Notes under the pieces: model-generated
Told to the model about the DNA's origin: nothing
Seen by the model: the letters and a program-made list of their open reading frames with translations, nothing else
The model's database searches: none
Part shown: one piece after another, positions 1 through 64,000 of the stretch
Numbering within the stretch: position 1 is the stretch's first letter
Layout of the letters: the number at the start of each line of letters is the position of its first letter
From: an uncultured Gammaproteobacteria bacterium
Lineage (GTDB): Bacteria > Pseudomonadota > Gammaproteobacteria > GCA-001735895
Assembly: GCA_947260025.1 (NCBI GenBank)
Contig: CAMYON010000013.1
Span: 20,806 to 84,805, forward strand
DNA: 64,000 nt
Reading direction: 5' to 3'
Program-made: the position numbers and the translations under genes

Positions 1-30
1 GCAACGTTAGTCCTGTGCAGCGACGGCAGT

Positions 31-819
31 CTAGCTTTGCTGCTGGCGCCTGATGGTGCGTAGCATATCGGCAATGATCTTTGGATTGCCGGCGACAATC
101 TGTCCATTCTCGAGGAAATGTTCGTTACCGTCGTAATCGGTAACCAGGCCGCCGGCCTCGCGCACGATCAGTGCCCCCGCGGCCATGTCCCAGGCGTGTA
201 GCCCCGATTCCCAGAAACCGTCGAGCCGCCCGGCGGCTACGTAAGCCAGGTCGAGCGCGGCAGAACCGGCCCTGCGCATATCGCTGGCAGATTCGAAAAA
301 AGCGCGGAATATTTTCAGGAAGGCATCGATCTGATCAGGATGCTTGAATGGAAACCCGGTGCCGATTAATGCGCCGTCGACCGACTTTATCTTGGTGACG
401 CGGATTCGCCGGTTGTTAAGCGTTGCGCCATCGCCACGGCTGGCGGCGAATAACTCCTGCTTGAACGGGTCGTAAATGACGCCGTGGGCCAGCCGTCCAC
501 GATGTTCGCAGGCGATGGAAACCGCGTACTGGGGAAAGCCGTGCAGGTAGTTGGTGGTTCCGTCCAGGGGGTCGATAATCCAGCGGAATTCGCCCTGGCC
601 TTCGATGACCCCGGATTCCTCGGCAATAATTCCGTGGTCCGGAAAAGCCTTGAGCAATTCGGAAATTATCCTGGTTTCGGCCTCACGATCGACTTCACTG
701 ACGAAATCGTTGCGGGCTTTTACTTCGACCTGCAAGTCGGGTAGTTTGTTGATCTTGCGAACGATAAAATCCCCGGCGTGATGGGCCGCTCGAATCGCAA
801 TATTCAACATGGGTTGCAT
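31..819 (-). CDS. suhB: Inositol monophosphatase family protein (SuhB)
   Basis: 262 aa; IMPase motifs (DPLDGT, WDxAAG); full-length similarity to SuhB. Confidence 0.9.
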   Translation of the reverse strand: MQPMLNIAIRAAHHAGDFIVRKINKLPDLQVEVKARNDFVSEVDREAETRIISELLKAFPDHGIIAEESGVIEGQGEFRWIIDPLDGTTNYLHGFPQYAVSIACEHRGRLAHGVIYDPFKQELFAASRGDGATLNNRRIRVTKIKSVDGALIGTGFPFKHPDQIDAFLKIFRAFFESASDMRRAGSAALDLAYVAAGRLDGFWESGLHAWDMAAGALIVREAGGLVTDYDGNEHFLENGQIVAGNPKIIADMLRTIRRQQQS

Positions 820-945
820 GGCTGGGATTTCGTCGATCTGGGAAAGGCGCGCAGTCTAGCAAACGGCCTGTCGATAAACCAGAAGTAAAACCGTCGATAA
901 CAGGCCTGGACACGAATTGCGCTAACGGAACCGGAGACTAGCGAG

Positions 946-1668
946 TTGAAGCTCGAGAATATCAAGATCGTCATGGTTGGTACCACGCATCCCGGGAACA
1001 TCGGGGCTGCGGCGCGAGCCATGCACAATATGTGTATCGCAAACCTGACCCTGGTCGATCCGCAGTGCCCGGTAGGCCAGGTCGCCTATGCGCGTGCTTC
1101 GGGTGCGAACCTGGTGCTCGATCAACGCGAAACCTTCGCGGATTTGCCGGCGGCGGTTGCCGATTGCAGCTGCGTCATCGCGACCAGTGCACGCCGTCGT
1201 TCACTGGCCTGGCCAGAGCTGGAGCCGCAGGAAATGGCCGGCAAAATTCTGGAGATGGACGATGCCAGCCGGGTAGCACTGGTTTTCGGGCGTGAGCATT
1301 CCGGTTTAACCAACGACGAAATGCAGCTCTGCAACTACATGGTTTGTATCCCGACCAATCCCGAATTCAGTTCCCTCAACGTGGCGTCGGCAATCCAGCT
1401 ATTGTGTTATGAAATTTATCGGCAGCAGTCGATAATGCCGCTTGCCAAATCCCCCGAAGTCGATGACCTGGCGGCCACCAGCGGTGAGCTCGAAGGTTAT
1501 TTCGAGCACCTGCAAAGAGTGCTGGAGCAAAGCGGATTCCTCGATCCGCAACAACCGGGCCTGATCATGCAACGGCTGCGGCGGCTCTACCTGCGCAATG
1601 AAATGACGCGCAACGAAATCAACATCCTGCGCGGCATGCTGACTGCCGTGCAAAAGCAACGGGATTGA
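946..1668 (+). CDS. trmJ: tRNA (cytidine/uridine-2'-O)-methyltransferase TrmJ (SpoU family)
   Basis: 240 aa; near colinear with E. coli TrmJ (IKIVMVxTxHPGNIGAAARAM...ALVFGRExxGLTN); divergent from suhB as in E. coli. Confidence 0.85.
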   Translation: MKLENIKIVMVGTTHPGNIGAAARAMHNMCIANLTLVDPQCPVGQVAYARASGANLVLDQRETFADLPAAVADCSCVIATSARRRSLAWPELEPQEMAGKILEMDDASRVALVFGREHSGLTNDEMQLCNYMVCIPTNPEFSSLNVASAIQLLCYEIYRQQSIMPLAKSPEVDDLAATSGELEGYFEHLQRVLEQSGFLDPQQPGLIMQRLRRLYLRNEMTRNEINILRGMLTAVQKQRD

Positions 1669-1670
1669 CT

Positions 1671-1716
1671 GTTACAAACTGTTACAAATCGTTACCCGAT
1701 CGAAAAGCTTTGTAAC
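1671..1716. promoter_or_regulatory. Three direct GTTAC repeats with 10-bp period (1671,1681,1691) plus inverted GTAAC (1712-1716); candidate OmpR/CpxR-type response-regulator binding site upstream of the CpxP/Spy-like gene
   Basis: Read directly: ctGTTACaaactGTTACaaatcGTTACccgatcgaaaagctttGTAAC; resembles CpxR consensus GTAAA-N5-GTAAA; a TAGAAT -10-like box follows at 1728-1733. Confidence 0.45.
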
Positions 1717-1765
1717 TGTCCCGTCCCTAGAATCTGTCTTCGTTAATCAACAACGGAGAACACCC

Positions 1766-2224
1766 ATGAAACTTTCAAAACGAATTATTGCAGCAGTCCT
1801 GATCATTGTCGGTAGCTCGGGCGCGGTCTACGCCTACAGTAAGCATGGCGGCTGGGGCATGACGCCGGAGGAAAAAGTCGAATTCGTGACCGAGCGCGTT
1901 ACCAAAAAGCTGAATCTCGATAGTGAACAGCAACAGCGCTTTAGCGAACTCGCCGAAACCGTGGCCCAGATCATGCTCGACGCCAGGGGGAGCAGGCAGC
2001 AGCATGTCGATGAAATTGGCACACTGCTGCAGGAACCCAGTTTTAACCAGGCGCGCATGATGGAAATGGTGCAGCAGAAGACGCAGATGATAAACGAGAA
2101 GGCACCGCTGGTGATTTCATCACTGGCCGTATTCCTGGATTCGCTGAATGTCGAGCAAAAGGAGCAATTGCAGGAATTTCTTAAAAATCACCGCCATCAC
2201 CACAGGCATGGGACAGGACACTAA
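1766..2224 (+). CDS. Periplasmic CpxP/Spy/ZraP-like LTxxQ-family protein with His-rich C-terminal tail
   Basis: 152 aa; signal peptide (MKLSKRIIAAVLIIVGSSGAVYA); two LxxxxEQ/LTxxQ-like motifs; C-terminal HRHHHRHGTGH; RBS GGAGA at -8. Confidence 0.7.
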   Translation: MKLSKRIIAAVLIIVGSSGAVYAYSKHGGWGMTPEEKVEFVTERVTKKLNLDSEQQQRFSELAETVAQIMLDARGSRQQHVDEIGTLLQEPSFNQARMMEMVQQKTQMINEKAPLVISSLAVFLDSLNVEQKEQLQEFLKNHRHHHRHGTGH

Positions 2225-2243
2225 AAACCGGGCCAGTCTGCAA

Positions 2244-2268
2244 CGCGGCTTCTCAAAAGGAAGCCGCG
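2244..2268 (+). promoter_or_regulatory. Stem-loop (9-bp stem cgcggcttc/gaagccgcg, 7-nt loop) between the Spy-like gene and the response regulator; possible attenuator or weak terminator
   Basis: Inverted repeat read in sequence; no T-tract follows, so not a canonical intrinsic terminator. Confidence 0.3.
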
Positions 2269-2305
2269 CTGTACAATATGCGCCTGATTCAGCCCAGGGC
2301 AAGCG

Positions 2306-2941
2306 ATGCGCAATTTACTACTGATCGATGACGATGAGCGACTTGCCGAATCGTTGCGGCAGTACTTCGCCAGGTTCGATCTGGCGCTGCAAAGTGAAAC
2401 CCATCCGCTGCAGGGCATCGAGCTGATCAAGCGTGCAGATTTTGACCTGGTGGTGCTGGACGTCATGCTGCCTGAAATCGACGGCTTCGAGACCTGCCGC
2501 AGGATTCGCCAGTTCAGCGAGATTCCGATCGTGATGCTGACCGCTCGTGGCGAAGTCATGGATCGAGTTGTCGGACTGGAACTCGGGGCCGATGATTACC
2601 TGGCACGGATCCAGAATATTTTCAGGCGTGGCAAGAATGCGCAGCCTGATCACCTGTATCGACTGGGCGAACTATCGGTGGATCTCGATAAGAAACAGCT
2701 GACGCGCGACGGAATTGAAATCGCCATAACCGCGACCGAGTACGAATTGCTGAGGTTGCTGCTGCAGAATCAGCAACGCGTATTGTCGCGCGACGAAATC
2801 ATGCAGGCCCTGCGCGGTATCGATACCGATATCTACAGCCGGGCGATCGATGTGCTGGTCAGCCGTTTGCGGCAAAAGCTGCGGCGTCCTGAACTGATCC
2901 GCACGGTACGCGGGCAGGGCTATCAACTTGTGAATCGCTGA
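2306..2941 (+). CDS. OmpR/CpxR-family two-component response regulator (atypical receiver with beta5 deletion)
   Basis: 211 aa; REC (LLIDDD...LVVLDVMLP...MLTARG) plus winged-helix C-terminus ([10 protein letters not shown]); TGA stop overlaps ATG of the downstream kinase. Confidence 0.85.
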   Translation: [211 protein letters not shown]

Positions 2942-4245
2942 TGTGGCACTTCCTGCAGATTAAATGGCAAAGCCTGGTTTTCAGGCTGCTGTTTTATTTC
3001 CTGATCTCCCTGCTGGCGCTCGCCGTAGTGCTCGGAATCAGTTTTACCAAGCGTCTCAAGCCGCATGTGCAAAATGAAATACTCCCCAATGTCGAACGCT
3101 ATATAGAGTACCTGATCGAAGATATCGGTTTGCCTCCCGATCTCGCGACAGCCGAGCGGCTGGCCGAGGAGTTACCGTTCGAACTCAGAATCGAGGGGCA
3201 GGGGATAGACTGGTCTTCGAGCCCGACGATCCGAGCCATAGGGAGCCATGATTTCAGGCCGGCGCCACCGCCTTACAGTGACGTTTACCTGAGCCATCAT
3301 CGACGCGCCGAGTACCTGTTGATAGAAAAGCAGGGCTATCGCTATCTCTTTGTCGTCGATAGCGGATTTCGTCGCGGCTCGGAGCGGCGCCACGGGGCCC
3401 TGTTCCTGTTCCTGGGTTTGCTCCTGCTGGTGCTTTATATCGCGATTCGACGCATGTTCAAGCCGGTGGAAGCCATGTCCCGGCAGGTGCGCAGGATCGG
3501 CGCCGGCGACCTCGACCAGCAAATCGAGGTCGCGGGTAAAAGCGAACTGGCGTTGCTCGCCGGCGGCATAAACCGGATGTCGGCACAGATCAAGTCGATG
3601 CTGGAGAGCAAATCTGCCCTGTTGCTGGCAATCAGCCACGAGCTGCGTTCGCCGATCACCCGGATGCGGGTAAACCTCGAGCTAATGGACACAAGCGAGA
3701 TCCAGCAAAAACTGATCGATGACCTCCGCGAAATGGAGTCGTTGGTAGCAACGATACTCGAATCCGAAAAGCTCAACAGCGGCCATGCGCCGTTGAACCT
3801 GAGCCGTTGCGACCTGGCGCTGCTGATCCAGGAGGTCTTGCAGGACCATCCCTGCGCGGAGCGTGTCGCCACCAGGCTGACGCCGGTCGAACTCGAAGTC
3901 GACCAAATGCGTATCAAGCTGCTGATCAAGAACCTGGTCGACAACGCATGTCACTATTCGAGCGAAGATGAAGGCCCGATCGAGGTGTCGCTGCATGCCG
4001 CCGACCGGATGGTAAAAGTCGAGGTGCTGGATCACGGAATCGGCATCGCTGCGGACGAGATTCCGCGGCTGACCGAACCTTTTTACCGTCCCGATTCTGC
4101 CCGCCAGCGGGATACCGGCGGTTACGGGTTGGGGCTCTACCTGTGCCAGCTCATCGCCGATGCGCACGGTGGTCAGATCTCGATAGAAAGTAAGCCTGGA
4201 AGTGGTACCAGGGTAATAGTCAGCATACCCCTTGATAATAGTTGA
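2941..4245 (+). CDS. Sensor histidine kinase (CpxA/CusS-like; periplasmic loop, HAMP, HisKA, HATPase)
   Basis: 434 aa; two TM segments; H-box LAISHELRSPITRM; G1/G2 boxes (DHGIGI, GGYGLGL). Confidence 0.85.
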   Translation: MWHFLQIKWQSLVFRLLFYFLISLLALAVVLGISFTKRLKPHVQNEILPNVERYIEYLIEDIGLPPDLATAERLAEELPFELRIEGQGIDWSSSPTIRAIGSHDFRPAPPPYSDVYLSHHRRAEYLLIEKQGYRYLFVVDSGFRRGSERRHGALFLFLGLLLLVLYIAIRRMFKPVEAMSRQVRRIGAGDLDQQIEVAGKSELALLAGGINRMSAQIKSMLESKSALLLAISHELRSPITRMRVNLELMDTSEIQQKLIDDLREMESLVATILESEKLNSGHAPLNLSRCDLALLIQEVLQDHPCAERVATRLTPVELEVDQMRIKLLIKNLVDNACHYSSEDEGPIEVSLHAADRMVKVEVLDHGIGIAADEIPRLTEPFYRPDSARQRDTGGYGLGLYLCQLIADAHGGQISIESKPGSGTRVIVSIPLDNS

Positions 4246-4269
4246 CCATTTTAGTCAGGATTGTATACT
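4242..4269 (+). promoter_or_regulatory. Sigma70-type promoter for iscR (TTGACC -35 at 4242-4247, 16-bp spacer, TATACT -10 at 4264-4269)
   Basis: Hexamers and spacing read from sequence; 30 nt upstream of the iscR ATG; the -35 overlaps the kinase stop codon. Confidence 0.5.
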
Positions 4270-4299
4270 GAGCGCGTTTTTACGCCATTCTATTGCACG

Positions 4300-4755
4300 A
4301 TGCGACTATCCACTAAAAGCCGATACGCAGTAACCTCGCTGCTCGATCTTGTTATGCATTCAGACCAGGGGCCCGTATCGCTGGCCGATATCTCGGTGCG
4401 CCAGGGTATTTCGCTATCCTACCTGGAACAGTTGTTCGCCAAAATGCGCCGCAACAAGCTGGTTGTCAGCACCCGCGGTCCCGGTGGCGGTTACAGCCTG
4501 GACAGCACTCCCGAGCAGGTATGTATCGCCGATGTAATCAACGCCGTAGACGAAGAAATGCAGGTAGCAGACAAGGATATTCCCAATGGCTCGGCCAGCT
4601 ATGAACCCTGCTTGACAGAGCAACTGTGGGAAGAGCTAAGCGCCGAAATCGAAAACTACCTGACCACGATTTCGCTCGCGGATATGATGAAAAACGAAGA
4701 GGTGCAGGAGCTGTCGCGCGCGCACGATCTGCGCCAACGGCAGAATATCGTTTAG
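4300..4755 (+). CDS. iscR: Rrf2-family transcriptional regulator IscR-like (lacks two of three cluster cysteines)
   Basis: MRLSTKSRYAVTSLLDL...GPGGGYSL Rrf2 HTH; first gene of the isc operon; start taken at internal ATG 4300, not the TTG ORF start at 4261. Confidence 0.8.
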   Translation: MRLSTKSRYAVTSLLDLVMHSDQGPVSLADISVRQGISLSYLEQLFAKMRRNKLVVSTRGPGGGYSLDSTPEQVCIADVINAVDEEMQVADKDIPNGSASYEPCLTEQLWEELSAEIENYLTTISLADMMKNEEVQELSRAHDLRQRQNIV

Positions 4756-4759
4756 GCCA

Positions 4760-5908
4760 ATGTCAATTTACCTCGACCACAATGCAACCTCGCCGATGCG
4801 TCCCGAAGTCATCGACGCGATGATGCCTTTCCTGCAAAACCCGGTCGGCAATCCGTCCAGCCTGCATAGCTATGGCCGCATGGCGCGCTCGGCGGTGGAA
4901 TCGGCTCGCGCCGAGGTGGCGCAGTTGCTGGGTTGCGATAGCGCCGCGGTTATCTTTACCTCGGGTGGCACCGAGGCAAATAACCTGCTGTTGAAGGGAT
5001 ACGTGGATCACGCCAGCCGTCGACCCATCATCAGCAGCGAGATCGAGCATTCCGCGGTTCTCGAACCCTTGAAACAGTTGCAGGCAGAGGGTATGAACGT
5101 GGTCTTGCTAAAGCCAAACCCGCAGGGGCAGGTGGACCTGGAAACAGCGCGGCCGTTGGTTACCGGTGCCGATGCGCAGTTACTGTCGATCATTTACGCC
5201 AATAACGAAACCGGCGTCATCCAGCCGGTCGAGGCGCTGGCCGAGATGGTGGATCGCGATGCCTGCCTGGTGCATAGCGATGCAACCCAGGCAATCGGCA
5301 AGATTCCGTTCGACCTGTCGCAACTGGCAATCGATGCTGTCAGTTTTTCCGCCCATAAATTAGGTGGGCCCCAGGGTGTCGGCGCGCTGGTGGTAAATCG
5401 CAAACCCAGGCAGGCTTTGATTAGCGGTGGAGACCAGGAAAACAAGCGCCGCGGCGGTACTGAAAACGTCGCCGGCATTGTCGGACTCGGCAAGGCGGCG
5501 CAGATTGCGCGACTTGAAATAGCGCACAAGCAACATCACTTAACTCAACTAAGAGATACTTTCGAAGCCAGGCTGTCTGAAATTCCGGGTAGTGTGGTCT
5601 TCGGGCAAGGCGTTCCGCGGCTGCCGAATACGACTTTTTTCGCGCTGCCGTATTACCATGGCGAAACCCTGTTGATGGAACTCGATCGGTTGGGATTCGC
5701 GTTATCAAGCGGCTCCGCCTGCCATAGCATGGTTACCGAGCCTAGCCACGTACTCAAGGCAATGGGTGTCGACGATAACCTGGCTTTGAATGCGATCAGG
5801 GTCAGTTTCGGGATGGATAACAGCTTGCAGGATGCGGAACAACTGGCGGCGAAACTACAGGAACTGGTAGAGAGATTACCGCCGGTCATTCGCCAGGCGG
5901 CGGGATAG
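4760..5908 (+). CDS. iscS: Cysteine desulfurase (IscS/NifS class I)
   Basis: 382 aa; PLP-Lys motif [12 protein letters not shown]; active-site Cys loop SSGSACHS. Confidence 0.85.
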
Positions 5909-5918
5909 AGAGAGATCA

Positions 5919-6242
5919 ATGGCAATTCATCTTAGCGATATAGCGGCATCGAGGGTGCAGCACTTTCTGGAAAACCGGGGCAAGGGCATCGGCCTGCGAC
6001 TCGGTGTGAAAACGACCGGTTGTTCCGGCCTTGCCTATGTCATCGAATTTGTCGATGAACTGCAGGAGGGCGACGAAGTTTTCGAAACCAAGGGTGTCAA
6101 GGTGATAGTCGATAAGAAAAGCCTGATGTTCCTCGACGGCACCGAGGTAGATTTCGCCAAGGTTGGGCTGAATGAAGGATTCCAGTTCAAGAATCCCAAC
6201 GCCAAGGATGCCTGCGGCTGCGGCGAAAGTTTCACCGTCTGA
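5919..6242 (+). CDS. iscA: Fe-S cluster assembly A-type carrier IscA/HesB
   Basis: 107 aa; C-x(n)-CGCG motif (TTGCSG...ACGCGESF). Confidence 0.85.
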
Positions 6243-6258
6243 CCCTTAAACCATAAAC

Positions 6259-6798
6259 ATGCAGTCCCCCGAACTTAGCCAGGACTATTTCGAGTTATTT
6301 GGTTTGAATCCCGTGTTCGATATCGACCCCACCTCGTTGCATGCAGCACAACAGCGACTGCAGGCTAACCATCACCCCGACCGCTACGTCGGCTCGAGCG
6401 AGCAGGATAAGCGGTTATCGGTGCAGATTGCTTCCCGGGTCAACCAGGCCTATGAAACCCTGCGTGACCCGGTAAAGCGTTCTCGCTACCTGCTGGAAAT
6501 CAACGGCGCGACGCTGCCCGACGATTCGGCAACCACGGCCGATACCGAGTTCCTGATGGAGCAGATCGAATTACGTGAAGCGGTCGAAGCCTGCCGCCAG
6601 GGTGAGGATGCGCTGGCGCGTAGCGAAGCGATCGAAACCAGGCTCAAGCAGCGAGCGACAGAACTGGCGCAGGAATTTGTAGAGCGCTTCGATGGCGGCC
6701 GCTTCGACGAGGCGATCGAAGCTAGTCGCAAGATGCAGTTTGTTCAGCGCATACAGCAGCAGCTCGACGAACTACAGTTCGAGCTGGAGGACTTTTAA
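6259..6798 (+). CDS. hscB: Co-chaperone HscB (J-domain)
   Basis: 179 aa; J-domain with HPD; position between iscA and hscA. Confidence 0.85.
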
Positions 6799-8666
6799 TG
6801 GCGCTGTTGCAGATATCCGAGCCTGGCGAGTCGAGCGCACCGCATCAGCGGCGCCTGGCGGCCGGCATCGATCTGGGCACCACGAATTCGCTGGTGGCGT
6901 CGGTACGCAGCGGAGAAGCCATCTGCCTGCCCGATGAGCGCGGGCGGAGCCTGTTACCGTCGGTGGTGCACTACGACGGCAACCAGGTCCTGGTCGGACA
7001 CGAGGCGCGGTCGCTGCAGGCCGTCGACCCGTTAAACACTATTGCCTCGGTAAAGCGGCTTATGGGCAGGGGACAGGAGGACGTCAAGCGGCTTGCCAAC
7101 GTCGTGCCCCATGAGTTTGTCGCCACCGAAGCCAGTACTGTTCCGCGGATTCGCACCGCGGGCGGCGATTTCAGCGCGGTCGAAATCTCCGGCGAAATCC
7201 TGAAAATCCTGGCGCAGCGAGCCGCGCATAGTCTTGGCGGGGATCTCGAAGGCGTGGTGATAACCGTTCCGGCGTATTTCGACGATGCTCAACGCCAGGC
7301 AACGAGAGATGCCGCAAGGTTCGCCGGGCTGAACCTGTTCAGGTTGTTAAACGAGCCCACCGCGGCCGCTGTCGCTTACGGGCTCGACCAGGATGCCGAC
7401 GGATTGATCGCGGTCTATGACCTCGGCGGCGGGACTTTCGATATATCCATTCTGAGGCTCAACAAGGGCGTATTCGAGGTGCTTGCCACCGGCGGCGATT
7501 CGTCGCTGGGGGGCGATGACATGGACCATGCGTTGGGTGAATGGATCATCGAGCAGGCTGGCTTCAGCGATATCGACGCCGTACTGGCGCGCAAGATCCT
7601 GATCGCCGCCCGCAATGCCAAGGAACAGCTTAGCAACGGCGACTCGGCCTTGATCAGTATCGACCACGCGCAGCCATGGCAGGCCGAAATCGGGCGCGCC
7701 CAGTTCAGCGACCTGATTGAACCCCTGGTCAGGAAAACCCTGTCGGCCTGTCGCAGGGCGCTGCGCGACGCCGGTATCGATAAACAGGAAATTGCCGAAG
7801 TGGTCATGGTCGGAGGATCGACGCGGGTGCCGCTGGTACAGACCATGGTGGGAGATTTTTTCGGCCGTAAACCCATGTGCGAACTCGATCCGGACCAGGT
7901 GGTTGCCCTGGGTGCCGCTATCCAGGCCGATATACTGGCTGGCAATAAACCCGATAGCGACATGCTGTTGCTAGACGTGTTGCCGCTATCGCTGGGCATC
8001 GAAACCATGGGCGGTCTGTGCGAGAAAATTATCGAACGCAATACCGCGATCCCGGTGGCGCGCGCGCAGGAATTCACCACTTTCAAGGATGGACAAACCG
8101 CGATGTCGATTCACGTGGTGCAGGGTGAGCGCGAACTGGTGTCGGACTGCCGCTCGCTGGCGCGCTTCGACTTACGCGGCTTCCCGCCAATGGTGGCTGG
8201 CGCCGCCCGGATTCGCGTCACCTACCAGGTGGATGCCGATGGCCTGATGTCGGTTACGGCAGAGGAAACCACCAGCGGCGTAGCCGCGGATATCGTCGTC
8301 AAACCGTCATATGGCCTTACCGATACGGAAATCGAAACCATGCTGCGCGCCTCGATGGAGCACGCCCGAGAAGATATCGAAGCGCGTATGCTCAAGGAGC
8401 AGCAGGTTGAAGCGCGGCGTGTGCTCGAAGCAGTCGACGCGGCGCTGCTGCAGGATGGCGAAGCCCTGCTGAACGAGTCTGAACTGACCGCGATTCAGCT
8501 TAAACGTAGCGAGTTGGAAAAGGGGCTCGAAAGCGCTAGCGCCGATGAGCTCAAACAATTGATCAAGTCCGTCGAGCAGGTCAGTGAGACCTATGTCGCC
8601 CGACGCATGAATGCGAGTGTCAAACAGGCGCTTGCGGGTAAACAAATAGATGAGGTTGATGTTTAA
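6798..8666 (+). CDS. hscA: Fe-S cluster biogenesis chaperone HscA (Hsp70 family)
   Basis: 622 aa; Hsp70 signatures ([16 protein letters not shown]); ATGA overlap with hscB. Confidence 0.9.
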
Positions 8667-9004
8667 TGCCCAGGGTTACCGTATTACCGCACGAAGAGAT
8701 CTGTCCCGAGGGAGCGCAGCTGGAAGTCGAGCCGGGAATCAGTCTGTGCGATGCGATGCTTCGTAATCACATAGAAATCGAGCATGCCTGTGAAAAGTCA
8801 TGCGCCTGTACCACCTGTCACGTTTACGTGCGCGAGGGCTTCGATTCGCTGGAAGAGTCGAGCGAGGATGAAGACGATTACCTCGACAAGGCCTGGGGCC
8901 TGGACATGGATTCGCGCCTCAGCTGCCAGGCGATCGTGGGCGAAGAAGACCTCACGATCGAAATTCCAAAATACACCATCAACATGGTGTCCGAGAACCA
9001 CTAG
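8666..9004 (+). CDS. fdx: [2Fe-2S] ferredoxin Fdx (isc-type)
   Basis: 112 aa; CEKSCACTTCH cysteine motif; ATGA overlap with hscA. Confidence 0.9.
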   Translation: MPRVTVLPHEEICPEGAQLEVEPGISLCDAMLRNHIEIEHACEKSCACTTCHVYVREGFDSLEESSEDEDDYLDKAWGLDMDSRLSCQAIVGEEDLTIEIPKYTINMVSENH

Positions 9005-9013
9005 GAGAGAGCC

Positions 9014-9214
9014 ATGTCCCTGAAATGGACTGATACGCTTGATATCGCGATTGAACTGGCGGAGACGCATACCGATGTCGACCCACAATACGTGCGTTTC
9101 ACCGATTTGCACGCCTGGGTGTGTGCACTTGACGACTTTGACGATGATCCTAATCACTCGAACGAGAAGATCCTGGAAGCCATCCAGATGGCCTGGATTG
9201 ACGAAGCGGACTGA
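9014..9214 (+). CDS. iscX: Fe-S assembly protein IscX (YfhJ)
   Basis: 66 aa acidic protein, colinear with IscX; last gene of the isc operon. Confidence 0.8.
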
Positions 9215-9274
9215 TTTGATCAAATCCTGGTCAAAATCTTGACAGAAAACCGTCGAGTTCTCGACACTTTAGTT

Positions 9275-9298
9275 GTTCAAAATCAAACACTTTTGAAC
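9275..9298. promoter_or_regulatory. Perfect 8-bp inverted repeat GTTCAAAA-N8-TTTTGAAC in the AT-rich iscX/rpfF spacer; candidate operator
   Basis: Read in sequence; a second palindrome GTCGAG-tt-CTCGAC lies at 9252-9267. Confidence 0.3.
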
Positions 9299-9566
9299 TC
9301 TTCTTAAGGTGGATTGAGCACTATTTTCCCTAAAAGTGAAATTTTTTTTCGCTGCCGTTTTTATTCACTAAATTCCTATCGCCTAATAAGTTAGGCATTA
9401 CACTTAAAGTAAATTCTACAATTGAGGCTGTGAACTTGGTCACAGTTTGCTTGCAATCATTCCTCGTTTCGGTAAATTAAGTCGTAACGCGTCGCTTAAA
9501 GAAAGACGGGTAAGGTCCTGAAATTACAACGATTTAAAGACTCAGGCATCGCAATTATAGCTAATT

Positions 9567-9585
9567 CCCGAATGCAACATTCGGG
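9567..9585 (+). promoter_or_regulatory. 8-bp stem / 3-nt loop hairpin (cccgaatg-caa-cattcggg) in the rpfF 5' leader, ~30 nt upstream of the ATG
   Basis: Perfect inverted repeat read in sequence. Confidence 0.3.
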
Positions 9586-9617
9586 CACGAAGACAGAGAC
9601 ATCCGGAGAGAGACAAT

Positions 9618-10496
9618 ATGAGCAATGTGGCATATATCAATGAAGTTACGTCCGAACGCCAGGGCTACGCCGACCGGTCCCAACTAAAAACCTACTACGA
9701 CAACAAGAACAAGATTGGCTGGTTTTTGATGAAGGGTGCCCCGCGCCCATCCTTTACCGTACGGTTGCTTACCGAAATCAGCGATTATTTCAAAGTTGTA
9801 AAGCAGGAGATGGCCGAGACCAATGGCGAGAAGTATGATTTTCTGGTCCTTGGTTCGGATATCGAGGGGGTTTTCAACCTGGGCGGCGACCTTGAGCTCT
9901 TCAGCCAGTATATTCGTAATAGGGACAGAGAGGGGCTGCTCAGGTACGCCGCTCATAGTATCGATCTGGTGCATCAGAACATGACTCATTTAGGCGAGGA
10001 CCTGACTACTATCTCGCTAATACAGGGAGATGCATTAGGAGGTGGTTTCGAATCCGCGATCTCTGCCAATGTTGTCGTCGCCGAGAGAGGTAGTAAGGCC
10101 GGTCTACCGGAGGTGTTGTTCAATCTTTTTCCGGGCATGGGCGCATTTTCTCTTCTGTCCCGTAAAATCGGATTTGCCGAAGCCGAAAAAATGATAATGA
10201 GCGGTGGCCTGTACTCTGCAGAACAGTTGTTTGATATGGGAGTGGTCGACATTCTCGCGGAAAAAGGAGAGGGCGAGGTTGCTGTTTATCGCTATATCAA
10301 GTCTAACCAAAGGTCAATGAATTCCTACCGTTCGATGCAGCAGGTCAAGGATATCTGCAACCAGGTGAGCTATCAGGAATTAATGGATATTGGAGAAGTC
10401 TGGGCTGATGCGGCGCTTAAACTCACCGAGAAGGACCTGCGTATGATGGAGCGACTGGTTCGGCGTCAAAATTCCCGAGCGGAAGATCAGGCCTGA
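9618..10496 (+). CDS. rpfF: DSF synthase RpfF (crotonase-family enoyl-CoA hydratase/thioesterase)
   Basis: 292 aa; long colinear blocks with Xanthomonas RpfF (VFNLGGDLxLF, LxQGxALGGGFExA, GLPEVLFxLFPGMGA, LVRxQ); both catalytic Glu retained. Confidence 0.85.
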   Translation: MSNVAYINEVTSERQGYADRSQLKTYYDNKNKIGWFLMKGAPRPSFTVRLLTEISDYFKVVKQEMAETNGEKYDFLVLGSDIEGVFNLGGDLELFSQYIRNRDREGLLRYAAHSIDLVHQNMTHLGEDLTTISLIQGDALGGGFESAISANVVVAERGSKAGLPEVLFNLFPGMGAFSLLSRKIGFAEAEKMIMSGGLYSAEQLFDMGVVDILAEKGEGEVAVYRYIKSNQRSMNSYRSMQQVKDICNQVSYQELMDIGEVWADAALKLTEKDLRMMERLVRRQNSRAEDQA

Positions 10497-10497
10497 A

Positions 10498-13083
10498 TTA
10501 CCGATCGGTCAATTCTCTCGGATAATTGTCTCGTTGACCCGTGGCTGCATTGTTTAATGCAGCCACGGTCATATTAAATACTTCCTCGATTGCAAGGCAC
10601 ATCTGGTTTATTTTCTCACTACCTATGTCATAGGGCTTTAACGACTCGCCCTCGTTGCAAATCTCTACCAGCTTGTTGGCGCCAAGCTCGGTCGCCGAAC
10701 CTTTCAGCGCATGCAGATTCTCCCGATATTCGAGATAGTCGTCATACATAGCTTTCTTGGTATTCAGAATATGCTGAGAACCTTCCTTCTCGAAATTCAT
10801 AAGCAGGTTGCTCACGAAATCGGGGTCGTCCCCCAGGATGTCTAGCTCATGCAGCACGACATTGTCATACCATTCCGATTCGGCAAAATTACTCGGTAAG
10901 TGGGTTCTTGATTCTCTTGCCTGGGGCGCTTTTCGGGCCTTCGGCTTGTGAATGTTTTTCGATAATGAAGCGATACACTCAAGCAGGCCGCGGGCGTCTA
11001 TCGGCTTGGTCAGGAATCGATTTGCGCCGGCGCTCAATGAGGCTTCCCTGGCTTCGGGTGTGGCATCGGCAGTCAACATAATGACAGGCAAGTTGCTGCT
11101 GGTATCCATGAAACGCAAGGACTTGACGACTTCGACACCTGAAATCTCGGGCATATTCATATCAAGGATGAGCATGTCGATCTTGTCGAGTTCATTGCTG
11201 AGTATATCCAGCGCTTTTTCTCCAGTGCTGGCGATGCGCACATTGTGCCCCGTGTTGCGGAGTATACCCTCGATAACCTTCTGGTTGACCTGATTATCTT
11301 CGGCCACCAGGATATTTAGCGCGGCCGCACCGGACTGCTTTGCGTAATGCTCAGCCATGGTGACGATCTTGTTGTCATTCAGATTAACACTCTGTGCCGC
11401 GTGAAGAGCATTGAAAAGGAGTCGTTTTTCTTCGGGATTGGCGATAGTCGAGATGTAGTAATGACTCGAGCGGTTGGCGTCGATCATCGTATCGGACGAA
11501 TTGATCAGTACCATGGAAGTATTTTCCAGTAAACCCTCGGATTTCACCATTTGCGCGAATTGCAAAGCATTTATATCGACCAGGCAGGACTGGTCCACGA
11601 TGATAGTCTCGTAGGGATTGTTGTCATCGTCCGACTGAATCATCTGCGACAGGGCGCGACTCGAGGTTCGAACCCAATCGAAATTAACCTGCCAGTATTT
11701 GAGTGCGGGTCTGATGATGCTGGCGGTATCCTCACCTGACAGCAGCAAGACGTGGTTTTCGGAAATACTGGTTTCCGGGTTGGTGCTCGCCAGGAACGGT
11801 AGTTCGAACCAGAAAGTGGAACCCTTGCCGGCCTCGCTGACGACGCCTATTTCACCGTCCATCAACTCGACCAGCTCCTTCGATATTGTTGTTCCGAGCC
11901 CGGTACCGCCGAATGTGCGACTCGTGCCGGCATCGGCCTGGGTGAAATCATCGAAGATCTTGCCGAGGTCCTCCTCGGCGATTCCGATGCCGGTATCGAC
12001 GATTTCGAAACGAATTCGCGGGGTCGACGCAGTGCCACCGATCAAGCGTACGGACAGGATTACCGAACCCTTCTCGGTGAACTTGATTGCGTTATTAACC
12101 AGATTGATGAGCACCTGCCGCAGATGTTGTTGATCGCCTTTGAGCGCAAACGGCGTCTCGGGATCAAAGGTGCAGGATACCGTCAATTCCTTCTTTTCAC
12201 CCATCGGTGCGAGTATGTAGATTACCGAGTTGACCAGACCATGCAGGTCGAAATTCCTCGACTCGATCAGGATCTTGCCAGCCTCGATCTTGGCGATATC
12301 GAGCACGTTTTCAATCAGTTCGAGCAGGGTATTGGCGGAGCCGTGCATGGTGTTGACGAGTTCCTGCTGCTCATAGTTCAGCTTGGTTTCGCGGAGCAGG
12401 TCACCCATGCCGATGACGCCGTTGAGCGGAGTTCTCAATTCATGCGACATATTCGCGAGGAAACGACTCTTGGCCTCGTTGGCCTGCTTTGCCATATTTA
12501 CCGCGGCGTGTAACTTTTTTATCAGGAAGCCGGCGTATAGCGGCAACAGGCATAGCATCAGCAGCAGGCTGATGCCAAAGCTTCGGTGCTGTTGCCAGTA
12601 GTCACCCCAGATCACCACTACGGCAAATCCAACAATGGCTATTCCCTGGGAGACATATAGGTTGGTCAATCCGAAGCGGAATCCGTTGCCCAGAATCACC
12701 CACAGATAAATCAGGAACAACGGCACGGTTTCGGCTCCCGTGTTAAACATCAGTACTGATAATGATCCCATGTCCAGTGCCGCACCGCAGATTCGTCGGA
12801 TCTGGGACGGCACCGGATTCAGAGCAATCGCCGTAAAAATTGCCATCGCGCCGGAGTAGTACAGGATTACGATGAGTCCAGCGAGAGAGGCCACGGCCTC
12901 GACAAAGCTTTCATCACTGCCCCAGGGGGTGCAGATATATATCAGAACAATGAAACCAATAGCCAGGCGCAACTTGGCCTGTTCAGGCTCAGAATCTCCG
13001 GTTCCCTTGAGTCTTTTGTTGAGTCGCCCTAGAGGGCCGATTTTTGCTTTGGAGGACGCCATTCTTAGCTGGAGAAGCGACAA
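10498..13083 (-). CDS. rpfC: DSF sensor hybrid histidine kinase RpfC (5-TM sensor, HisKA, HATPase, REC, HPt)
   Basis: 861 aa; N-terminal DSEPEQAKLRLAIG motif shared with Xanthomonas RpfC; H-box NMSHELRTPLNG; receiver (LVAEDNQVN...LILDMNMPEISG); C-terminal HPt (HALKGSA); stop 1 nt from the rpfF stop (convergent). Confidence 0.85.
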   Translation of the reverse strand: MSLLQLRMASSKAKIGPLGRLNKRLKGTGDSEPEQAKLRLAIGFIVLIYICTPWGSDESFVEAVASLAGLIVILYYSGAMAIFTAIALNPVPSQIRRICGAALDMGSLSVLMFNTGAETVPLFLIYLWVILGNGFRFGLTNLYVSQGIAIVGFAVVVIWGDYWQQHRSFGISLLLMLCLLPLYAGFLIKKLHAAVNMAKQANEAKSRFLANMSHELRTPLNGVIGMGDLLRETKLNYEQQELVNTMHGSANTLLELIENVLDIAKIEAGKILIESRNFDLHGLVNSVIYILAPMGEKKELTVSCTFDPETPFALKGDQQHLRQVLINLVNNAIKFTEKGSVILSVRLIGGTASTPRIRFEIVDTGIGIAEEDLGKIFDDFTQADAGTSRTFGGTGLGTTISKELVELMDGEIGVVSEAGKGSTFWFELPFLASTNPETSISENHVLLLSGEDTASIIRPALKYWQVNFDWVRTSSRALSQMIQSDDDNNPYETIIVDQSCLVDINALQFAQMVKSEGLLENTSMVLINSSDTMIDANRSSHYYISTIANPEEKRLLFNALHAAQSVNLNDNKIVTMAEHYAKQSGAAALNILVAEDNQVNQKVIEGILRNTGHNVRIASTGEKALDILSNELDKIDMLILDMNMPEISGVEVVKSLRFMDTSSNLPVIMLTADATPEAREASLSAGANRFLTKPIDARGLLECIASLSKNIHKPKARKAPQARESRTHLPSNFAESEWYDNVVLHELDILGDDPDFVSNLLMNFEKEGSQHILNTKKAMYDDYLEYRENLHALKGSATELGANKLVEICNEGESLKPYDIGSEKINQMCLAIEEVFNMTVAALNNAATGQRDNYPRELTDR

Positions 13084-13086
13084 TTG

Positions 13087-14229
13087 TTAGCCGTCGCTGA
13101 AGGTTTCATGGATATTGACGATATTGTCCAGACGTTCGAAAAAAGCCTCCACGCAAATCGGGTCGAACTGGGTGCCAGCGTGCTTGTGCAGATAATCCTG
13201 GGCGTCCCTGGCTTCCCAGGCGCGTTTATAGGGCCTGATCGATACCAGTGCGTCGTAAACGTCGGCAACCGCGACGATGCGCGCTACCAGTGGAATATCC
13301 TTGCCTGAAAGTCCGTTAGGGTAGCCGGTGCCGTCGAAGCGTTCATGATGGTTGAGCGCGATGATCGAGCCGGTCTGGATGTAACGTGACTGGCTGTTGG
13401 ACAGGATCGAATGCCCGATGATCGTATGTTGCTGCATCGTCAGCCACTCCTGTTGCTCGAACTTGCCGGGCTTGAGCAGGATCTTGTCCTGGATTCCGAT
13501 CTTGCCGATATCGTGCATCGGTGCGGCGTATTCGATTTCATCGCATTCTTTTTCAGACAATCCCAGGGCCTCGGCGATTTCTCGCGAGTACTTGGCCATG
13601 CGTACCACGTGGTTGCCCGTGACTTCATCGCGATATTCGCCAGCCTTGGCCAGTCGCAGCAGGGTTTCATGTTCGCGCGACACGATTTGCTGGGTTGCGA
13701 CCTCGACCTGGCGTGCCAGCCAGTCGGCACGGTCCTGGATAATCGACTGCTGTTCGTGCAGCTTGAGCAGGTTACGGCAGCTGGTGCGGCATTCGATCTG
13801 GTCGATCGGACGCGTCAGGAAGGCGGTGGCGCCAGCCTCGAGTGCGTCGTAGCGTACCGATTTCTCGCTGACCACGGTAATCATCATGATGGGTATATCC
13901 TGGCACGATGGTTTGGCGCGAATCTGCTTAATCATCTCGACGCCGTTGAGATCCGGCATGCGATAATCGGTAATAATAAGGTCCGGATGATTGTGATCCA
14001 GCCACTGCAATGCTTCCAATGGGTTGTCGAAAGAATCGACGCAGACATCTTCTTCGGCTTGCTGAATAATCTTGGCCAGTATCGTTCGGCCGGTGGATTC
14101 GTCGTCGACGATCAGTACTTTTCGTTGGCGTCTGAGAATGCTTAGACGGCGAGCGTTTTCGTACGGTTCGATATTCGAGTCCTTTGGAATATCGGTTTTT
14201 TTATCTGTACTCGAGATCAATTTTTTCAC
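13087..14229 (-). CDS. rpfG: REC plus HD-GYP c-di-GMP phosphodiesterase response regulator RpfG
   Basis: 380 aa; receiver (VLIVDDE...LIITDYRMP); HD-GYP motifs (APMHDIGK, HHERFDGTGYP); 3-nt gap to rpfC. Confidence 0.85.
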   Translation of the reverse strand: MKKLISSTDKKTDIPKDSNIEPYENARRLSILRRQRKVLIVDDESTGRTILAKIIQQAEEDVCVDSFDNPLEALQWLDHNHPDLIITDYRMPDLNGVEMIKQIRAKPSCQDIPIMMITVVSEKSVRYDALEAGATAFLTRPIDQIECRTSCRNLLKLHEQQSIIQDRADWLARQVEVATQQIVSREHETLLRLAKAGEYRDEVTGNHVVRMAKYSREIAEALGLSEKECDEIEYAAPMHDIGKIGIQDKILLKPGKFEQQEWLTMQQHTIIGHSILSNSQSRYIQTGSIIALNHHERFDGTGYPNGLSGKDIPLVARIVAVADVYDALVSIRPYKRAWEARDAQDYLHKHAGTQFDPICVEAFFERLDNIVNIHETFSDG

Positions 14230-14406
14230 CCCACATTGATTCAGACAGGACCGGACATACTAGCAAAATCAATAACTTATGTCGCTTATTTCAACTTATT
14301 GTTGGAACCTGGTCTTAATTGCCAGTTTGTTTATATAGGAAAGTAATTCAATATAATCAAGTTATTATGTTGATGATCTAACAAATCAAATGAATTTATT
14401 TCGGTA

Positions 14407-14877
14407 TTGGTAAATATGTCACATTTACGCGTTTTTATTGCAAATAGCCCTGTCCGCACGGCAATTCAGGTTTTAACCATATGCCTGCTGTTACAGCCCG
14501 TTAGCGCCTTCGCGACACAGTTGGTAGAGGTTAGTGCCGGTGGAACGACGTATCGGGTCGAAGTTGCGCGTACTTCGGCACAGCGCCGCCAGGGCCTGAT
14601 GCATCGGTCAAGCCTGGATCGAGAAGGGGGTATGTTGCTGGTTTACCGGAAGACCGGCGACCATCGAATCTGGATGAAGAATATGCGGATAGCGCTGCGC
14701 GTCTACTGGATCGATGCCGACGCCAGGGTGATTGAAATGCAGCGTCTGGAGCCCTGCCAGGAGTCACCCTGTCCGGTGTATTTTGCCTCGAAGCCGTCGC
14801 GCTACGTGCTCGAACTCAGCGATCACGAGCACCCGCTCGAAGTGGGCGACAGGATCGATGGGCTCAATGAGTTGTGA
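14407..14877 (+). CDS. DUF192-family secreted protein
   Basis: 156 aa; signal peptide; DUF192/COG1430-like pattern; divergent from rpfG across an AT-rich spacer. Confidence 0.6.
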   Translation: MVNMSHLRVFIANSPVRTAIQVLTICLLLQPVSAFATQLVEVSAGGTTYRVEVARTSAQRRQGLMHRSSLDREGGMLLVYRKTGDHRIWMKNMRIALRVYWIDADARVIEMQRLEPCQESPCPVYFASKPSRYVLELSDHEHPLEVGDRIDGLNEL

Positions 14878-15016
14878 CAGCGACGCGGCGTCGGTTCAAC
14901 CACAGCCAGGCGTGCGCGCATATCGCCGCTAAAATCAGTGGTACCACCGCATAGTTAACCAGTTGCCAGCCGAGCAAGTGCAGCAGCGCGCCGGCGCCGA
15001 ACGACGAGCAGGCTGC

Positions 15017-15150
15017 CGCCGTGAACACGACGAAGTCATTTAGCGCCTGCGACTTGGCGCTTTCCTCCGGGCGGTAGGTCTCGCGCCGTGAACACGACGA
15101 AGTCGTTTAGCGCCTGCGACTTGGCGCTTTCCTCCGGGCGGTAGGTCTCG
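15017..15150. repeat. Perfect 2 x 67-bp tandem direct duplication (one mismatch) inside the 3' end of the MFS transporter gene
   Basis: Copy 1 15017-15083, copy 2 15084-15150 (cgccgtgaacacgacgaagtcRtttagcgcctgcgacttggcgctttcctccgggcggtaggtctcg); 67 is not a multiple of 3. Confidence 0.9.
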
Positions 15151-16106
15151 GTTAGCAGGCTGGTGCCGCCGATAAACATGAAATTCCAGCCGACTCCGAG
15201 CAACAGCAGCGCCGCCCAGAAATGCCAGACCGAGCTGCCGCTGAAGTTGAGCAGGATGCACAGAATCATCAAACTGGCGCCGCTCATGATGATGCGCTGC
15301 GCGCCGAAACGATTAATCAAATGGCCGGTAAAAAACGACGGTACGAACATGCCGAGCACGTGCCATTGAATCACGAATGCAACCTCGCTGAACGCGTGAT
15401 CCTGGTGAGTCATTTCCAGCGGCGTCGCGGTCATCAGCAGCACCATAACGCTATAGCCGATGGCAGCGCTCGCCACCGCGACGATGAAGGCGGGCTGGCG
15501 CGCGATCTGTAGCATCGGTCGGGTATTTTGCCTGAAATCGCGCGCCACGGGTTTGGGCAGTTTCATGCACAGGAAGTTGATGCCGTTGAGGCCGTATAAA
15601 ACGATTACCGAAATAAAAGTACCGAGGTAAGTGATCGCGAAAACATCCTTGCTCAGATTAGCCAGGTTGGGGCCGATAATCGCCGCCAGTACCCCGCCGG
15701 CCAGCACGTAGCTGATCGCCGTATTCTTCTTGTCCGGCGGTGCCACCTCGGTCGCGGCAAATCGAAAGTAATTGCCAAAACCGGTGTACATGCCGGTGCC
15801 TATAGTGCCGATACAGAACAGCAGGAATGAATCCTGGTAAATCCCGATGACGCCGCAGACCGCCCCACTCAGGCCGATCAGCGTGGCCAGTAGAAAACCC
15901 GGCTTGCGTCCGATGCGGCCCATCAGCATCGATGCCGGGATCGTGGTCAGCATCACGGCAACGAACTGCAGTGCGAGAGGTAGCGTGGCCAGCGCCTTGT
16001 TGGTGGCGAGGTGGCTGCCGATAATCGCGGCAGAGGTCACCATCAGCGAGTTCACCGACATCATCAGTGCCTGCGCCAGTCCCAGCAGAAAAACGTTGCG
16101 ATTCAC
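15036..16106 (-). pseudogene. MFS transporter, C-terminally truncated by a frameshifting 67-bp tandem duplication (intact gene would end ~14866)
   Basis: 11 TM helices of the MFS type; GTG start overlaps the stop of the upstream AEC gene (GTGA); removing one repeat copy restores the last TM helix (GAGALLHLLGWQLVNYAVVPLILAAI) and a stop at 14866. Confidence 0.7.
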
Positions 16107-16993
16107 AGGATAAACCACAGTGTCGCCGGGATCACCACGACGCTGGCAAGGTTGCCCATTAACACGATCGATGCAACCCGATGCGGCTCCTGCTCGTAGC
16201 GTTCCGCCACCATGAAGTTCAGCACGGCCGGGGGCAACACGCTGAATAGTACTAACAGGGGTATCTGCGTCTCGGGCAATGGCACCAGGTAGACGAACGG
16301 CACCGCGATCGCCAGGCCGCTGAGCGGGCACAGCAGGGATCCGACCAGGCTGATTCTCCAGTTGGTCAGGTCGATCGCGAGCATGCGCACCCCGAGTGAA
16401 AACAGCATCAGCGGAATCGAGATCAGCCCCAGCATGTGAATCGGCTGGCGCAGGGTTTCGGGAATCACGATGCCCGAGAGCGAAACCGCGATTCCCAACA
16501 CGGTGGCCAGGATCATCGGATTGGTGGCCACCGCCCGCGGCGACCAGTGCTGGGTGATCAATTGCTGTCCTACCAGGAAATGCAGAAAGTTCGAAATTGC
16601 CAGCAGCAGGATCGCCGCTGGCAGCATCGATTCACCGAAGGCCAGCACCACCAGCGGCAAGCCCATGTTGCCGCAATTGTTGAACATCATTGGCGGCACC
16701 AGCGTCTTCCATTGGTAACCGAACGCGCGCGCCACCGGCCAGGCGATCACTCCCGATCCGAGGACTACGAAGACGCAGCCGAGCGACAGGTAAAGATAGT
16801 CGGTCAGCGCGTATTCGCTTCCCGACATGTAGTCGAAAATCAGCGCCGGGGTGAATATGTCCATGTTGATGCGGTTGCCGGAGGACATATCGGTGTCGTG
16901 CCGGTGGCGGGCATAGAAATAGCCGATGGCGACGATGCTGAAAACCGGGAAGATAATCGCAATGATGCGATAAACGAGATCCGCCTGTGACAT
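16103..16993 (-). CDS. AEC-family (auxin efflux carrier/MdcF-like) membrane transporter
   Basis: 296 aa polytopic membrane protein with AEC family similarity; 6 nt downstream of dctM. Confidence 0.7.
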   Translation of the reverse strand: MSQADLVYRIIAIIFPVFSIVAIGYFYARHRHDTDMSSGNRINMDIFTPALIFDYMSGSEYALTDYLYLSLGCVFVVLGSGVIAWPVARAFGYQWKTLVPPMMFNNCGNMGLPLVVLAFGESMLPAAILLLAISNFLHFLVGQQLITQHWSPRAVATNPMILATVLGIAVSLSGIVIPETLRQPIHMLGLISIPLMLFSLGVRMLAIDLTNWRISLVGSLLCPLSGLAIAVPFVYLVPLPETQIPLLVLFSVLPPAVLNFMVAERYEQEPHRVASIVLMGNLASVVVIPATLWFIL

Positions 16994-16999
16994 CAGGTG

Positions 17000-19663
17000 T
17001 CAGAAATGAAGGCTGATGTCTTTGTGTACGGCAAGACAGGTTGCGATCGATTCGGCCTGGTCGGAATCCAGGCGATCCTGCATACGCATGCCGATGGTGC
17101 CGGCGATCGCCTGGTCATATTCCTCGAGGTCGGTCGCGAGTTCCTCGCTGGCGCGCTGATGCCATTCGATTTCGCTTTGCAAGATTTCGGCCGCAAGCAT
17201 GGCCTCGGCCAGCGCCTTTTCCTTGTCGGGCGTCGCGCCGCGCAGGGCACGCTTGGCGCGCGACAGTTTCGACTTGATGCGATGTGTCTCGGTCAGCTCG
17301 TCGATCTTGAACTCTAACGTCTTGATAGCTTCCAGTCCTTCCTCCGGGGACTGAGAGCGGATCAGCTCCAGCAGCGGTTCGAACTCGCCCTGCAGGGCCT
17401 GCAGTTGATCGGTTTCGGAGATCATCCTGCGCATGGTCACAATCATTTCATAGCTGTCGTCGACATTCTGTCGATACTTGCGGCGAGCGGTGGTTTCCAC
17501 GCTGGCCAGGTTCTTGAATTCGCTGCGCCTTTGTTCCCAGTTGTCCGGAATGGTCGCCAGCAAGGCTTCGCTTTCGGCTTCGAGGTCCTTGATCCTGGCG
17601 AGTATGCGCTCGATCGCCGGTTCGTCTACCGGCTGTTCGAAAGCAAGCCGCTGCCGCTCCTGATCCAGTTCTTCGATAGTCTTTTTAAGCTTACGGGCGT
17701 CGCGCTGTATCTGGCGCACCTCGATATGCAGTGGGCGATAACCCGGCGTAAACTGCGCCATCGCAGCCTCGGCGGTACGAATCTCCTCGATCATGCCGAA
17801 CGCCCCGGCTGCCTGGCGGTAGCTCTCGTTGAGCCGTTCCTGGTATTCGTCCGGGAGGTAGGCGAGGTTGGCGGTCCTGACGCGTTCGATGCTGGCCTCG
17901 ATTTCGGCCCGGGTGGCGTCATAGACGACAAACTGGTAATCCTCGAGGCATTCCTGCAGCTTGGGGTTACTGGGTGGTGGCGCGGTTTCCGAAGTCAGGT
18001 GAGTCTTGTTCGGCAGGTAGTTGACCAGGCTCGGGAATGCACCCGCAATCGCGAGGCCGGCGAGCTGCAACACGATAAACGCGGCAGCGCCCTTGTAAAT
18101 CTGCAATGTGCGCACGTCCCTGGGCGCAACGCCGCGCAGGTAAAACAGGGAAAAGCCGAACGGCGGCGTCAGGAACGAGGTCTGGATGTTGAGGCCCACC
18201 ATGACGCCAAACCAGACCGCGGTCACGTTGGCACTGGGATCGGCCAGCAAAATCGGCGCCACGATCGGCACCACGACAACCGCGATTTCGAGAAAGTCGA
18301 GGAAGAATCCGAGGAAGAAGATAACCGCCATGACGACGATGAACTGTGTCCAGAACCCGCCCGGCAGCGACGTCAGGTATTCCTTGACCAGTTCCTCGCC
18401 ACCAAACGCGCGGAACGCCGAAGTCAGCATCGCCGCGCCGAGCAGTATGATGAATACCATCGACGTGGTCTTGGCGGTATCCATCATGACCCCGCGCAGC
18501 GTGTCTTCGATTTTGAAGGCGCGCCAGGTTGCCCAACCGATCGCGCCGATCAGCACCAGTGCCGCAATCGCGGCCAGCGTCACCCCGAACGCATCGTAGC
18601 CGCTTTGAATGTTCTTGATATTGAGACTGAACAGGTTCGTCAGGATGATTATTACGAAGACCGAACCGATGGCCAGTGCCGCCGGGTAGTAAGCCCTTTT
18701 ATGTCCTTCCATCAGACGGTAACTGCCCATCATCATCGCGCCGATGGCTCCGATGGCGCCAGCCTGGTTTACCGTGGCGACGCCGAGAATAATCGAGCCC
18801 AGCACGATAAAGATCAGCGTCAGCGGCGGTACCAGCGCCAACAACACCTTGAGAACGAAATGATGATCGTATTTGCCGTCGAAGGGCACCGGCGGTGCTT
18901 TCTTGGGATTGATCAGGGCCGAGCCCAGGATATAAAGCATGTAGAGGCCGACCAGGATCATGCCCGGCACGAACGCGCCCATGAACATGTCGCCCGCGCT
19001 CGCGGTCACCACGTCGAAATCTCCCGGCATAGAAAATTCACCGGTGGCCTCCTTGTATTCCGCCTTGCGCGTGGTCGCGGCCTGGTCCGCCGCGCTCGAT
19101 AACTGGTCGGCCAGGATAATCAGCACGATCGACGGCGGGATAATCTGTCCCAGCGTTCCCGAGGCGCAGATCGTGCCGCAGGCCAGCGATTTGGAATAGT
19201 TGTTGCGCAGCATGGCCGGCAGCGAGATCAGCCCCATGGCAATGACCGTGGCGCCGACGATCCCGGTGGTGGCGGCGAGCAGCGCGCCAACGAATACGAC
19301 CGATATGCCCAGTCCACCGGGGATTGGCCCGAACAGTTGCGCCATCGCGACCAGCAGGTCCTCGGCGATACGTGAACGTTGCAGCATGATGCCCATGAAA
19401 ATAAACAGCGGGATCGCGATCAGCGTATCGCGCTCGACCACCCAGTAAAGACTTCGGTAGTTGGTAACGCCGGCGCTAAGCCACTGGTTTGGTCCGCCAA
19501 GCACGAAGTAGGCGTCGACATTGCCCTCGAACACCCAGCCGCAGAAGGCGGCAATGGCGATGGTAACGACCGCCGCGCCGGGAAGCGCGAACGCTACCGG
19601 GAAGCCCGAGGTCAGGGCGAACACCATGATTGCGACCAGCAGTACCAGGAAGTACAGTTCCAT
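17000..19663 (-). CDS. dctM: TRAP transporter large permease (DctM family) fused to a ~360-aa C-terminal cytoplasmic coiled-coil domain
   Basis: 887 aa; residues 1-~525 are a 12-TM DctM domain; residues ~530-887 are charged, heptad-rich and unrelated to transporters. Confidence 0.8.
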   Translation of the reverse strand: MELYFLVLLVAIMVFALTSGFPVAFALPGAAVVTIAIAAFCGWVFEGNVDAYFVLGGPNQWLSAGVTNYRSLYWVVERDTLIAIPLFIFMGIMLQRSRIAEDLLVAMAQLFGPIPGGLGISVVFVGALLAATTGIVGATVIAMGLISLPAMLRNNYSKSLACGTICASGTLGQIIPPSIVLIILADQLSSAADQAATTRKAEYKEATGEFSMPGDFDVVTASAGDMFMGAFVPGMILVGLYMLYILGSALINPKKAPPVPFDGKYDHHFVLKVLLALVPPLTLIFIVLGSIILGVATVNQAGAIGAIGAMMMGSYRLMEGHKRAYYPAALAIGSVFVIIILTNLFSLNIKNIQSGYDAFGVTLAAIAALVLIGAIGWATWRAFKIEDTLRGVMMDTAKTTSMVFIILLGAAMLTSAFRAFGGEELVKEYLTSLPGGFWTQFIVVMAVIFFLGFFLDFLEIAVVVVPIVAPILLADPSANVTAVWFGVMVGLNIQTSFLTPPFGFSLFYLRGVAPRDVRTLQIYKGAAAFIVLQLAGLAIAGAFPSLVNYLPNKTHLTSETAPPPSNPKLQECLEDYQFVVYDATRAEIEASIERVRTANLAYLPDEYQERLNESYRQAAGAFGMIEEIRTAEAAMAQFTPGYRPLHIEVRQIQRDARKLKKTIEELDQERQRLAFEQPVDEPAIERILARIKDLEAESEALLATIPDNWEQRRSEFKNLASVETTARRKYRQNVDDSYEMIVTMRRMISETDQLQALQGEFEPLLELIRSQSPEEGLEAIKTLEFKIDELTETHRIKSKLSRAKRALRGATPDKEKALAEAMLAAEILQSEIEWHQRASEELATDLEEYDQAIAGTIGMRMQDRLDSDQAESIATCLAVHKDISLHF

Positions 19664-19664
19664 G

Positions 19665-20711
19665 TCAGTGACCGCCCTCCGAAACCGCGTTTTTATCTTC
19701 CGATATCAACTGGAAGTAGGTCTGGTGCTCCTCGCCCTTGCCGTGGCTGAGCAACTGGTTTGCGTTGTACAACAGGTAGCTGACGAACTGGATCAGCATG
19801 GTAACCGCGAAAATGATCAGGAAAGCGGCCATGAGGTACTTGACGTACATGCCGTAACCGCTTTGCGAGACTTCGAAACTGAGCAGCGGGCTATTGATAC
19901 TGTTGCCGCGGCCGCCCATGCCCTGCATCAGGATAACCCAGCAGATCGGCATGCCGAGAAACAGGCAGCCGATGGTATCGAACAGCGCTTTCTTGCGGCG
20001 CCTGAAACCGGTGTACAGCACATCGACTCGTACGTGGCCTTCCTCAACCAGCGTATGCGCACTGGCGAACAGGAACAGCGCCGCATACCAGAAACGTACC
20101 ACGTCGCCCATGTAAGCCTGCTCGTAGGAAAAAACGAAGCGCGTAATGACGATCAGGAATTCGGCCAGCACGCACATCAAAGCGAGCCAGCTGAAACTGA
20201 TATTGCGCAGCCTGGCCGCGATAAACAGCGAGGCGACGATCAAAGGGTAATGCACGTAGGTGCCACGAAATATGGGACGGCCCAGCTGCTGGTTTAACCA
20301 TTCGCCAGCAATTGGTTCGAGGATGCCTTCCACGCGCAGGAAAGAAATTACCATGTCGACCAGGCCCACCAGCGTTACCGACCAGAACGCGAAACGCACG
20401 AGGTAGGCGGAAAGCCTGGCGAAACGAATGCTGTCCTGCTCGAGCGTGCGCGCATGGGTCTTCAGTACGTATGCGACGCTGCCGGCAAGCAGCAGCAGGT
20501 AGATAATCAGCTGGGTCCAGCCCTGGCTGATTTTTGACTCGTCGAGGGCTTCGACTTCGAGGCCGAACCAGCCGTAATGCAACGCCAGCGCGTAAGGCCC
20601 CGGCATCTCCTGCCAGTAGACCAGGTAATTGTTAATCAGGTACAGAAACACGCCACTGACCATGACGTAGGCGAAACTACGCGTAATCAGGGGCAGGTTA
20701 CGTTGAATCAT
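19665..20711 (-). CDS. dctQ: TRAP transporter small permease (DctQ family), N-terminally extended
   Basis: 348 aa; DctQ signature (VDVLYTGFRRRKKALFDTIGCLFLGMPICW) in the C-terminal half; ~150 extra N-terminal residues with additional TM segments; overlaps the dctM start. Confidence 0.7.
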   Translation of the reverse strand: MIQRNLPLITRSFAYVMVSGVFLYLINNYLVYWQEMPGPYALALHYGWFGLEVEALDESKISQGWTQLIIYLLLLAGSVAYVLKTHARTLEQDSIRFARLSAYLVRFAFWSVTLVGLVDMVISFLRVEGILEPIAGEWLNQQLGRPIFRGTYVHYPLIVASLFIAARLRNISFSWLALMCVLAEFLIVITRFVFSYEQAYMGDVVRFWYAALFLFASAHTLVEEGHVRVDVLYTGFRRRKKALFDTIGCLFLGMPICWVILMQGMGGRGNSINSPLLSFEVSQSGYGMYVKYLMAAFLIIFAVTMLIQFVSYLLYNANQLLSHGKGEEHQTYFQLISEDKNAVSEGGH

Positions 20712-20738
20712 CGAACGAACGACAGCGGGGCGAAAGAA

Positions 20739-20760
20739 AACGGAGCCCGAAGACTCCGTT
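20739..20760 (-). promoter_or_regulatory. Intercistronic stem-loop between dctP and dctQ (7-bp stem aacggag/ctccgtt)
   Basis: Inverted repeat read in sequence within the 72-nt dctP-dctQ spacer. Confidence 0.3.
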
Positions 20761-20783
20761 TAATTTTCGCAATAGATCCGCTG

Positions 20784-21875
20784 CTACAGACCAAGCACGC
20801 GGTTACGCTGCGCCACGTAGGCCTGATCCGAGATCTTGGCCCAGGCACCGACTTCGCCACGCGACTTGAGAAAGCTCTGGTGAATTTTCTTCGCCATCGG
20901 GCTGTGCTGCTGCACTTCCTCGAACACTTCCGCCGCGGCATCGCCGAAGCTGTCGTAGATGTCGTCGCTGAAGTTTCTCAGCTTGACGCCCTGGTCCGAA
21001 ATCAGGCTGGCGAGCGAGGCGCCGTTCTTGGCGTTGTACTCGGACATCATCACTGAATTCTCCGTTTCGGCGGCAGCAGTGATAATGATCTGGTCCGCCT
21101 TGCTCAGACCGTCCCAGAATTTTTTGTTGATACCGAGCGACAGCATCGAGCCTGGCTCGTGCATGCCCGGGTAGTAGTAGAACTTGGCGGCTTCGTAGAA
21201 CTTCATGAAGCTGTCGTTCCAGGGTCCTACCCATTCGGTAGCATCGATCGCGCCGGATACCAGGTTTTCATAAATCTGACCGCCAGGCAGCGATACCGGC
21301 GATGCGCCAAGCTTGGCGAGCACGTCGCCGCCAAGACCCGGGATACGCATTTTCAGGCCCTTGAAATCGGAGGCGGAGCGCATTTCCTTGCGGAACCAGC
21401 CACCCATTTGTACCCCGGTATTACCGCAGGGCAGGCACTTGAGGCCGTAACCGGCGGCGAGTTCGTCCCACAATTCCTGGCCACCGCCGAACTGGGTCCA
21501 GGCGTTGACCTCGGTAAAAGTCATGCCGAAGGGGACGCCGGTAAAATAAGCCCAGCCAGGGTGCTTACCTTTCCAGTAGTAGTCGGCGGCATGGTACATC
21601 TGCGCGTTGCCCGAGGCGACTTCGTCGAACGAATCGAAAGCCTTGACGCGCTCGCCGGCGGCGAAATAGTTGACCTTGATACGACCATCGGTCATCGCGG
21701 TGAGGCGCTCGGCGAAGCGCTGCGCGCCGGTACCGAGACCGGGAAAGTCACGCGGCCAGGTAGATACCATGGTTATTTCGATTCGGCTCTGAGCTATTGC
21801 TGGTGCTGAGACCGCGCCTGCCCCGGTTGCTAATGCGGCGGCGACGCCACCTTTGAGTACATCACGACGTTTCAT
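20784..21875 (-). CDS. dctP: TRAP transporter periplasmic solute-binding protein (DctP family, Tat signal)
   Basis: 363 aa; twin-arginine signal (MKRRDVLKGGVAAALATGAGAVSAPA); DctP/FcbT1-like family. Confidence 0.8.
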   Translation of the reverse strand: MKRRDVLKGGVAAALATGAGAVSAPAIAQSRIEITMVSTWPRDFPGLGTGAQRFAERLTAMTDGRIKVNYFAAGERVKAFDSFDEVASGNAQMYHAADYYWKGKHPGWAYFTGVPFGMTFTEVNAWTQFGGGQELWDELAAGYGLKCLPCGNTGVQMGGWFRKEMRSASDFKGLKMRIPGLGGDVLAKLGASPVSLPGGQIYENLVSGAIDATEWVGPWNDSFMKFYEAAKFYYYPGMHEPGSMLSLGINKKFWDGLSKADQIIITAAAETENSVMMSEYNAKNGASLASLISDQGVKLRNFSDDIYDSFGDAAAEVFEEVQQHSPMAKKIHQSFLKSRGEVGAWAKISDQAYVAQRNRVLGL

Positions 21876-21990
21876 TGCTGATTCTCTCCGTTATTATGGA
21901 TATTGTCTGATATGTTTTTATAGTGGTTGGGGTCTCGACCTCTGGCCCCTTCGTACAACGCCGTCATTCTGGGCTTTCTACCCCAACATT

Positions 21991-22605
21991 TCAAGTTTTA
22001 GCGCCGACCCCGCCGGTATCCGGTGCATCTGTCTGGTGGGCTTTAAGCAAATCCCAGGCGGCCTTGATTTTCGCATTGGGATTCTCACAGTGCTCAGCGA
22101 TGAACTCGGCGGGGATAGTTTCGGGATTCAGTACCTTGTCCGGATGACCTTTCGGGAACAGGGCGCTGTTATCGAAAAACAGGTAGCCGTGAAGCGGTGC
22201 ATCGCCAATCAGTAATCGTAGCGCGGTGATCTGGTTTTCGAGTTCGAATAGAGGGTTTGCAAACTTGAAACTTTGCTGCCCGATGACCTGGGTCCACTCG
22301 GAAATTCGCTCGGCGCAGTAAATGTTCCCGCCGAAGGGTTTGTAGCTGATCAGCAGGATAGCATCACGGGTCAGGGCCAGCCGATCGATTTTATAGTAAC
22401 CCTCGAGCCCGTCGGCACAAACCAGGTCGCGTATCTGTGCGCTGCCGATTCGGTCGAGACAGCGCTGAATTCGCCACTCGCGAAACCAGGACTGGATACG
22501 CTGGCGGTAAACAACAAGGAGCATAACCAGCGCAAACGCCAGTAGCCCGAGGGCGACGAATTCCGATTCCAGGTTTAACTTTTTTGTTATCGATTCTAGA
22601 TCCAT
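21991..22605 (-). CDS. Membrane-anchored NERD-like (nuclease-related domain) protein
   Basis: 204 aa; one N-terminal TM helix; IDRLALTRDAILLISYKPFGGNIY resembles the NERD core. Confidence 0.4.
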   Translation of the reverse strand: MDLESITKKLNLESEFVALGLLAFALVMLLVVYRQRIQSWFREWRIQRCLDRIGSAQIRDLVCADGLEGYYKIDRLALTRDAILLISYKPFGGNIYCAERISEWTQVIGQQSFKFANPLFELENQITALRLLIGDAPLHGYLFFDNSALFPKGHPDKVLNPETIPAEFIAEHCENPNAKIKAAWDLLKAHQTDAPDTGGVGAKT

Positions 22606-22706
22606 GATTCAGAATATTATCCCAGGCTGGCCAAAATGCCATCGCCAATTGCCATCGTCAATGGTAAAAATTACACTGGCAATTATCGATATCGGAGCTA
22701 GCCCGC

Positions 22707-23744
22707 ATGACCACACCCCGTTTAACCGTAAAACAATTGTTCGACCGCGAAAGCTGCACCTACACCTATCTGCTGATCGATGCCGAGACGGGCGAGGGCG
22801 CTATTATCGACGGGGTGCTCGAGACCTTCGACCGTGATATGCAGATCATCAACGAGCTCGGAGTCGAGTTGCTGTACGCGATCGAGACGCATGCACATGC
22901 AGACCACATCACCTCGGCCGGCAAGATTCGGGAAATCACCGGTGCCAAGCTGGTTTACGGCGAGAGCTCCGGTATCGAGGCGATCGACATACCGCTCAAG
23001 GACGGCGACAGCATTCAACTGGGGCATTACCAGATAACGGCGATCTCGACGCCTGGCCACACCAACGGCTGTACCTGTTATTTTTGTGACGGCATGCTGT
23101 TTAGCGGTGACACGCTGCTGATTCGAGGCTGCGGTCGCACTGACTTCCAGTTCGGGGATCCGGGCCATCTGTATGACAGCGTGACGCAAAAACTGTTTGT
23201 GCTTAGCGACGATACCATCGTTTACCCGGCACATGATTATAACGGCCGTACCTGGTCGACCATCGGCGAAGAAAAGACCTGGAATCCGCGGCTCGGCGGC
23301 GGCAGGCCGCGCCAGGAGTTCATCGACCTGATGAACAATCTGAACCTCGACATGCCGAAACGGATCAACGAGGCGGTGCCGGCGAATATGAGCGTCGGTA
23401 TCAGTTTCGATGCCAATCGCTACCTGCTGCGCGACTTCGACATGAATGACCTGCACCAGGTGTGGCAGGATTTACCGCCCAATACGCTGATCATGGATAA
23501 CCGCACACCGGAAGAATATGCCAGGGGCCACGTGCCCGGCAGCCATAATATCCCGATGGGAACCGAGAATTCGCAGGTCGACGATCTGCGACAGTACGAC
23601 CAGATTTACCTCTACTGCCGTTCGGGCCGGCGCGCGCAAACCTCGACCACCAACCTGAACTTCCAGGGGCTCGATCAGATAACCTGTATCAGCCACAGCG
23701 GTATGCCGGACTGGGAAAAAGCCGGCTACCCGGTCGAAACCTGA
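22707..23744 (+). CDS. Persulfide dioxygenase (ETHE1-like MBL fold) fused to a C-terminal rhodanese domain
   Basis: 345 aa; HAHADH metal motif; C-terminal rhodanese with active-site CRSGRR loop. Confidence 0.8.
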   Translation: MTTPRLTVKQLFDRESCTYTYLLIDAETGEGAIIDGVLETFDRDMQIINELGVELLYAIETHAHADHITSAGKIREITGAKLVYGESSGIEAIDIPLKDGDSIQLGHYQITAISTPGHTNGCTCYFCDGMLFSGDTLLIRGCGRTDFQFGDPGHLYDSVTQKLFVLSDDTIVYPAHDYNGRTWSTIGEEKTWNPRLGGGRPRQEFIDLMNNLNLDMPKRINEAVPANMSVGISFDANRYLLRDFDMNDLHQVWQDLPPNTLIMDNRTPEEYARGHVPGSHNIPMGTENSQVDDLRQYDQIYLYCRSGRRAQTSTTNLNFQGLDQITCISHSGMPDWEKAGYPVET

Positions 23745-23755
23745 GACTCCGACGG

Positions 23756-24829
23756 TCAGGCGACCTTCGAAATCACCATGTAGGCGTGGACGTAGTCCAT
23801 ACCGTGACCCGCGGGATTGTCGCGCACCAGGTCGCGATAACTGCCGTAATAGTCCTCGATTATCTGGCGGCGCTGTTCCAGCGGTCGCTGCCCGGACAGG
23901 GCGTTGAAATAGGTACTTTCGTTCCAGCTGCGTATCGTCGGGATATACGCTTCGGCAAATCGAGCAGCGTCCCCATGTTGCGCGAAAGCCTCGGCAAACG
24001 GGCATTTGACGATACGCGTGTCGATATGCTCGAGCCGCAGCCCGGCCTGGTAAACCGCGTCTTCCTGGTCAGTCAACGGTGCGCTGAATTCTTCCACGGT
24101 ATTGTAATACTGCGGCAGGGTCATGTTGTCGTACTCGTCACGCTCGATGCGTCCCTGCTCGAGAAAATCCAGCCAGATCTGGTTGAAGGTGTCGAACATG
24201 TTGACACCCCCGGTATTGCCCAGGTAGCGGCCTTGCTCGTCACAGCCAAAATTGATCAGTATCAGCTTGCCGCCGGGTTTCAGTTCGGTGGCACGGTGCA
24301 ACAGGATCTGGCGCCAGTCCCGATGCGCCTGCGCGCGAAACGCCTCGAGCTCTTCGCCCGCGGCGCCGACCGCCTGCACGTGATTGGTGATATTGCATAC
24401 CTTGCTGCTCATCCAGTGCATCGCGGTAGCGGAAAATCCGATATCGAGGCTAGCCGCCGGCACGATCTGTTTGTAGAAAGTGGTCCCCGAAACCAGTGGA
24501 AAGACATTACTGTGCTTGTCCAGATAGGTTTCGAACGGACCAAGGCCGTAGACGTTCGTGATCAGGGCGTTGAAATCGTTACGCGGCTGGTCCGAATAGA
24601 CGATCGAAACCGGCGCCTCTGGGACGCGCGCTTTAACCGCCTCGATGCTGCTTTCGATCATCGACAGCGAGGTCCCGGCATCGGCGGTGCCCATGTCCGA
24701 TAGCGTGAAGCCATTGACGATCGATTCCTGCGGCAGGCTGTTGATCGCCTCCACGACCATCGGCGTGGCGGCATCGATAACGTGCCTGGCGCCAACCGTC
24801 GCCAGCGAGTAGAGTCCGCCGCCGCTCAT
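23756..24829 (-). CDS. SABATH-family (Methyltransf_7) SAM-dependent carboxyl methyltransferase
   Basis: 357 aa from the second ATG; colinear with plant SAMT-type enzymes (MSGGGxxSxA, DxGxAxGxxSL, DQPxNDFNAL, PGGKLIL). Confidence 0.7.
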   Translation of the reverse strand: MSGGGLYSLATVGARHVIDAATPMVVEAINSLPQESIVNGFTLSDMGTADAGTSLSMIESSIEAVKARVPEAPVSIVYSDQPRNDFNALITNVYGLGPFETYLDKHSNVFPLVSGTTFYKQIVPAASLDIGFSATAMHWMSSKVCNITNHVQAVGAAGEELEAFRAQAHRDWRQILLHRATELKPGGKLILINFGCDEQGRYLGNTGGVNMFDTFNQIWLDFLEQGRIERDEYDNMTLPQYYNTVEEFSAPLTDQEDAVYQAGLRLEHIDTRIVKCPFAEAFAQHGDAARFAEAYIPTIRSWNESTYFNALSGQRPLEQRRQIIEDYYGSYRDLVRDNPAGHGMDYVHAYMVISKVA

Positions 24830-24880
24830 GGTGATACCTTCTGAATGTCCCCGAGTGCCCATGTCTCCTCCGCCGCTTGA

Positions 24881-26029
24881 TTAAGTCTGATTCTCGTCGA
24901 TCAGGGATAAAACCAATTGTGCCATATTGCGCGCACCGTCACCCGCACCGAGATTTTCGCGTACCCGTTCGAGCCCGGACAATACCTGCTCGCGGTACTC
25001 GAGATTTTCGATCAAAGCGAACAGCTCCGTACTGACGGCATCGGGTTGCGCCGCCTGTTGCAGGAACTCGCGGACCACCGCGCCCCCGGCGACGATATTC
25101 GCCAGCCCGATATGCGGTATCGTAACCAGTCGTTTCATGATCGAATAGGACAATCCCGACAGCTTGTAGACAATGCACATCGGCACACCGAGCAGGGCGA
25201 TCTCGAGCGTCACCGTGCCCGAACAGGTTACGATCGCGTTGCAACAGCCGATCACGCCGTAAACGTCATCCTGGGTCACGATAATGTCGAGATCCCGGCT
25301 GGCGCACTGTCGCGTTATCTCGTCGAAATCCAGCGTCGATGCGACGGGTAGCAGGAACTTGATGCTCGGGTCGCGCTGACGCATCAGTCGCGCGGTATCG
25401 AACATCAGCGGCAGCAGGCGGGATATTTCGCTATGGCGGCTGCCGGGAAACAGCCCGATGACCCGGTCTGTAGCGGAGATGCCGAGCTTCGCCTGCAAGG
25501 CGTCGACGTCTGCTCGCAACTGCACCTTGTCGACCAGCGGATGACCGACAAAACTGACCGGAATACCGGCTCGCTCGTAGTATTGCTGCTCGAACTTGAA
25601 AATCACCGCCATGTGATCGATCAGCCTGCCGATCTTGTGAATGCGCTTCGGCCGCCAGGCCCACACCTGGGGGCTGATATAAAACAGCACCTTGATACCG
25701 AGCTCGCGCGCGTGCCGCGCCATCTTCAGATTGAATTCGGGGTAGTCGACCAGTATCAGCAGGTCGGGACGAGTTTGCTCGAGCCGCTGCTTGACGATCG
25801 CCATTGCGCGTTTGATATCGCTCCAGTGACGCAAAACCTCGACCAGGCCGACCACCGCAATGATCGAAGAATCGAAAAACACGTCGACGCCGGCGCGTTG
25901 CATTTCGCGGCTGCCCATGCCGCTGAGCCGGATGTCCGGCTGCAGTTGCCTGAGCTGTTCGACGAATTCGGCGGCGTGGGCGTCGCCGGAGGCTTCCCCG
26001 GCGAGAATCATGACGTGGGCCGGGTTCAT
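24881..26029 (-). CDS. lpxB: Lipid-A-disaccharide synthase
   Basis: ~382 aa; start chosen at ATG overlapping the gnnB stop (TGATG); N-terminus VMILAGEASGD typical of LpxB. Confidence 0.85.
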   Translation of the reverse strand: MNPAHVMILAGEASGDAHAAEFVEQLRQLQPDIRLSGMGSREMQRAGVDVFFDSSIIAVVGLVEVLRHWSDIKRAMAIVKQRLEQTRPDLLILVDYPEFNLKMARHARELGIKVLFYISPQVWAWRPKRIHKIGRLIDHMAVIFKFEQQYYERAGIPVSFVGHPLVDKVQLRADVDALQAKLGISATDRVIGLFPGSRHSEISRLLPLMFDTARLMRQRDPSIKFLLPVASTLDFDEITRQCASRDLDIIVTQDDVYGVIGCCNAIVTCSGTVTLEIALLGVPMCIVYKLSGLSYSIMKRLVTIPHIGLANIVAGGAVVREFLQQAAQPDAVSTELFALIENLEYREQVLSGLERVRENLGAGDGARNMAQLVLSLIDENQT

Positions 26030-27117
26030 CAGGCGCTTAGCAGGGCCTCGCACACGGTTGCGATTTGCCGTTCGGTCATTTCCGGAAATATCGGCAAGGA
26101 GAGACAGCGTTGCGCGGTTGCTTCGGTCACCGGCAGCTCGGGCTGCGCCGTGTCGGCAAAAGCTTTTTGCTGGTGCAGCGGGATCGGATAGTACACGGCA
26201 CAGGAGACCTCGCGTGCGAGCACGGCTTCGCGCACCGCGTCCCGGTTATCGCAGAGGATGGTGTACTGGTGAAATACGTGATCGCGATCGTCGGGGATCA
26301 CGGGTGCCTGAAACCGACTTCCGGCCAGCCGCTCGTTGTAAGCCCTGGCCACCTCGTGGCGTTTGCGATTGTATTCGTCGATATGTTTGAGTTTGATGCG
26401 CAGGATAACGGCCTGCAGTTCGTCGAGGCGGCTGTTAACGCCGATGACATCATGGTGATATTGCTGGCTGCTGCCGTGATTACGCAGCATTTTGATCTTT
26501 GCGGCCGTGGTCTCGTCGTTGGTGGTAACCATGCCGCCATCGCCGTAGCAGCCGAGGTTTTTGCTCGGGAAAAAACTGAATGCCCCGGAGGCGCCAATGG
26601 CTCCCGTGGCACGCTCACCGTAGCGGCTGCCAAAGGATTGCGCACAGTCTTCGATCACCAGTAAATCGAACTCTTCCGCCAGCGCCAGGATTTCATTCAT
26701 ATCGGCAGGCTGGCCGAACAGGTGTACCGGTAATATCGCCCTGGTCCTGTCGGTTATCGCGGCCCTGATCCTGGCGGGATCGATATTGAAGCTGTGCGGT
26801 TGAATATCGACGAATACCGGGATTGCCCCGATAAAGCGAATGGCCTCGGCGGTGGCGATAAACGTGAAGGCGCTGGTGATTACCTCGTCTCCCGGTTGAA
26901 TTCCGCTGGCCAGCAGCGCGAGGTGCAGGGCGTCGGTGCCGTTGGCGCAACTGATGGCATGATTGACACCGAGATACTCCGCGGCTTCCTGGTCGAAGGC
27001 CTGCACGTTAGGGCCCAGGATGAAGCGGGTTTCGCCCAGCGCCTGCAGAATGGCGCTGTCGATTTCCGTTTTCAGGGTTTCGTACTGACCCTTCAGGTCG
27101 ACCATGGGGATGCTCAT
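26029..27117 (-). CDS. gnnB: DegT/DnrJ/EryC1-family PLP-dependent sugar aminotransferase (GnnB-like UDP-3-keto-GlcNAc transaminase)
   Basis: 362 aa; DegT family with PLP lysine region; operonic with a Gfo/Idh/MocA oxidoreductase and lpxB. Confidence 0.7.
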   Translation of the reverse strand: MSIPMVDLKGQYETLKTEIDSAILQALGETRFILGPNVQAFDQEAAEYLGVNHAISCANGTDALHLALLASGIQPGDEVITSAFTFIATAEAIRFIGAIPVFVDIQPHSFNIDPARIRAAITDRTRAILPVHLFGQPADMNEILALAEEFDLLVIEDCAQSFGSRYGERATGAIGASGAFSFFPSKNLGCYGDGGMVTTNDETTAAKIKMLRNHGSSQQYHHDVIGVNSRLDELQAVILRIKLKHIDEYNRKRHEVARAYNERLAGSRFQAPVIPDDRDHVFHQYTILCDNRDAVREAVLAREVSCAVYYPIPLHQQKAFADTAQPELPVTEATAQRCLSLPIFPEMTERQIATVCEALLSA

Positions 27118-28058
27118 AATGATTCCTTGATTTGTGTCGTAATGGCGATAGCGGTTTCCAGGGCGCGTTTACCGTCCTCGCCGTTCACCAGCGGCCGTTT
27201 GCCGGTTTTGATTGCATCGATAAAGTCGAGGACTTCCAGATTGAGTGCGTCGTTATCCTCGAACTGAAATTCTTCATGGGTTATGTCCCTGTAGCCTTCG
27301 GCGTTATCGGCCTCGCCCTTGCGATTGACCGCCAGGATCTTGTCCTGAAAATCGGCCGACAGGTAGGCATCTTTCTGAAAAATGCGCAGTTTTCGCTCGC
27401 GCTTGCGACTGATGCGGCTCGCGGTCACGTTGGCCACGCAGTGATTCTCGAACTCCAGACGGGCGTTGGCGATATCGATCGTATCTGACAGTACCGAAAT
27501 ACCGCTGGCCGAGATACGGGAAATCGGACTATCGATCAGGTCGAGGATGATGTCGATATCGTGAATCATGAGGTCGAGAATGACGCTGACGTCGGTGGCT
27601 CGCAGCGTGAACGGCGCCAGGCGGGTCGACTCGAGGAACTGCGGCTGCTGCAAATGTTCGCCGATACCGAGCATGACGCTGTTGAAGCGTTCGATATGAC
27701 CGACCTGCAGTACCAATTGCTGGTCGCGGGCAATGCGATTGAGAATTTCGGCCTCGGCCACCGATTCGGTGACCGGTTTTTCGATCAAACAGTGAATTCC
27801 CGCTTCCAGAAACTCGCGGCCGATTTTATAATGCAGGCTGGTTGGAACCACCAGACTGATTGCGTCAACCAGCGGGATGACATCGCGATAGTCGGTAAAC
27901 GTCTCGGCGCCGTGTTTTTGTGCGATAGCGCGCGCGTTTTCGGCATTGGTATCAACCACGGCAACCAGATCGCAATCGGTGCAGGCGGCGTATTTGTCAG
28001 CATGCCATTTGCCCAGGTGACCAACACCGACAACAGCAACCTTGAGTAATTGAGACAT
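27114..28058 (-). CDS. gnnA: Gfo/Idh/MocA-family NAD-dependent oxidoreductase (GnnA-like UDP-GlcNAc 3-dehydrogenase)
   Basis: 314 aa; Rossmann motif VAVVGVGHLGKWH; ATGA overlap with gnnB. Confidence 0.7.
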   Translation of the reverse strand: MSQLLKVAVVGVGHLGKWHADKYAACTDCDLVAVVDTNAENARAIAQKHGAETFTDYRDVIPLVDAISLVVPTSLHYKIGREFLEAGIHCLIEKPVTESVAEAEILNRIARDQQLVLQVGHIERFNSVMLGIGEHLQQPQFLESTRLAPFTLRATDVSVILDLMIHDIDIILDLIDSPISRISASGISVLSDTIDIANARLEFENHCVANVTASRISRKRERKLRIFQKDAYLSADFQDKILAVNRKGEADNAEGYRDITHEEFQFEDNDALNLEVLDFIDAIKTGKRPLVNGEDGKRALETAIAITTQIKESL

Positions 28059-28094
28059 AAGTGACAGGAGTGAAAATCAACCGGCGCATTATAT

Positions 28095-28674
28095 ATGCAT
28101 GAAAACCCAATTGCGAAGCTTGTCGCCGGCATCGACGAAGCCGGTCGCGGCCCGCTGGCGGGTTCGGTGGTTGCCGCCGCGGTTATCCTCGATGAAGCTT
28201 GCCCGATAGACGGGTTGACCGATTCCAAGAAACTTTCGGAAGGCCGCCGCCTGCAACTGGAAGTCGAGATCAAGAAAAATGCCGTGGCCTGGGCGATCGC
28301 CGAGGCCAGTCACCACGAGGTCGATCAAATCAATATCCTGCAGGCCAGCCTGCTGGCAATGAAGCGCGCTCTGCTGGGTCTGAATCTTAAACCGCAGCAG
28401 GTGCTGGTCGACGGCAATCGGCTGCCCGCGCTCGATGGCTACCAGATGCTGGCAATCGTGAAAGGCGACCTGTACGAGCCCTGTATTTCGGCGGCGTCGA
28501 TCCTGGCGAAAAACTACCGCGACCGGCAGATGCTGGAGCTCGATCGACAGTACCCCCAGTACCAATTTGCCCGGCACAAGGGTTATCCGACCGCGCTGCA
28601 TCGTGAAATGCTGCAACGCCATGGTGTCTCGGCGGTGCATCGCCGCAGCTTCAAGCCGGTACGAGATTTGCTCG

Positions 28675-28682
<8 letters not shown>
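28095..28682 (+). CDS. rnhB: Ribonuclease HII
   Basis: 195 aa; [24 protein letters not shown] catalytic motif; conserved rnhB-dnaE order. Confidence 0.9.
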
Positions 28683-32154
<3,472 letters not shown>

Positions 32155-32232
32155 GCAACGCGGCCCGCTGTGGATTGACCGGGAAAATAGATCGCAGTAT
32201 CGTGCCGGGCTCGGTCATCACCCGGGTTTGAT

Positions 32233-32901
32233 ATGCTGCGATACATTGTCTGGCGACTGCTTTTCGAAATCTGCAACATCAGGCGCCTTTTCGGCCACGG
32301 CAATGAACGCGTGCAGTACCTGGCGTTCGGTGCCAACCTGAGCGAATCGATCATGAATGAACGCCGGATCCGACCGTTCGCGATGAAGCCGTTCACCCTG
32401 AGAGATCATGGTCTGCGCTTTGATCATCCTTCCCCCTGGATCGGTTGTGGCTATGCCTCGGCCGAACCTGCCGTCGGCGAAGCGGTGCATGGATTCCTTT
32501 ACTCGTTGTCGGCGCGAGATGCCGCGCGCATGGATTTCTACGAAGCGGTGCCGGTTATCAACCGCTACCGCCGTACCTGGGTCGAACAGGATGGAGAGCG
32601 AGTTTACTTTTACCAGACCAACCGCTCCACGCCGAATCTGAAGCCCACCGAGGAATACCTGGGATACATCGTCAACGGCCTCGCATCCCATCCGGATGCC
32701 AGCGACGAGTATCGCGCGTCGATGGCATCTACCGCGACCGGCGAACCGGGCAAGTTCGTCTCGTCGTACCTGTGGAATCAGCCCGAGGATCGCGGCGGAT
32801 GGCGTCGCGACCTGGTCAATCTGTACCAGCGAGTCGTACTTTTTATCTTCCTGAAACTGCTGTACCGATATTCCTTGACCGCCGTTTTCATCCGCTACTA
32901 A
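32233..32901 (+). CDS. Gamma-glutamyl cyclotransferase/AIG2-like family protein with hydrophobic C-terminal tail
   Basis: YLAFGANL and GFLY/E..Y elements typical of the GGCT fold; start codon uncertain; the antisense ORF 32218-32994 is judged spurious. Confidence 0.5.
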   Translation: MLRYIVWRLLFEICNIRRLFGHGNERVQYLAFGANLSESIMNERRIRPFAMKPFTLRDHGLRFDHPSPWIGCGYASAEPAVGEAVHGFLYSLSARDAARMDFYEAVPVINRYRRTWVEQDGERVYFYQTNRSTPNLKPTEEYLGYIVNGLASHPDASDEYRASMASTATGEPGKFVSSYLWNQPEDRGGWRRDLVNLYQRVVLFIFLKLLYRYSLTAVFIRY

Positions 32902-33021
32902 TAACCGCGCTTCCCGCTCACTCAGCACTGAATTATCCGAGCACAATACTGTTAGCAGATTAGAAAAATCAATACTGAATCTGATCGTAGCCATCTCGAG
33001 ATGGCCGGGGATAAATGCGAA

Positions 33022-33759
33022 TCAAGCGGTGAAGATTTCGCCGTTCTCGTTCGAGGCATCGCTCATCAGGTACAGGAAGGTATCGATATGATCCTGCGGC
33101 GACGGCAACTGTTCGTTTTCGTCCGCGGCCGGGTAGGCGCGCAACTGCAGGCTGGTGCGCGTCTTGCCTGGATTGAAACAGTTTACCCGTAAATTACTGT
33201 CGGCATACTCCTGTGCCAGCAGTTCGGCCATGGCCGCGAGCCCCTGTTTGCTGACCTGGTAGGCGTCCCAGTAGGCCCCGGGCTTGTCGTCGATCATGAA
33301 CAGTATCGAAGCGTGCTCGGAGCGGCTCATCAGCGGCAGGCAGGCGCGGGTCAGCAAATAAGGAGCATGCAGGTTGACCTGGTGCACCTGGTACCAGGTT
33401 TCCGCATCGCTCTGGGCAAACACCGTGGGCGCCCCGAGGATGGCGGCGCAGTGAATCAATCCATCCAGTTGCCCGAGCTGGGACTCGATATTCGCCGCAA
33501 GTTCGCCGTAGTCGTGCTCGCTGGCGCCCTCCAGGTTCATCGGGTAAATCGCCGGTGTCGGGTAGCCTGCCAGGTCGATTTCGTCGTAGAGCGCCTCCAC
33601 CATGCGCAGGTTACGTGCCAGTAAAATCACGGTGGCACCATGTTGCGCCAACGCCAGCGACAACGGTTTACCAAAGCCGCCGGTCGCGCCGGTTACCAAA
33701 ACTGTCTTGTCTTTCAGCAAATCGGAAGCGGCGCTGAATCTATCGGGTATGCGGGTCAT
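33022..33759 (-). CDS. SDR-family oxidoreductase (YciK-like)
   Basis: 245 aa from MTRIPD; TGATGGFG NAD(P) motif, YxxxK; start abuts the stop of the upstream HAD gene. Confidence 0.75.
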   Translation of the reverse strand: MTRIPDRFSAASDLLKDKTVLVTGATGGFGKPLSLALAQHGATVILLARNLRMVEALYDEIDLAGYPTPAIYPMNLEGASEHDYGELAANIESQLGQLDGLIHCAAILGAPTVFAQSDAETWYQVHQVNLHAPYLLTRACLPLMSRSEHASILFMIDDKPGAYWDAYQVSKQGLAAMAELLAQEYADSNLRVNCFNPGKTRTSLQLRAYPAADENEQLPSPQDHIDTFLYLMSDASNENGEIFTA

Positions 33760-34418
33760 GTCTGGCTCATCAATGGGTGCTGTAACAGTTCGCCAGGGCT
33801 GTCTATCACGCCATCGGCGCCCCAGCCCTCGATATCGGTGCCGTCCTCGATATAGCCGTAGGCCGCGACCAGGGTTTTCATATTTGCCGCCTTGCCGGCG
33901 ACGATGTCGCGCTCGTCGTCGCCGACGTACAGGCATCGCTCGCTGCTTACGTCGAGGCGTTCAGCCGCGACCTGCAACGGCAGCGGGTGCGGCTTACGAT
34001 GTTCCAGGGTATCGCCGCCGATGACGACGCCGCTGCGCTCGGCCAGGCCCAGCTGCTGCAACAAGGGGTGCGTCAGCCATTCGGGCTTATTGGTGACGAT
34101 ACCCCAGGGGATGGATCGCGTCTCGAGCTCGGTGAGAATTTCCTCGTAGCCATCGAACAGCCTGGAATCGTTGGCGACGATCTCGCGGTAATGATCCAGG
34201 AAGCGTTGCCGCAGGGGCTCGATTGCGGACTCGGGGACCTTGCCGCCAAATCCCAGCCGGGTCAGCACCAGGCCGCCCTGCGAGACGTAGGGCCGTATGC
34301 GTTCTATTGGTATCGGCTCCAGGTTTTCTTCGAGCAGCAGGTTATTGAGCGCGCCGCCCATATCCGGTGCGGTGTCGATCAAAGTACCATCGAGGTCGAA
34401 CAATACGGCTTTAGTCAT
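33756..34418 (-). CDS. HAD-family phosphatase (phosphoglycolate phosphatase Gph / MurNAc-6P phosphatase MupP-like)
   Basis: 220 aa; DLDGTLIDT motif I; located downstream of ubiG as mupP is in Pseudomonas. Confidence 0.75.
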   Translation of the reverse strand: MTKAVLFDLDGTLIDTAPDMGGALNNLLLEENLEPIPIERIRPYVSQGGLVLTRLGFGGKVPESAIEPLRQRFLDHYREIVANDSRLFDGYEEILTELETRSIPWGIVTNKPEWLTHPLLQQLGLAERSGVVIGGDTLEHRKPHPLPLQVAAERLDVSSERCLYVGDDERDIVAGKAANMKTLVAAYGYIEDGTDIEGWGADGVIDSPGELLQHPLMSQT

Positions 34419-35127
34419 CGAAGCAGGCGGTCATCAGGTAATTGACATCGATATCTCGACCCAGCGAGTAGTTTTTCGTGATCGGGTTGTAACTGATGCC
34501 GGTAATATCACGCAGCTGCATGCCGTTGGCGCGCAGCGTTGCGGCGAGTTCCGAGGGTTTGATGAATTTTTTGTACTCGTGGGTGCCCCGCGGCAGCATC
34601 CTTAAAACATACTCTGCGCCCAGAATCGCGAGTGCGAAGGATTTGGGATTACGATTCAGCGTCGACAGGCACAACATGCCTTCGGGTTTCAACAGTCGGA
34701 TCGCGGATGCGATGATCGACGCCGGGTCGGGCACATGCTCGAGCATTTCGAGGCAGGTCACGATATCGAACTGCGCCGCATTTTGCTGCGCGAAGTCTTC
34801 TACCGTCGACAGCTGGTAATCGACTTCGAGCCCCGATTCATGCAGGTGCATCTTCGCCACTTTGAGCGAGAGTTCGGCCATGTCGATTCCGGTGACCAGT
34901 GCGCCTTTGTGCGCCAGCGCTTCCGCCAGGATGCCGCCGCCGCAGCCGACATCGAGAATTTTTTTGCCTGCGACACCCTGTGCCTGCCGTTCTATATAGG
35001 TCACGCGCAACGGGTTGATTTCATGCAGCGGCTTGAACTCGCTTTCACGATCCCACCAGCGGCTCGCAATCGACTGGAATTTATCGATTTCGGCCGGATC
35101 AACGTTTACATCCAATGACATGTTCAA
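34411..35127 (-). CDS. ubiG: Ubiquinone biosynthesis O-methyltransferase
   Basis: 238 aa; SAM motif LDVGCGGGILAE; colinear with UbiG. Confidence 0.9.
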   Translation of the reverse strand: MNMSLDVNVDPAEIDKFQSIASRWWDRESEFKPLHEINPLRVTYIERQAQGVAGKKILDVGCGGGILAEALAHKGALVTGIDMAELSLKVAKMHLHESGLEVDYQLSTVEDFAQQNAAQFDIVTCLEMLEHVPDPASIIASAIRLLKPEGMLCLSTLNRNPKSFALAILGAEYVLRMLPRGTHEYKKFIKPSELAATLRANGMQLRDITGISYNPITKNYSLGRDIDVNYLMTACFDD

Positions 35128-36443
35128 CTCTTTATTTTCTGGGCCCAGGCGGATGCCGTGGCGATCAGTTCGTCGTTATCCAGGTGGCAGAATTCGGAGT
35201 CTCGCAACTGCGCCACCCCGTCGATCCAGACGTGAGATACCTGCCGGCTGCTGGCCGCGTAAACGATTTGCGCCACCGGATCGTACAGCGGCTGGGTGTT
35301 GAGGCTGCCGAGGTCGAGTGCGATCAGGTCGGCTTTCTTCCCGACTTCGATACTGCCGATCTGGTCTGCCATGCCCAGCGCACGGGCGCCGTTGATAGTC
35401 GCCATCTCTATCGCGTGGCGGGCGTTGCAGGCGCTGGCGTTACCGCTGCTGCCCTTGGCCAGCATCGAGGCGGTGCGCATTTCGCCGAGCAGGTCGTGAT
35501 CGTTGTTGCTGGCCGCGCCATCGGTGCCGAGACACAGGTTGACGCCCTGGTCGTGAAGCGCCGTGACCGGGCAGATGCCGCTACCCAGTTTCAGGTTGGA
35601 TTCGGGGCAGTGAACGACGTTGACCCCGGCCTCGGCCACGCGCTCGATTTCGAATTCATCGAGCTCGGTCATATGCACCGCGATCAGGTTTGGATTCAGC
35701 AGGTTGAGCTGATCGAGTCGTTGTAGCGGACGCTGGCCGGTTTTCTGCAGCGCTTCCGCTACTTCCGAGGCGGTTTCGTGCACGTGCATATGCACCGGCA
35801 GATCGAGCTCGCTGCTGTACATCGCGATCTGCCGCAACGGTTCGTCCGAGACCGTGTAGGGTGCGTGTGGCGCGAAAGCGCTGCTGACCAGCGGCATCTC
35901 GCGTATCTCGTCATGCACGGCCAGCGCCTTGTGCAGGTATTCGTCGGCGTTTTGCGCCCAGACGCTCGGAAAATCGAGCACGATCAGGCCGATGACGCTG
36001 CGCATACCGATGGCCTGGGAACAACGTGCGGCCTCGTCGGGAAAGTAGTACATATCGCTGAGGCAGGTCGTGCCGGAGCGTATCATTTCGGCTGCAGCAA
36101 GCCTGAATCCATCGACGGTGAAACCGGGATCGACCCAGCGCGCCTCGGCCGGCCAGATATGATCGGTCAGCCATTCCATTAACGGGAGATCGTCGGCCAG
36201 GCCGCGAAACAGGCTCATCGAGGCGTGGGTGTGCGCATTGACAAAACCGGGCATCAACACACAGTCCGGCAGGCGGATAATCTCTGCCTGCGAGTAGCAC
36301 GGCAACTCGCTAACGGCATCGTTTGCAATCAGCATCTGAATGCGATCATCTTCGACCACCACGGCGAAATCGCGCAATACCTCGAACCCCGCGTTAACGG
36401 TGACGGTCCAGTCAGGCTGGATGATTTGGTAGCGATGCTGCAT
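35124..36443 (-). CDS. mtaD: Amidohydrolase, 5-methylthioadenosine/S-adenosylhomocysteine deaminase-like (MtaD)
   Basis: 439 aa; metal-binding HxH (FVNAHTHASMS) and HxHxxE motifs. Confidence 0.8.
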   Translation of the reverse strand: MQHRYQIIQPDWTVTVNAGFEVLRDFAVVVEDDRIQMLIANDAVSELPCYSQAEIIRLPDCVLMPGFVNAHTHASMSLFRGLADDLPLMEWLTDHIWPAEARWVDPGFTVDGFRLAAAEMIRSGTTCLSDMYYFPDEAARCSQAIGMRSVIGLIVLDFPSVWAQNADEYLHKALAVHDEIREMPLVSSAFAPHAPYTVSDEPLRQIAMYSSELDLPVHMHVHETASEVAEALQKTGQRPLQRLDQLNLLNPNLIAVHMTELDEFEIERVAEAGVNVVHCPESNLKLGSGICPVTALHDQGVNLCLGTDGAASNNDHDLLGEMRTASMLAKGSSGNASACNARHAIEMATINGARALGMADQIGSIEVGKKADLIALDLGSLNTQPLYDPVAQIVYAASSRQVSHVWIDGVAQLRDSEFCHLDNDELIATASAWAQKIKS

Positions 36444-36670
36444 AGTCGAACCTTACAAGATTTGAGCGAGACTTAAAACGGATATTGCGGCATTCATGGC
36501 GGTGTCACGAGCAATTCCTCAAATCCGCGCTAAAAACCCGTAAATCCGTTTATTTTGGCGCTGGAGAGGCGATCTTATCGGTAGTGTTAACCCCGCGGTC
36601 TGTGATAAAATTGCGCAGATCGAAAATAAATCATTCCTGCGTCATTTCTTACCGTTGAGTTTCTAGTTTT

Positions 36671-39250
36671 ATGGCTGATATCGCCAAAGAAGTTTTTCCT
36701 GTCAATTTAGAAGACGAGATGCGTCAGTCGTACCTCGAGTACGCGATGAGCGTTATCGTCGGGCGCGCCTTGCCGGACGTGCGCGATGGTCTCAAACCGG
36801 TGCATCGACGGGTACTCTACGCGATGAGCGTGCTCGGTAACGACTATAACAAGCCGTACAAAAAATCCGCGCGCGTGGTCGGTGACGTAATCGGTAAATA
36901 CCACCCGCACGGCGATACCGCGGTCTACGACACCATCGTGCGCATGGCGCAACCTTTCGCGATGCGGCACATGCTGGTCGATGGCCAGGGTAACTTCGGT
37001 TCGGTGGACGGCGATTCACCCGCGGCAATGCGTTACACCGAAGTGCGCATGTCGAAAATCGCGCACGAATTGCTGGCCGACCTGGAAAAGGAAACCGTCG
37101 ACTACCTGCCGAACTACGATGAATCGGAACACGAGCCCGTGGTGTTGCCGACAAAGGTGCCGAACCTGTTGATCAACGGTTCTTCCGGCATCGCGGTAGG
37201 CATGGCCACCAATATCCCGCCGCATAACCTGAGCGAGGTAGTCAACGCCTGCATCCTGCTGGTGGACGAACCCGACTCTGGTATCGAGCAATTGATGGAA
37301 TGCATTCCCGGACCCGATTTTCCAACCGCCGGATATATCAATGGCGCGCGCGGTATTCGCGAGGCTTATCGCGGCGGTAAGGGCAAGATCTACCTGCGCG
37401 CAAAGACGCATTACGAGGAAGATAAATCGGGCCGGCAAAGCATTATCGTCACCGAATTGCCTTACCAGGTTAACAAGGCCCGGCTGCTCGAAAAAATTGC
37501 CGAACTGGTCAAGGAGAAACGCCTCGAGGGCATAACCGGGTTGCGTGACGAGTCCGACAAGGACGGTATGCGCATGGTGATCGAGTTGCGCCGCGGCGAA
37601 ATCGCCGACGTGGTGTTGAATAACCTTTACAAGCAGACCCAGATGCAAAACGTGTTTGGCATCAACATGGTGGCGCTGGTCAACGGTCAGCCGCGCCTGC
37701 TGAATCTGAAGGAAATCCTGGAAGCCTTTATCCTGCACCGGCGTGAAGTCGTAACTCGTCGCACGATTTTTGACCTGCGGAAGGCACGCGACCGCGCGCA
37801 TTTGCTCGAAGGGCTCGCCGTCGCGTTATCCAACATCGATGAAATCATCGAAATGATCAAGCAGTCGTCCAGTCCGGCGGTGGCCAAGGCCGGACTGATG
37901 GAAAAATCCTGGGCGCCGGGCGTGGTACTGGAAATGTTGCAGCGTACCGGTGCGGAATCCTCCAGGCCCGAGGGTATCGCCGAAACCTTTGGACTAATCG
38001 GCGATCAATACCATCTGACCGAGAAACAGGCGCAGGCGATTCTCGATCTGCGACTGCATAAACTGACCGGGCTGGAACAGGATAAGATCATTTCCGAATA
38101 CCGTGAGATTCTGGAAAAAATCGAAGACCTGCTCGATATTCTGCAACGCGACGAGCGGCTGAAGCAGGAGATTCGGCGTGAACTCGAGGAGATCAGGGAA
38201 GAATTTGCCGATCCGCGCCGCACCGAAATCGTGATCGATCATTCCGACCTGACGGTCGAAGACCTGATCAGCGAAGAAGACGTGGTGGTGACCATATCGC
38301 ATCTCGGCTATGCCAAGGCTCAGCCGCTGGAATCTTATTCGGCGCAGCGGCGCGGTGGCCGCGGCAAGGCGGCAACAAAAGTCAAAGACGAAGATTTCGT
38401 CGAGCAAATGTTTGCCGCGTCGACCCATGATACGCTGCTGTGTTTTTCCACGCGCGGCAAGGTTTACTGGCAAAAAGTTTACCAACTGCCGATCGGCAGT
38501 CGCGCTTCCCGCGGCCGACCCATGATTAACTTGCTGCCGCTGGAAGAAGACGAGCGAATTACCGCGATTCTGCCGGTGCGCGAGTACCCGGAAGACCAGT
38601 TTATCTTCTTCGCCACTGCCAGCGGCAAGGTCAAACGCACCCCGCTGTCGAATTTCTCGCGCCCTCGTGCGAACGGCATTATTGCACTCGATCTGCGCGA
38701 CGAGGATAGCCTGATCGGGGTTCAGCTCACCGAGGGCAAGTCGAATATGATGCTTTTTACCAGCGTCGGCAAGGGTATACGTTTCGATGAAAACGACGTG
38801 CGTGCAATGGGCCGCACCGCGGCCGGCGTACGCGGCATCAAGACCAGGGGGAAAGACGAAGTTATTTCGCTGATTGCGGTCGAGTCCGACGAGGGTCAAA
38901 TCCTGTTTGCCACCGAGAACGGCTACGGCAAGCGCACGCGCATCGGCGACTTTTCGGTGCAGGGCAGGGGCGGTCAGGGCGTGATCTCGATTCAGACCTC
39001 AGAGCGCAACGGTGCCGTGGTCGGGGCGATCAAGACCAGCGGCGATGAAGAGATCATGCTGATCAGCAATAGCGGTACCCTGGTACGCACACCTGCCCAG
39101 GATATTTCGATTCTGGGACGCAACACTCAGGGCGTGACTTTGATCCGGCTCGGTGAAAACGAGCAACTGGTGCAGATCGAGCCGGTAGCCGCCAGCGTCG
39201 ACGACGAGGATGTAACTAGCGAAGACGAAGCCGGCGAAGACGAGGGCTGA
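36671..39250 (+). CDS. gyrA: DNA gyrase subunit A
   Basis: 859 aa; QRDR region and active-site Tyr context (AMRYTE); acidic C-terminal tail. Confidence 0.95.
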
Positions 39251-39257
39251 TGCATCC

Positions 39258-40352
39258 ATGAATGACGATGCCCTGGAAAAACTGCGCCAGCAGATCGATG
39301 ACATCGATCAAAAGTTGCTGGAACTGTTCAACCGGCGCGCGCGTTGCGCGGTCGATGTGGCGGAAGTCAAACGCGCGCTCACCGACGAGTCCGACGAAGG
39401 CGTCAATTTTTTTCGACCGGACCGCGAAGCCCAGGTAATCAATCGGCTGAAAACCCTCAACCAGGGGCCTCTTAGCGATGACGAGGTCGGGCGCCTGATT
39501 CGCGAAGTCATGTCCGCCTGCCTGGCGCTGGAACAGCCGTTGAAAATAGCTTATCTCGGCCCGGAGGGCACCTTTACCCAGAGCGCCGCGTTAAAACACT
39601 TCGGTCATTCGGTGACGACCGTGCCGATGAGCAGTATCCCGGATGTCTTCAACTCGGTCGAATCCGGTCACGCAGACTATGGCCTGGTGCCGGTGGAGAA
39701 TTCAACCGAGGGCGTGGTCAGCCACACTCTGGACATGTTCATGAATTCGAGCCTCAAGGTCTGCGGTGAAGTCGAGATACCGATTCACCACCACCTCGCG
39801 ATGCACGCCCAGAACGTATCGGAAATCAAGCATATCTACTCGCATCAGCAATCCTTCGCGCAGTGCCGACGCTGGCTCGACCAGAATCTTCCGGGCATAG
39901 AGCGCATTCCGGTTAGCAGCAATGCCGAGGCCGCACGCCTGGCGAGTGTCGAGAGCGACGCGGCGGCGATCTGCGGGTTGCCGGCGGTCGAGGTATTCGA
40001 TTTGAAAATCTGTTACGAAAACATCGAAGACCTTTCTGACAACACCACGCGATTCGTCATTATCGGCAAGCAGGATGTCGACCCCAGCGGTAACGATAAA
40101 ACTTCGCTGCTGATTTCGACCAAGAACATTCCGGGGGCACTGCTGGGTTTGCTGCAACCGCTCGCAGATCATGGTATCAGTATGAACAAGATCGAATCGC
40201 GCCCGGCGCAGGGCCTGAAGTGGGCATACGTGTTTTTCATCGATATCGACGGGCATCAACAGGATCCCGGGGTGGCCAGGGCCTTAAATGAGCTGAAACA
40301 GCAGGCTGCCTTGTTTAAAATACTGGGCTCTTATCCCAAAGCCACACTCTAA
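39258..40352 (+). CDS. pheA: Bifunctional chorismate mutase / prephenate dehydratase
   Basis: 364 aa; CM, PDT and ACT domains. Confidence 0.9.
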   Translation: MNDDALEKLRQQIDDIDQKLLELFNRRARCAVDVAEVKRALTDESDEGVNFFRPDREAQVINRLKTLNQGPLSDDEVGRLIREVMSACLALEQPLKIAYLGPEGTFTQSAALKHFGHSVTTVPMSSIPDVFNSVESGHADYGLVPVENSTEGVVSHTLDMFMNSSLKVCGEVEIPIHHHLAMHAQNVSEIKHIYSHQQSFAQCRRWLDQNLPGIERIPVSSNAEAARLASVESDAAAICGLPAVEVFDLKICYENIEDLSDNTTRFVIIGKQDVDPSGNDKTSLLISTKNIPGALLGLLQPLADHGISMNKIESRPAQGLKWAYVFFIDIDGHQQDPGVARALNELKQQAALFKILGSYPKATL

Positions 40353-41462
40353 ATGTCAGTAGTCGATTCCGCACTGGTGCAAATCAGGCAGTTGCACCCT
40401 TATTCTCCTGGTAAACCAGTCGAGGAACTCGAGCGCGAACTTGGCATCAGCAACGCCATAAAACTTGCCTCCAACGAAAATCCGCTGGGTTGTTCGCCGC
40501 GGGCGCGAAGCGTGTTGGCTGGAGCTAGCAAGCATCTCGAACTCTACCCGGATGCAAATGCCTACTACCTGAAGCAACGACTCGCGCAAAAGCTCGGTGT
40601 CGAGCAGGATCAGATCACCATCGGCAACGGTTCCAACGACGTGCTCGACCTGGTCGCGCGCAGTTTTCTCGATGCCAGTACCGAGGCCGTGTTCTCGCAA
40701 TACGCGTTCATGGTGTACGGCATGGTAACCCAGGCCTGCGGCGCGAAAGCAAGCATAGCGCCCGCGTCAGGGCCTCAGAGTGCCTCACCCTACGGTCATG
40801 ATCTCGAAGCCATGGCAGCGTTGATTAACGATAAAACCCGGGTGGTGTTCATCGCTAACCCGAATAATCCAACCGGAACCTGGCTGCATGCCGACGAACT
40901 GCGCAGCTTCGTCGAGCAGGTGCCCGAACATATTGCGATCGTCGTTGACGAGGCTTACTTCGAGTATGTCGATCTGCCGCAGTACCCGGATACCCTGCAG
41001 TGGCTCGGGCAGTTCCCCAATCTGATCGTTACGCGCACCTTTTCCAAGATATACGGGCTTGCCGGATTGCGCGTCGGTTATTCGGTTTCGAGCGCCGAGC
41101 TGTGCGATTTGTTCAACCGTGTCAGGCAGCCGTTCAACGGTAACAGTCTCGGGCTGGTCGCGGCACAGGCGGCACTTGATGACGATGACTTCGTTGCGCA
41201 AAGCCGCGCGAGCAACGCGCAGGGCTTGCGGTCGATGCAGGAATGGTTCGACCAACGCGGAATCGAGTACATCCCCTCGGCCGGCAACTTCCTGACGGTT
41301 CGGTTTGGCGCCAACAGCTCGCAGCTTTATCAACAGTTGTTGCAGCAGGGCGTTATCGTCAGGCCGGTAGCGAATTACGGCCTGCCTGAACACCTGCGTA
41401 TCAGCGTCGGCACGGAGCCGCAGCTGCAGCAGCTGTACCGTGTCCTGGGAGAGATACTATGA
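40353..41462 (+). CDS. hisC: Histidinol-phosphate aminotransferase
   Basis: 369 aa; class II aminotransferase; PLP-Lys in TRTFSKIYGLAGLRVGY. Confidence 0.85.
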   Translation: MSVVDSALVQIRQLHPYSPGKPVEELERELGISNAIKLASNENPLGCSPRARSVLAGASKHLELYPDANAYYLKQRLAQKLGVEQDQITIGNGSNDVLDLVARSFLDASTEAVFSQYAFMVYGMVTQACGAKASIAPASGPQSASPYGHDLEAMAALINDKTRVVFIANPNNPTGTWLHADELRSFVEQVPEHIAIVVDEAYFEYVDLPQYPDTLQWLGQFPNLIVTRTFSKIYGLAGLRVGYSVSSAELCDLFNRVRQPFNGNSLGLVAAQAALDDDDFVAQSRASNAQGLRSMQEWFDQRGIEYIPSAGNFLTVRFGANSSQLYQQLLQQGVIVRPVANYGLPEHLRISVGTEPQLQQLYRVLGEIL

Positions 41463-42322
41463 TCGACAGGCTCGCGATTATCGGCGTTGGACTGATTGGC
41501 AGTTCGCTGGCGCTGGCGCTAAAACAGGCCGCTGCGGTGGGGCATGTAATCGGTTACGGGCGTAATCTTCACAATCTCGAGAAAGGCATCGAACTAGGGG
41601 TTATCGACAGCCAGGCCGGCACGATCGCGGAATGCGTACGTGATGCCGACGTGATCGTGGTGGCGGTTCCACTGGGTGCGATGCGGCAGGTCTTCGCCGA
41701 ACTCAAGGCCAGCGCCAGCCGCGATGCCGTGATTACAGATGTCGGTAGTGCCAAGGGTTCGGTTATTGCGGCGGCAAGGGAAGAGCTTGGTGATCTGTGG
41801 CCGCGTTTCGTCCCCGGCCACCCGATTGCAGGCACTGAACAGAGTGGTGTGGAGGCTGGTTTCGCAAGCCTTTACCAGAATCGCCGTGTAATCTTGACCC
41901 CGCTGGAGCAAACCGACGCCGACGCCGTCGAGATTATCGACGATATGTGGCAACACTGCGGTGCAACGCTGGAATATCTCAGCGTCGAACATCATGACAA
42001 GGTGCTGGCCGCAACCTCGCATTTACCGCATATGCTGGCTTACGCACTGGTGCACCACCTGTCGAATCTGAACGATCACGAAGAGATTTTTCGGTACGCC
42101 GCTGGCGGATTTCGTGATTTCTCCCGTATTGCCTCCAGCGATCCGGTCATGTGGCGCGACGTATGCCTCGCCAACGGTGACGCCCTGGTTGCCCTGATCG
42201 ATCAGTACCAACAGGAACTCGAACGCATTGCCACCGCGATTCGTGACGACGATGCCGACGAACTGTTAAAACTGTTCGGCAGGGCGAAGTCCGAACGTGA
42301 TTCGCTGATAGGTAATTGTTAA
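41459..42322 (+). CDS. tyrA: Prephenate/arogenate dehydrogenase
   Basis: 287 aa; N-terminal Rossmann motif IIGVGLIGSS. Confidence 0.85.
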   Translation: MIDRLAIIGVGLIGSSLALALKQAAAVGHVIGYGRNLHNLEKGIELGVIDSQAGTIAECVRDADVIVVAVPLGAMRQVFAELKASASRDAVITDVGSAKGSVIAAAREELGDLWPRFVPGHPIAGTEQSGVEAGFASLYQNRRVILTPLEQTDADAVEIIDDMWQHCGATLEYLSVEHHDKVLAATSHLPHMLAYALVHHLSNLNDHEEIFRYAAGGFRDFSRIASSDPVMWRDVCLANGDALVALIDQYQQELERIATAIRDDDADELLKLFGRAKSERDSLIGNC

Positions 42323-43626
42323 TGATGAGATTCGTCTGCAAACCCGGCGATAAAATTGGCGGCGAGTTTCGGGTTCCCGGCGATAAATCGATCTCCCATC
42401 GCTCGATCATGCTCGCCTCTATCGCGGACGGCACAAGCCATATTTCCGGCTTCCTGCAAGGCGAGGACAGCCTCAACACGATGCGGGCGTTCCAGCAAAT
42501 GGGAGTGCCGATCGAACGCAATCAGGGCGAAGTCACGGTTAGCGGTGTCGGGCTGCACGGCCTGCAGGCGCCGGCAACCGATCTCGATATGGGCAACTCC
42601 GGAACCGCCATGCGATTGCTGCTAGGCCTGCTTGCCGGACAGGACTTCGATGCGCGTCTGATCGGCGATTCTTCGTTATCGTCGCGGCCGATGCTGCGCG
42701 TGATCCAGCCGCTACAGCAAATGGGAGCGATCATTGAAAGCGCGGACGGCGGACGCGCGCCGCTGCTGGTCAGGGGTAGACAGGCACTCGAGGCGATCGA
42801 CTACCAGATGCCGGTGGCCTCGGCGCAGGTAAAATCCTGCCTGCTGCTGGCCGGGCTCTATGCGCAAGGCGAAACCATCGTGCATGAGCCGGCACCGACG
42901 CGTGACCACAGTGAGCGTATGCTGCGGGGTTTTGGCTGCGAGGTAGCATCTAGCGACGGCGAAATCCGGCTTCGGGGTAACCAGGCATTGACCGCCTGCG
43001 ACATTGACGTGCCGGCCGACATATCATCGGCAGCATTTTTCATGGTCGCGGGCAGTATTGCCAGTGATTCCGATATCACGCTACAGCATGTCGGCATCAA
43101 TCCCACCCGTACCGGGGTGATCGGTATCCTCGAATTGATGGGAGCCGATATCGAAATTCTCAATCGACAGGAAATAGGAGGCGAGCCGGTTGCCGATATC
43201 CGGGTGCGCAGTGCCCCATTGTCCGGTATCGAGATCCCCGGGCATCTGGTGCCGCTGGCGATAGATGAATTTCCGGTGCTGTTCGTGGCCGCGGCCTGTG
43301 CCGTCGGAGAAACCCGTTTGAGCGGCGCGGAAGAGCTGCGGGTCAAGGAAAGCGACCGCATCCAGGTCATGGCTGACGGCCTTACCAGGCTTGGAATTGA
43401 AACCGAAGTGAAACCTGACGGCATTATAATTCAGGGCGGGGAACTCGGCGGCGGTGAAGTCGATTCGCATGGAGATCATCGCATTGCGATGGCTTTTAGC
43501 GTAGCCTCGTTGGCAGCCAGCCGGGATATTTGCATTCGGGATTGCGCCAATGTAAATACATCTTTCCCCGGATTTGCGGAATTGGCCCAGCGGGCAGGAA
43601 TCAGGATATCAATCGATGCAGGATGA
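42316..43626 (+). CDS. aroA: 3-phosphoshikimate 1-carboxyvinyltransferase (EPSP synthase)
   Basis: 436 aa; EPSPS motifs (LGNSGTAMRLL). Confidence 0.9.
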   Translation: MLMMRFVCKPGDKIGGEFRVPGDKSISHRSIMLASIADGTSHISGFLQGEDSLNTMRAFQQMGVPIERNQGEVTVSGVGLHGLQAPATDLDMGNSGTAMRLLLGLLAGQDFDARLIGDSSLSSRPMLRVIQPLQQMGAIIESADGGRAPLLVRGRQALEAIDYQMPVASAQVKSCLLLAGLYAQGETIVHEPAPTRDHSERMLRGFGCEVASSDGEIRLRGNQALTACDIDVPADISSAAFFMVAGSIASDSDITLQHVGINPTRTGVIGILELMGADIEILNRQEIGGEPVADIRVRSAPLSGIEIPGHLVPLAIDEFPVLFVAAACAVGETRLSGAEELRVKESDRIQVMADGLTRLGIETEVKPDGIIIQGGELGGGEVDSHGDHRIAMAFSVASLAASRDICIRDCANVNTSFPGFAELAQRAGIRISIDAG

Positions 43627-44290
43627 GAACGTTTTTGTCGTTACAATCGATGGCCCGAGTGGGTCGGGCAAGGGGTCGCTCGCGCTTAACGTAGCACGCG
43701 AACTGGGATTTCACCTGCTCGACAGTGGCGCAATTTATCGGCTGCTGGCGCTGAAAGCACTGCAGCAAGGTATCGATCTCGACGACGAACAACAGGTCGC
43801 GCCACTGGCCGAGGAACTCGATATCCGGTTTGAAGCGGGTGACGAATTATCCATTCCGTTTCTCGATAATGTCGACGTTTCGGCCGAATTACGCCAGGAG
43901 CGAACCGGTGACGCGGCGTCAAGGGTGGCGCGTCACCCCCTGGTGCGTGAACGCCTGTTGAGTCTGCAGCGCGGTTTTGTCAGGCCTCCGGGACTGGTCG
44001 CCGACGGGCGCGATATGGGCACCGTGGTGTTCCCCGATGCCCGTTTTAAGTTCTTTTTGTACGCAAGCCCTGAAATTCGTGCGCAAAGACGATATAAGCA
44101 GTTGAAAAATATGGGTTTATCCGCTAATATCGCGCAGCTTCAGGCGGATATAGCCGAACGTGACGAACGCGATCAAAGTCGAAGTGTCTCACCGCTCGTG
44201 CCCGCCGAAGATGCTCTGGTTGTGGAATCAAGTTTGCTCGACCTGGCGCAGGTAACGGAACTCGTGCTGAGCCATATAAGAGATAAGTAG
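43616..44290 (+). CDS. cmk: Cytidylate kinase
   Basis: 224 aa from internal ATG (MQDENVFVVTIDGPSGSGKG P-loop); overlaps the aroA stop. Confidence 0.9.
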   Translation: MQDENVFVVTIDGPSGSGKGSLALNVARELGFHLLDSGAIYRLLALKALQQGIDLDDEQQVAPLAEELDIRFEAGDELSIPFLDNVDVSAELRQERTGDAASRVARHPLVRERLLSLQRGFVRPPGLVADGRDMGTVVFPDARFKFFLYASPEIRAQRRYKQLKNMGLSANIAQLQADIAERDERDQSRSVSPLVPAEDALVVESSLLDLAQVTELVLSHIRDK

Positions 44291-44311
44291 TAACCACGAC
44301 CTTATCAAGGC

Positions 44312-44345
44312 CCCTGCAGACGCACTGTCTTCAGGGTTTTTTTAA
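44312..44345 (+). terminator. Rho-independent terminator after cmk
   Basis: Imperfect GC stem (ccctgcagacg...gtcttcaggg) followed by TTTTTTT. Confidence 0.55.
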
Positions 44346-44406
44346 CTAAACCAGATGGTTAATTGTATCCGGATTAACTGTCGTGAAACTCTTTTAGGAT
44401 TCTTCC

Positions 44407-46080
44407 ATGTCTGAAAACTTTGCAGAAATGTTTGAGCAAAGCATTACCCAAATGAATATGCGCGTCGGTGAAATAATCACTGGCGAGGTTGTCGATATCA
44501 ACCGGGATGTTGTCATCGTCAACGCGGGCCTCAAGTCCGAGGGTGTTATCCCGGTAGAACAATTTTACGATGAAAACGGCGAACTCGACGTCAAGGTCGG
44601 CGATACGGTCGAGGTTGCGCTGGATTCATTCGAAGACGGCTACGGCGAATCTCGCCTGTCGCGTGAAAAAGCCAAGCGCGCACGCGCCTGGACCCGTCTC
44701 GAGCAGGCCCAGCAGGCCGACGAAATCGTTACCGGTCGCTTTACCGGTAAGGTCAAGGGTGGCTTCACCGTCGATATCGGCGAAATTCGCGCCTTCCTGC
44801 CCGGGTCACTGGTGGACGTGCGTCCGGTGCGCGACACCGCTTATCTCGAAGAAAAAGAACTCGAGTTCAAGATCATCAAGCTCGACCAGAAGCGCAACAA
44901 TGTCGTCGTTTCTCGCCGTGCCGTGGTGGAGAAAGAATTCAGTGAAGAACGCGAAAAGCTGCTGGAAACCCTGAAAGAGGGCGAACGCGTGCGCGGTATC
45001 GTCAAGAACCTGACCGATTATGGTGCTTTCCTCGACCTGGGTGGTATCGACGGTCTGCTCCATATTACCGATATGGCCTGGAAGCGCGTCAAGCACCCGT
45101 CCGAAGTAGTCGAAATCGGGCAGGAAATCGACGTCGTAGTGCTCAAGTTCGACCGTGAAAAGAATCGCGTCTCGCTTGGCCTCAAGCAAATGGGCGACGA
45201 TCCCTGGGAAAATCTGATGCGTCGTTACCCGGAAGGCACGCGCCTTTTCGGTCACGTCAGCAACATCACCGACTACGGCTGTTTCGTCGAAATCGAGGAT
45301 GGCGTCGAAGGCCTGGTCCACGTTTCCGAAATGGACTGGACCAACAAGAACGTCAATCCCAACAAGGTTGTTACCCTCGGCGATGAAGTCGAGGTCGTAA
45401 TCCTCGAAATCGACGAGGAACGTCGGCGTATTTCCCTCGGCATGAAGCAGTGCAAGGCAAATCCCTGGGAAGAATTCGGTACTACCAACAACAAGGGCGA
45501 CATCATTTCCGGCAAGATCAAGTCGATTACCGATTTCGGTATCTTTATCGGGCTGGAAGGAAATATCGATGGCCTGATTCACCTCACCGACCTGTCCTGG
45601 AACAAGCCGGGCGAAGAAGCGGTGCGTGAATATCAAAAGGGACAGGAAGTCGAAGCCATGGTATTGTCGATCGATCCCGAGCGCGAGCGCATCTCGCTGG
45701 GCATCAAACAGATCGAAAAAGATCCGTTCGCCAGCTTTATTGCGGACAAGCCCAAGGGTAGTATTGTGTCTGGCACGGTTGTGTCGGTTGATGCCAAGGC
45801 GGCCGTGGTCGATCTTGGCGATGGCATCGAGGGTCTGTTACGGGCTTCCGAGATGGCCAAGGACCGGGTAGAGGACGCTCGTTCATTTCTTAATGAAGGC
45901 GACCAGATCGAAGCCAAGATAACCGGAATGGATCGTAAGGGTCGTAGTATCTACCTGTCTATCAAAGCCAAGGATAGCGATGAGGAACAGGAAGCGTTGA
46001 AGGATTACGCGGCCAGTAGCGATGCCAAGGCGGCCACTACCAGCTTTGGTGATCTGCTCAAGGAAAAAATGGATTCCTGA
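44407..46080 (+). CDS. rpsA: 30S ribosomal protein S1
   Basis: 557 aa; six S1 repeats. Confidence 0.95.
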
Positions 46081-46163
46081 TCCACAATCGGGTGGCGGGG
46101 TCGACCCGCCACCAATCCAGATTATTGGGCCAAGAGATGAAAGAAACAGAATTTGTACCATCG

Positions 46164-46448
46164 ATGACCAAGTCGGACCTGATCGATAATCTAGCGAGAA
46201 ATCAGGGACACCTGGCTTACAAGGACGTCGAACTGGCGGTAAAAAGTCTGATCGAAATGATGAGTAGCGCTCTGTCAAACGGTGAGCGCATAGAAATCAG
46301 GGGGTTCGGCAGTTTCAGCCTGCATTATCGGCCGCCGAGAACGGGGCGTAATCCGAAGTCGGGTGACAAGGTGGATTTGCCCGGAAAGTACGTGCCGCAT
46401 TTCAAACCGGGGAAGGAGTTGCGCGATCGCGCCAATAATCAGAAATAG
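46164..46448 (+). CDS. ihfB: Integration host factor beta subunit
   Basis: 94 aa from MTKSDLI; near identical in pattern to E. coli IhfB ([25 protein letters not shown]). Confidence 0.9.
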
Positions 46449-46487
46449 CCTTACTCAAGCCGCCCAGCCGGATACGGTCACTTAATC

Positions 46488-47642
46488 ATGGATATCTGGC
46501 TCTTCCTGTTAGTTCTGGCCGCAATCATCATCGGCTGGTTGCTTGGTCGGTGGCAACCTTTCAGGCGAAAAGCCAGGCAACAACAACCCGATCAATTTTC
46601 CGAGCGTTACGCCAGGGGCTTGAATTACCTGCTGGCGGACGATCCGGATAATGCGATAAAGATATTCACCGACCTGATCGAGGTCAACAAGGACACCATA
46701 GAGATCCATATTGCCCTGGGCAATCTGTTTCGTTCCAAGGGCGAAGTAGATCGCGCCATCAAGGTGCATCAGAACCTGCTGGCGCGACCGAACCTGACTC
46801 GCAAACAACGCCATATGGCCATTGCCGAGTTGGCCAGCGATTACCTCAAGGCCGGGTTGCTCGACCGCGCGGAAAAGCTGTATCGGGAAATGATCGATCT
46901 CGATGCCGACACCAGCCATGCCTATCGACGTTTGCTCGACCTGTATATCACCGAGAAATCCTGGGGCGAAGCGGTCGACTGCGCCGAGGCGCTTTACCAG
47001 ATGGATGAGCCGGAAGCGGACGTCGCCTACGGTCAGTGCCTGTGTGAAATTTCCAGCGAGGCGATCGCCAGTGGCAACTATCGGCTGGCGCGTAAAAATC
47101 TCGATCGTGCAATCGAAGTCGATCCCGATGGCGTGCGGGCGGCGTTATTGCTGATCAAGCTGCATCTGAATACCGAAAATCTCGCCGCGGCAAAAAGAAT
47201 ATTCCAGCGACTGACGCGTGAGAATCCAGATTACATGGGTCTCTATATCGAGCCGGCGCGACAGATCTATCTCAACCGCGAGCCTGACGTTTACAAGGAT
47301 TTTCTGCAGCGGCAATACAAACAGCATCCGTCGACGCGCCTCGCGATTGCCTTGCTCGAGCAATATGCCCGCAATGACGAAATCGAGAAGGCGCGCGAAT
47401 TTCTTTCCGATATATTGCATCAGTCACCGTCATTCGAGGCCTTTGAGTTTGCCCTGCGCTTCCTCAAGTCAAACCCCGATCAGCTCGGCGAGACCTGGGA
47501 AACCCTGTCGACCTTTCTGAAAACGCTGCAGGACAAGAAAATCGAGTATGTTTGCGCCCGTTGTGGCTACGAAAGCCATGCCATACAGTGGCTTTGCCCG
47601 AGCTGCCGCAACTGGGCCTCGATGAAGCAGGTCAAGCTATGA
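46488..47642 (+). CDS. lapB: Lipopolysaccharide assembly protein LapB (YciM; TPR plus rubredoxin-like zinc finger)
   Basis: 384 aa; N-terminal TM; TPR repeats; C-terminal CARCGY...CPSCRNW. Confidence 0.85.
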
Positions 47643-48331
47643 ACGATCCCAAAATTATCGTTGCGCTCGACTTCCCGAATCACCAACAGGCTATCGAGTT
47701 TTCACGCAAGACGTCCCCCGACCAGTGCCGCTTGAAGGTCGGCAAGGAATTGTTTACCAGTGCCGGACCGGCCCTGGTCGAAGCGCTGGTCGACAACGGT
47801 TACGATGTATTTCTCGATCTGAAGTTTCACGATATTCCAAATACGGTTGGCAAAGCCGCCACTGCTGCCGCCAAACTGGGCGTCTGGATGTTGAACGTGC
47901 ATGCCCTCGGTGGAGCGGAAATGATGCGGGCCGCACGTGCAGGGATAGAACTAGTTGCACAGCGCCCATTCCTGATCGCGGTTACCGTGCTGACCAGCAT
48001 GTCGCCGCGTGATTTGCAGGGAATCGGCATGCAGATTCCGTTGCCGCAACTAGTCGACCGATTAGCGCAAACTGCCATCGAAAGCGGTCTCGACGGCGTC
48101 GTCTGCTCCGCCCAGGAAGCCCCCGCATTGCGCGCTTCCATCGGCGATGCAGCGCTGCTGGTAACCCCCGGAATTCGTCCCGAATGGGCGGCCGCGAACG
48201 ATCAACGTCGTATCGTGACGCCGCGCCAGGCGCTGGAGAACGGCGCCAGCTATCTGGTGATTGGTCGCCCGATCACCCAGCACCAGGACCCTGCCGAAGC
48301 GCTGAGGCTGATCGCGCAATCGATTTCATAG
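47639..48331 (+). CDS. pyrF: Orotidine 5'-phosphate decarboxylase
   Basis: 230 aa from [12 protein letters not shown]; ATGA overlap with lapB; lapB-pyrF order as in E. coli. Confidence 0.9.
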
Positions 48332-48411
48332 CCAGCAGGGAGCAGGGCTGATGACAGCCATCGGGCGAATCGTTACACTATTGCCAGATTTGATCATTAC
48401 AACGACTATAA

Positions 48412-49371
48412 ATGGATCCCAACTTTCTAGAGTTTGAACAGCCGATCGCCGAGCTTCAGGCTAAAATTTCCGAGCTACGTTATGTCACCGATGACTCTGA
48501 CATAAACATCAGCCAGGAAATCAAAACCCTCGAGCGCAAGGCGGAGTCGTTGACCACGTCGATATTTTCAAAACTTTCGGCATGGCAGATTTCACAACTA
48601 TCGCGGCATCCGAACCGACCTTACTCGGCCGACTATATCGAACGAATCTTTACCGATTTCGAGTACCTGCATGGCGATCGCGCGTTTGCCGACGATTATC
48701 CTGTCGTGGGTGGTGTCGGAAGGCTGGAGGGCAAGCCGGTGATGGTGATCGGGCAGCAGAAGGGGCGCGATACGCGAGAAAAAATCAAGCGTAACTTCGG
48801 CATGCCGCGACCCGAGGGTTACCGTAAGGCGCTGCGCCTGATGAAGATGGCCGAAAAGTTCAAAATGCCCCTGCTGACACTGGTCGACACGCCCGGCGCC
48901 TACCCGGGTATCGGCGCGGAGGAGCGCGGGCAGAGCGAAGCGATTGCGCGCAATCTGTATACCCTGGCCGAGTTAAAAACTCCGATTATCTGTACCGTGA
49001 TCGGTGAAGGCGGATCCGGCGGCGCGCTCGCAATTTGCGTCGGTGATCGAATCAATATGCTGCAGTACGCGACCTATTCGGTAATCTCGCCCGAGGGCTG
49101 CGCGTCGATTTTGTGGAAAAGTGCCGACAAGGCATCGCAGGCGGCCGAGGCGATGGGGATAACTGCCGAGCGCCTGTATTCGCTCAAGTTGATCGACAGT
49201 GTTATCAACGAGCCGCTCGGTGGCGCGCATCGAGACTATGACCAGGTAGCAGACTCGCTCAAACTTAACCTGGTCGAAAGTCTCGAGGCACTGGAATCGA
49301 TGACTATCGACAAGCTACTCGATAAGCGTTATCAGAAGCTGATGGCGTTTGGCAAGTACCGGGAAAGCTGA
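48412..49371 (+). CDS. accA: Acetyl-CoA carboxylase carboxyltransferase alpha subunit
   Basis: 319 aa; colinear with AccA. Confidence 0.9.
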
Positions 49372-49394
49372 CAGGATCACTGCATACCAGCCAC

Positions 49395-50612
49395 ATGCGA
49401 TCATGCCTGGAATCGATTCCTGACGATAGCAGTCGCGTATTCGTGGCCTACAGCGGTGGCCTCGATTCCAGCGTATTGCTGCACCTGCTGCTATCGACCG
49501 AGCGAGAATACGAAATCCTGCCCTGGCACATCAATCATGGCCTGGTTGATAACGCCTTGCAGATGGAACAATTCTGTATTCAGCAGGCGCAGGCTTATGG
49601 CCTCGAAATCCGCGTCGATCGACTCGACCTGGCGAACGTCGACAGCAATATCGAGGCGGTCGCGCGTCGTCAGCGTTACCGCCTGTTCGAAGAAAACACG
49701 CAAGCTGGCGATTGCATCCTGACCGCCCATCATGCCGATGATCAGGCCGAAACCTTTTTGATGAATGCGTTACGTGGTTCGGGAGTTGCCGGGCTGCGCG
49801 GTATTGCCGGGCAGCGACGTCTGGGTTCGTCCCTGTTATTGCGTCCGCTACTGGGATTTAGTCGTGAGCAGCTGGAGGATTATGCAAATCGGCACGAAGT
49901 GGCCTGGTTTAACGATCCCAGTAACCAAAATCCGAGATTCGACCGCAATTACCTGCGCCGCGAGATCGTGCCGTTAATCAAGCAGCGCTGGCCGGGGTAT
50001 CAGGACGCGCTGTCGACAAGTAGCGAGATACAGTCCGAGACGCAGGCCTTACTCGATGAAATCGGATCGCAGGACTATCAGCATCTGCGTATCCCGGATC
50101 GTGGCAAAATCGATCGACTGGATATCGGTGCGATGATGCAACTGTCATTGCCGCGTCGCAAGAACCTGGTTCGGTACTGGATTACAACCGCCGGGCTGCC
50201 GCCGCCGCCGTTTAGCCGCTTGCGGGAGACGATGCAACAACTACAAGCTCGACCCGACGCCATGCCCAAGATTGTTATGTCGGGCTACTCGCTAAGGATA
50301 TACGATCGGCAGCTTTTCCTGGTGCTCGAACGTGCCCGCGATAAATGCGGTGGTGCGTTCGAATTCGGTCAGCATGAAAAGATCGAGATTCCGCAGCTGG
50401 ATTTACGGTTGAGCCGCAAGGAGATATTGCGGCGGCTCGGTGTCGCCGATAAAAACCAGTCTTTGACGCTTAAGTTTCGGCAACGGGGCGAGCAAAACGA
50501 GGATGGCCATCGGCTCAAGCGGTTATTTCAGCAGCATCGAGTGCCGCCCTGGGAGCGCGATTCTACCGCGCAGCTTTATCTCGACGGTCGGCTCGAGGAC
50601 TTGCTGCTATGA
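49395..50612 (+). CDS. tilS: tRNA(Ile)-lysidine synthetase
   Basis: 405 aa; PP-loop SGGLDS. Confidence 0.85.
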   Translation: MRSCLESIPDDSSRVFVAYSGGLDSSVLLHLLLSTEREYEILPWHINHGLVDNALQMEQFCIQQAQAYGLEIRVDRLDLANVDSNIEAVARRQRYRLFEENTQAGDCILTAHHADDQAETFLMNALRGSGVAGLRGIAGQRRLGSSLLLRPLLGFSREQLEDYANRHEVAWFNDPSNQNPRFDRNYLRREIVPLIKQRWPGYQDALSTSSEIQSETQALLDEIGSQDYQHLRIPDRGKIDRLDIGAMMQLSLPRRKNLVRYWITTAGLPPPPFSRLRETMQQLQARPDAMPKIVMSGYSLRIYDRQLFLVLERARDKCGGAFEFGQHEKIEIPQLDLRLSRKEILRRLGVADKNQSLTLKFRQRGEQNEDGHRLKRLFQQHRVPPWERDSTAQLYLDGRLEDLLL

Positions 50613-51340
50613 GTGGGGATGACAACAGGGACCGCATATTCTCGCGGCGCCTGAGCGAGGTCAAGGCCTTCGAGTTCAACGAAACCGTCGCCGGCGTATT
50701 CCAGGATATGATTTCACGCTCGGTCCCGGGTTACTCCCTGTTAATGCGTATGATCGGCCTCTATGCCGATATTTTTGTCACGCCCGCAAGCCGCGTCTAC
50801 GATCTGGGCTGCTCGCTGGGAGAAGCCAGCCTGTTGATCTCGGACCAGGCGCGCGATACCGGTTGCCGGATTATCGCGGTCGATAATTCGGCAGCAATGA
50901 TCGAAAAATGCCGGCAACACCCCCCGGGTGCCACTGAGATCGAGTGGTGCCGAGGGGATATTCGTCATACCGAGATCGAGAATGCCTCGATGGTGGTTTT
51001 AAACCTTACCCTGCAGTTTCTCCAGCCGGAAGAGCGGCCGGCGCTGCTGCAGCGAATCTTTGCCGGGTTGAATCCGGGCGGAGTCCTGGTGTTGTCCGAA
51101 AAGATCGTATTCGATGATCCGGCCGAAAACGAACGTATGACCCAACTCTACCAGGGTTTCAAAAAAACCATGGGATATAGTGATCTCGAGATTAGCCAGA
51201 AACGCAATGCGCTGGAAAACGTGTTAATCCCGGATAGCGACCAGCAGCACCGCCGGCGACTCGAAGCGATCGGCTTCAACGAAGTCTACCAGTGTTTCAG
51301 GGGATTCAATTTCGTCTCGTACCTGGCAATCAAGGCGTGA
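50609..51340 (+). CDS. cmoA: Carboxy-S-adenosyl-L-methionine synthase
   Basis: 243 aa; colinear with CmoA; overlaps the tilS stop. Confidence 0.85.
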   Translation: MSGDDNRDRIFSRRLSEVKAFEFNETVAGVFQDMISRSVPGYSLLMRMIGLYADIFVTPASRVYDLGCSLGEASLLISDQARDTGCRIIAVDNSAAMIEKCRQHPPGATEIEWCRGDIRHTEIENASMVVLNLTLQFLQPEERPALLQRIFAGLNPGGVLVLSEKIVFDDPAENERMTQLYQGFKKTMGYSDLEISQKRNALENVLIPDSDQQHRRRLEAIGFNEVYQCFRGFNFVSYLAIKA

Positions 51341-52296
51341 ACTGGGATCGGCTGTTTGATCTTCTGCGAAGGCACGGACTGAATTACTGGGCCGACGAAC
51401 TGCGGGCGCGAAGCGATCAATGGCTGGTTAACCACGGCGATTATCGGCGCTGGAAAAAAGCGCTGGATGCGTTGCCACCACTGGAAAATGCGCAAGCCTG
51501 TTTTGACCTGCCGGCGGTCACCGTGAGCAGCCTTTGCCTGGATAACGCGGTGCTGCGCGACGCGCTGCTGGGATTAATGCCATGGCGCAAGGGACCCTAC
51601 CAGATAGCGGATGTTTACATCGACAGCGAATGGCGCTCCGACTTGAAGTGGGAGCGGGTGCTGCCCCACCTGGCGCCACTGCGGGATCGGCGCGTTCTCG
51701 ACATAGGTTGTGGTAACGGTTATCACTGCTGGCGCATGCTGGCGCAATCACCGGCAGTAGTACTCGGAATCGAACCTTCGGTGCTGTTCAACCTGCAATT
51801 TGCGGCGTTGCAAAAGTACCTGCAGCGGGACGATATACACCTGCTACCGATCGGCGTCGAGGATATGCCCGAGAAACTGGGCTGGTTTGACAGCGTGTTT
51901 TCGATGGGCGTCTTGTACCATCGCAAAAGCCCTGTCGACCATCTTTACCAGCTTAAGGATTTTCTTGTCCCCGGGGGCGAGTTGTGTCTCGAAACCCTCG
52001 TCATCGAGGGGCCGGCGGGCAGATTGCTGTTGCCGCAGGCACGCTACGCGCGTATGCGCAACGTCTGGTTCATTCCGTCGTCGCAGGAGCTTGTCGGCTG
52101 GTTGCAGCGCTGTGGTTTCGTCAATGTCAGGGTTGTCGACGAATCGGTAACCAGTACCGAGGAGCAGCGCGCCACCGAGTGGATGCAGTTCGAATCTCTC
52201 GAACAGTGCCTGGATCGAAACAATCCTGCGCTGACGGTTGAGGGCTTACCGGCGCCTCGGCGCGCCGTGGTGCTGGCCGAAAGGCCGGCGAGTTAA
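51337..52296 (+). CDS. cmoB: tRNA U34 carboxymethyltransferase
   Basis: 319 aa from a GTG overlapping the cmoA stop (GTGA); colinear with E. coli CmoB (LMPWRKGPY, VLYHRKSP, VEGLPAPRRAV). Confidence 0.85.
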   Translation: MNWDRLFDLLRRHGLNYWADELRARSDQWLVNHGDYRRWKKALDALPPLENAQACFDLPAVTVSSLCLDNAVLRDALLGLMPWRKGPYQIADVYIDSEWRSDLKWERVLPHLAPLRDRRVLDIGCGNGYHCWRMLAQSPAVVLGIEPSVLFNLQFAALQKYLQRDDIHLLPIGVEDMPEKLGWFDSVFSMGVLYHRKSPVDHLYQLKDFLVPGGELCLETLVIEGPAGRLLLPQARYARMRNVWFIPSSQELVGWLQRCGFVNVRVVDESVTSTEEQRATEWMQFESLEQCLDRNNPALTVEGLPAPRRAVVLAERPAS

Positions 52297-53615
52297 TCCA
52301 TGGGGACGTACACGACCCGGTTGCGGCCTCCGTCTTTAGCCGCATAAACGCCTTTGTCCCCGGCGTGGAACATGTCTTCGAAATCTCCTTTGGAGCCGAC
52401 TTCCAACGTGGTGACGCCGATACTCGTCGTTACATCGAGTCCGTTTGGCTTGAGATCTTCGAGCGCCTGGCGCACAGATTCGGCCTTTTGACGGGCACCT
52501 TCGGCATCACAGTGAGTCATTAGCACGACGAACTCTTCGCCACCATAACGCACCACCAGGTCACCTTCGCGAAAACTTTGGCTCAACATCGCTCCGGTTA
52601 ACTGCAGTACCACGTCGCCAACGGCATGACCATGATTATCATTGATGGCTTTGAAATGATCGAGATCGATAACCAGCATACTGACTGGATACTCGTGGCG
52701 TTTGGCCGTTGCAATAAATTTTCCGGAAAACTCAATCAGGCTGTGGCGGTTGTGGCAGCCGGTCAGCTTGTCGACAGTAGCCAGGGCGAACAGTTCGCGC
52801 CGGATATCATGTACCTTGTCGAGCAGGCGCTTGTTGGTTATCAGGTTACCGATGCGCACCAGTAGTTCCTGATGCAGGATAGGTTTCGTCAGGAAATCGT
52901 TGACGCCAAGCTGGTAAAGCGCGATGCGCCGATGATCGTTGTTGTCGCCAGTAACGGCAATAATCGGGATAAATCCGCGGCCATCCTCGTATGAGCGGAT
53001 GCAGGTAACCAGGTCTTCACCTTCCAGCTCACCATCGAGATCGAGCCCGGTAATTGCGAGGTCATAAGCGTCGGTATGCGAACCGTAAACGGTTACCGAA
53101 TCAAACTCCTTACAGGCATCTTCGACCGTGGTAAAATGTGACACCTGGTAGCCGGTTTGCTTTAAATCGCTCAAAATCTCCGCCGCTACCTCCGCATCGT
53201 CCTCGACGAACAGGATGCGCCCCTCGTAAAATATCGGGTCCAGGTGCAGGTCGACAAAATGGACGATCTGGTCTTCGATCTGGTGCTCGTTCAGCTCGTG
53301 AATCACGCTGTCGACCCTGACCTCGAGGTCTTCCACCTTAAGTTCCTTGTCTTCGGTCAGGAACAGGATCGGCGTTTCCTGATGGCGTTGATGCTGGTTG
53401 CAATAGGCGACGAATTCCTCGCCGCTGCCGTCCTTCAGCGCCTGGTTAACACATATAATGTCATAGGGCTCGGAATCGACGCAGGTTCGAGCAGTCTCGA
53501 TACTGTCACCGCTGTCGGTGGTAAAGCCCTGCTCGGCCAGGGTATGCTCCAACAGGTCGCGATAAGCCTGGTTGTTTTCGATTACTAGTGCGCGCATGAT
53601 CGTAATTAATGACAA
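52293..53615 (-). CDS. Response regulator with degenerate REC, canonical REC and GGDEF diguanylate cyclase (PleD-like)
   Basis: 440 aa; REC1 lacks the acidic pocket and phospho-Asp (LVIENN...DIICVNQ); REC2 is canonical (EDD, D, T, K); GGEEF active site. Confidence 0.85.
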   Translation of the reverse strand: MSLITIMRALVIENNQAYRDLLEHTLAEQGFTTDSGDSIETARTCVDSEPYDIICVNQALKDGSGEEFVAYCNQHQRHQETPILFLTEDKELKVEDLEVRVDSVIHELNEHQIEDQIVHFVDLHLDPIFYEGRILFVEDDAEVAAEILSDLKQTGYQVSHFTTVEDACKEFDSVTVYGSHTDAYDLAITGLDLDGELEGEDLVTCIRSYEDGRGFIPIIAVTGDNNDHRRIALYQLGVNDFLTKPILHQELLVRIGNLITNKRLLDKVHDIRRELFALATVDKLTGCHNRHSLIEFSGKFIATAKRHEYPVSMLVIDLDHFKAINDNHGHAVGDVVLQLTGAMLSQSFREGDLVVRYGGEEFVVLMTHCDAEGARQKAESVRQALEDLKPNGLDVTTSIGVTTLEVGSKGDFEDMFHAGDKGVYAAKDGGRNRVVYVPMD

Positions 53616-53652
53616 GCCTTAATTGTTTTTAGCTATCGGCGATAATTTCTAA

Positions 53653-57555
<3,903 letters not shown>

Positions 57556-57573
57556 CAGCATTACAATGCACCG

Positions 57574-57870
57574 ATGAAGATTCTGCTGGCAATACTGATC
57601 CTGATTCTCTTCGTTTTGCAATACAAGTTATGGTTTGGAGACGGCAGTCTGTCGGAAGTGGTGCAATTGTCGCGTGAGCTCGAGATCCAGAAGAGCAAGT
57701 TACGCGACCTCGAGGCGCGCAACAAGATTCTCGAGGCCCAGGTGCTTGATCTGCAAAACGGCCTCGACGCGTTCGAGGAAAAGGCGCGTAACGACCTCGG
57801 AATGATCAAGCGGGGAGAAACCTTCATCCAGTTGATCCCGCAAGAGGCTGATGGCGGTAATGCACAATAG
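57574..57870 (+). CDS. ftsB: Cell division protein FtsB
   Basis: 98 aa; N-terminal TM plus coiled coil. Confidence 0.85.
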   Translation: MKILLAILILILFVLQYKLWFGDGSLSEVVQLSRELEIQKSKLRDLEARNKILEAQVLDLQNGLDAFEEKARNDLGMIKRGETFIQLIPQEADGGNAQ

Positions 57871-58567
57871 CGTTCCGGTCTGGGCCGTAATACCGGCTGC
57901 CGGCAGTGGCAGTCGCATGCTCAGTGACACGCCCAAGCAGTACCTTTCGTTCCAGGGAAAAACCGTTATCGAGCACAGCCTCGACCGGCTGCTGTCGCAT
58001 CCAGAAATAGATGGCGCAGTCGTCGTGCTGCAGGAGCATGATCCTTTATGGGAACAACTCTCGTATGAATCCAGCAAGCCGCTTTTCACCAGTGCAGGCG
58101 GACGTGAGCGTCACCTTTCGGTTTATAGCGGTTTAACCACGCTGCAGTACCGATTCGGTAATGACGCTATTGCCCTGGTGCATGACGCGGTGCGGCCGCT
58201 GGTGTCACATCAGGATCTAACCAGGGTAATCCACGCCGCCCGGAAGCATCCGGCAGGGGCCTTGCTGGCGGCACCGGTGGCGGATACGCTGAAACTGGAT
58301 AATTACAACATGGAGGTGGCAAACACGTTGCCGAGAGAACGCCTGTGGCGCGCGTTGACACCGCAGGTGTTCCACCTGCAGCCCTTGCTCAATGCCCTCA
58401 AACAGGTGATCGAGCAAAATCTGGAGGTAACCGACGACGCGCAGGCGCTGGAGCTTGCGGGTTACGCGCCGAAACTGGTGGAGGGTAGTGCCGATAACAT
58501 CAAGATCACGACGCCCGCCGATCTCAGTCTCGCTGAAATGATCTGGTTAAACCAGCGCGATCAGTAA
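57851..58567 (+). CDS. ispD: 2-C-methyl-D-erythritol 4-phosphate cytidylyltransferase
   Basis: 238 aa; VIPAAGSGSRM motif; ftsB-ispD order conserved; no ispF follows. Confidence 0.85.
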   Translation: MAVMHNSVPVWAVIPAAGSGSRMLSDTPKQYLSFQGKTVIEHSLDRLLSHPEIDGAVVVLQEHDPLWEQLSYESSKPLFTSAGGRERHLSVYSGLTTLQYRFGNDAIALVHDAVRPLVSHQDLTRVIHAARKHPAGALLAAPVADTLKLDNYNMEVANTLPRERLWRALTPQVFHLQPLLNALKQVIEQNLEVTDDAQALELAGYAPKLVEGSADNIKITTPADLSLAEMIWLNQRDQ

Positions 58568-58728
58568 GATGATAAACAGTACCACGGCGGCCATCGGCAG
58601 GATAAATCCCATCCACTCCTTCATAGTTCCTTTGGGAGAATTTTCGATGGTCTGCTTGGCGCGAGGAAACAGATAAATCAGCATCGCTCCCATCAAAACC
58701 GCGGAACCAATTTTAATCCAATCCATAA
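58547..58728 (-). CDS. Candidate small two-helix membrane protein (59 aa), antisense overlap with the ispD 3' end
   Basis: Below the ORF-track cutoff, found by manual translation (MDWIKIGSAVLMGAMLIYLFPRAKQTIENSPKGTMKEWMGFILPMAAVVLFIILLIALV); two hydrophobic helices; weak GAG RBS. Confidence 0.3.
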
Positions 58729-58748
58729 ATATCTCGTTTGCGCTGTCT

Positions 58749-58778
58749 AAAAAATAAGCCCCGCGAACGGGGCTTATC
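58749..58778 (-). terminator. Rho-independent terminator downstream of the BI-1/YccA gene (minus strand)
   Basis: 10-bp perfect stem ataagccccg/cggggcttat with 4-nt loop, followed on the minus strand by TTTTTT. Confidence 0.6.
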
Positions 58779-58803
58779 CAGCTTAGTCACCAACCGTTCT
58801 GGT

Positions 58804-59484
58804 TTAATCGTTGCTGAAAGCACCGAGAAGGTGCAGCAACGCCTGGAACATGTTCAGGATCGACAGAAACAGGCCAGCGGTCGCCATGATGTAGTTGGTT
58901 TGACCACCATGGATCAAGGTCGAGGTTTCCCACAGGATGAATGCGCTCATGATCATCACGATAGCGGCGTTGACGGCCAGGAACAGGGCAGGGATACCCA
59001 GGAAGATGTTTAAAATCGCGGCCCCGAGCACGACCAGCATTCCCACCATGACGAAACCACCGAGGAAGCTGAAGTCCTTGCGCGTGGTCAGCGCGTACCC
59101 TGACAACCCGAGGAAGATAACACCGGTACCGCCGAGGGCTGACATCACGATGCTCGGATTCACCGACAGGTAGTAACTTAGCACGGGGCCGAGGCCAAAT
59201 CCCAGCAAGCCAGTGAAGGCAAAGATAACCGGAATGCCGGCGCCGGTATTGGCGGTTTTAGGTAATACGAACCAGAGTATTACGATCGCGGCAATGGTGG
59301 CAATCAGTGCAGTGCCTTGCCCGATTCCGGAAACAACGGCCAGGAAAGCGGTAAAGCCGCTAAAAATCAGCGTCATCGACAACAAGATATAGGTATTCCT
59401 GATAACTTTGTTGGTCTGCAGAATCGCTTCTTGTGGGCGGGTTACAGCAGTATTCATTTGCATTTCGATCTCCGTCTTATACAC
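58804..59484 (-). CDS. Bax inhibitor-1/YccA-family membrane protein
   Basis: 226 aa; 7-TM BI-1 family pattern. Confidence 0.8.
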   Translation of the reverse strand: MYKTEIEMQMNTAVTRPQEAILQTNKVIRNTYILLSMTLIFSGFTAFLAVVSGIGQGTALIATIAAIVILWFVLPKTANTGAGIPVIFAFTGLLGFGLGPVLSYYLSVNPSIVMSALGGTGVIFLGLSGYALTTRKDFSFLGGFVMVGMLVVLGAAILNIFLGIPALFLAVNAAIVMIMSAFILWETSTLIHGGQTNYIMATAGLFLSILNMFQALLHLLGAFSND

Positions 59485-59638
59485 GTCAAGTTGGACAATT
59501 GCGCATCATTCTAAGTTCCTCGACAGGGGATAGCAAGCTATTCCAGACCTTTCGGAACCGACCTTCGCGGCATACTTTCTGCAACCCTAGGTGTGGTTTA
59601 AATGCTATATTTCAAGCAATAAATCCCGACATTAATTA

Positions 59639-59666
59639 ATGACTAGCGGGCGTAAATGTTTATAAT
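59639..59666 (+). promoter_or_regulatory. Putative sigma70 promoter for tRNA-Ser (ATGACT/TGACTA -35, TATAAT -10 at 59661-59666)
   Basis: Hexamers read from sequence; ~55 nt upstream of the mature tRNA 5' end. Confidence 0.4.
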
Positions 59667-59721
59667 ACGCCAGCGTTTCAGCAGGATTACAGCCTGCAAC
59701 CAACGCGCACTTAAATTATCA

Positions 59722-59809
59722 GGAGAGCTGGCAGAGTGGTCGAATGCGGCGGTCTTGAAAACCGTTGACCCGAAAGGGTCCGGGGGTTCGAATCCCTCGC
59801 TCTCCGCCA
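59722..59809 (+). tRNA. tRNA-Ser (anticodon UGA), class II with long variable arm, encoded CCA
   Basis: 88 nt; colinear with E. coli tRNA-Ser(UGA) (CGGTCTTGAAAACCG anticodon arm; GGTTCGAATCC T-loop). Confidence 0.9.
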
Positions 59810-59849
59810 TCCATGGGGGGTTCGAATCCCTCGCTCTCCGCCATCCATG
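59782..59849 (+). repeat. Perfect 2 x 34-bp tandem duplication of the tRNA-Ser 3' end (T-arm, acceptor 3' strand, CCA and 6 nt): att-like scar
   Basis: GGGGGTTCGAATCCCTCGCTCTCCGCCATCCATG at 59782-59815 and again at 59816-59849. Confidence 0.9.
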
Positions 59850-59876
59850 AAAAAGCCCCCGCCAGGGGGTTTTTTT
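59850..59876 (+). terminator. Rho-independent terminator after tRNA-Ser and its duplicated 3' end
   Basis: agccccc-gcca-gggggt hairpin followed by TTTTTTT. Confidence 0.65.
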
Positions 59877-59998
59877 ATGGGTGGTTGATACCGAGGGTGC
59901 AGAGCACCCCCGTGGTTCGACCAATTCGCCAGGGCAGGGCATTTGCATTAAACCTTCCAAGCCTGCCTAATTAAGCTTTTAACGGTAGTTACCAGGAT

Positions 59999-60826
59999 AT
60001 GCCTGAAGGACCTGAAATTCGATTGGCAGCGGACCGAATCGCACAAGCGCTGGTAGGCCGTAAAGCCAAACGCGTTAGCTTTGCTTTCGACGGGTTAAAG
60101 GAATTCGAACCGAAATTAAGCGGGCACCGCGTAGTAGATGTCAAAACCCGCGGCAAAGCCATACTGACCTGTTTCGAAAATGACTGGGTAATTTACAGCC
60201 ACAATCAACTTTACGGCCGCTGGTACGTATGCCCCGCGGGACAAATGCCACAAACCAGACGTCAGCTCAGGCTGGCAATAGAAAACCAGAAATACAGTGC
60301 CATGCTATACAGCGCTTCCGATATCGAGGTCATGCCTCGACGGCATCTGGATAAACACCCGTTTCTTGCCCGAATCGGGCCAGATCTGCTCAGTGATAAG
60401 CCAGGTGCAGATCTGATCGTGGCACGTTTGACAGCGGATGAATTCCGCAATCGACGACTCGCCGGCCTGTTACTCGACCAGAAATTTCTCGCGGGCCTCG
60501 GCAACTATTTACGTGCCGAAATATTAACCCATGCCGGGCTTCACCCGATGCGAAAGCCTGCTGACTGTAGCGAAAAACAGCTGTTAAAACTTGCGAAAAC
60601 TATTATCAGGCTTACGCATCGCTCTTACCGGACGCACGGTATCATCAATCCACCCTCACTGGTCAAGCGACTGCGGGCGGAAGGTAAGACCAACAGAGAA
60701 GACTACCGCTTCAATACCTATAACCGGGCCGGCCAACCCTGCTATTTCTGCGGCCAGCAAATCGTCTTTTCGAATGCCGGAGGTCGAAAAATGTATTTCT
60801 GTCCGTCCTGCCAGGTAACCCCCTGA
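59999..60826 (+). CDS. nei: Endonuclease VIII (Nei; Fpg/Nei family DNA glycosylase)
   Basis: 275 aa; N-terminal MPEGPEI; C-terminal zinc finger CYFCGQ...CPSCQ. Confidence 0.8.
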   Translation: MPEGPEIRLAADRIAQALVGRKAKRVSFAFDGLKEFEPKLSGHRVVDVKTRGKAILTCFENDWVIYSHNQLYGRWYVCPAGQMPQTRRQLRLAIENQKYSAMLYSASDIEVMPRRHLDKHPFLARIGPDLLSDKPGADLIVARLTADEFRNRRLAGLLLDQKFLAGLGNYLRAEILTHAGLHPMRKPADCSEKQLLKLAKTIIRLTHRSYRTHGIINPPSLVKRLRAEGKTNREDYRFNTYNRAGQPCYFCGQQIVFSNAGGRKMYFCPSCQVTP

Positions 60827-60986
60827 TATGGTTTGGTTACAATATTCGGGACTTTAGAGCACATATTCTGGTACTTTCCCCAATTTAGTTGCATATTAAA
60901 ACTTTTAGGAGCAGCCTCGTCGACGATCCACGGGGATACAGCTATTAAAAATTCTGCCCCGTGCTCTGACAAGAGAGGAGGGGCTG

Positions 60987-62516
60987 ATGACTTGTTTCAA
61001 CACGTTACGTTATTCAAGCCATATCATACTGACGATATCGGGGTTGTTGCTCACGTCCTGTGCCAGCAAGTCCGACCATCCACTGAGTGGGCCTGATGAT
61101 CCCGGGGCATCCACGTTCAAGACTTCGCTGGGTTCTTTTGGTGAACCTGATCAACGCGATAACACGACAAGACAGTCGGAAAGTTTCGAGAGCGGCGCCG
61201 GTCTGTTGGGTAAGACATTGCTGGTCGACCCCCTGGTAAGACCCTTTTCGACAGTCAAGGCGCTATATGGAGCGGCAGTCAAATCCACCGGTGGATTTCT
61301 GGAAAGAACGCTGATCGAGAGAGTCCGATTTCCATTACTCGAACGTAAAGCCATACCTGAATTGAGCACTGCCATACCGATGGAGATGGACACCTGGAAT
61401 ACCCATCTCGATGCGCTCACCTCGACCACGGCCTCCAGCGGCAGCATCCGCTTTCTCGTCGATGGAGAGGCTTATTTCAACCGTCTCGATCAGGCAATCA
61501 GACAGTCTGATGAGTCCATCGATATCCGCACTTACATTTACGATAATGATGACGTTGCCCTGCAGGTGGCCGACCTGCTGCGTGCGCGATCCGACGAGAT
61601 TGATGTCAGAATCATGGTCGATGGCCTGGCGGATCTGTTCGCCACTCGTCTCGATTCGAGCAGCATGCCTGCGACCGTCGAGTTGCCGCCATCGATTTCG
61701 GACTACCTGAGCTACAACAGCAAGATTGAATTTCGTAAGCAATCCAACCCGTGGTTTACCGGGGATCATGCCAAGATAACCATTATCGATCGAGAACTCG
61801 CTTTCCTCGGCGGTATGAATATTGGCCGTGAATATCGCCACGACTGGCACGACCTGATGATGGAGATCGAAGGTCCGGTAGTGCAGGAGCTGCAGTTTCA
61901 GTTCGACCTGTCCTGGGCCAAGGCGGGCATGCTCGGGGACCTGGGTTGGTTTCTCACCGCGCTGAAGGGATACCAGCAGGACGAGGTTGAAGGGGATTAT
62001 CCGGTTCGTATCCTGACCACTACGATTCATGATTCGGAACTTTACCGCGCACAGATCGCGGCGATCAGGCGATCCCGCAGTTACATCTATATCGAGAATG
62101 CCTATTTCTCCGATGACAAGCTGCTGTATGAGCTGGCCAAGGCGAGGCGACGGGGAGTAGACGTTCGAGTCATTCTGCCAGTAGAAGGGGATAGCGGAAT
62201 ACTGAATCTGAGCAACCAAAAGACGATAAATACGATGTTGCGGAACGGCATTCGTGTCTACAGTTATCCAGGAATGACGCATCTCAAGGCAGCGGTATAT
62301 GACGGCTGGGCTTGCCTGGGTTCGGCAAACTTCGACAAGCTCAGCCTGCAAATCAACCAGGAAATTAACCTCGCGTTTTCAGATCCGGACGCGGTGGCAC
62401 AGTTGATGGAACAGGTGTTTTACCCCGATTTTGCGAAATCGACGGAATTGCAGCAGGCCCTGCCACTGGCCGGCAGGCACCACTTTGCAGAATTGATCGC
62501 GGACGAACTCTTCTGA
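60987..62516 (+). CDS. Phospholipase D-family lipoprotein (cardiolipin synthase B-like; two HKD motifs)
   Basis: 509 aa; lipobox LLTSC; HKD motifs (DHAKITIIDRELAFLGGMN; THLKAAVYDGWACLGSANFD). Confidence 0.8.
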   Translation: MTCFNTLRYSSHIILTISGLLLTSCASKSDHPLSGPDDPGASTFKTSLGSFGEPDQRDNTTRQSESFESGAGLLGKTLLVDPLVRPFSTVKALYGAAVKSTGGFLERTLIERVRFPLLERKAIPELSTAIPMEMDTWNTHLDALTSTTASSGSIRFLVDGEAYFNRLDQAIRQSDESIDIRTYIYDNDDVALQVADLLRARSDEIDVRIMVDGLADLFATRLDSSSMPATVELPPSISDYLSYNSKIEFRKQSNPWFTGDHAKITIIDRELAFLGGMNIGREYRHDWHDLMMEIEGPVVQELQFQFDLSWAKAGMLGDLGWFLTALKGYQQDEVEGDYPVRILTTTIHDSELYRAQIAAIRRSRSYIYIENAYFSDDKLLYELAKARRRGVDVRVILPVEGDSGILNLSNQKTINTMLRNGIRVYSYPGMTHLKAAVYDGWACLGSANFDKLSLQINQEINLAFSDPDAVAQLMEQVFYPDFAKSTELQQALPLAGRHHFAELIADELF

Positions 62517-62572
62517 CTATTCGATCGGACTAGTACTATAATTTGAACGAACTGGGAGTGGAGAGTACGGAT

Positions 62573-63331
62573 ATGTCTCAAACAAGACCGTTAATTGATA
62601 CTTTGAAACAGGAGTTAAGGAAACAACGGATCACCTACAAGGAAGTTTCAGTAGCCCTCGAGCTATCCGAAACCAGCGTCAAGCGGCTATTTTCCGAAGA
62701 AGCATTTTCTATCAAACGACTCGAAAAAGTGTGCGAGCTGCTGCACCTCGATATCAGCGACCTGGTCTACCTGATGGAAAAGAACATCGAATTGACCACC
62801 GAGCTGAGCCTGGAGCAGGAACAGGAGCTGGTATCGGACGTCAAGCTTTTGCTGGTCGCGCTACTGTTGATGAACAAGCTGACATTCAGGGAAATCCTGT
62901 TGATCTACGATATTTCCGAAACCGAAGGCATTCGGTTACTGGCACGTCTCGACCGTATGAAGATCATCGAGTTGCAGCCGGGTAACCGCGTTAAGCTGAT
63001 GATTTCCCAAAATTTCCAGTGGATTCCGGGCGGCCCGATCCAGCAGTTCTTTGAAAGCAAAGTACAGCTGGAATTCCTCGATTCGTCGTTCAACGGTGCC
63101 GGCGAGTTCCGGATTTTTGTTTCAGGTATGATTTCGAAGACAGGCAACGCCGAAATCATCAAGAAAATGCAGCACCTGGCCAAGGAAATGAATGATATGA
63201 ATGTCGAGTCCGAATCCCTGCCATTGGACCAGCGCTTCGGTAGCAGCCTGATGATGGCGATACGTCCCTGGGAAATAAAAGTGTTTAAAGATTTGCGGCG
63301 GATCGAGGATAAACGTATTTTCGGCGACTAA
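62573..63331 (+). CDS. XRE-type helix-turn-helix domain protein (putative transcriptional regulator)
   Basis: N-terminal HTH (ITYKEVSVALELSETSVKRLFS); start chosen at the internal ATG; rest uncharacterised. Confidence 0.5.
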   Translation: MSQTRPLIDTLKQELRKQRITYKEVSVALELSETSVKRLFSEEAFSIKRLEKVCELLHLDISDLVYLMEKNIELTTELSLEQEQELVSDVKLLLVALLLMNKLTFREILLIYDISETEGIRLLARLDRMKIIELQPGNRVKLMISQNFQWIPGGPIQQFFESKVQLEFLDSSFNGAGEFRIFVSGMISKTGNAEIIKKMQHLAKEMNDMNVESESLPLDQRFGSSLMMAIRPWEIKVFKDLRRIEDKRIFGD

Positions 63332-63370
63332 AGCACTCTACACTTTGCCCATGGCTGGCTCTGATTTTCG

Positions 63371-64000
63371 ATGATCAATATTCTGACCTACAACATCCAC
63401 AAGGGATTCGATCGCTTCAACCGCGATTTTGTCCTGCACAAGATCAAGGACCAGCTGCACGATGCCGAGGTCGATGTCGTACTGCTGCAGGAAATCCAGG
63501 GGCGCCATTTTCATCATGAAACCGCTATTTCGAGCTGGCCGGAGGTTAGCCAGTTCGAATTCCTGGCGGACAGTATCTGGCCGCATTACGCCTATGGCAA
63601 GAACGCGATTTATCGCAAAGGTCATCACGGCAACGCCATACTCAGCAAGTACCTGATTGCCGAGTGGAATAATCTCAACCTGTCACGCTTTCAACGGGCC
63701 AGCCGCAGCATGTTACATGGCAGGATCGAATTGCCTGACGCGCAGGGTCCGCTGCATCTGCTTTGCGTACACCTCGATTTGATAGGCTTCGAGCGTAAAC
63801 GCCAGATTCGAGAATTGAGACACTATATAGAAGCCACTATCCAGAACCACGAGCCGATCATTCTCGGCGGAGATTTTAACGACTGGCATGGAGGACTTGG
63901 CAGAACCCTGGAATCGCAATTGGGAATGCAGGAAGCTTTCCGAAAGATGTACGGTAGCTACGCCAAAACCTTCCCTTCGCATCGACCAATGCTGCGTATG
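63371..64000 (+). CDS. Endonuclease/exonuclease/phosphatase (EEP) family protein, YbhP-like; 3' end outside the window
   Basis: Found by manual translation (runs off the window, absent from the ORF track): MINILTYNIHKG...VVLLQE...GGDFNDWHGG; EEP motifs. Confidence 0.6.
   Translation, partial: MINILTYNIHKGFDRFNRDFVLHKIKDQLHDAEVDVVLLQEIQGRHFHHETAISSWPEVSQFEFLADSIWPHYAYGKNAIYRKGHHGNAILSKYLIAEWNNLNLSRFQRASRSMLHGRIELPDAQGPLHLLCVHLDLIGFERKRQIRELRHYIEATIQNHEPIILGGDFNDWHGGLGRTLESQLGMQEAFRKMYGSYAKTFPSHRPMLRM

Follow-up and report, generated by a model that had tools for sequence, protein, structure and literature searches.

In this work, we found that the isc operon in the 64-kb window (i.e., the whole stretch of gammaproteobacterial DNA analyzed here, to which all coordinates refer) is headed by a variant of iscR whose product, judging from its sequence, has lost the canonical (Cys)3His [2Fe-2S] site. 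Autorepression has probably been preserved, with the sensor site having been rebuilt. In our view, the chances are about even that this protein is a still-working autorepressor that lacks the canonical cluster site and whose binding to type-1 DNA would be independent of a cluster.

Ligand positions of the IscR variant and its relatives

The gene is a single intact open reading frame with an ATG at 4300 and a stop codon at 4753-4755.

4300..4755, + strand: iscR variant, encoding a 151-aa Rrf2 winged-helix regulator with K92, S98, C104, and E107

The protein starts with MRLSTKSRYAV and contains an Rrf2 domain (Pfam PF02082, 123 bits vs. a cut-off of 30). Its top NCBIfam family matches are two IscR models, both of which scored below the curated cut-off (TIGR02010, 167.9 vs. 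207.55; NF008110, 157.4 vs. 275). Among solved structures, the top match is E. coli IscR (PDB 4HF1; phmmer E-value 4e-38), and the next match behind the E. coli IscR entries is PDB entry 7ZPN, for which a literature search returned nothing relevant. A CymR identity was rejected based on the score against the NCBIfam CymR model (89.2 vs. a cut-off of 195). Because the gene heads an isc operon beside suhB and trmJ and the best database matches are IscR, the ORF at 4300-4755 is, on these sequence criteria, a true ortholog of IscR.

The phmmer alignment places residues 1-141 of the variant on residues 1-141 of 4HF1 without a gap, such that the E. coli IscR residue numbering can be transferred directly. 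Compared with the E. coli ligands, C92 is replaced by Lys (codon at 4573-4575), C98 is replaced by Ser (4591-4593), C104 is kept (4609-4611), and H107 is replaced by Glu (4618-4620); the segment VCIADVINAVDEEMQVADKDIPNGSASYEPCLTEQLW corresponds to residues 74-110. The first-pass annotation of this DNA had likewise reported that only C104 is kept, with non-Cys residues at positions 92 and 98 and Glu at 107, and this assignment holds in the gapless 4HF1 alignment, the 120 homologs listed, and 67 genomes. For the variant, AlphaFold2 with 40 aligned close homologs gave a model whose quality is too low for use (mean pLDDT 48.5, pTM 0.32); in that low-confidence model, C104 is located at the start of a predicted helix (107-121).

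A search of ~5.8 billion proteins listed 120 homologs with 87-97% identity, and among these C104 is present in all, E107 in 119, and K/R at position 92. A genome scan that covered one genome per bacterial species, although not exhaustively, led to 80 loci being kept (L001-L080; ~20 kb per locus). These include 67 species-representative loci (L001-L067) with 64-97% identity, all of which have C104 and E107. The EPCLTE core is invariant in 67/67 loci, and position 101 is Y or F. The next relatives, with ≤53% identity (L068-L080), have the canonical C-C-C-H throughout. The proposal in the same annotation to check whether relatives share the Cys-poor form can thus be answered in the affirmative for 67/67 loci, with the more distant relatives being canonical. 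Furthermore, the complete protein contains just one Cys in 13 clade members; therefore, no alignment, structure-aware or not, can place three Cys in the pocket, and the three-Cys arrangement that had been named as counter-evidence is impossible. From these sequence comparisons, the ligand loss is best described as a fixed trait of the clade that is neither an error nor a one-off.

The nearest named member of this clade is the Olavius algarvensis Gamma 3 endosymbiont (L004, 95%). The other members are metagenome-assembled genomes labelled as Gammaproteobacteria or, in a few cases, as other taxa, and their sample names suggest that they are mostly from marine sediment or sand.

Judging from the sequences of related proteins, ligand loss alone is not rare among IscR-like proteins. 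Among the 118 full-length IscR-like 50%-cluster representatives nearest to the variant, 53 have at most one ligand Cys, so cluster-less IscR-type regulators are common, and they are also almost unstudied. All but one of these 53 (i.e., 52) keep E43, and almost all keep the IscR-type recognition helix and R59. The residues S4 and S7 are enriched among the other ligand-poor IscR-like proteins. Two ligand-poor loci, namely, L081 (next to feoABC) and L082 (stand-alone), were considered as candidates for the same architecture and rejected, as both are located outside an isc operon and have no type-1 box.

The part of the protein that reads DNA is unchanged. Within the clade, S38 to F46 (including S40, Y41, E43, and Q44) and R59 to Y65 show 100% conservation, and they are the same as in canonical IscR. 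Compared with the canonical relatives, the changes fixed in the clade are K/R92, Y/F101, E102, P103, E107, and Q108, with the aromatic residue at position 101 standing in place of an invariant Gly. Five changes in helix 1 are also fixed together in the clade (T4S, G7S, A13S, M14L, and A18V). The partner subunit of NsrR and RsrR contributes its helix 1 to the lining of the cluster site (PMC5411485, PMC9218516). At positions 8 and 12 of helix 1, the clade proteins lack Asp, Glu, His, and Cys.

Operator and operon context

Two overlapping elements were found directly upstream of the iscR variant.

4238..4262, + strand: type-1 IscR operator box ATAGTTGACCATTTTAGTCAGGATT, with 22/25 matches to the consensus and present in 67/67 related loci
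4242..4269, + strand: sigma-70-type promoter (TTGACC, 16-nt spacer, TATACT) with a 10/12 match, conserved in the clade

The sigma-70-like promoter reported in the first-pass annotation is indeed present in the window, with hexamers at 4242-4247 (TTGACC) and 4264-4269 (TATACT), and is conserved in the clade. That promoter is itself a type-1 IscR box. Based on the type-1 consensus ATASYYGACTRWWWYAGTCRRSTAT (PMC3899308), the box at 4238-4262 is the sole match with ≤3 mismatches in the 64-kb window, and 0/100 shuffles gave any such match. The -35 hexamer, the spacer, and the final codons of the histidine kinase gene upstream all overlap with the box, and the TGA stop codon of that gene (4243-4245) falls within the hexamer.

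The box is located ~61 nt 5' of the start codon in 67/67 clade loci, and its few variable positions are mostly the degenerate positions of the type-1 consensus. In an alignment of the upstream regions from the clade, the block ATAATAGTTGACCATTTTAGTCAGGATTGTATACT has ~90-100% conservation compared with ~40-60% for the flanks, and this conservation reaches into the spacer, at positions where no constraint would be expected from RNA polymerase alone. Two tandem type-1 boxes, 25-26 bp apart, were found in nine deep-branching members (L052-54, L057, L060-63, and L066), an arrangement that E. coli and Pseudomonas also have. In P. aeruginosa, two type-1 sites (A and B) are supported by footprints and have 68% and 76% matches to the consensus (PMC3899308). 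A type-1 box is also found at the same position in the canonical relatives L068 and L071-73, which indicates that the clade inherited and kept an ancestral operator. With dS of ~1 across the clade, synonymous sites are close to saturation; therefore, an unused operator would have decayed. Other sites with ≥20/25 matches are limited to five in the 962 kb of related loci plus the window, all at 20-21/25 (two in L034, one each in L039 and L041, and one at 49416-49440 of the window).

For the type-2 IscR motif, no match with ≤3 mismatches was found in the 64-kb window, and no type-2-like site stands out in the promoter regions, where the best candidates reach 15-19/26. The search for type-1 and type-2 motifs that had been suggested earlier thus returned the type-1 box in the isc promoter itself and no type-2 site in the window.

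The genes flanking and following the regulator are as follows.

31-819, − strand: suhB (suhB-like inositol monophosphatase)
946..1668, + strand: trmJ (NCBIfam TIGR00050, 225 bits)
1766..4245, + strand: insertion that separates trmJ from iscR, consisting of a CpxP-like gene, an OmpR-type response regulator, and a histidine kinase
4760..5908, + strand: class-V cysteine desulfurase of 382 aa, NifS-like, with the active-site Cys and the PLP Lys present
5919..6242, + strand: iscA, A-type carrier (NCBIfam TIGR02011, 174.8 bits, above the cut-off)
6259..6798, + strand: hscB, co-chaperone (NCBIfam TIGR00714, 108 bits, above the cut-off)
6798..8666, + strand: hscA, chaperone (NCBIfam NF003520, 964 bits)
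8666..9004, + strand: fdx, ISC-type [2Fe-2S] ferredoxin (NCBIfam TIGR02007, 183 bits)
9014..9214, + strand: iscX (NCBIfam TIGR03412, 117 bits)

The suhB and trmJ genes mark the ancestral isc neighbourhood, and the insertion of the CpxP-like gene, response regulator, and kinase is found in most related loci. The operon has the order of iscR, NifS-like desulfurase, iscA, hscB, hscA, fdx, and iscX, with no iscU. An IscU-like ORF was found in 0/67 clade loci (~20 kb each), and the IscU motif LPPVK is absent from the 64-kb window; the gap between the desulfurase gene and iscA is 10 bp, which leaves no room for iscU. By comparison, iscS-iscU is present in the four canonical loci with full context. 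No suf gene was found in the operon or in the 64-kb window. The HscB of the window has an FLMEQ motif and a later Phe, which we take to be the residues that contact IscU.

The desulfurase scores higher with the NCBIfam NifS model (TIGR03402, 399.7 bits) than with the IscS models (314-328 bits), with all scores below the cut-offs, and it has no IscS-type C-terminal tail. In the 58 loci containing both iscR and iscA, the desulfurase gene is intact in 46, a remnant in five, and cleanly absent in seven. The iscR variant and the type-1 box persist even where the desulfurase gene is truncated or gone. Rewired Fe-S homeostasis, which the first-pass annotation had deduced from the regulator, thus extends at the isc locus to an operon that also has no iscU and has often lost its NifS-like desulfurase.

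Selection and proposed mechanism

The ratio of dN/dS was estimated from pairwise Nei-Gojobori comparisons (251 pairs with dS of 0.3-1.5) for the whole protein and its segments.

Residues 1-141 (whole protein): dN/dS 0.078
Residues 1-85 (DNA-binding domain): dN/dS 0.042
Codons 86-100 (4555..4599, + strand): former cluster-binding loop, dN/dS 0.24, with length kept and sequence variable; holds K92 and S98
Codons 101-112 (4600..4635, + strand): hyper-conserved patch YEPCLTEQLWEE, dN/dS 0.010, the lowest in the protein; holds E102, P103, C104, E107, and Q108
Residues 113-141: dN/dS 0.111

The iscR variant is under strong purifying selection, and the residues around C104 and E107 are the most constrained. 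The loop at 86-100 evolves ~6x faster than the DNA-binding domain, and its column conservation ranges from 24 to 85%. Position 98 is free to vary (S, A, G, P, L, T, and Q), while position 92 is K/R in nearly all members. This dN/dS pattern indicates that constraint has been lifted from the segment of the loop in which C92 and C98 used to lie. Within the adjacent patch, synonymous codons have turned over with the amino acids being invariant (E102, GAA 36 and GAG 31; C104, TGC 48 and TGT 19; E107, GAG 34 and GAA 33). Residues 101-112 are the candidate sensor site of the variant.

In the mechanism that we propose, the IscR variant would bind the conserved type-1 box that lies over the -35 element and spacer in the promoter of its own gene, and this binding would repress the remodelled, iscU-less isc operon. 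Binding to the type-1 box would no longer need the classical cluster. K/R92, Y/F101, E102, P103, E107, Q108, and the helix-1 changes appear to make up a rebuilt connector that joins the DNA-binding domain to the dimerisation helix, and these residues may keep the protein in a holo-like shape that is competent for type-1 binding. A salt bridge between K/R92 and the acidic residues at or near position 107 could stand in place of the cluster. The invariant patch of C104, E102, and E107 may be the one input site left, e.g., by way of thiol modification, with the signal entering via C104 as in SifR (PMC9218516). A fuller version, namely, a cluster-free IscR fixed in a holo-like shape by a side-chain network of K/R92, Y/F101, E102, E107, and the helix-1 serines, with C104 providing a thiol, persulfide, or single-iron input, is put forward tentatively as possible rather than probable.

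We favour cluster-independent binding because a basic residue occupies one ligand position and acidic ones are fixed at or next to another, and because an aromatic residue took over the invariant G101 while the rest of the loop varies. Several points argue against it. E43, which keeps E. coli apo-IscR off type-1 sites (PMC5411485, PMC3899308), is retained in the variant, and a compensating change, which we infer, would be needed. The invariant C104 and the ligand-capable Glu107 would fit a retained cofactor equally well, and a single-Cys IscR from R. sphaeroides was reported to bind an Fe-S cluster (PMC4618611).

The alternative that survives best, which we nonetheless consider somewhat unlikely, is that the variant is a non-canonical metal or cluster sensor. 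A labile Fe-S cluster or a single iron would be held by C104 and E107 and completed by E102, D84, or an external thiol, and binding to the type-1 box would be limited to the loaded form, such that the classical feedback is kept. The C104 and E107 positions probably held one Fe of the old cluster, and the change from His to Glu at 107 exchanges one ligand-capable residue for another. The invariance of C104, E102, and E107 despite synonymous change, together with the dN/dS of 0.010 for residues 101-112, is consistent with such a site, and a holo form, if one exists, would most simply account for why the type-1 box and E43 have both been kept. Asp and Glu ligands are known in the Rrf2 family (D8 of NsrR and E8 of RsrR; PMC5411485, PMC9218516), and the Fe-S-type absorbance of the one-Cys R. 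sphaeroides IscR was lost in the C142A mutant (PMC4618611). However, the Rhodobacter evidence comes from a chemically reconstituted protein whose Cys occupies a non-homologous position, and a cluster on one Cys plus carboxylates would be very unusual. In the clade, position 92 being K/R in nearly all members, the free variation at position 98, and the fast evolution of the loop also speak against a cofactor. Furthermore, the partner helix 1 offers none of the potential ligands at 8 or 12, and the operon has no iscU to load the protein.

Compared with the cluster-independent autorepressor that we prefer, it is also unlikely that the box is served by another IscR, of the canonical type, whose gene lies elsewhere in the genome, perhaps together with iscS-iscU, in which case the variant would be a neofunctionalised copy with other targets or one that competes at the box. 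The retention of hscBA, fdx, and iscX without iscU suggests an IscU-type client elsewhere in the genome, as does the presence of the presumed IscU-contacting residues in HscB. Rrf2 paralogs are common, and outside isc operons there are many IscR-like proteins in which ligand Cys are few or absent. However, the variant occupies the exact ancestral position of iscR, and no other Rrf2 gene was found within ~10 kb in 67/67 loci. The variant and a canonical IscR are never paired in one assembly among the 80 loci kept from the scan, which was not exhaustive. Moreover, the variant has the same reading head as IscR under strong selection and should recognise the same box.

The first-pass annotation had instead proposed a permanently apo IscR that binds type-2 sites only (e.g., activating suf) and provides no autorepression. 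The loss of three of the four canonical ligands is in line with this proposal, and so is the retention of E43, which bars apo-IscR from type-1 sites in E. coli (PMC5411485). Nonetheless, a near-consensus type-1 box (22/25) is found in the variant's own promoter in 67/67 loci, including conservation of the spacer positions and tandem boxes in nine members, and an idle operator would have decayed at dS of ~1. With the reading head unchanged, no type-2 match in the window, and the best promoter-region matches at only 15-19/26, we regard this proposal as quite improbable.

Finally, a decaying remnant of a degenerating isc operon with no regulatory role can hardly be entertained and was rejected on the dN/dS of 0.078, as the absence of iscU and the truncation or deletion of the desulfurase in 12/58 genomes are outweighed by an ORF that is intact in 67/67 loci, an invariant recognition helix, and a conserved promoter and box.

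Comparison with known regulators and implications

Compared with IscR of E. coli and Pseudomonas (PDB 4HF0 and 4HF1; TIGR02010), the variant has ~50-54% identity in a gapless alignment and the same recognition helix and wing, including E43 and R59. It also heads the isc operon, adjoins the trmJ/suhB neighbourhood, and has one or more type-1 boxes on its own -35 element, with the tandem arrangement in some members being comparable to sites A and B of P. aeruginosa (PMC3899308). The differences include the replacement of C92 by K/R, of C98 by S, A, or other residues, and of H107 by E, scores below both equivalog cut-offs, and five helix-1 switches. In addition, the clade operon has no iscU, and a NifS-like desulfurase replaces IscS. 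The variant is thus separated from E. coli-type IscR by its ligand set, its equivalog score, and its lack of the iscSU partnership.

The single-Cys IscR of Rhodobacteraceae is similar in that it heads an Fe-S biogenesis operon, lacks (Cys)3His, and has one conserved Cys (PMC4618611). This precedent, which was absent from the reasoning of the earlier annotation, indicates that ligand loss need not mean the loss of function or cofactor (PMC4618611). However, the R. sphaeroides protein is alphaproteobacterial and its C-terminal Cys (C142) matches no canonical ligand, whereas the Cys of the clade is the canonical C104. The operators also differ; R. sphaeroides IscR acts on Iron-Rhodo boxes of the isc-suf operon and iron-uptake genes, whereas the clade operator is an E. 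coli-type type-1 box.

SifR and YwnA are cluster-less Rrf2 repressors that need one conserved Cys, located close to where the dimerisation helix begins, for both DNA binding and sensing (PMC9218516). They provide a model for a possible C104 thiol switch, with C104 being the sole universally conserved Cys of the clade. SifR and YwnA form a separate sequence cluster and control quinone/catechol genes, whereas the neighbours in the clade are isc genes, and a search with the clade profile gave no match to YwnA (1XD7) at E ≤10. NsrR and RsrR (PDB 5N07 and 6HSD) are also Rrf2 proteins, which use carboxylate or His residues and the partner helix 1 in cluster binding, and this sets the position of the recognition helix. 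Their similarity to the clade profile is weak (E-values of 1.9e-5 and 0.11). Unlike the variant, these proteins keep two or three Cys ligands, and their operators differ.

What is new in this clade is the combination of a gammaproteobacterial IscR ortholog in which only C104 is kept and H107 is replaced by E, a type-1 autoregulatory operator, and an operon without iscU. Searches of the literature on related terms found no description of that combination. IscR serves as the model for regulators in which an Fe-S cluster switches the DNA specificity. A holo-IscR structure, which is needed to explain how type-1 binding is permitted by the cluster, was not available as of 2017 (PMC5411485), and our search of the PDB found none.

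A clade that keeps the type-1 operator and E43 without the three ligands is a natural experiment on the role of the cluster in type-1 binding. One possibility is that the protein can adopt the type-1-competent shape with no cluster, in which case a stable protein would be at hand for crystallisation on type-1 DNA; the other is that a site with one Cys and carboxylates can still hold a cofactor. If the holo-like, cluster-free reading is true, the variant would be a stable stand-in for holo-IscR and an example of a metal site being replaced by protein while the operator is kept. The locus also flags unusual Fe-S biogenesis in abundant marine-sediment bacteria, including an animal symbiont, in which the isc operon has no scaffold and the desulfurase is dispensable.

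Reduction of the isc operon

The isc operon headed by the ligand-poor iscR variant lacks iscU across the clade, and in some species its desulfurase gene has also been lost or shortened.

4760-5908, NifS-like desulfurase gene of the isc operon

Among the 58 loci containing both iscR and iscA, this gene is deleted in seven species and truncated in five, and the affected species are scattered (L007, L017, L018, L022, L023, L025, L030, L039, L045, L048, L050, and L051). In these species, iscA-hscBA-fdx-iscX remains intact. Both the scaffold for Fe-S assembly and the principal sulfur donor must have their genes elsewhere. A different form of reduction is seen in the relative gamma proteobacterium HdN1 (L069, 9995-11678), in which the ligands of IscR are kept: behind the gene for a canonical C-C-C-H IscR, the only isc-type gene encodes a 384-aa IscS-like desulfurase, ndk comes next, and iscU, iscA, hscBA, and fdx are missing from this locus.

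Two-component genes upstream of iscR

The histidine kinase gene ends with a TGA (4243-4245) that falls within the −35 hexamer upstream of iscR, and the final kinase codons are overlapped by the type-1 box, the IscR operator at this promoter (region 4238-4247). This arrangement makes read-through possible, such that transcription from the upstream two-component operon could run on into iscR.

2306-2941, forward strand, OmpR-type response regulator upstream of iscR

Compared with its relatives, this regulator is missing 10 aa (PKPFEPRELV), in frame, between GADDYL and ARIQNIF; the segment is present in all five loci compared (L001, L003, L004, L016, and L059). The lost KPF segment is the site of the invariant lysine of receiver domains. 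The gap may be genuine, in which case it would inactivate the regulator, or it may have arisen in the assembly.

Other features of the window

9618-14229 (within), RpfF-like crotonase (NF006452, 376 bits)
9618-14229 (within), reverse strand, hybrid sensor kinase
9618-14229 (within), reverse strand, response regulator (best match, c-di-GMP phosphodiesterase family)
59722-59806, forward strand, tRNA gene (Rfam match)

The crotonase, kinase, and regulator are located directly 3′ of iscX and together resemble a DSF-type cell-cell signalling cluster, and homologs of all three were found again in many related loci. The tRNA gene is the sole Rfam match within the window. A further site, ATTCCTGACGATAGCAGTCGCGTAT (49416-49440), matches the type-1 IscR consensus at 21 of 25 positions; it falls within an unannotated 405-aa ORF (49395-50612) and is probably a chance match.

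Ligand-poor IscR-like proteins beyond the clade

Among proteins P0135-P0267 and the loci L081 and L082, 53 of the 118 cluster representatives that are IscR-like and full-length carry no more than one ligand Cys, and many of these ligand-poor ones lack Cys altogether. Nearly all of these ligand-poor proteins keep a SLSYLEQLF-type recognition helix, and Ser is enriched among them at positions 4 (Fisher p = 6e-6) and 7 (p = 0.003), values that are uncorrected for phylogeny. One such gene is divergent to feoABC. The ligand-poor representatives look like a sizeable group of IscR-type regulators that lack a cluster and are as yet uncharacterised.

Follow-up and report, generated by a model that had tools for sequence, protein, structure and literature searches.

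An uncultured marine gammaproteobacterium carries, with iscX on one side and a DUF192 gene on the other, a 5.2-kb rpfF / rpfG–rpfC cassette that is likely to be a three-gene quorum-sensing module of the DSF (cis-2-unsaturated fatty acid) family, inserted once and vertically inherited since. We place the probability of this reading at about 80%, with the working of the module argued by homology. That the three genes encode all the components of DSF signalling had been proposed from the sequence alone, and this agrees with the protein families, the PDB matches, and the catalytic and phospho-acceptor residues described below.

The cassette and its empty site

The features are itemized in Table 1, numbered within the 64-kb stretch of DNA that was analysed (the window). 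Read along the + strand the cassette is flanked by IscX (PF04384) on the left and DUF192 (PF02643) on the right, the flanking domains being assigned with Pfam. The minus strand is transcribed through rpfG first and rpfC second, so that rpfG heads the rpfG–rpfC operon, and rpfF is convergent with it. The stop codons end at 10496 (rpfF) and 10498 (rpfC) and are separated by a single base (10497), as the sequence-only reading had it. In the list of open reading frames rpfC spans 10498–13083 on the minus strand, starting with a TTG extension upstream of a conserved ATG. The ATG is taken as the start because the related proteins begin there and locus L006 has a stop codon within the extension. No rpfB-like AMP-binding gene was found on scanning the open reading frames of the window against Pfam (with 17000–21875 identified via synteny with L001), and there is no rpfH because the interval between rpfG and rpfC contains nothing; both absences had been anticipated. 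Neither a clp or crp gene nor a PilZ effector is found within the 64 kb.

Table 1. Positions of genes, junctions and predicted elements of the cassette
Feature	Position	Strand	Description
Left junction of insert	9212..9214	+	iscX stop codon
Perfect palindrome	9213-9226		GATTTGATCAAATC, at iscX stop
Hairpin past iscX stop	9230-9243	+	GTCAA-AATC-TTGAC
Hairpin past iscX stop	9252-9265	+	GTCGAG-TT-CTCGAC
18-nt motif, copy 1	9278..9295	+	CAAAATCAAACACTTTTG
Predicted CRP/Clp-family box	9429..9444		TGTGAACTTGGTCACA, inside CTGTGA-N6-TCACAG 9428-9445; ~190 nt upstream of rpfF ATG
Candidate weak sigma-70 promoter of rpfF	9451..9478	+	-35 TTGCAA 9451-9456, 16-nt spacer, -10 TAAATT 9473-9478
5′UTR hairpin	9567..9585	+	CCCGAATG-CAA-CATTCGGG, 32 nt upstream of rpfF ATG
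rpfF RBS	9605-9612	+	GGAGAGAG
rpfF	9618-10496	+	292 aa, crotonase fold; DSF-family synthase by homology
rpfC	10498-13064	-	854 aa from ATG 13062-13064; hybrid sensor kinase
Perfect 13-bp hairpin	10539..10568	+	CCGTGGCTGCATT-GTTT-AATGCAGCCACGG; candidate intrinsic rpfF terminator
rpfG	13087-14229	-	380 aa; REC + HD-GYP; alternative start TTG at 14220
AT-rich divergent spacer, rpfG to DUF192	14230..14415		alignment A4
Candidate rpfG promoter	14257-14285	-	-35 GCGACA 14280-14285; extended -10 TGcTAGTAT 14257-14265
18-nt motif, copy 2	14264-14281		in the rpfG–DUF192 spacer
Candidate DUF192 promoter	14330-14357		TTTATA-16-TATAAT
Right junction of insert	14416		DUF192 start ATG; empty-site comparison with L049, L044

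More than 20 related loci share the order iscX–rpfF–rpfC–rpfG–DUF192, and in these the cassette occupies the same site at HscA identities of 68–95% and GC contents of 38–56%. Two related contigs, L049 and L044, present the exact empty site. There iscX and the DUF192 gene directly adjoin, the iscX stop overlapping the DUF192 start (aTTGA). What is present or absent between the stop codon of iscX and the start of DUF192 is the 5.2-kb unit as a whole, a discrete indel that takes in both AT-rich spacers. The empty site bears out the earlier proposal of an insertion between the isc genes and DUF192. Identities of the Rpf proteins rise and fall with that of HscA (Spearman coefficients of 0.80, 0.72 and 0.94), and they are conserved like the flanks or better (RpfG 93% versus HscA 79%; among clade relatives RpfG is 88–99% identical with HscA at 75–95%). 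From these comparisons the cassette was most likely inserted once, in an ancestor of the clade, and has been vertically inherited since.

The same rpfF→ ←rpfC←rpfG unit occurs elsewhere between PtsP–MgtE and FadL (L010), in an Acs–Hsp15 / FdhD–MoaA context (L013–L015), beside a phage GPA gene (L016) and with MacB/HlyD (L017). Since these contexts in other (marine) lineages are unrelated, the cassette appears to be an old, discrete module.

There is a smaller but appreciable chance that this site held the cassette from the start and that a secondary precise deletion produced the empty site of L049 and L044, with no insertion into an iscX–DUF192 operon. In a neighbour-joining (NJ) tree of HscA the cassette-bearing L062 branches outside L049 and the rest, and more distant relatives have iscX–ndk–rlmN in place of iscX–DUF192, both of which would fit such a loss. 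However, the tree is a weak one based upon a single gene, and L049 has a strongly shifted GC content (62%). Moreover the aTTGA overlap is a translationally coupled junction, which a 5.2-kb deletion is unlikely to have recreated exactly. A single insertion is thus preferred.

Predicted control regions and the convergent gene ends

Starting at the iscX stop, the leader of rpfF begins with a palindrome that is not conserved among the relatives (alignment A1). It continues with two hairpins, the second of which has undergone a compensatory change in L008 (GTCAGA-TT-TCTGAC; alignment A1). Rather than serving rpfF as operators, these hairpins probably mark the 3′ end of the isc operon or terminate it. 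Next comes an 18-nt motif whose two copies, one in each spacer, are 83% identical (repeat family D13) and lie in conserved blocks (A1 and A4). The palindromes and leader hairpin previously suggested as operators do exist; among them a CRP/Clp-type box and the 5′UTR hairpin are conserved, unlike the perfect palindrome at the iscX stop.

The TGTGA-N6-TCACA box is the sole match in the window, even with one mismatch allowed. Among the fetched loci (1.18 Mb), 28 exact matches occur; those that could be mapped lie 187–203 nt upstream of rpfF, and none was found at any other place in these loci. The half-sites are kept between loci while the central 6 nt vary. This sequence is the consensus site of both Clp and CRP (bioRxiv 10.64898/2026.02.02.703240). 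The score of the candidate rpfF promoter in the consensus scan is under the threshold. The 32-nt block that contains it is invariant across 11 relatives, and more distant loci retain both hexamers. Because this weak sigma-70 promoter and the conserved box precede rpfF, the gene is probably under the control of a CRP-family dimer, and the box is a predicted regulatory feature newly described here. With the guessed promoter its centre would lie near -48.5, away from the classical activating positions. The dimer could be cAMP-CRP/Vfr, or alternatively a Clp-like factor released by c-di-GMP; if the latter acts at rpfF a positive feedback loop would close. Closer to the gene, the 5′UTR hairpin has one covarying pair (C:G in four sequences, U:A in six). 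Taken as a whole, the leader does not fold more stably than shuffled sequences (z = -0.71), and it has no match in Rfam. In the other spacer a block of ~85 nt is nearly invariant (alignment A4), and the rpfG and DUF192 promoters are candidates inferred from a scan hit and a reading of the sequence.

The single base between the two stop codons had been taken to leave no room for a terminator. This holds for the gap itself, but a conserved terminator-like hairpin sits 42 nt beyond the rpfF stop, where the final ~25 codons of rpfC lie. Fourteen distinct relatives have it, with stems of 13–16 bp, and 95.7% of cells are paired, compared with 23–53% in slid controls. Five pairs have changes on both sides. 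Cells with such double-sided changes number 16, against 5.4 ± 1.8 in shuffles, none of 500 of which reached 16. The folding energy is -21 to -26 kcal/mol. The hairpin is probably the terminator of rpfF, described here for the first time, and rpfF transcription would then end antisense within the 3′ end of rpfC; the rpfF mRNA would therefore overlap the last ~25 rpfC codons. No equivalent terminator was found for rpfG–rpfC, and that transcript may continue into rpfF in antisense.

It is unlikely that the repeat acts instead in the rpfC mRNA (as a 3′ stabiliser or translational pause) or as a protein-bound DNA palindrome. The stem is nearly symmetrical, with both strands folding about equally in this window (-24.1 versus -24.7 kcal/mol), and the U-tract here is poor (TCATATT); both points are consistent with a role other than termination. 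The consensus scan, too, did not call the hairpin. Nevertheless the stem positions covary instead of staying fixed, and structure is therefore favoured over sequence-specific recognition by a protein. Furthermore, the wobbles of the core are all G:U on the rpfF-sense strand (4 versus 0; 8 versus 2 in the outer pairs), and T-rich tails are confined to that strand (4–6 T in 10 nt, against 0–3 in 12 nt on the opposite side). These asymmetries point to termination of rpfF.

Synthase, sensor and regulator

RpfF comprises an ECH_1 domain (Pfam). It matches the solved DSF synthases 7zq7, 3m6m (Xanthomonas campestris (Xcc) RpfF), 6dgn and 5fus with E values of 1e-57 to 1e-61, whereas the best match to any other crotonase lies at 6e-13. 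E145 and E165 align with the catalytic E141 and E161 of Xcc RpfF, confirming the conserved glutamate pair and the choice of RpfF over a generic hydratase. A metabolic role for RpfF, as an enoyl-CoA hydratase or thioesterase, with RpfC and RpfG sensing another cue and no self-made quorum signal, is very improbable. The protein scores 376 bits with NCBIfam PRK08788 (cut-off 177), but misses the NCBI RpfF equivalog cut-off (255 versus 550 bits), and NCBI labels it only ‘crotonase/enoyl-CoA hydratase family protein’, as might befit such an enzyme; JGI names members of the cluster ‘DSF synthase’ and ‘response regulator RpfG’. Against a metabolic role, the four solved synthases match ~48 orders of magnitude better than any metabolic crotonase, the gene is strictly linked to an RpfC-type sensor and HD-GYP regulator across gamma- and zetaproteobacteria, and the sensor keeps the residues of the DSF-binding motif.

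RpfC begins with a 28-aa segment ending TGDSEPEQ directly before the first membrane helix. Five hydrophobic segments (about five membrane helices) are followed by HisKA, HATPase_c, Response_reg and Hpt domains (Pfam), in keeping with the architecture read from the sequence initially. The phospho-acceptors identified from motifs are H207 (H-box), D634 (REC) and H784 (HPt), and the best PDB match of the isolated REC domain is that of Xcc RpfC (3m6m_D, E = 9e-21). Of the residues essential in the Xcc sensor (R15, D17, S18, E19 and Q22; PMC5391125), D, S, E and Q are kept and the Arg15 position is Thr. DSEPEQ is invariant in the clade and is found in Methylophagaceae and Psychromonadaceae cassettes too, while zetaproteobacterial copies have RPDSEH[EK]Q, the Xcc pattern R-x-D-S-E-H-x-Q. 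RpfG is a Response_reg plus HD_5/HD protein (Pfam), as had been read, with a PDB match to the HD-GYP protein 4mcw (E = 6e-53) and the motifs PMHDIGK (HD) and HHERFDGTGYP. Its putative orthology rests on domain architecture and linkage, and its phosphodiesterase function is assigned by homology.

By homology, RpfF would convert an acyl-ACP intermediate into a diffusible fatty-acid signal, which RpfC would perceive through its short N-terminal segment and its membrane helices. Phosphate would pass from His207 via Asp634 and His784 (HPt) to the RpfG receiver, activating the HD-GYP domain to degrade c-di-GMP. The drop in c-di-GMP would then act on effectors whose genes lie in other parts of the genome, altering their behaviour.

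In the rpf cluster of Xcc, rpfB–rpfF is convergent with rpfG–rpfH–rpfC, rpfG being transcribed before rpfC, and its signal, DSF, is cis-11-methyl-2-dodecenoic acid. The present cassette shares the three core parts, the convergent layout with rpfG ahead of rpfC, the RpfF glutamate pair, the REC and HD-GYP domains of RpfG, an RpfC with a short sensor ending D-S-E-x-x-Q beside the first helix and the same order of HisKA, HATPase, REC and HPt, and a box with the Clp consensus. It differs in the host, in an RpfF of only 45% identity and under the equivalog cut-off, in having neither rpfB nor rpfH, and in a sensor that lacks Arg15 and is longer (28 versus 22 aa). The RpfF(Bc)–RpfR system of Burkholderia cenocepacia and Cronobacter (5fus, 6dgn) has an RpfF of the same family (39% identity, E ~1e-57) and its output is likewise c-di-GMP turnover, but the BDSF receptor is the cytoplasmic PAS-GGDEF-EAL protein RpfR, whereas here it would be a membrane hybrid kinase with an HD-GYP regulator. 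RpfF/RpfC/RpfG(/Clp) systems have been predicted in the marine chemolithotroph Thiolapillus brandeum Hiromi 1 (PMC4136832) and in MAGs from cold-seep sediment (PMC12781772). These are annotation-level DSF systems in marine Gammaproteobacteria, so systems of this kind have been recognised before in bacteria other than plant pathogens. The reports list the genes only, without the insert borders, embedded terminator and CRP/Clp box given here.

Base composition

The GC contents of rpfF, rpfC and rpfG are 49.8, 51.7 and 54.1%, compared with 59.1% for hscA–iscX, 58.6% from DUF192 to DctP and 56.1% for the whole window. The dip is real, the 5192-bp interval (50.1%) having the lowest value of any 5.2-kb stretch in the window (mean 56.3, sd 2.0), but the contrast first estimated by eye (46–52 versus 60%) was too large. 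The bounding spacers are strongly AT-rich as described (38.5% GC for 9215–9617 and 31.1% for 14230–14406), and have the two lowest values among the 17 intergenic regions measuring 80 nt or more. The recent horizontal acquisition argued from this composition is not borne out. Despite the low GC, the very AT-rich borders and the occurrence of the module in unrelated contexts of other taxa, the cassette can hardly be a recently acquired genomic island, given its shared site in the relatives, Rpf proteins that equal or exceed the flanks in conservation and track HscA, unremarkable codon bias and dinucleotide signature, and the lack of any tRNA, integrase, transposase or clear flanking repeat at the cassette. 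Near-identical copies (>95% DNA identity) were not found in unrelated genomes or plasmids, the plasmid matches all being <46% identical. The codon usage, proposed earlier as a check on foreign origin, is not aberrant (ranks 13, 31 and 48 of 55 in codon bias), and 19 of 118 windows have an equally high dinucleotide signature. The GC content of rpfG is within the normal range (GC3 0.67), and some subclades have inherited the GC dip while others lack it.

The rpf cassette and its protein products

The cassette comprises rpfF on the forward strand, convergent with an rpfG–rpfC pair on the reverse strand in which rpfG precedes rpfC. Only base 10497 separates the stop codons of rpfF and rpfC (1–4 nt in relatives), and the convergent arrangement is retained in all loci of the clade and in distant cassettes. 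The gene models thus agree with an earlier sequence-only reading of the locus, which had placed rpfF convergent with rpfC–rpfG with 1 nt between the stops. For rpfC a TTG start is listed at 13083, but it is not conserved; relatives use an ATG equivalent to that at 13062, and in one of them (L006; such handles denote related or other cassette loci and contigs fetched for comparison) the TTG extension contains a stop codon; the length of RpfC in the table is taken for these reasons.

With RpfF, RpfC and RpfG the system is of the Xanthomonas type, without rpfB and rpfH, and not of the Burkholderia RpfF/RpfR type. The absence of both accessory genes, reported previously, was confirmed: Pfam scans and synteny with relatives revealed no AMP-binding domain (rpfB) among the annotated ORFs of the window, and rpfH is missing at the locus, where rpfG and rpfC are only 22 nt apart. 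These two genes are accessory, not core, to a Xanthomonas-type rpf locus. DUF192 was rejected as a component of the module, as the gene following rpfG in locus L010 is unrelated and distant cassettes have other neighbours.

Features of the rpf cassette and its borders, with GC content
Feature	Position	Strand	GC (%)	Remarks
iscX	left flank			TIGR03412, 117 bits
hscA–iscX			59.1	
Whole cassette interval	9215–14406		50.1	
iscX–rpfF spacer	9215–9617		38.5	
Hairpins after iscX	9230–9265			spacer alignment; one with compensatory changes in L008
18-nt motif, first copy	9278–9295			
TGTGA-N6-TCACA box	9429–9444			
Candidate rpfF promoter, -35	9451–9456			TTGCAA; guessed
Candidate rpfF promoter, -10	9473–9478			TAAATT; guessed
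5′UTR hairpin	9567–9585			conserved; one covarying pair
rpfF RBS	9605–9612			in 5′UTR
rpfF	9618–10496	+	49.8	gene model
Hairpin within rpfC	10539–10568			candidate rpfF terminator
rpfC	13064–10498	-	51.7	start ATG at 13062; 854 aa
rpfG	14229–13087	-	54.1	first gene of minus-strand pair
rpfG–DUF192 spacer	14230–14406		31.1	
18-nt motif, second copy	14264–14281			
DUF192 gene	right flank			conserved start ATG at 14416
DUF192 to DctP			58.6	
Whole window			56.1	

RpfF has a crotonase fold (Pfam ECH_1, E 2e-20) and aligns over its full length to solved RpfF structures. Its four best PDB matches are all synthases of DSF, the cis-2-unsaturated fatty acid signal (7zq7, 3m6m, 6dgn and 5fus; E 1e-61 to 1e-57), 3m6m being the RpfF of Xanthomonas campestris (Xcc). 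The best generic crotonase in the PDB gave E 6e-13 and DspI (5wyb) 1.5e-10. In the comparison with generic enoyl-CoA hydratases that had been proposed as a check, the protein is therefore closer to characterised RpfF than to the metabolic enzymes. After correction for the 16-residue tag offset in 3m6m, E145 (GGGFESA) and E165 (GLPEVLF) align with the catalytic Glu141 and Glu161 of Xcc, so that the glutamate pair is conserved as first read. The protein shares 45% identity with RpfF of Xcc and 39% with the Cronobacter/Burkholderia type. The protein exceeds the threshold of the broader NCBIfam model PRK08788 (376 bits, cut-off 177) but not that of the RpfF equivalog NF053515 (255 bits, cut-off 550), and by these models it belongs to the family without being a curated equivalog of the Xanthomonas protein.

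RpfC had been described as a hybrid kinase with five transmembrane segments, a DSEPEQ motif, and REC and HPt domains. Five Kyte–Doolittle segments (≥1.5) were found ahead of the kinase core, with a weaker sixth possible, and the HisKA, HATPase_c, REC and HPt domains were all detected by Pfam, with the phosphorelay residues H207, D634 and H784 present. Among isolated REC domains in the PDB, the best match is that of Xcc RpfC (3m6m_D, E 9e-21). The REC domain of Xcc RpfC binds RpfF. The N-terminal segment of 28 aa terminates in TGDSEPEQ immediately before the first hydrophobic helix. In Xcc, DSF binds a 22-aa N-terminal segment of RpfC, in which the membrane-adjacent R15, D17, S18, E19 and Q22 are essential (Cai et al., PMC5391125). 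The D, S, E and Q are retained here but the arginine is not; its position is occupied by threonine, with a lysine two residues further upstream. The DSEPEQ motif does not vary within the clade and is the same in Methylophagaceae- and Psychromonadaceae-type cassettes, while zetaproteobacterial copies have RPDSEH[EK]Q at this position.

RpfG contains Response_reg and HD_5 domains (Pfam), matches the HD-GYP structure 4mcw (E 6e-53), and its HD (PMHDIGK) and HHERFDGTGYP motifs are intact in translation, all as expected of the REC/HD-GYP protein originally proposed. Its predicted role as a c-di-GMP phosphodiesterase under RpfC control we infer from operon linkage only. A gene for a PleD-like REC-REC-GGDEF diguanylate cyclase is located at 52293–53615 (-), 38 kb from the cassette, and is a possible source of c-di-GMP opposing RpfG.

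Composition and history of the locus

In GC content the cassette interval ranks lowest among the 5.2-kb windows (mean 56.3, sd 2.0) of the 64 kb, and no other intergenic DNA of the window is as AT-rich as its two spacers. The direction of the shift and the AT-rich spacers are therefore as the sequence-only reading described, but the dip, though genuine, is smaller than it had estimated (genes at 49.8–54.1% against 56.1% for the window) and does not amount to an anomaly of codon usage. GC3 is 0.58, 0.64 and 0.67 for rpfF, rpfC and rpfG (0.63–0.78 for most genes), their Karlin codon bias ranks 13th, 48th and 31st among 55, and their dinucleotide signature does not stand out, 19 of 118 windows being as high. 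The dip is common to L005–L008, L011 and L026, and missing in the lower-GC L001/L004/L009 subclade.

Relatives with RpfF 76–98% identical have the same order, iscR-iscS-iscA-hscB-hscA-fdx-iscX, then rpfF rpfC rpfG, then DUF192-(MFS)-MemT-TRAP. An IscX-anchored metagenome scan added further cassette loci with HscA identity down to 68% and local GC of 38–56%. In L001, RpfG is 93%, RpfC 82% and RpfF 80% identical to the window proteins, compared with 79% for HscA, 81% for IscS and 52% for DUF192; the Rpf proteins are conserved at least as well as the flanks, RpfG clearly more so. Across loci the Rpf identities track that of HscA (Spearman 0.80, 0.72 and 0.94). The recent horizontal acquisition first suggested is ruled out by the presence of the cassette at this site in near and remote members of the clade, by this co-divergence and by the patchy GC dip. 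The low GC would suit a recent genomic island, but codon usage and dinucleotides are ordinary, the cassette is present in clade relatives, and no tRNA, integrase or convincing flanking repeat was found at the cassette. The only candidate for a direct repeat or att-like site, an 18-nt match of 83% between the spacers (repeat family D13), is unconvincing as a target duplication. A search for a plasmid-borne copy yielded none; the RpfF homologues on megaplasmids of alpha- and betaproteobacteria are distant, with at most 46% identity.

Two related contigs, L049 (IscX 86%, HscA 71% identity) and L044, do not carry the cassette. In both, the stop codon of iscX and the TTG with which DUF192 starts overlap (aTTGA), with the same MFS gene next, and the DUF192 N-termini are homologous (MSHLRVF in the window, (M)KHFRVL in L049). 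On the basis of this empty site the cassette interval, including both spacers, is a precise indel, in support of the original proposal that it was inserted between the isc operon and DUF192. More distant relatives have iscX-ndk-rlmN instead. In a neighbour-joining tree of HscA the cassette bearers group, with cassette-bearing L062 outside L049 and the rest, and this single-gene tree gives no polarity for insertion versus loss. Since the junction in L049 and L044 is coupled through the overlapping stop and start, insertion into iscX–DUF192 is favoured, with loss in L049 the less likely alternative.

Cassettes also occur in other surroundings. In L010 (the 'Thiotrichales bacterium' MAG chromosome CP070838), the one relative with a different setting, the cassette lies between PtsP-MgtE and a FadL-family gene, and retains the promoter-proximal portion of the rpfF spacer, the entire rpfG-side spacer and about four DUF192 codons. 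The gene just past rpfG encodes a FadL/TodX-family outer-membrane fatty-acid channel; both flanks enter masked N stretches (CP070838.1, 9575–9675 and from about 14840). In other taxa, the cassettes of L013–L015 are located between acs-hsp15 and fdhD-moaA, that of L017 by macB/hlyD and that of L016 by a phage GPA gene. In L016 (4499–6397, a Psychromonadaceae MAG) the GPA replication gene is about 1.5 kb from the cassette, a hint that in this lineage the cassette may be associated with a mobile element.

Regulatory sequences around rpfF

The iscX–rpfF spacer (∼400 nt) was aligned across 11 relatives. The hairpins after iscX probably mark the end of the isc operon, and a variable AT-rich stretch lies 3′ of them. 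The alignment contains an invariant 32-nt block, TGTGAACTTGGTCACAGTTTGCTTGCAATCAT, then GGTAAATT. Palindromes and a hairpin in the leader had been suggested as operators; the TGTGA-N6-TCACA box and the 5′UTR hairpin are indeed conserved, but in this alignment conservation does not extend to GATTTGATCAAATC, the perfect palindrome located at the iscX stop.

The box is the sole match in the window with one mismatch allowed. Exact matches in the 1.18 Mb of loci fetched number 28; where mapped, each lies 187–203 nt upstream of rpfF, with none elsewhere. The half-sites are retained in divergent members and the central 6 nt vary (ACTTGG, ATGCCG, ATGTGT, ACCCGG, AGTAGG), the pattern expected of a site for a CRP-family dimer. 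Gammaproteobacterial CRP has TGTGA-N6-TCACA as its consensus, as does Clp in Xanthomonas and Stenotrophomonas, two genera in which Clp is released from DNA by c-di-GMP (bioRxiv 10.64898/2026.02.02.703240). No CRP-family gene was found among the annotated ORFs of the 64-kb window, only the DNA box. Its centre lies near -48.5 relative to the guessed rpfF promoter, an unusual position.

A canonical sigma-54-like element, GGCAC-N5-TGC (GG-N10-GC), is located ∼95 nt upstream of rpfF in L013–L016 (Methylophagaceae and Psychromonadaceae types), and in the window clade the CRP/Clp box overlaps a version of it one base shorter. A sigma-54 promoter was rejected for rpfF of this clade because of that spacing (GG-N9-GC); lineages may have exchanged one type of rpfF promoter for another. 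The idea of a structured leader or riboswitch was likewise discarded, the full 5′UTR folding no better than shuffles (z = -0.71). Rfam gave no match in 8900–14900 at E ≤ 1, and over the entire window its sole hit was a tRNA-Ser. Each of the AT-rich spacers contains one copy of an 18-nt motif, CAAAATCAAnAACTTnTG, and the two are oriented alike. They are within blocks conserved in relatives, that on the rpfG side overlapping the guessed rpfG core promoter, and they could be sites for a shared regulator or chance.

The single base between the stop codons had been taken to leave no room for a terminator. The gap is as described, but an inverted-repeat search (I12) revealed a perfect 13-bp hairpin 42 nt beyond the rpfF stop, within the last ∼25 codons of rpfC, where it encodes TVAALNNAATG. 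It was found in 14 distinct relatives, in which the last 130 residues of RpfC are nevertheless just 37–72% identical. In the alignment of this region (A6) 95.7% of cells are paired, against just 23–53% in slid registers. Five pairs have changed on both sides; for example, pair 21–42 is A:U in seven sequences, C:G in five, and G:C and G:U in one each. Double-sided changes occupy 16 cells, a number that none of 500 shuffles attains (5.4 ± 1.8), and amino-acid changes in RpfC (V/T to I/M) are coupled to the stem. The stability is -21 to -26 kcal/mol. G:U wobble cells on the rpfF-sense strand number 4 versus 0 in the core and 8 versus 2 in the outer pairs, and a T-rich tail follows on the rpfF-sense strand only (4–6 T in 10 nt versus 0–3 in 12 nt). 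The hairpin is read as a candidate intrinsic terminator of rpfF, antisense within rpfC. A consensus promoter and terminator scan gave chance-level counts, missing both the rpfF promoter and this hairpin, the latter because the U-tract in the window is weak (TCATATT). No comparable conserved hairpin was found for rpfG–rpfC within 220 nt of antisense rpfF, and it is therefore possible that these transcripts run into rpfF.

A possible autoinduction circuit, and neighbouring genes

These elements could together form a self-contained autoinduction circuit, a tentative reading to which we give a probability of about one in five. A Clp-like, CRP-family factor released by c-di-GMP would bind the box upstream of rpfF, and DSF acting through RpfC and RpfG would lower c-di-GMP and turn rpfF on, giving positive feedback. 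The one-way terminator in the rpfC coding sequence would end rpfF transcripts, while rpfG–rpfC transcripts would run antisense into rpfF, such that expression of the sensor would damp synthesis of the signal by convergent transcription. If this is correct, an RNA structure that benefits the gene on the other strand would in part determine which amino acids the RpfC tail contains.

Rpf systems had been predicted before in Thiolapillus brandeum, a sulfur oxidiser from the sea (PMC4136832), and in MAGs from cold seeps (PMC12781772), and JGI annotation names members of the cluster 'DSF synthase' and 'response regulator RpfG'; this kind of cassette is thus already known, and the locus leaves the known picture of DSF signalling unchanged. 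Its noteworthy details, all deduced from sequence, are the exact indel with its empty site, the putative embedded rpfF terminator with its compensatory changes, the conserved CRP/Clp box, and an RpfG whose conservation exceeds that of HscA. The locus extends a well-studied signalling system of pathogens to uncultured gammaproteobacteria of an abundant marine or sediment lineage, in which the cassette has long been retained beside Fe–S cluster housekeeping genes. Conservation of the Rpf proteins as high as that of the flanks, and higher for RpfG, argues for a core ecological role of fatty-acid signalling and c-di-GMP control. The hairpin, with compensatory changes in the coding sequence of the partner, would be a testable example of how abutting convergent genes solve the terminator problem, and the CRP/Clp box is a candidate regulatory site for the question of DSF autoinduction.

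The isc operon (4261–9214) comprises iscR-iscS(382 aa)-iscA-hscB-hscA-fdx-iscX. The iscU scaffold gene is not present in it, nor in L001 and L004, and the iscS–iscA gap is only 10 nt. On the other side of the cassette, DUF192 and the Mem_trans gene are separated by an MFS transporter gene (15036–16331, -). L049 carries this gene, L001 and L002 lack it, and an equivalent gap suggests that L006–L008 carry it too; its presence or absence is a second small indel adjoining the cassette. A gene with a Methyltransf_7 domain (23756–24862, -) adjoins lpxB and sugar-modifying genes; this domain is that of SAM-dependent carboxyl methyltransferases and is best known from plant SABATH enzymes. The sole tRNA of the window, tRNA-Ser(TGA) at 59722–59809, is followed by genes of low GC and GC3 (48–53% GC) encoding a Fpg/Nei-like glycosylase and PLD-domain and HTH_26 proteins, and the whole (59722–63331) may be a small island at the tRNA. 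An ORF overlapping the tRNA (59643–59960, -) is probably spurious. Immediately upstream of iscR (1766–4245) are genes for a CpxP/LTXXQ-like periplasmic protein, an OmpR-type regulator and a HAMP histidine kinase, in an order kept in relatives.

Follow-up and report, generated by a model that had tools for sequence, protein, structure and literature searches.

A 67-nt tandem repeat that truncates an MFS transporter gene in the record of an uncultured gammaproteobacterium, and its possible origins

The transporter cluster and its doubled segment

The window analysed here is a 64,000-nt stretch of a contig from an uncultured Gammaproteobacteria bacterium (GenBank CAMYON010000013.1, positions 20,806 to 84,805), the minus strand of which carries a closely spaced series of transporter genes. 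Upstream of the MFS gene and on the same strand lie dctP (20784-21875), a dctQ-like gene (19665-20711), dctM (17000-19663), which encodes a TRAP large subunit of 887 aa, and a gene for a 296-aa AEC/Mem_trans permease (16103-16993), which sits between dctM and the MFS gene. The last of the series is an MFS_1 transporter ORF that, as written, spans 15036-16106 on the minus strand and specifies 356 aa from a GTG start (product P0193). In the order dctP-dctQ-dctM-AEC-MFS the first three intergenic gaps measure 72, 1 and 6 nt and the last two genes overlap by 4 nt; the MFS start codon at 16106 overlaps the stop of the upstream permease gene (GTGA); the collection's own gene call for P0193 (356 aa) uses the same start. 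A DUF192 gene on the plus strand (14407-14877) converges on the MFS gene, and the order DctM-Mem_trans-MFS-DUF192, with the last gene convergent, was seen again in relatives. The earlier proposal that the MFS gene closes a transporter operon is therefore a fair inference from tight spacing and synteny.

The TRAP components of the cluster have features of their own. The dctQ-like product is long (348 aa) and matches DctQ only at residues 185-310, and in DctM a hydrophilic, charge-rich stretch of about 340 residues, probably a coiled coil, extends the C terminus beyond the membrane domain; the length of 887 aa is kept in relatives. An 887-aa DctM paired with a long DctQ-like protein makes for an unusual TRAP architecture. 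The MFS protein itself matched the MFS_1 profile (PF07690) with 97.2 bits against a gathering cut-off of 33.4. Comparison with NCBIfam gave only weak, generic MFS matches and no named subfamily, and the hits of a profile search of PDB sequences, GLUT1 and designed repeat proteins, were all weak.

Direct comparison of 15017-15083 with 15084-15150 revealed head-to-tail copies of a 67-nt unit that are identical at 66 of 67 positions. Tandem Repeats Finder described 15017-15150 as 2.0 copies of period 67 with 98% matches, no indels and a score of 261, and an independent repeat search returned the same two copies. The array comprises exactly 2.0 units, as position 15016 (C) differs from the last base of the unit (G) and position 15151 (G) differs from the first (C). 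At 15083/15084 the copies abut in a blunt junction with no base between them and 0 nt of microhomology; positions 15073-15093 read GGTAGGTCTCG followed directly by CGCCGTGAAC. A match of 66 in 67 between adjacent segments cannot arise by chance, and the doubling of this stretch in the deposited sequence is confirmed as a real observation. The preliminary description had called the duplication perfect: the tandem copies stand, but the perfection does not, given the one mismatch that its own text acknowledged.

This sole mismatch is an A at 15038 against a G at 15105. The copy that comes first in gene sense (15084-15150, minus strand) is read in the original frame as residues 320-341 (ETYRPEESAKSQALNDFVVFTA), and the second (15017-15083, minus strand) is read one base out of frame, as RDLPPGGKRQVAGAK and then a stop. 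In the original frame the mismatch falls at a third codon position and is synonymous, AAT versus AAC. The first copy has AAC (Asn), as do the related loci L001, L025 and L081, and the second has AAT (Asn), as do L002, L003 and L006.

Slippage, the origin first suggested for the repeat, is unsupported, as the junction has 0 nt of microhomology; a search for flanking repeats that might have allowed slippage turned up a nearby 9-nt repeat, CAGCCTGCT, the copies of which are spaced by 80 nt and not 67. No convincing hairpin or inverted repeat was found at the breakpoints of the 67-nt copies, and no promoter or terminator newly created by the repeat was detected.

Consequences for the MFS protein

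The additional 67 nt amount to 22 codons plus one nucleotide, and so the frame shifts in the middle of TM11. The resulting 356-aa product ends in ...FTARDLPPGGKRQVAGAK: after family residues 1-341 come 15 out-of-frame residues (RDLPPGGKRQVAGAK), and then the TGA at 15036-15038. It is the T of the AAT codon in the second copy that makes this stop in the shifted frame, which without that T would reach 383 aa. Removal of either copy yielded an identical 391-aa protein ending in ...NRRRVAVTTH, with its stop at 14864-14866. This agrees with the predicted stop near 14866, convergent with the DUF192 gene; the restored stop overlaps that gene (14407-14877) by 14 nt, as in L003. The orphaned 3' remainder of the MFS gene (14864-15016, minus strand) is intact and conserved, and specifies in the original frame residues 342-391, that is, half of TM11 and all of TM12, and the original stop. 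The claim of a frameshift and truncation in an MFS gene thus held, with 356 aa as written against 391 aa restored and a clear match to PF07690.

The 120 best homologs are about 391 aa long (range about 369-405 aa) and align over 99-100% of the one-copy reconstruction. Conservation of the last 50 residues is evident across an alignment of 23 sequences, in which S346, A349, G350, A351, W358, V361, N362, P367 and L379 are nearly invariant. The product as written lacks the last 50 aligned columns and is not collinear with its orthologs. The alignment with MFS homologs that had been proposed as a check thus recovers a full-length protein and regains the conserved S346, A349-G350-A351, W358, V361-N362 and P367. 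None of the homologs aligned ended naturally at the truncated position, as might have been the case had the duplication not been inactivating.

MFS proteins have twelve TM helices arranged as two six-helix halves. An AlphaFold model of the 391-aa reconstruction (mean pLDDT 80, pTM 0.79) contains 12 TM helices, the last three at residues 293-319, 324-356 and 358-389 (TM10-12), in agreement with hydropathy. On this model the product as encoded has 10.5 helices and not twelve, and, judged from the 6+6 architecture of the family, such a protein would be very unlikely to function. The loss had been described as that of the last TM helix. The break after residue 341 lies inside TM11, however, and about 1.5 helices are missing (half of TM11 and TM12); the string offered earlier as the twelfth helix corresponds to the second half of TM11 together with TM12.

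We considered whether translation might bypass the lesion. Rescue by programmed frameshifting was rejected: the stretch from junction to stop contains no slippery heptamer, and the rescued product would carry a 22-residue repeat in TM11. The mismatch-made TGA (15036-15038) sits 7 nt upstream of an original-frame GTG (15026-15028) that opens a 54-codon ORF (14864-15028) encoding the remainder of TM11 and TM12, with no Shine-Dalgarno sequence before it. Speculatively, it is conceivable that termination and reinitiation at this GTG could yield the remaining 54 residues as a separate fragment.

Beyond the repeat, the gene shows no decay. Compared with L001, the reconstruction has a dN/dS of 0.065 over the whole gene and of 0.08 over codons 342-391 (14 synonymous and 4 non-synonymous differences), the part that lies downstream of the break. 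The MFS gene has this single lesion, with no further lesions and no relaxed constraint, and thus does not look like a decaying pseudogene. The two copies differ by 1/67, or 1.5%, compared with a dS of 0.33 to L001; taken at face value, and with a very wide error, this divergence would put the age of the duplication at a few per cent of that of the split from L001.

Relatives of the locus and a second duplication

To place the repeat in context, 80 loci from species-representative genomes and 80 from metagenome contigs were compared. Marine and estuarine samples supplied the closest relatives, all uncultured Gammaproteobacteria, with amino acid identities of 96% (L001), 93% (L025 and L082) and 85% (the Olavius algarvensis Gamma 3 symbiont). 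Aligned by blastn to close relatives, the window falls into two segments whose subject ranges share about 60-67 nt, indicating that these genomes have one copy, and in each of the 25 loci displayed the 67-nt unit region has a single alignment. Among the 68 loci of at least 60% identity, drawn from both sets, none has a frameshifting insertion at the duplication site. The window's proteins are recorded from a single NCBI contig (164,790 bp), which is the sole source of the truncated product P0193. The public collections searched held no second allele or independent assembly of the same strain, and a 45-nt pattern from inside the 67-nt unit had no match in metagenome contigs.

Several relatives carry other structural variants of the same gene. 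In L025 (JAACFA010000052.1, about 580-590) a 41-nt deletion with 2 nt of microhomology causes a frameshift in the region coding for TM7. L081 (JGI 3300045295, Ga0493821_06417, 3001-4108) has a blunt 59-nt deletion that removes most of TM11 and leaves a product of 341 aa (P0204); the deletion starts 7 nt from the gene-distal boundary of the duplication, upstream of the position where the unit ends. In L010 (CALZHS010000279.1, about 3200-3500) the MFS ORF runs from about residue 370 into unrelated permease-like sequence. Two further products are altered in frame: in P0201 the AEC and MFS genes are fused, with the end of one and the start of the other missing, and P0206 lacks 6 aa (AAIGYS) in TM7. 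We rejected recurrent loss of function in the clade as a conclusion from these cases, since disruptions affect only 3 of the 68 loci (identity of at least 60%), one of these having been picked for its shortness, and such numbers are too few for a claim of selection.

A second tandem duplication lies in the same window, 45 kb from the first. At 59782-59849 on the plus strand, a perfect 34-nt unit occurs twice with a blunt junction and 0 nt of microhomology; it spans the last 28 nt of a tRNA-Ser(TGA) gene (59722-59809) and 6 nt downstream. The first copy of the tRNA is intact, and the duplication stands just before a terminator-like hairpin. It is absent from L162, which has one copy and in which the neighbouring nei-like gene is 93% identical, so that the same type of lesion recurs in this assembly and is lacking in relatives. 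No other exact tandem duplication and no run of N was found in the 64-kb window. An origin of the tRNA-Ser duplication as the att remnant of an island was rejected, with no integrase present and nei-like, PLD-family and HTH genes downstream.

Two such events in one window are more than the background would predict. When 639,311 nt of relatives' loci were screened with Tandem Repeats Finder for comparable duplications (period of at least 30 and at least 98% identity), one was found (L061, period 62, 98%). By our arithmetic this corresponds to about 0.1 duplication per 64 kb and a Poisson probability of about 0.005 for two or more in the window, the density of which is about 20 times background.

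The tRNA-Ser flank itself varies among relatives. L163 (924-1199; ENA ERZ925375 k127_2119778) has an older tRNA-Ser duplication with a spacing of 167 nt, comprising 25 nt from the 3' end of the tRNA and a block of 84 nt downstream, with 93% identity between copies. Between the L163 copies lies a GC-rich insert of about 58 nt, the start of which is palindromic (CCAATTCGC...GCGAATTGG). L162 (about 160-205) carries a similar insert of about 45 nt, and the window has none. This GC-rich insert may be a small mobile or REP-like element.

Origin of the doubled sequence

We prefer to read the doubled 67 nt as an unmerged-overlap or strain-haplotype join made in assembly and not as a genuine mutation, a proposal that we hold with roughly even confidence. 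Two overlapping ends, of contigs or of strain haplotypes in a mixed population, would have been placed end to end without being merged, and the 67-nt overlap would thereby have been written twice. Bad joins of this kind would arise where population heterogeneity breaks assembly graphs, and the real gene would then encode an intact 391-aa, 12-helix MFS transporter, as in every relative. Several points favour this proposal: the duplication is private to one assembly; the same 64 kb contains another private duplication, likewise blunt; microhomology is 0 nt at either junction, as arbitrary overlap ends would give; the mismatch is synonymous in the original frame with both codons present in relatives, the polymorphism signature of a working gene; there is no decay beyond the break; and a two-copy allele is expected to be unstable.

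The last point draws on work in model organisms. In E. coli, adjacent tandem repeats of about 100 bp are lost at high rates by deletions that do not require RecA (PMC8378479), and tandem duplications in yeast revert rapidly (PMC8639346). Deletion at such speed suggests that a true two-copy allele would usually be lost before it gained a point difference. Similarly, the writing of divergent haplotypes twice is a documented class of assembly error (PMC9516828), and a preprint reports that scaffolders can ignore contig overlaps (bioRxiv 10.1101/2020.04.29.065847). The present case resembles the false duplications and unmerged overlaps treated in these two sources in having near-identical adjacent copies, a polymorphism-like SNP, occurrence in one assembly, a conserved gene broken and a second case nearby. 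It differs from the cases described, which are on the scale of kilobases, come from diploid eukaryotes and are often gapped, whereas the units here are 67 and 34 nt, abutted without N, on a bacterial contig that is probably metagenome-derived.

Some features of the record count against a join in assembly. The window has no runs of N, which sets the case apart from a classical gapped scaffold join, and it appears to be of high quality at base level, its long genes being intact throughout. Unsupported junction k-mers are not normally a product of De Bruijn-graph assemblers, and an artefact would therefore need a merging, gap-closing or polishing step. The indels of similar size in the MFS gene of sister lineages (L025 and L081) also argue against an artefact, as does the plasticity at the tRNA-Ser of L163, which means that both sites could be genuine rearrangement hot spots. 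The indels in relatives and the plastic tRNA-Ser flank fit real hot spots and assembly graphs broken by heterogeneity equally well. Separately, the unit lengths of 34 and 67 nt equal K+1 and 2K+1 for K=33, the lengths of a minimal edge and of a SNP-bubble edge, which may be coincidence; 33 is a default SPAdes k-mer size. A simple K=33 SNP bubble read twice was rejected, as the SNP is at unit position 22 and not 34.

A genuine lineage-specific tandem duplication, fixed or polymorphic, which would make the MFS gene a young pseudogene at the end of its operon with no polar effect, is a serious contender to which we assign somewhat less than even probability. On this reading the product without half of TM11 and TM12 is almost certainly non-functional. 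The deposited sequence shows the duplication, in a clean surrounding assembly without Ns; sister lineages carry independent disruptions of the same gene (L025, L081 and L010), which means that the transporter does have loss-of-function alleles, and the TM11 region may be fragile; and blunt junctions do occur naturally, as in S. pombe isolates about half of the naturally occurring insertions of 10 bp or more are without microhomology (PMC8639346). The case also resembles an ordinary young bacterial pseudogene in having one lesion, an otherwise intact sequence and intact orthologs under purifying selection, but is unlike one in that the two copies making up the putative lesion already differ by one base. 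That difference is awkward when the remainder is undecayed, and a change that is synonymous in the old frame would be irrelevant in a dead copy. Adjacent 67-nt repeats should moreover be short-lived (PMC8378479), purifying selection on the gene is strong across the clade (dN/dS 0.065), a second private blunt case lies within 64 kb at about 20 times the background density, and a single assembly carries the duplication. The preliminary view of a very recent event fares unevenly: the intact downstream part fits it, and the one mismatch between the copies fits poorly. Microhomology-mediated or slippage duplications (PMC8639346; PMC8378479) are likewise only a partial model. Like them, the repeat is a head-to-tail coding duplication of tens of bases, with nothing between the copies, that shifts the frame and would in principle be revertible, but the terminal short direct repeat that defines them is here 0 nt.

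Other readings of a real duplication fit less well than these. A reversible phase-variable switch, in which gain and loss of a 67-nt copy would toggle the transporter, seems to us very improbable. It would draw on the high rates at which tandem duplications revert (PMC8639346, PMC8378479) and on the breakpoint of L081 within the same few nucleotides, and, as in phase-variable contingency loci, a change in copy number would shift the frame of a transport gene. Unlike such loci, however, this one has a unit present only twice, no simple-sequence or multi-copy tract, no observed heterogeneity and no conservation in relatives. Nothing at the junction in the way of microhomology would favour re-formation of the duplication, and the mismatch gives no sign of repeated cycling. 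With every relative examined having one copy and no second allele of the strain found in the public collections searched, the suggestion of a heterogeneous or phase-variable site finds no backing. The broader scenario, in which the duplication is real, the TM11 region is a rearrangement hot spot and loss of the transporter is recurrent, reversible and favoured (for example against toxin entry or as loss of a phage receptor), strikes us as similarly far-fetched. The chance that the shorter protein is a natural functional variant is close to nil. We found no support for it; the 120 best homologs, at about 369-405 aa, all cover the restored C terminus, positions in TM11 and TM12 are conserved, and the 15 residues of the tail come from the duplicated unit read out of frame. 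Homolog lengths, C-terminal conservation and the 68-locus survey together rule this variant out.

An assembly join, the reading we prefer, and a young knock-out are both of a well-known kind, and on either the finding is ordinary and contains nothing new. Its practical value is as a quality flag, as two blunt, private tandem duplications lie within 64 kb of one record, and pseudogenes or 'duplications' on this contig warrant caution before they are interpreted; annotation of the MFS gene is probably better taken from the one-copy reconstruction. The biological stakes are small. Were the duplication real, the MFS transporter that ends the TRAP-AEC-MFS cluster would have been lost in one strain of an uncultured marine-sediment or symbiont-related gammaproteobacterium.

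Follow-up and report, generated by a model that had tools for sequence, protein, structure and literature searches.

A widespread TakP-type TRAP transporter subfamily with an extended DctQ and a predicted periplasmic domain on DctM

Gene organization of the TRAP locus

The window analysed here, a 64,000-nucleotide stretch of DNA from an uncultured gammaproteobacterium, carries five transporter genes, all on the minus strand, in the order dctP, dctQ, dctM, AEC, and MFS; all five open reading frames are present as an earlier, sequence-only reading had claimed. The first three encode a solute-binding protein of 363 residues (dctP, 20784..21875), a small permease subunit of 348 residues (dctQ, 19665-20711), and a large permease subunit of 887 residues (dctM, 17000-19663), with 1 nt between the dctQ stop and the dctM start. 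The genes are adjacent and co-oriented, and DctP has an export signal; by these sequence features DctPQM is a TRAP transporter (TC 2.A.56), and ion-gradient-driven, binding-protein-dependent uptake is its putative function here. An AEC/Mem_trans family transporter gene lies 6 nt 3' of dctM (16103..16993; Pfam Mem_trans, E=1.7e-18) and is followed by an MFS transporter gene (Pfam MFS_1, E=1.1e-23, residues 85-412). The MFS open reading frame spans 15036-16331 (431 aa), and alignments with homologs begin only at residue ~45-65; translation probably begins at a GTG, either at 16118 or at 16106, so that the gene would overlap the AEC stop, and the probable gene is 15036..16118.

All related loci whose sequence reaches far enough keep the order of dctP, dctQ, and dctM, and the family-wide conserved unit comprises dctP, a long dctQ, and a long dctM. 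No further partner gene conserved with this unit was found across the related loci. AEC, with or without MFS, follows it only in the window's own gammaproteobacterial clade (loci L002-L018); the two genes are clade-specific companions. Loci L001 and L075 carry a distant Mem_trans gene two genes downstream.

The spacer between dctP and dctQ has the 72 nt given in the sequence-only reading, but it is not featureless. RNA folding revealed a structured element (20722..20784, minus strand) consisting of a GC-rich hairpin whose loop reads UUCG and of the UUUUCUUU after it; the hairpin folds at -31.5 kcal/mol (z = -4.47; equal folding in 0/200 shuffles) and precedes a U-run. Of the 70 related loci analysed, 68 have a strongly structured spacer of 67-289 nt; two spacers outside the folding are longer (491 and 675 nt). 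The element is terminator- or attenuator-like, and a simple terminator scan did not list it. Thus, of the proposed dctPQM-AEC-MFS operon, the PQM unit stands family-wide, whereas AEC and MFS belong to one clade, and a terminator-like hairpin separates dctP from dctQ; the operon reading holds only in part.

Binding protein and substrate class

DctP matches Pfam DctP (PF03480, E=1.5e-51) and NF037995 (52.5 bits, cut-off 50), and its N-terminus (MKRRDVLKGG…) resembles a Tat signal, with a weak Pfam TAT_signal match. Its closest solved structures are 5cm6 (1.9e-77), 4pet (7.5e-77), 2hzk (TakP; 2.2e-76), and the ketoacid-binding protein 7ug8 (2.8e-71), and its identity to pyruvate binders, as estimated from alignments, is ~42-45%. 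In TakP, Arg177 and Tyr100 are the pyruvate (carboxylate) ligands (PMC1839085). Both are kept in an ungapped alignment to 2hzk, where LKMRIPG of the window stands opposite LKMRVGG of TakP, and YY opposite Y99 and Y100. TakP forms a back-to-back dimer whose long C-terminal helix swaps between partners (PMC1839085); the alignment reaches TakP residue 352 of 365, so that the region of this helix is present in the window's protein. In Desulfofustis-like loci, a gene for a LeuA-like 2-oxoacid-condensing enzyme adjoins the transporter. Since DctP is closest to TakP and a ketoacid binder, keeps Arg177 and Tyr100, and has this neighbor in some loci, we infer a TakP-type (2-oxoacid-type) system with a monocarboxylic 2-oxoacid such as pyruvate as the likely substrate.

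Architecture of the enlarged DctM and DctQ subunits

Pfam annotates DctM only in its N-terminal part (PF06808, E=4.4e-61), and the protein falls marginally under the TIGR00786 cut-off (265.1 bits against 268.45). This core (residues 1-552; 18008..19663) is an elevator-type TRAP large permease, which aligns to 9pym, 8y4w, 7qe5, 8thi, and 7qha as far as their C-terminal ends (E 1e-13 to 1e-19), with residue 552 (…FPSLVNYLPN) opposite the extreme C-terminus of the solved permeases. It is not the plain 12-TM DctM previously described: compared with the solved structures, it contains a ~31-aa loop insertion (about residues 186-220) and a ~65-aa insertion (residues 323-383; 18515..18697). The latter is predicted to add two hydrophobic helices (hydropathy segments 323-350 and 354-383) and coincides with a gap between query residues 347 and 395 in the alignment to 9pym; because the number of added helices is even, the topology would be unchanged.

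The permease core continues in frame into an all-helical C-terminal domain (residues 553-887; 17003..18007), which confirms the extension noticed earlier at a length of 335 rather than ~360 residues. The domain opens with an invariant proline-rich linker, TAPPPxNPxLQxC, and terminates in C-x3-H-x-D-x-SLxF-COOH. Its AlphaFold model (pLDDT 91.6, pTM 0.82) is ~80% helical, with one helix of 70 residues, and forms a compact, elongated intramolecular helical bundle. The earlier description as a coiled coil was thus loosely right about the helices, but the bundle carries invariant polar and aromatic residues and shows no generic heptad repeat. No Pfam or NCBIfam family matched residues 553-887, and none of the PDB folds searched was a match (the best hit had E=0.02, and TM-scores did not exceed 0.24 on query length). 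Known periplasmic helical sensor or docking domains, namely four-helix-bundle chemoreceptor or kinase sensors and MalF-P2, were considered and rejected, as they share no detectable sequence or fold similarity with the domain. Weak, spurious matches to SMC-type coiled coils were also seen (TIGR02168, E=0.0011).

Across 80 genomes from several classes, the C-terminal domain is 36-70% identical, and ~50 positions are kept in >=95% of sequences, including Y642, H646, R650, Y730, R731, D735, Y738, R860, Q862, H880, and D882; at the sequence level, this conservation is far beyond chance. All 80 sequences contain exactly two cysteines in the domain, against a cysteine background of 1.18% in neighboring genes. 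These are Cys572 (codon 17948..17950) and, in the C-x3-H-x-D motif, Cys876 (codon 17036..17038), both codons having been verified. A Cys572-Cys876 disulfide, or else a Cys/His/Asp/Glu metal site, probably staples the domain.

The domain starts directly after the last DctM helix, and hydropathy analysis detected no hydrophobic or membrane-spanning segment beyond that helix. Opposite DctM residues 441-552 stand residues 553-659 of 8y4w, whose chain has 664 aa; in 9pym (635 aa), the aligned part extends to residue 629. The M domain of HiSiaQM comprises 10 crossing helices (TM2-11) along with two hairpins that do not cross, and an additional connector helix is required in fused QM proteins (PMC9352664), which places both M termini in the periplasm. 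As the last helix exits to the periplasm in the solved homologs and no spanning segment follows, the C-terminal domain is predicted to be periplasmic and not cytoplasmic as the sequence-only reading had it. The local charge (R/R/K precede the last helix) and the two-cysteine pattern, which fits an oxidising compartment, agree. We are highly confident of this location and of the anatomy described here.

In DctQ, the family signature is confined to the C-terminal half, as had been noted: PF04290 matches only residues 185-310 (E=3.7e-08, 33.8 bits, cut-off 28.3). The core (residues 171-348; 19665..20201) is a canonical four-helix DctQ (AlphaFold helices 173-193, 196-224, 238-265, and 285-321) and, among 72 homologs, the best-conserved part of the protein. 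The N-terminal extension (residues 1-170; 20202..20711) matches no Pfam or NCBIfam family. Its modeled helices (2-33, 58-84, 90-127, and 154-167) suggest about four extra transmembrane helices with a cytoplasmic N-terminus; the DctQ model has only moderate confidence (pLDDT 73.8), so this count depends in part on the positive-inside pattern. Residues R106, G116, D119, R126, E128, G144, R149, H154, and P156 are invariant in the 72 homologs, and a predicted periplasmic loop bears an invariant LGRPxFRGxxxHYP motif. A tandem duplication of DctQ was rejected, as 72-sequence profiles of the extension and the core gave an hhalign probability of 0.7% (E=0.077).

Distribution and conservation of the fused genes

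Relatives of the long DctM form at least 120 protein clusters (75-95% identity), all but three of which are 881-899 aa long and nearly all 886-887 aa. Of the first 600 pattern hits among species-representative genomes, 540 encode the C-terminal domain, which is thus present in at least 540 species. Contig ends and three frameshifted assemblies apart, it shares a frame with a complete DctM at each of the 80 loci examined, and a long DctQ precedes the long DctM wherever the contig reaches far enough upstream. All six of the longer proteins checked from a profile library search carry DctM too. The only stand-alone copy of the domain (L032, 15202-16008) is a truncated remnant beside a restriction-modification island, so that a survey of orthologs yields no separate gene for the extension. 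The long DctQ start proposed earlier is likewise upheld, with residues ~5-10 to 180 kept in 72/72 homologs, including the stretch 5' of a putative internal MVISFL start.

These data bear on a possible artefact: errors of sequencing or assembly, or a wrongly chosen start, could have fused two genes or over-extended DctQ. The gene is indeed split in some long-read assemblies (L001, L012, and L070), and many database entries are fragments. However, the splits are frameshifts inside the DctM core or the domain and never at their junction, the 881-899-aa frame recurs in the independent clusters and in ~70 complete loci of several classes, and the DctQ extension is kept almost from its first residues. 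We therefore regard an artefact as practically negligible; both modules are genuine and evolve under purifying selection, and in the loci examined they are always inherited together. The transporter represents a widespread, undescribed subfamily of the TakP-type (2-oxoacid or pyruvate-type) TRAP transporters, and as such a variant of a known family.

Comparison with known transporters

The locus shares the dctP-dctQ-dctM gene order with TakP/TakQM, the alpha-keto-acid TRAP transporter of Rhodobacter sphaeroides (2hzk/2hzl). The likeness to TakP, 5cm6, 4pet, and 7ug8 lies in the binding protein, with E values of about 1e-77 to 1e-71. Compared with the TakP system as described in its paper, the window's DctQ has ~170 extra N-terminal residues, and its DctM has two core insertions and the 335-residue C-terminal domain; none of these is mentioned there (PMC1839085) or in papers on TRAP structures (e.g. 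PMC9352664). The DctM core is homologous along its whole length to the SiaQM permeases (HiSiaQM 7qe5/8thi, PpSiaQM 7qha, and 8y4w) and to the isethionate permease 9pym. The solved permeases stop a few residues past the last helix and present a relatively flat periplasmic face (PMC9352664), whereas the window's DctM goes on there into a large domain. Four helices make up the solved Q subunits, with a connector helix added when Q is fused, against about eight predicted here. Presumably, the window's permease also works by an elevator mechanism and docks its binding protein on the periplasmic side.

The P2 loop of MalF, in the maltose ABC importer of E. coli, is a large periplasmic domain of a permease subunit that contacts the binding protein. 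By analogy, it offers a periplasmic permease domain in a binding-protein-dependent transporter with a role like the one proposed below. It differs in belonging to another transporter superfamily, in its fold, which is not an all-helical bundle, and in being an internal loop rather than a C-terminal tail; the fold search found no sequence or fold similarity between the two.

Possible roles of the two accessory modules

The DctQ extension and the DctM C-terminal domain are the fastest-evolving parts of the system, with mean distances of 0.92 and 1.09, while the cores lie at 0.30-0.40. No distance matrices match theirs more closely than they match each other (r=0.68; partial r=0.50 with the DctM core controlled for), and co-variation between DctP and the C-terminal domain is the lowest of all pairs (partial r=0.13). 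The former, a mirror-tree signal, is weak evidence and may only reflect the largest dynamic range of fast-evolving segments; the latter argues against a tight, specific interface between the domain and the binding protein.

In HiSiaQM, the last M helix is part of the mobile transport bundle (TM5, 6, 10, and 11; PMC9352664). We propose that the C-terminal domain hangs from the last helix of this mobile elevator domain by the invariant TAPPPxNP linker and packs on the conserved periplasmic loops of the DctQ extension. The two modules would then form a periplasmic superstructure beside the docking surface, which could guide, retain, or gate the TakP-like binding protein and, alternatively or additionally, tie the elevator domain by a leash to a static scaffold of larger size. 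In both cases the effect would be to tune the uptake of a monocarboxylic 2-oxoacid, pyruvate for instance. Ordinary QM subunits of short length also serve TakP-type binding proteins, so that TakP-like receptors in general would not need such an add-on. A docking or gating role for the domain taken by itself is a tentative suggestion that we rate a little short of evenly balanced. We lean somewhat towards the overall explanation, a TakP-type TRAP transporter in which two co-inherited modules form a periplasmic docking/gating or leashing structure.

Alternatively, the domain and the extra DctQ helices might only enlarge or stabilise a static scaffold, or dimerise two QM units, without contacting the binding protein or controlling its docking. 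Elevator transporters generally require a large fixed scaffold, and the apparent co-variation of the two add-ons, together with the low co-variation of the domain with DctP, fits this reading. The added DctQ helices, at 27-38 residues, are also reminiscent of the inclined ones in the DctQ sheet, which wraps the M scaffold (PMC9352664). It is nevertheless rather unlikely, given that the domain is attached to a helix of the moving bundle and not of the scaffold, and that its ~50 invariant polar and aromatic residues would suit a binding site better than a plain structural strut. A further reading is a periplasmic sensor or regulator, in which the bundle binds a small ligand, a metal, or a partner such as the sensor domain of a histidine kinase, and either controls transport allosterically or reports its status as a periplasmic 'transceptor'. 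The conserved C-x-E and C-x3-H-x-D motifs could make a metal or ligand site, and the elongated bundle loosely recalls periplasmic helical sensor domains. In the window's clade, moreover, genes for a response-regulator/HD-domain protein and a hybrid histidine kinase lie nearby. These genes are neighbors only in that clade and not family-wide, no partner gene is kept with PQM, and no solved sensor domain gave a significant fold match; we consider this reading improbable. The sequence-only reading had favored a cytoplasmic coiled-coil scaffold or transceptor-like signalling module, for which the high charge and helicity of the domain and the spurious SMC-type match might speak. That role falls with the cytoplasmic location: the last helix exits to the periplasm with no spanning segment after it, the two-cysteine pattern suits an oxidising compartment, and the bundle is compact and intramolecular with specific invariant residues, all of which makes it very improbable.

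A bolder version, which we judge doubtful, is that the C-terminal domain and the extra DctQ helices build a ~100 Å periplasmic arm that keeps a back-to-back dimer of the TakP-like binding protein permanently docked on the permease, as a 'tethered-receptor' TRAP transporter. If true, this would put into practice the membrane-bound-dimer model that was put forward for TakP in 2007; because the arm would hang from the moving transport domain, the elevator cycle would also gain a new level of regulation.

Gene set and family assignment

The minus strand of the window carries five transporter genes in the same orientation between 15036 and 21875: dctP (20784-21875, 363 aa, with a Pfam DctP match), dctQ (19665-20711, 348 aa), dctM (17000-19663, 887 aa), an AEC (Mem_trans) gene (16103-16993) and an MFS gene (ORF 15036-16331). 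Pfam recognizes DctQ at residues 185-310 only and DctM in the N-terminal part only, and the remainder of DctQ and the DctM tail lack any Pfam family match. The NCBIfam search agrees, the tail being matched solely by a spurious SMC coiled-coil model (E = 0.0011). ORFs and family searches bear out the five-gene layout with an oversized DctM and DctQ that had been described from the sequence alone. At 265.1 bits, the long DctM stays short of the 268.45 cut-off set for the NCBIfam model of the dctM subfamily (TIGR00786), so the family falls narrowly outside this curated model. The MFS ORF and the AEC gene share 229 nt; homologs of the MFS protein align only from residue ~45-65 onwards, and a GTG codon at 16118 or 16106 would reduce the overlap with the AEC stop to 4-16 nt, which argues that the true start is probably one of these two codons, downstream of the ORF start.

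Both extensions are genuine and widespread

If the oversized permease genes were an artefact, a frameshift or stop would be expected at the DctM junction, or orthologs with the extension as a separate ORF. A search with the full-length DctM returned at least 120 clusters at 75-95% identity, 881-899 aa long in all but three and 886-887 aa in nearly all. A genome scan using one genome per species confirmed the C-terminal extension (the C-domain, residues 553-887) in 540 of the first 600 pattern matches listed, a lower bound that corresponds to at least 540 species. The hosts include Gammaproteobacteria, Rhodospirillales, Thalassospiraceae, Magnetovibrio, Defluviicoccus, Kiloniellaceae, Desulfofustis (Desulfobacterota), SAR324, Motiliproteus, Nitrincola, Halopseudomonas and Osedax symbionts, with Alphaproteobacteria among the groups.

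We analyzed 80 related loci together with the Desulfofustis-like locus L001. The C-domain shares a stop-to-stop frame with a complete DctM throughout (885-935 codons in most loci, at most 995), except at contig ends and in three frameshifted assemblies (L001, L012 and L070). The gene order dctP-dctQ-dctM is universal, and a long DctQ lies upstream of the long DctM wherever upstream sequence exists, its N-terminal extension (residues 1-170) being matched from residue ~5-10 onwards. Since the junction, the ortholog ORFs and the DctQ N-terminus all favor them, we regard both the fusion and the long DctQ proposed in the sequence-only reading as genuine.

A C-domain profile found 705 matches among 1.84 billion representative proteins; most of those listed are fragments ending at the C-terminus of the domain, and all six of the longer matches checked carry DctM. 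The search with the C-domain only, which returned fragments of at most 629 aa, had hinted at split genes, whereas the whole DctM recovered the 887-aa forms. L001 instead proved to be a frameshifted long-read assembly. Three loci have a long dctM split by frameshifts into two or three ORFs (L001 4972-7635, L012 6387-9078 and L070 6397-9074), and all three come from long-read or polished MAG assemblies. Assembly frameshifts of this kind account for many "partial" database entries and for a tail-only search without full-length proteins. A candidate independent C-domain gene in locus L032 (15202-16008) was likewise rejected as a 5'-truncated remnant: this 268-aa ORF contains only the last ~230 residues of a second C-domain and adjoins an island with DNA methylase and ATPase genes, and it is probably left over from a second long dctM disrupted by the mobile island.

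Domain boundaries, conservation and fold

DctM residues 441-552, which end in FPSLVNYLPN, align to the extreme C-terminal end of solved TRAP permease chains (residues 553-659 of 664 in 8y4w; up to residue 629 of the 635-aa chain in 9pym). By this alignment, the extension comprises residues 553-887, that is 335 aa instead of the ~360 first estimated. The core is also more than the plain 12-TM DctM originally described, as it is enlarged relative to the solved permeases by an insertion of ~31 aa after residue 183 and by one of ~65 aa that adds two hydrophobic helices (323-383); the latter leaves the topology as it was because the inserted helices are even in number.

Across 80 C-domain sequences 36-70% identical to that of the window, conservation reaches at least 95% at ~50 positions. 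They include a linker (T560-A-P-P-P-x-N-P-x-L-Q-x-C572), residues Y642, P644, H646, R650, P706, W709, Y730, R731, D735, Y738, R805, W834, G858, R860 and Q862, and the exact C-terminus (C876-x3-H880-x-D882-x-S-L-x-F887). The extension is a distinct domain and not a low-complexity coiled coil. Its AlphaFold2 model (71-sequence alignment; pLDDT 91.6, pTM 0.82) is ~80% helical and contains one helix of 70 residues, with a predicted length of ~105 Å at 1.5 Å per residue. Foldseek found no match to this model in the PDB at E ≤ 0.001; the top-ranking structures were designed bundles or elongated ones from toxins, and none exceeded a TM-score of 0.24 on query length.

The C-domain is probably periplasmic

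The termini of DctQ are cytoplasmic. In HiSiaQM, ten helices of the M domain cross the membrane (TM2-11) and two hairpins do not; where Q and M are fused, one more helix, TM1, has to connect them (PMC9352664). It follows that the M domain begins and ends on the membrane face opposite to the Q termini, and by analogy both ends of the long DctM would be periplasmic, on the docking side for the binding protein. The last helix of the long DctM corresponds by homology to TM11; the positive-inside stretch R-D-V-R-T-L-Q-I-Y-K comes just before it, and polar sequence directly after it, with no further hydrophobic segment. Moreover, the C-domain has exactly two cysteines in all 80 homologs and none at other positions, compared with about four expected from the average of 1.18% Cys in neighboring genes; this pattern would suit a disulfide outside the cytoplasm, or a metal site of Cys, His and Asp. 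A crude tally of hydropathy and positive-inside charges along the entire DctM was not decisive because of the re-entrant hairpins, and the topology consequently draws mainly on homology to solved structures. The sequence-only reading had assigned the extension to the cytoplasm; a TM11-like last helix exiting to the periplasm with nothing hydrophobic after it, together with the two cysteines, argues against this, and solved homologs and cysteine pattern combined make a periplasmic location very probable.

The DctQ extension and its link to the C-domain

DctQ residues 1-170 match no Pfam or NCBIfam family, and they are conserved in 72 homologs, most strongly at 100-180, with R106, G116, D119, R126, E128, G144, R149, H154 and P156 invariant. 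In an AlphaFold model of DctQ (pLDDT 73.8), the four canonical helices are preceded by helices at 2-33, 58-84, 90-127 and 154-167. The charge distribution fits an N-in, eight-helix protein. Its predicted periplasmic loops lie at ~34-57 and ~128-153, the second bearing an invariant LGRPxFRGxxxHYP motif. Within residues 100-128, the invariant R106, D119, R126 and E128 belong to a helix of the extension that is predicted to be in the membrane, or to the end of this helix, and such invariant charges are unusual in a passive scaffold helix. An internal DctQ duplication was considered as the origin of the extension, and none was detectable (hhalign probability 0.7%). A Foldseek search of the PDB with the DctQ model was uninformative, even SiaQM being absent from the matches.

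The two add-on modules occur together in every locus analyzed. Mirror-tree analysis of 61 paired loci showed the DctQ extension and the C-domain to be the two fast-evolving modules, with mean distances of 0.92 and 1.09, respectively, compared with 0.30-0.40 for DctP and the DctQ and DctM cores. Their distance matrices formed the best-correlated pair (r = 0.68; partial r = 0.50 when controlling for the DctM core), and DctP and the C-domain the weakest (partial r = 0.13). This weak evidence points to a C-domain/DctQ extension unit rather than to a tight C-domain/DctP interface.

Substrate and genomic context

Among solved structures, DctP is closest to the TakP family of 2-oxoacid-binding proteins (5cm6, 4pet, 2hzk and the "ketoacid-binding protein" 7ug8). 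It resembles TakP in keeping the pyruvate ligands Arg177 and Tyr100, whose roles are known from TakP (PMC1839085). TakP forms back-to-back dimers with a swapped helix and, according to a proposal by the authors of that study, remains docked on the permease (PMC1839085).

No neighbor that would hint at a substrate or partner is conserved beyond dctPQM across the related loci; those found are housekeeping or clade-specific (topoisomerase IV/gyrase subunit A family, RecO, NERD, BioY, EamA and an ATE-family protein transferase, PF04376/PF04377). The proposed dctPQM-AEC-MFS unit holds for the five co-oriented genes of the window, but AEC, with or without MFS, directly follows dctPQM only in the window's own gammaproteobacterial clade (L002-L018). 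In two Desulfofustis-like loci (L001 7786-10432 and L075 5890-8521), a LeuA/citramalate-synthase-like gene and a distant Mem_trans (AEC) gene come after the long dctPQM, so the AEC association recurs in a distant lineage, beside a 2-oxoacid-using (condensing) enzyme. The window flanks at 13087-14877 and 21991-24862 are syntenic with the closest relatives (L003-L019); one encodes a DUF192 protein and a response regulator with an HD-type domain, the other a NERD-domain protein, a metallo-beta-lactamase/rhodanese fusion and a SAM-dependent carboxyl methyltransferase, none of which is kept with the transporter across the wider family.

The dctP-dctQ spacer contains a predicted hairpin (20722-20784, minus strand; -31.5 kcal/mol) with a UUCG loop followed by the U-run UUUUCUUU, which looks like an attenuator or mRNA-stabilizing element, and no obvious Shine-Dalgarno sequence just precedes the dctQ ATG at 20711. 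Structured spacers of 67-289 nt were present in 68 of the 70 related loci analyzed. It is usually by such a spacer that the binding protein is made in larger amounts than the membrane subunits.

Proposed mechanism and significance

Starting from this anatomy, its conservation and the domain boundaries, we infer a role for the C-domain and the DctQ extension in a TakP-type 2-oxoacid TRAP transporter. The invariant proline-rich linker would join the last transport-domain helix to a stapled bundle of helices in the periplasm, which would rest on the periplasmic loops of the enlarged DctQ scaffold and there guide, retain or gate the binding protein; alternatively, the bundle may leash the elevator domain to the scaffold. 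Less probable readings are a purely structural or oligomerizing role and a ligand- or metal-sensing regulatory domain; the cytoplasmic module of the sequence-only reading is improbable, and an artefact very improbable.

TRAP transporters are major organic-acid uptake systems of marine and host-associated bacteria, and the first TRAP permease structures date only from 2022. To our knowledge, all current mechanistic models of these transporters have a flat periplasmic face as the landing site for a free binding protein. No publication retrieved by full-text literature searches described such extensions of DctM or DctQ, and database names are generic, for instance "TRAP transporter large permease subunit" and, for OUS36741.1 of the Osedax symbiont isolate Rs2_46_30_T18, "C4-dicarboxylate ABC transporter permease". 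The system is a variant within a known transporter family, not a new class, and it defines two protein modules, neither with a Pfam or NCBIfam model. It is of real interest to specialists in TRAP and elevator transporters: a 335-residue, probably periplasmic domain on the mobile transport domain, with a doubled small subunit, in at least 540 species would make TRAP architecture more modular than described, and the subfamily may be a naturally occurring model for the coupling of receptor docking to elevator movement.
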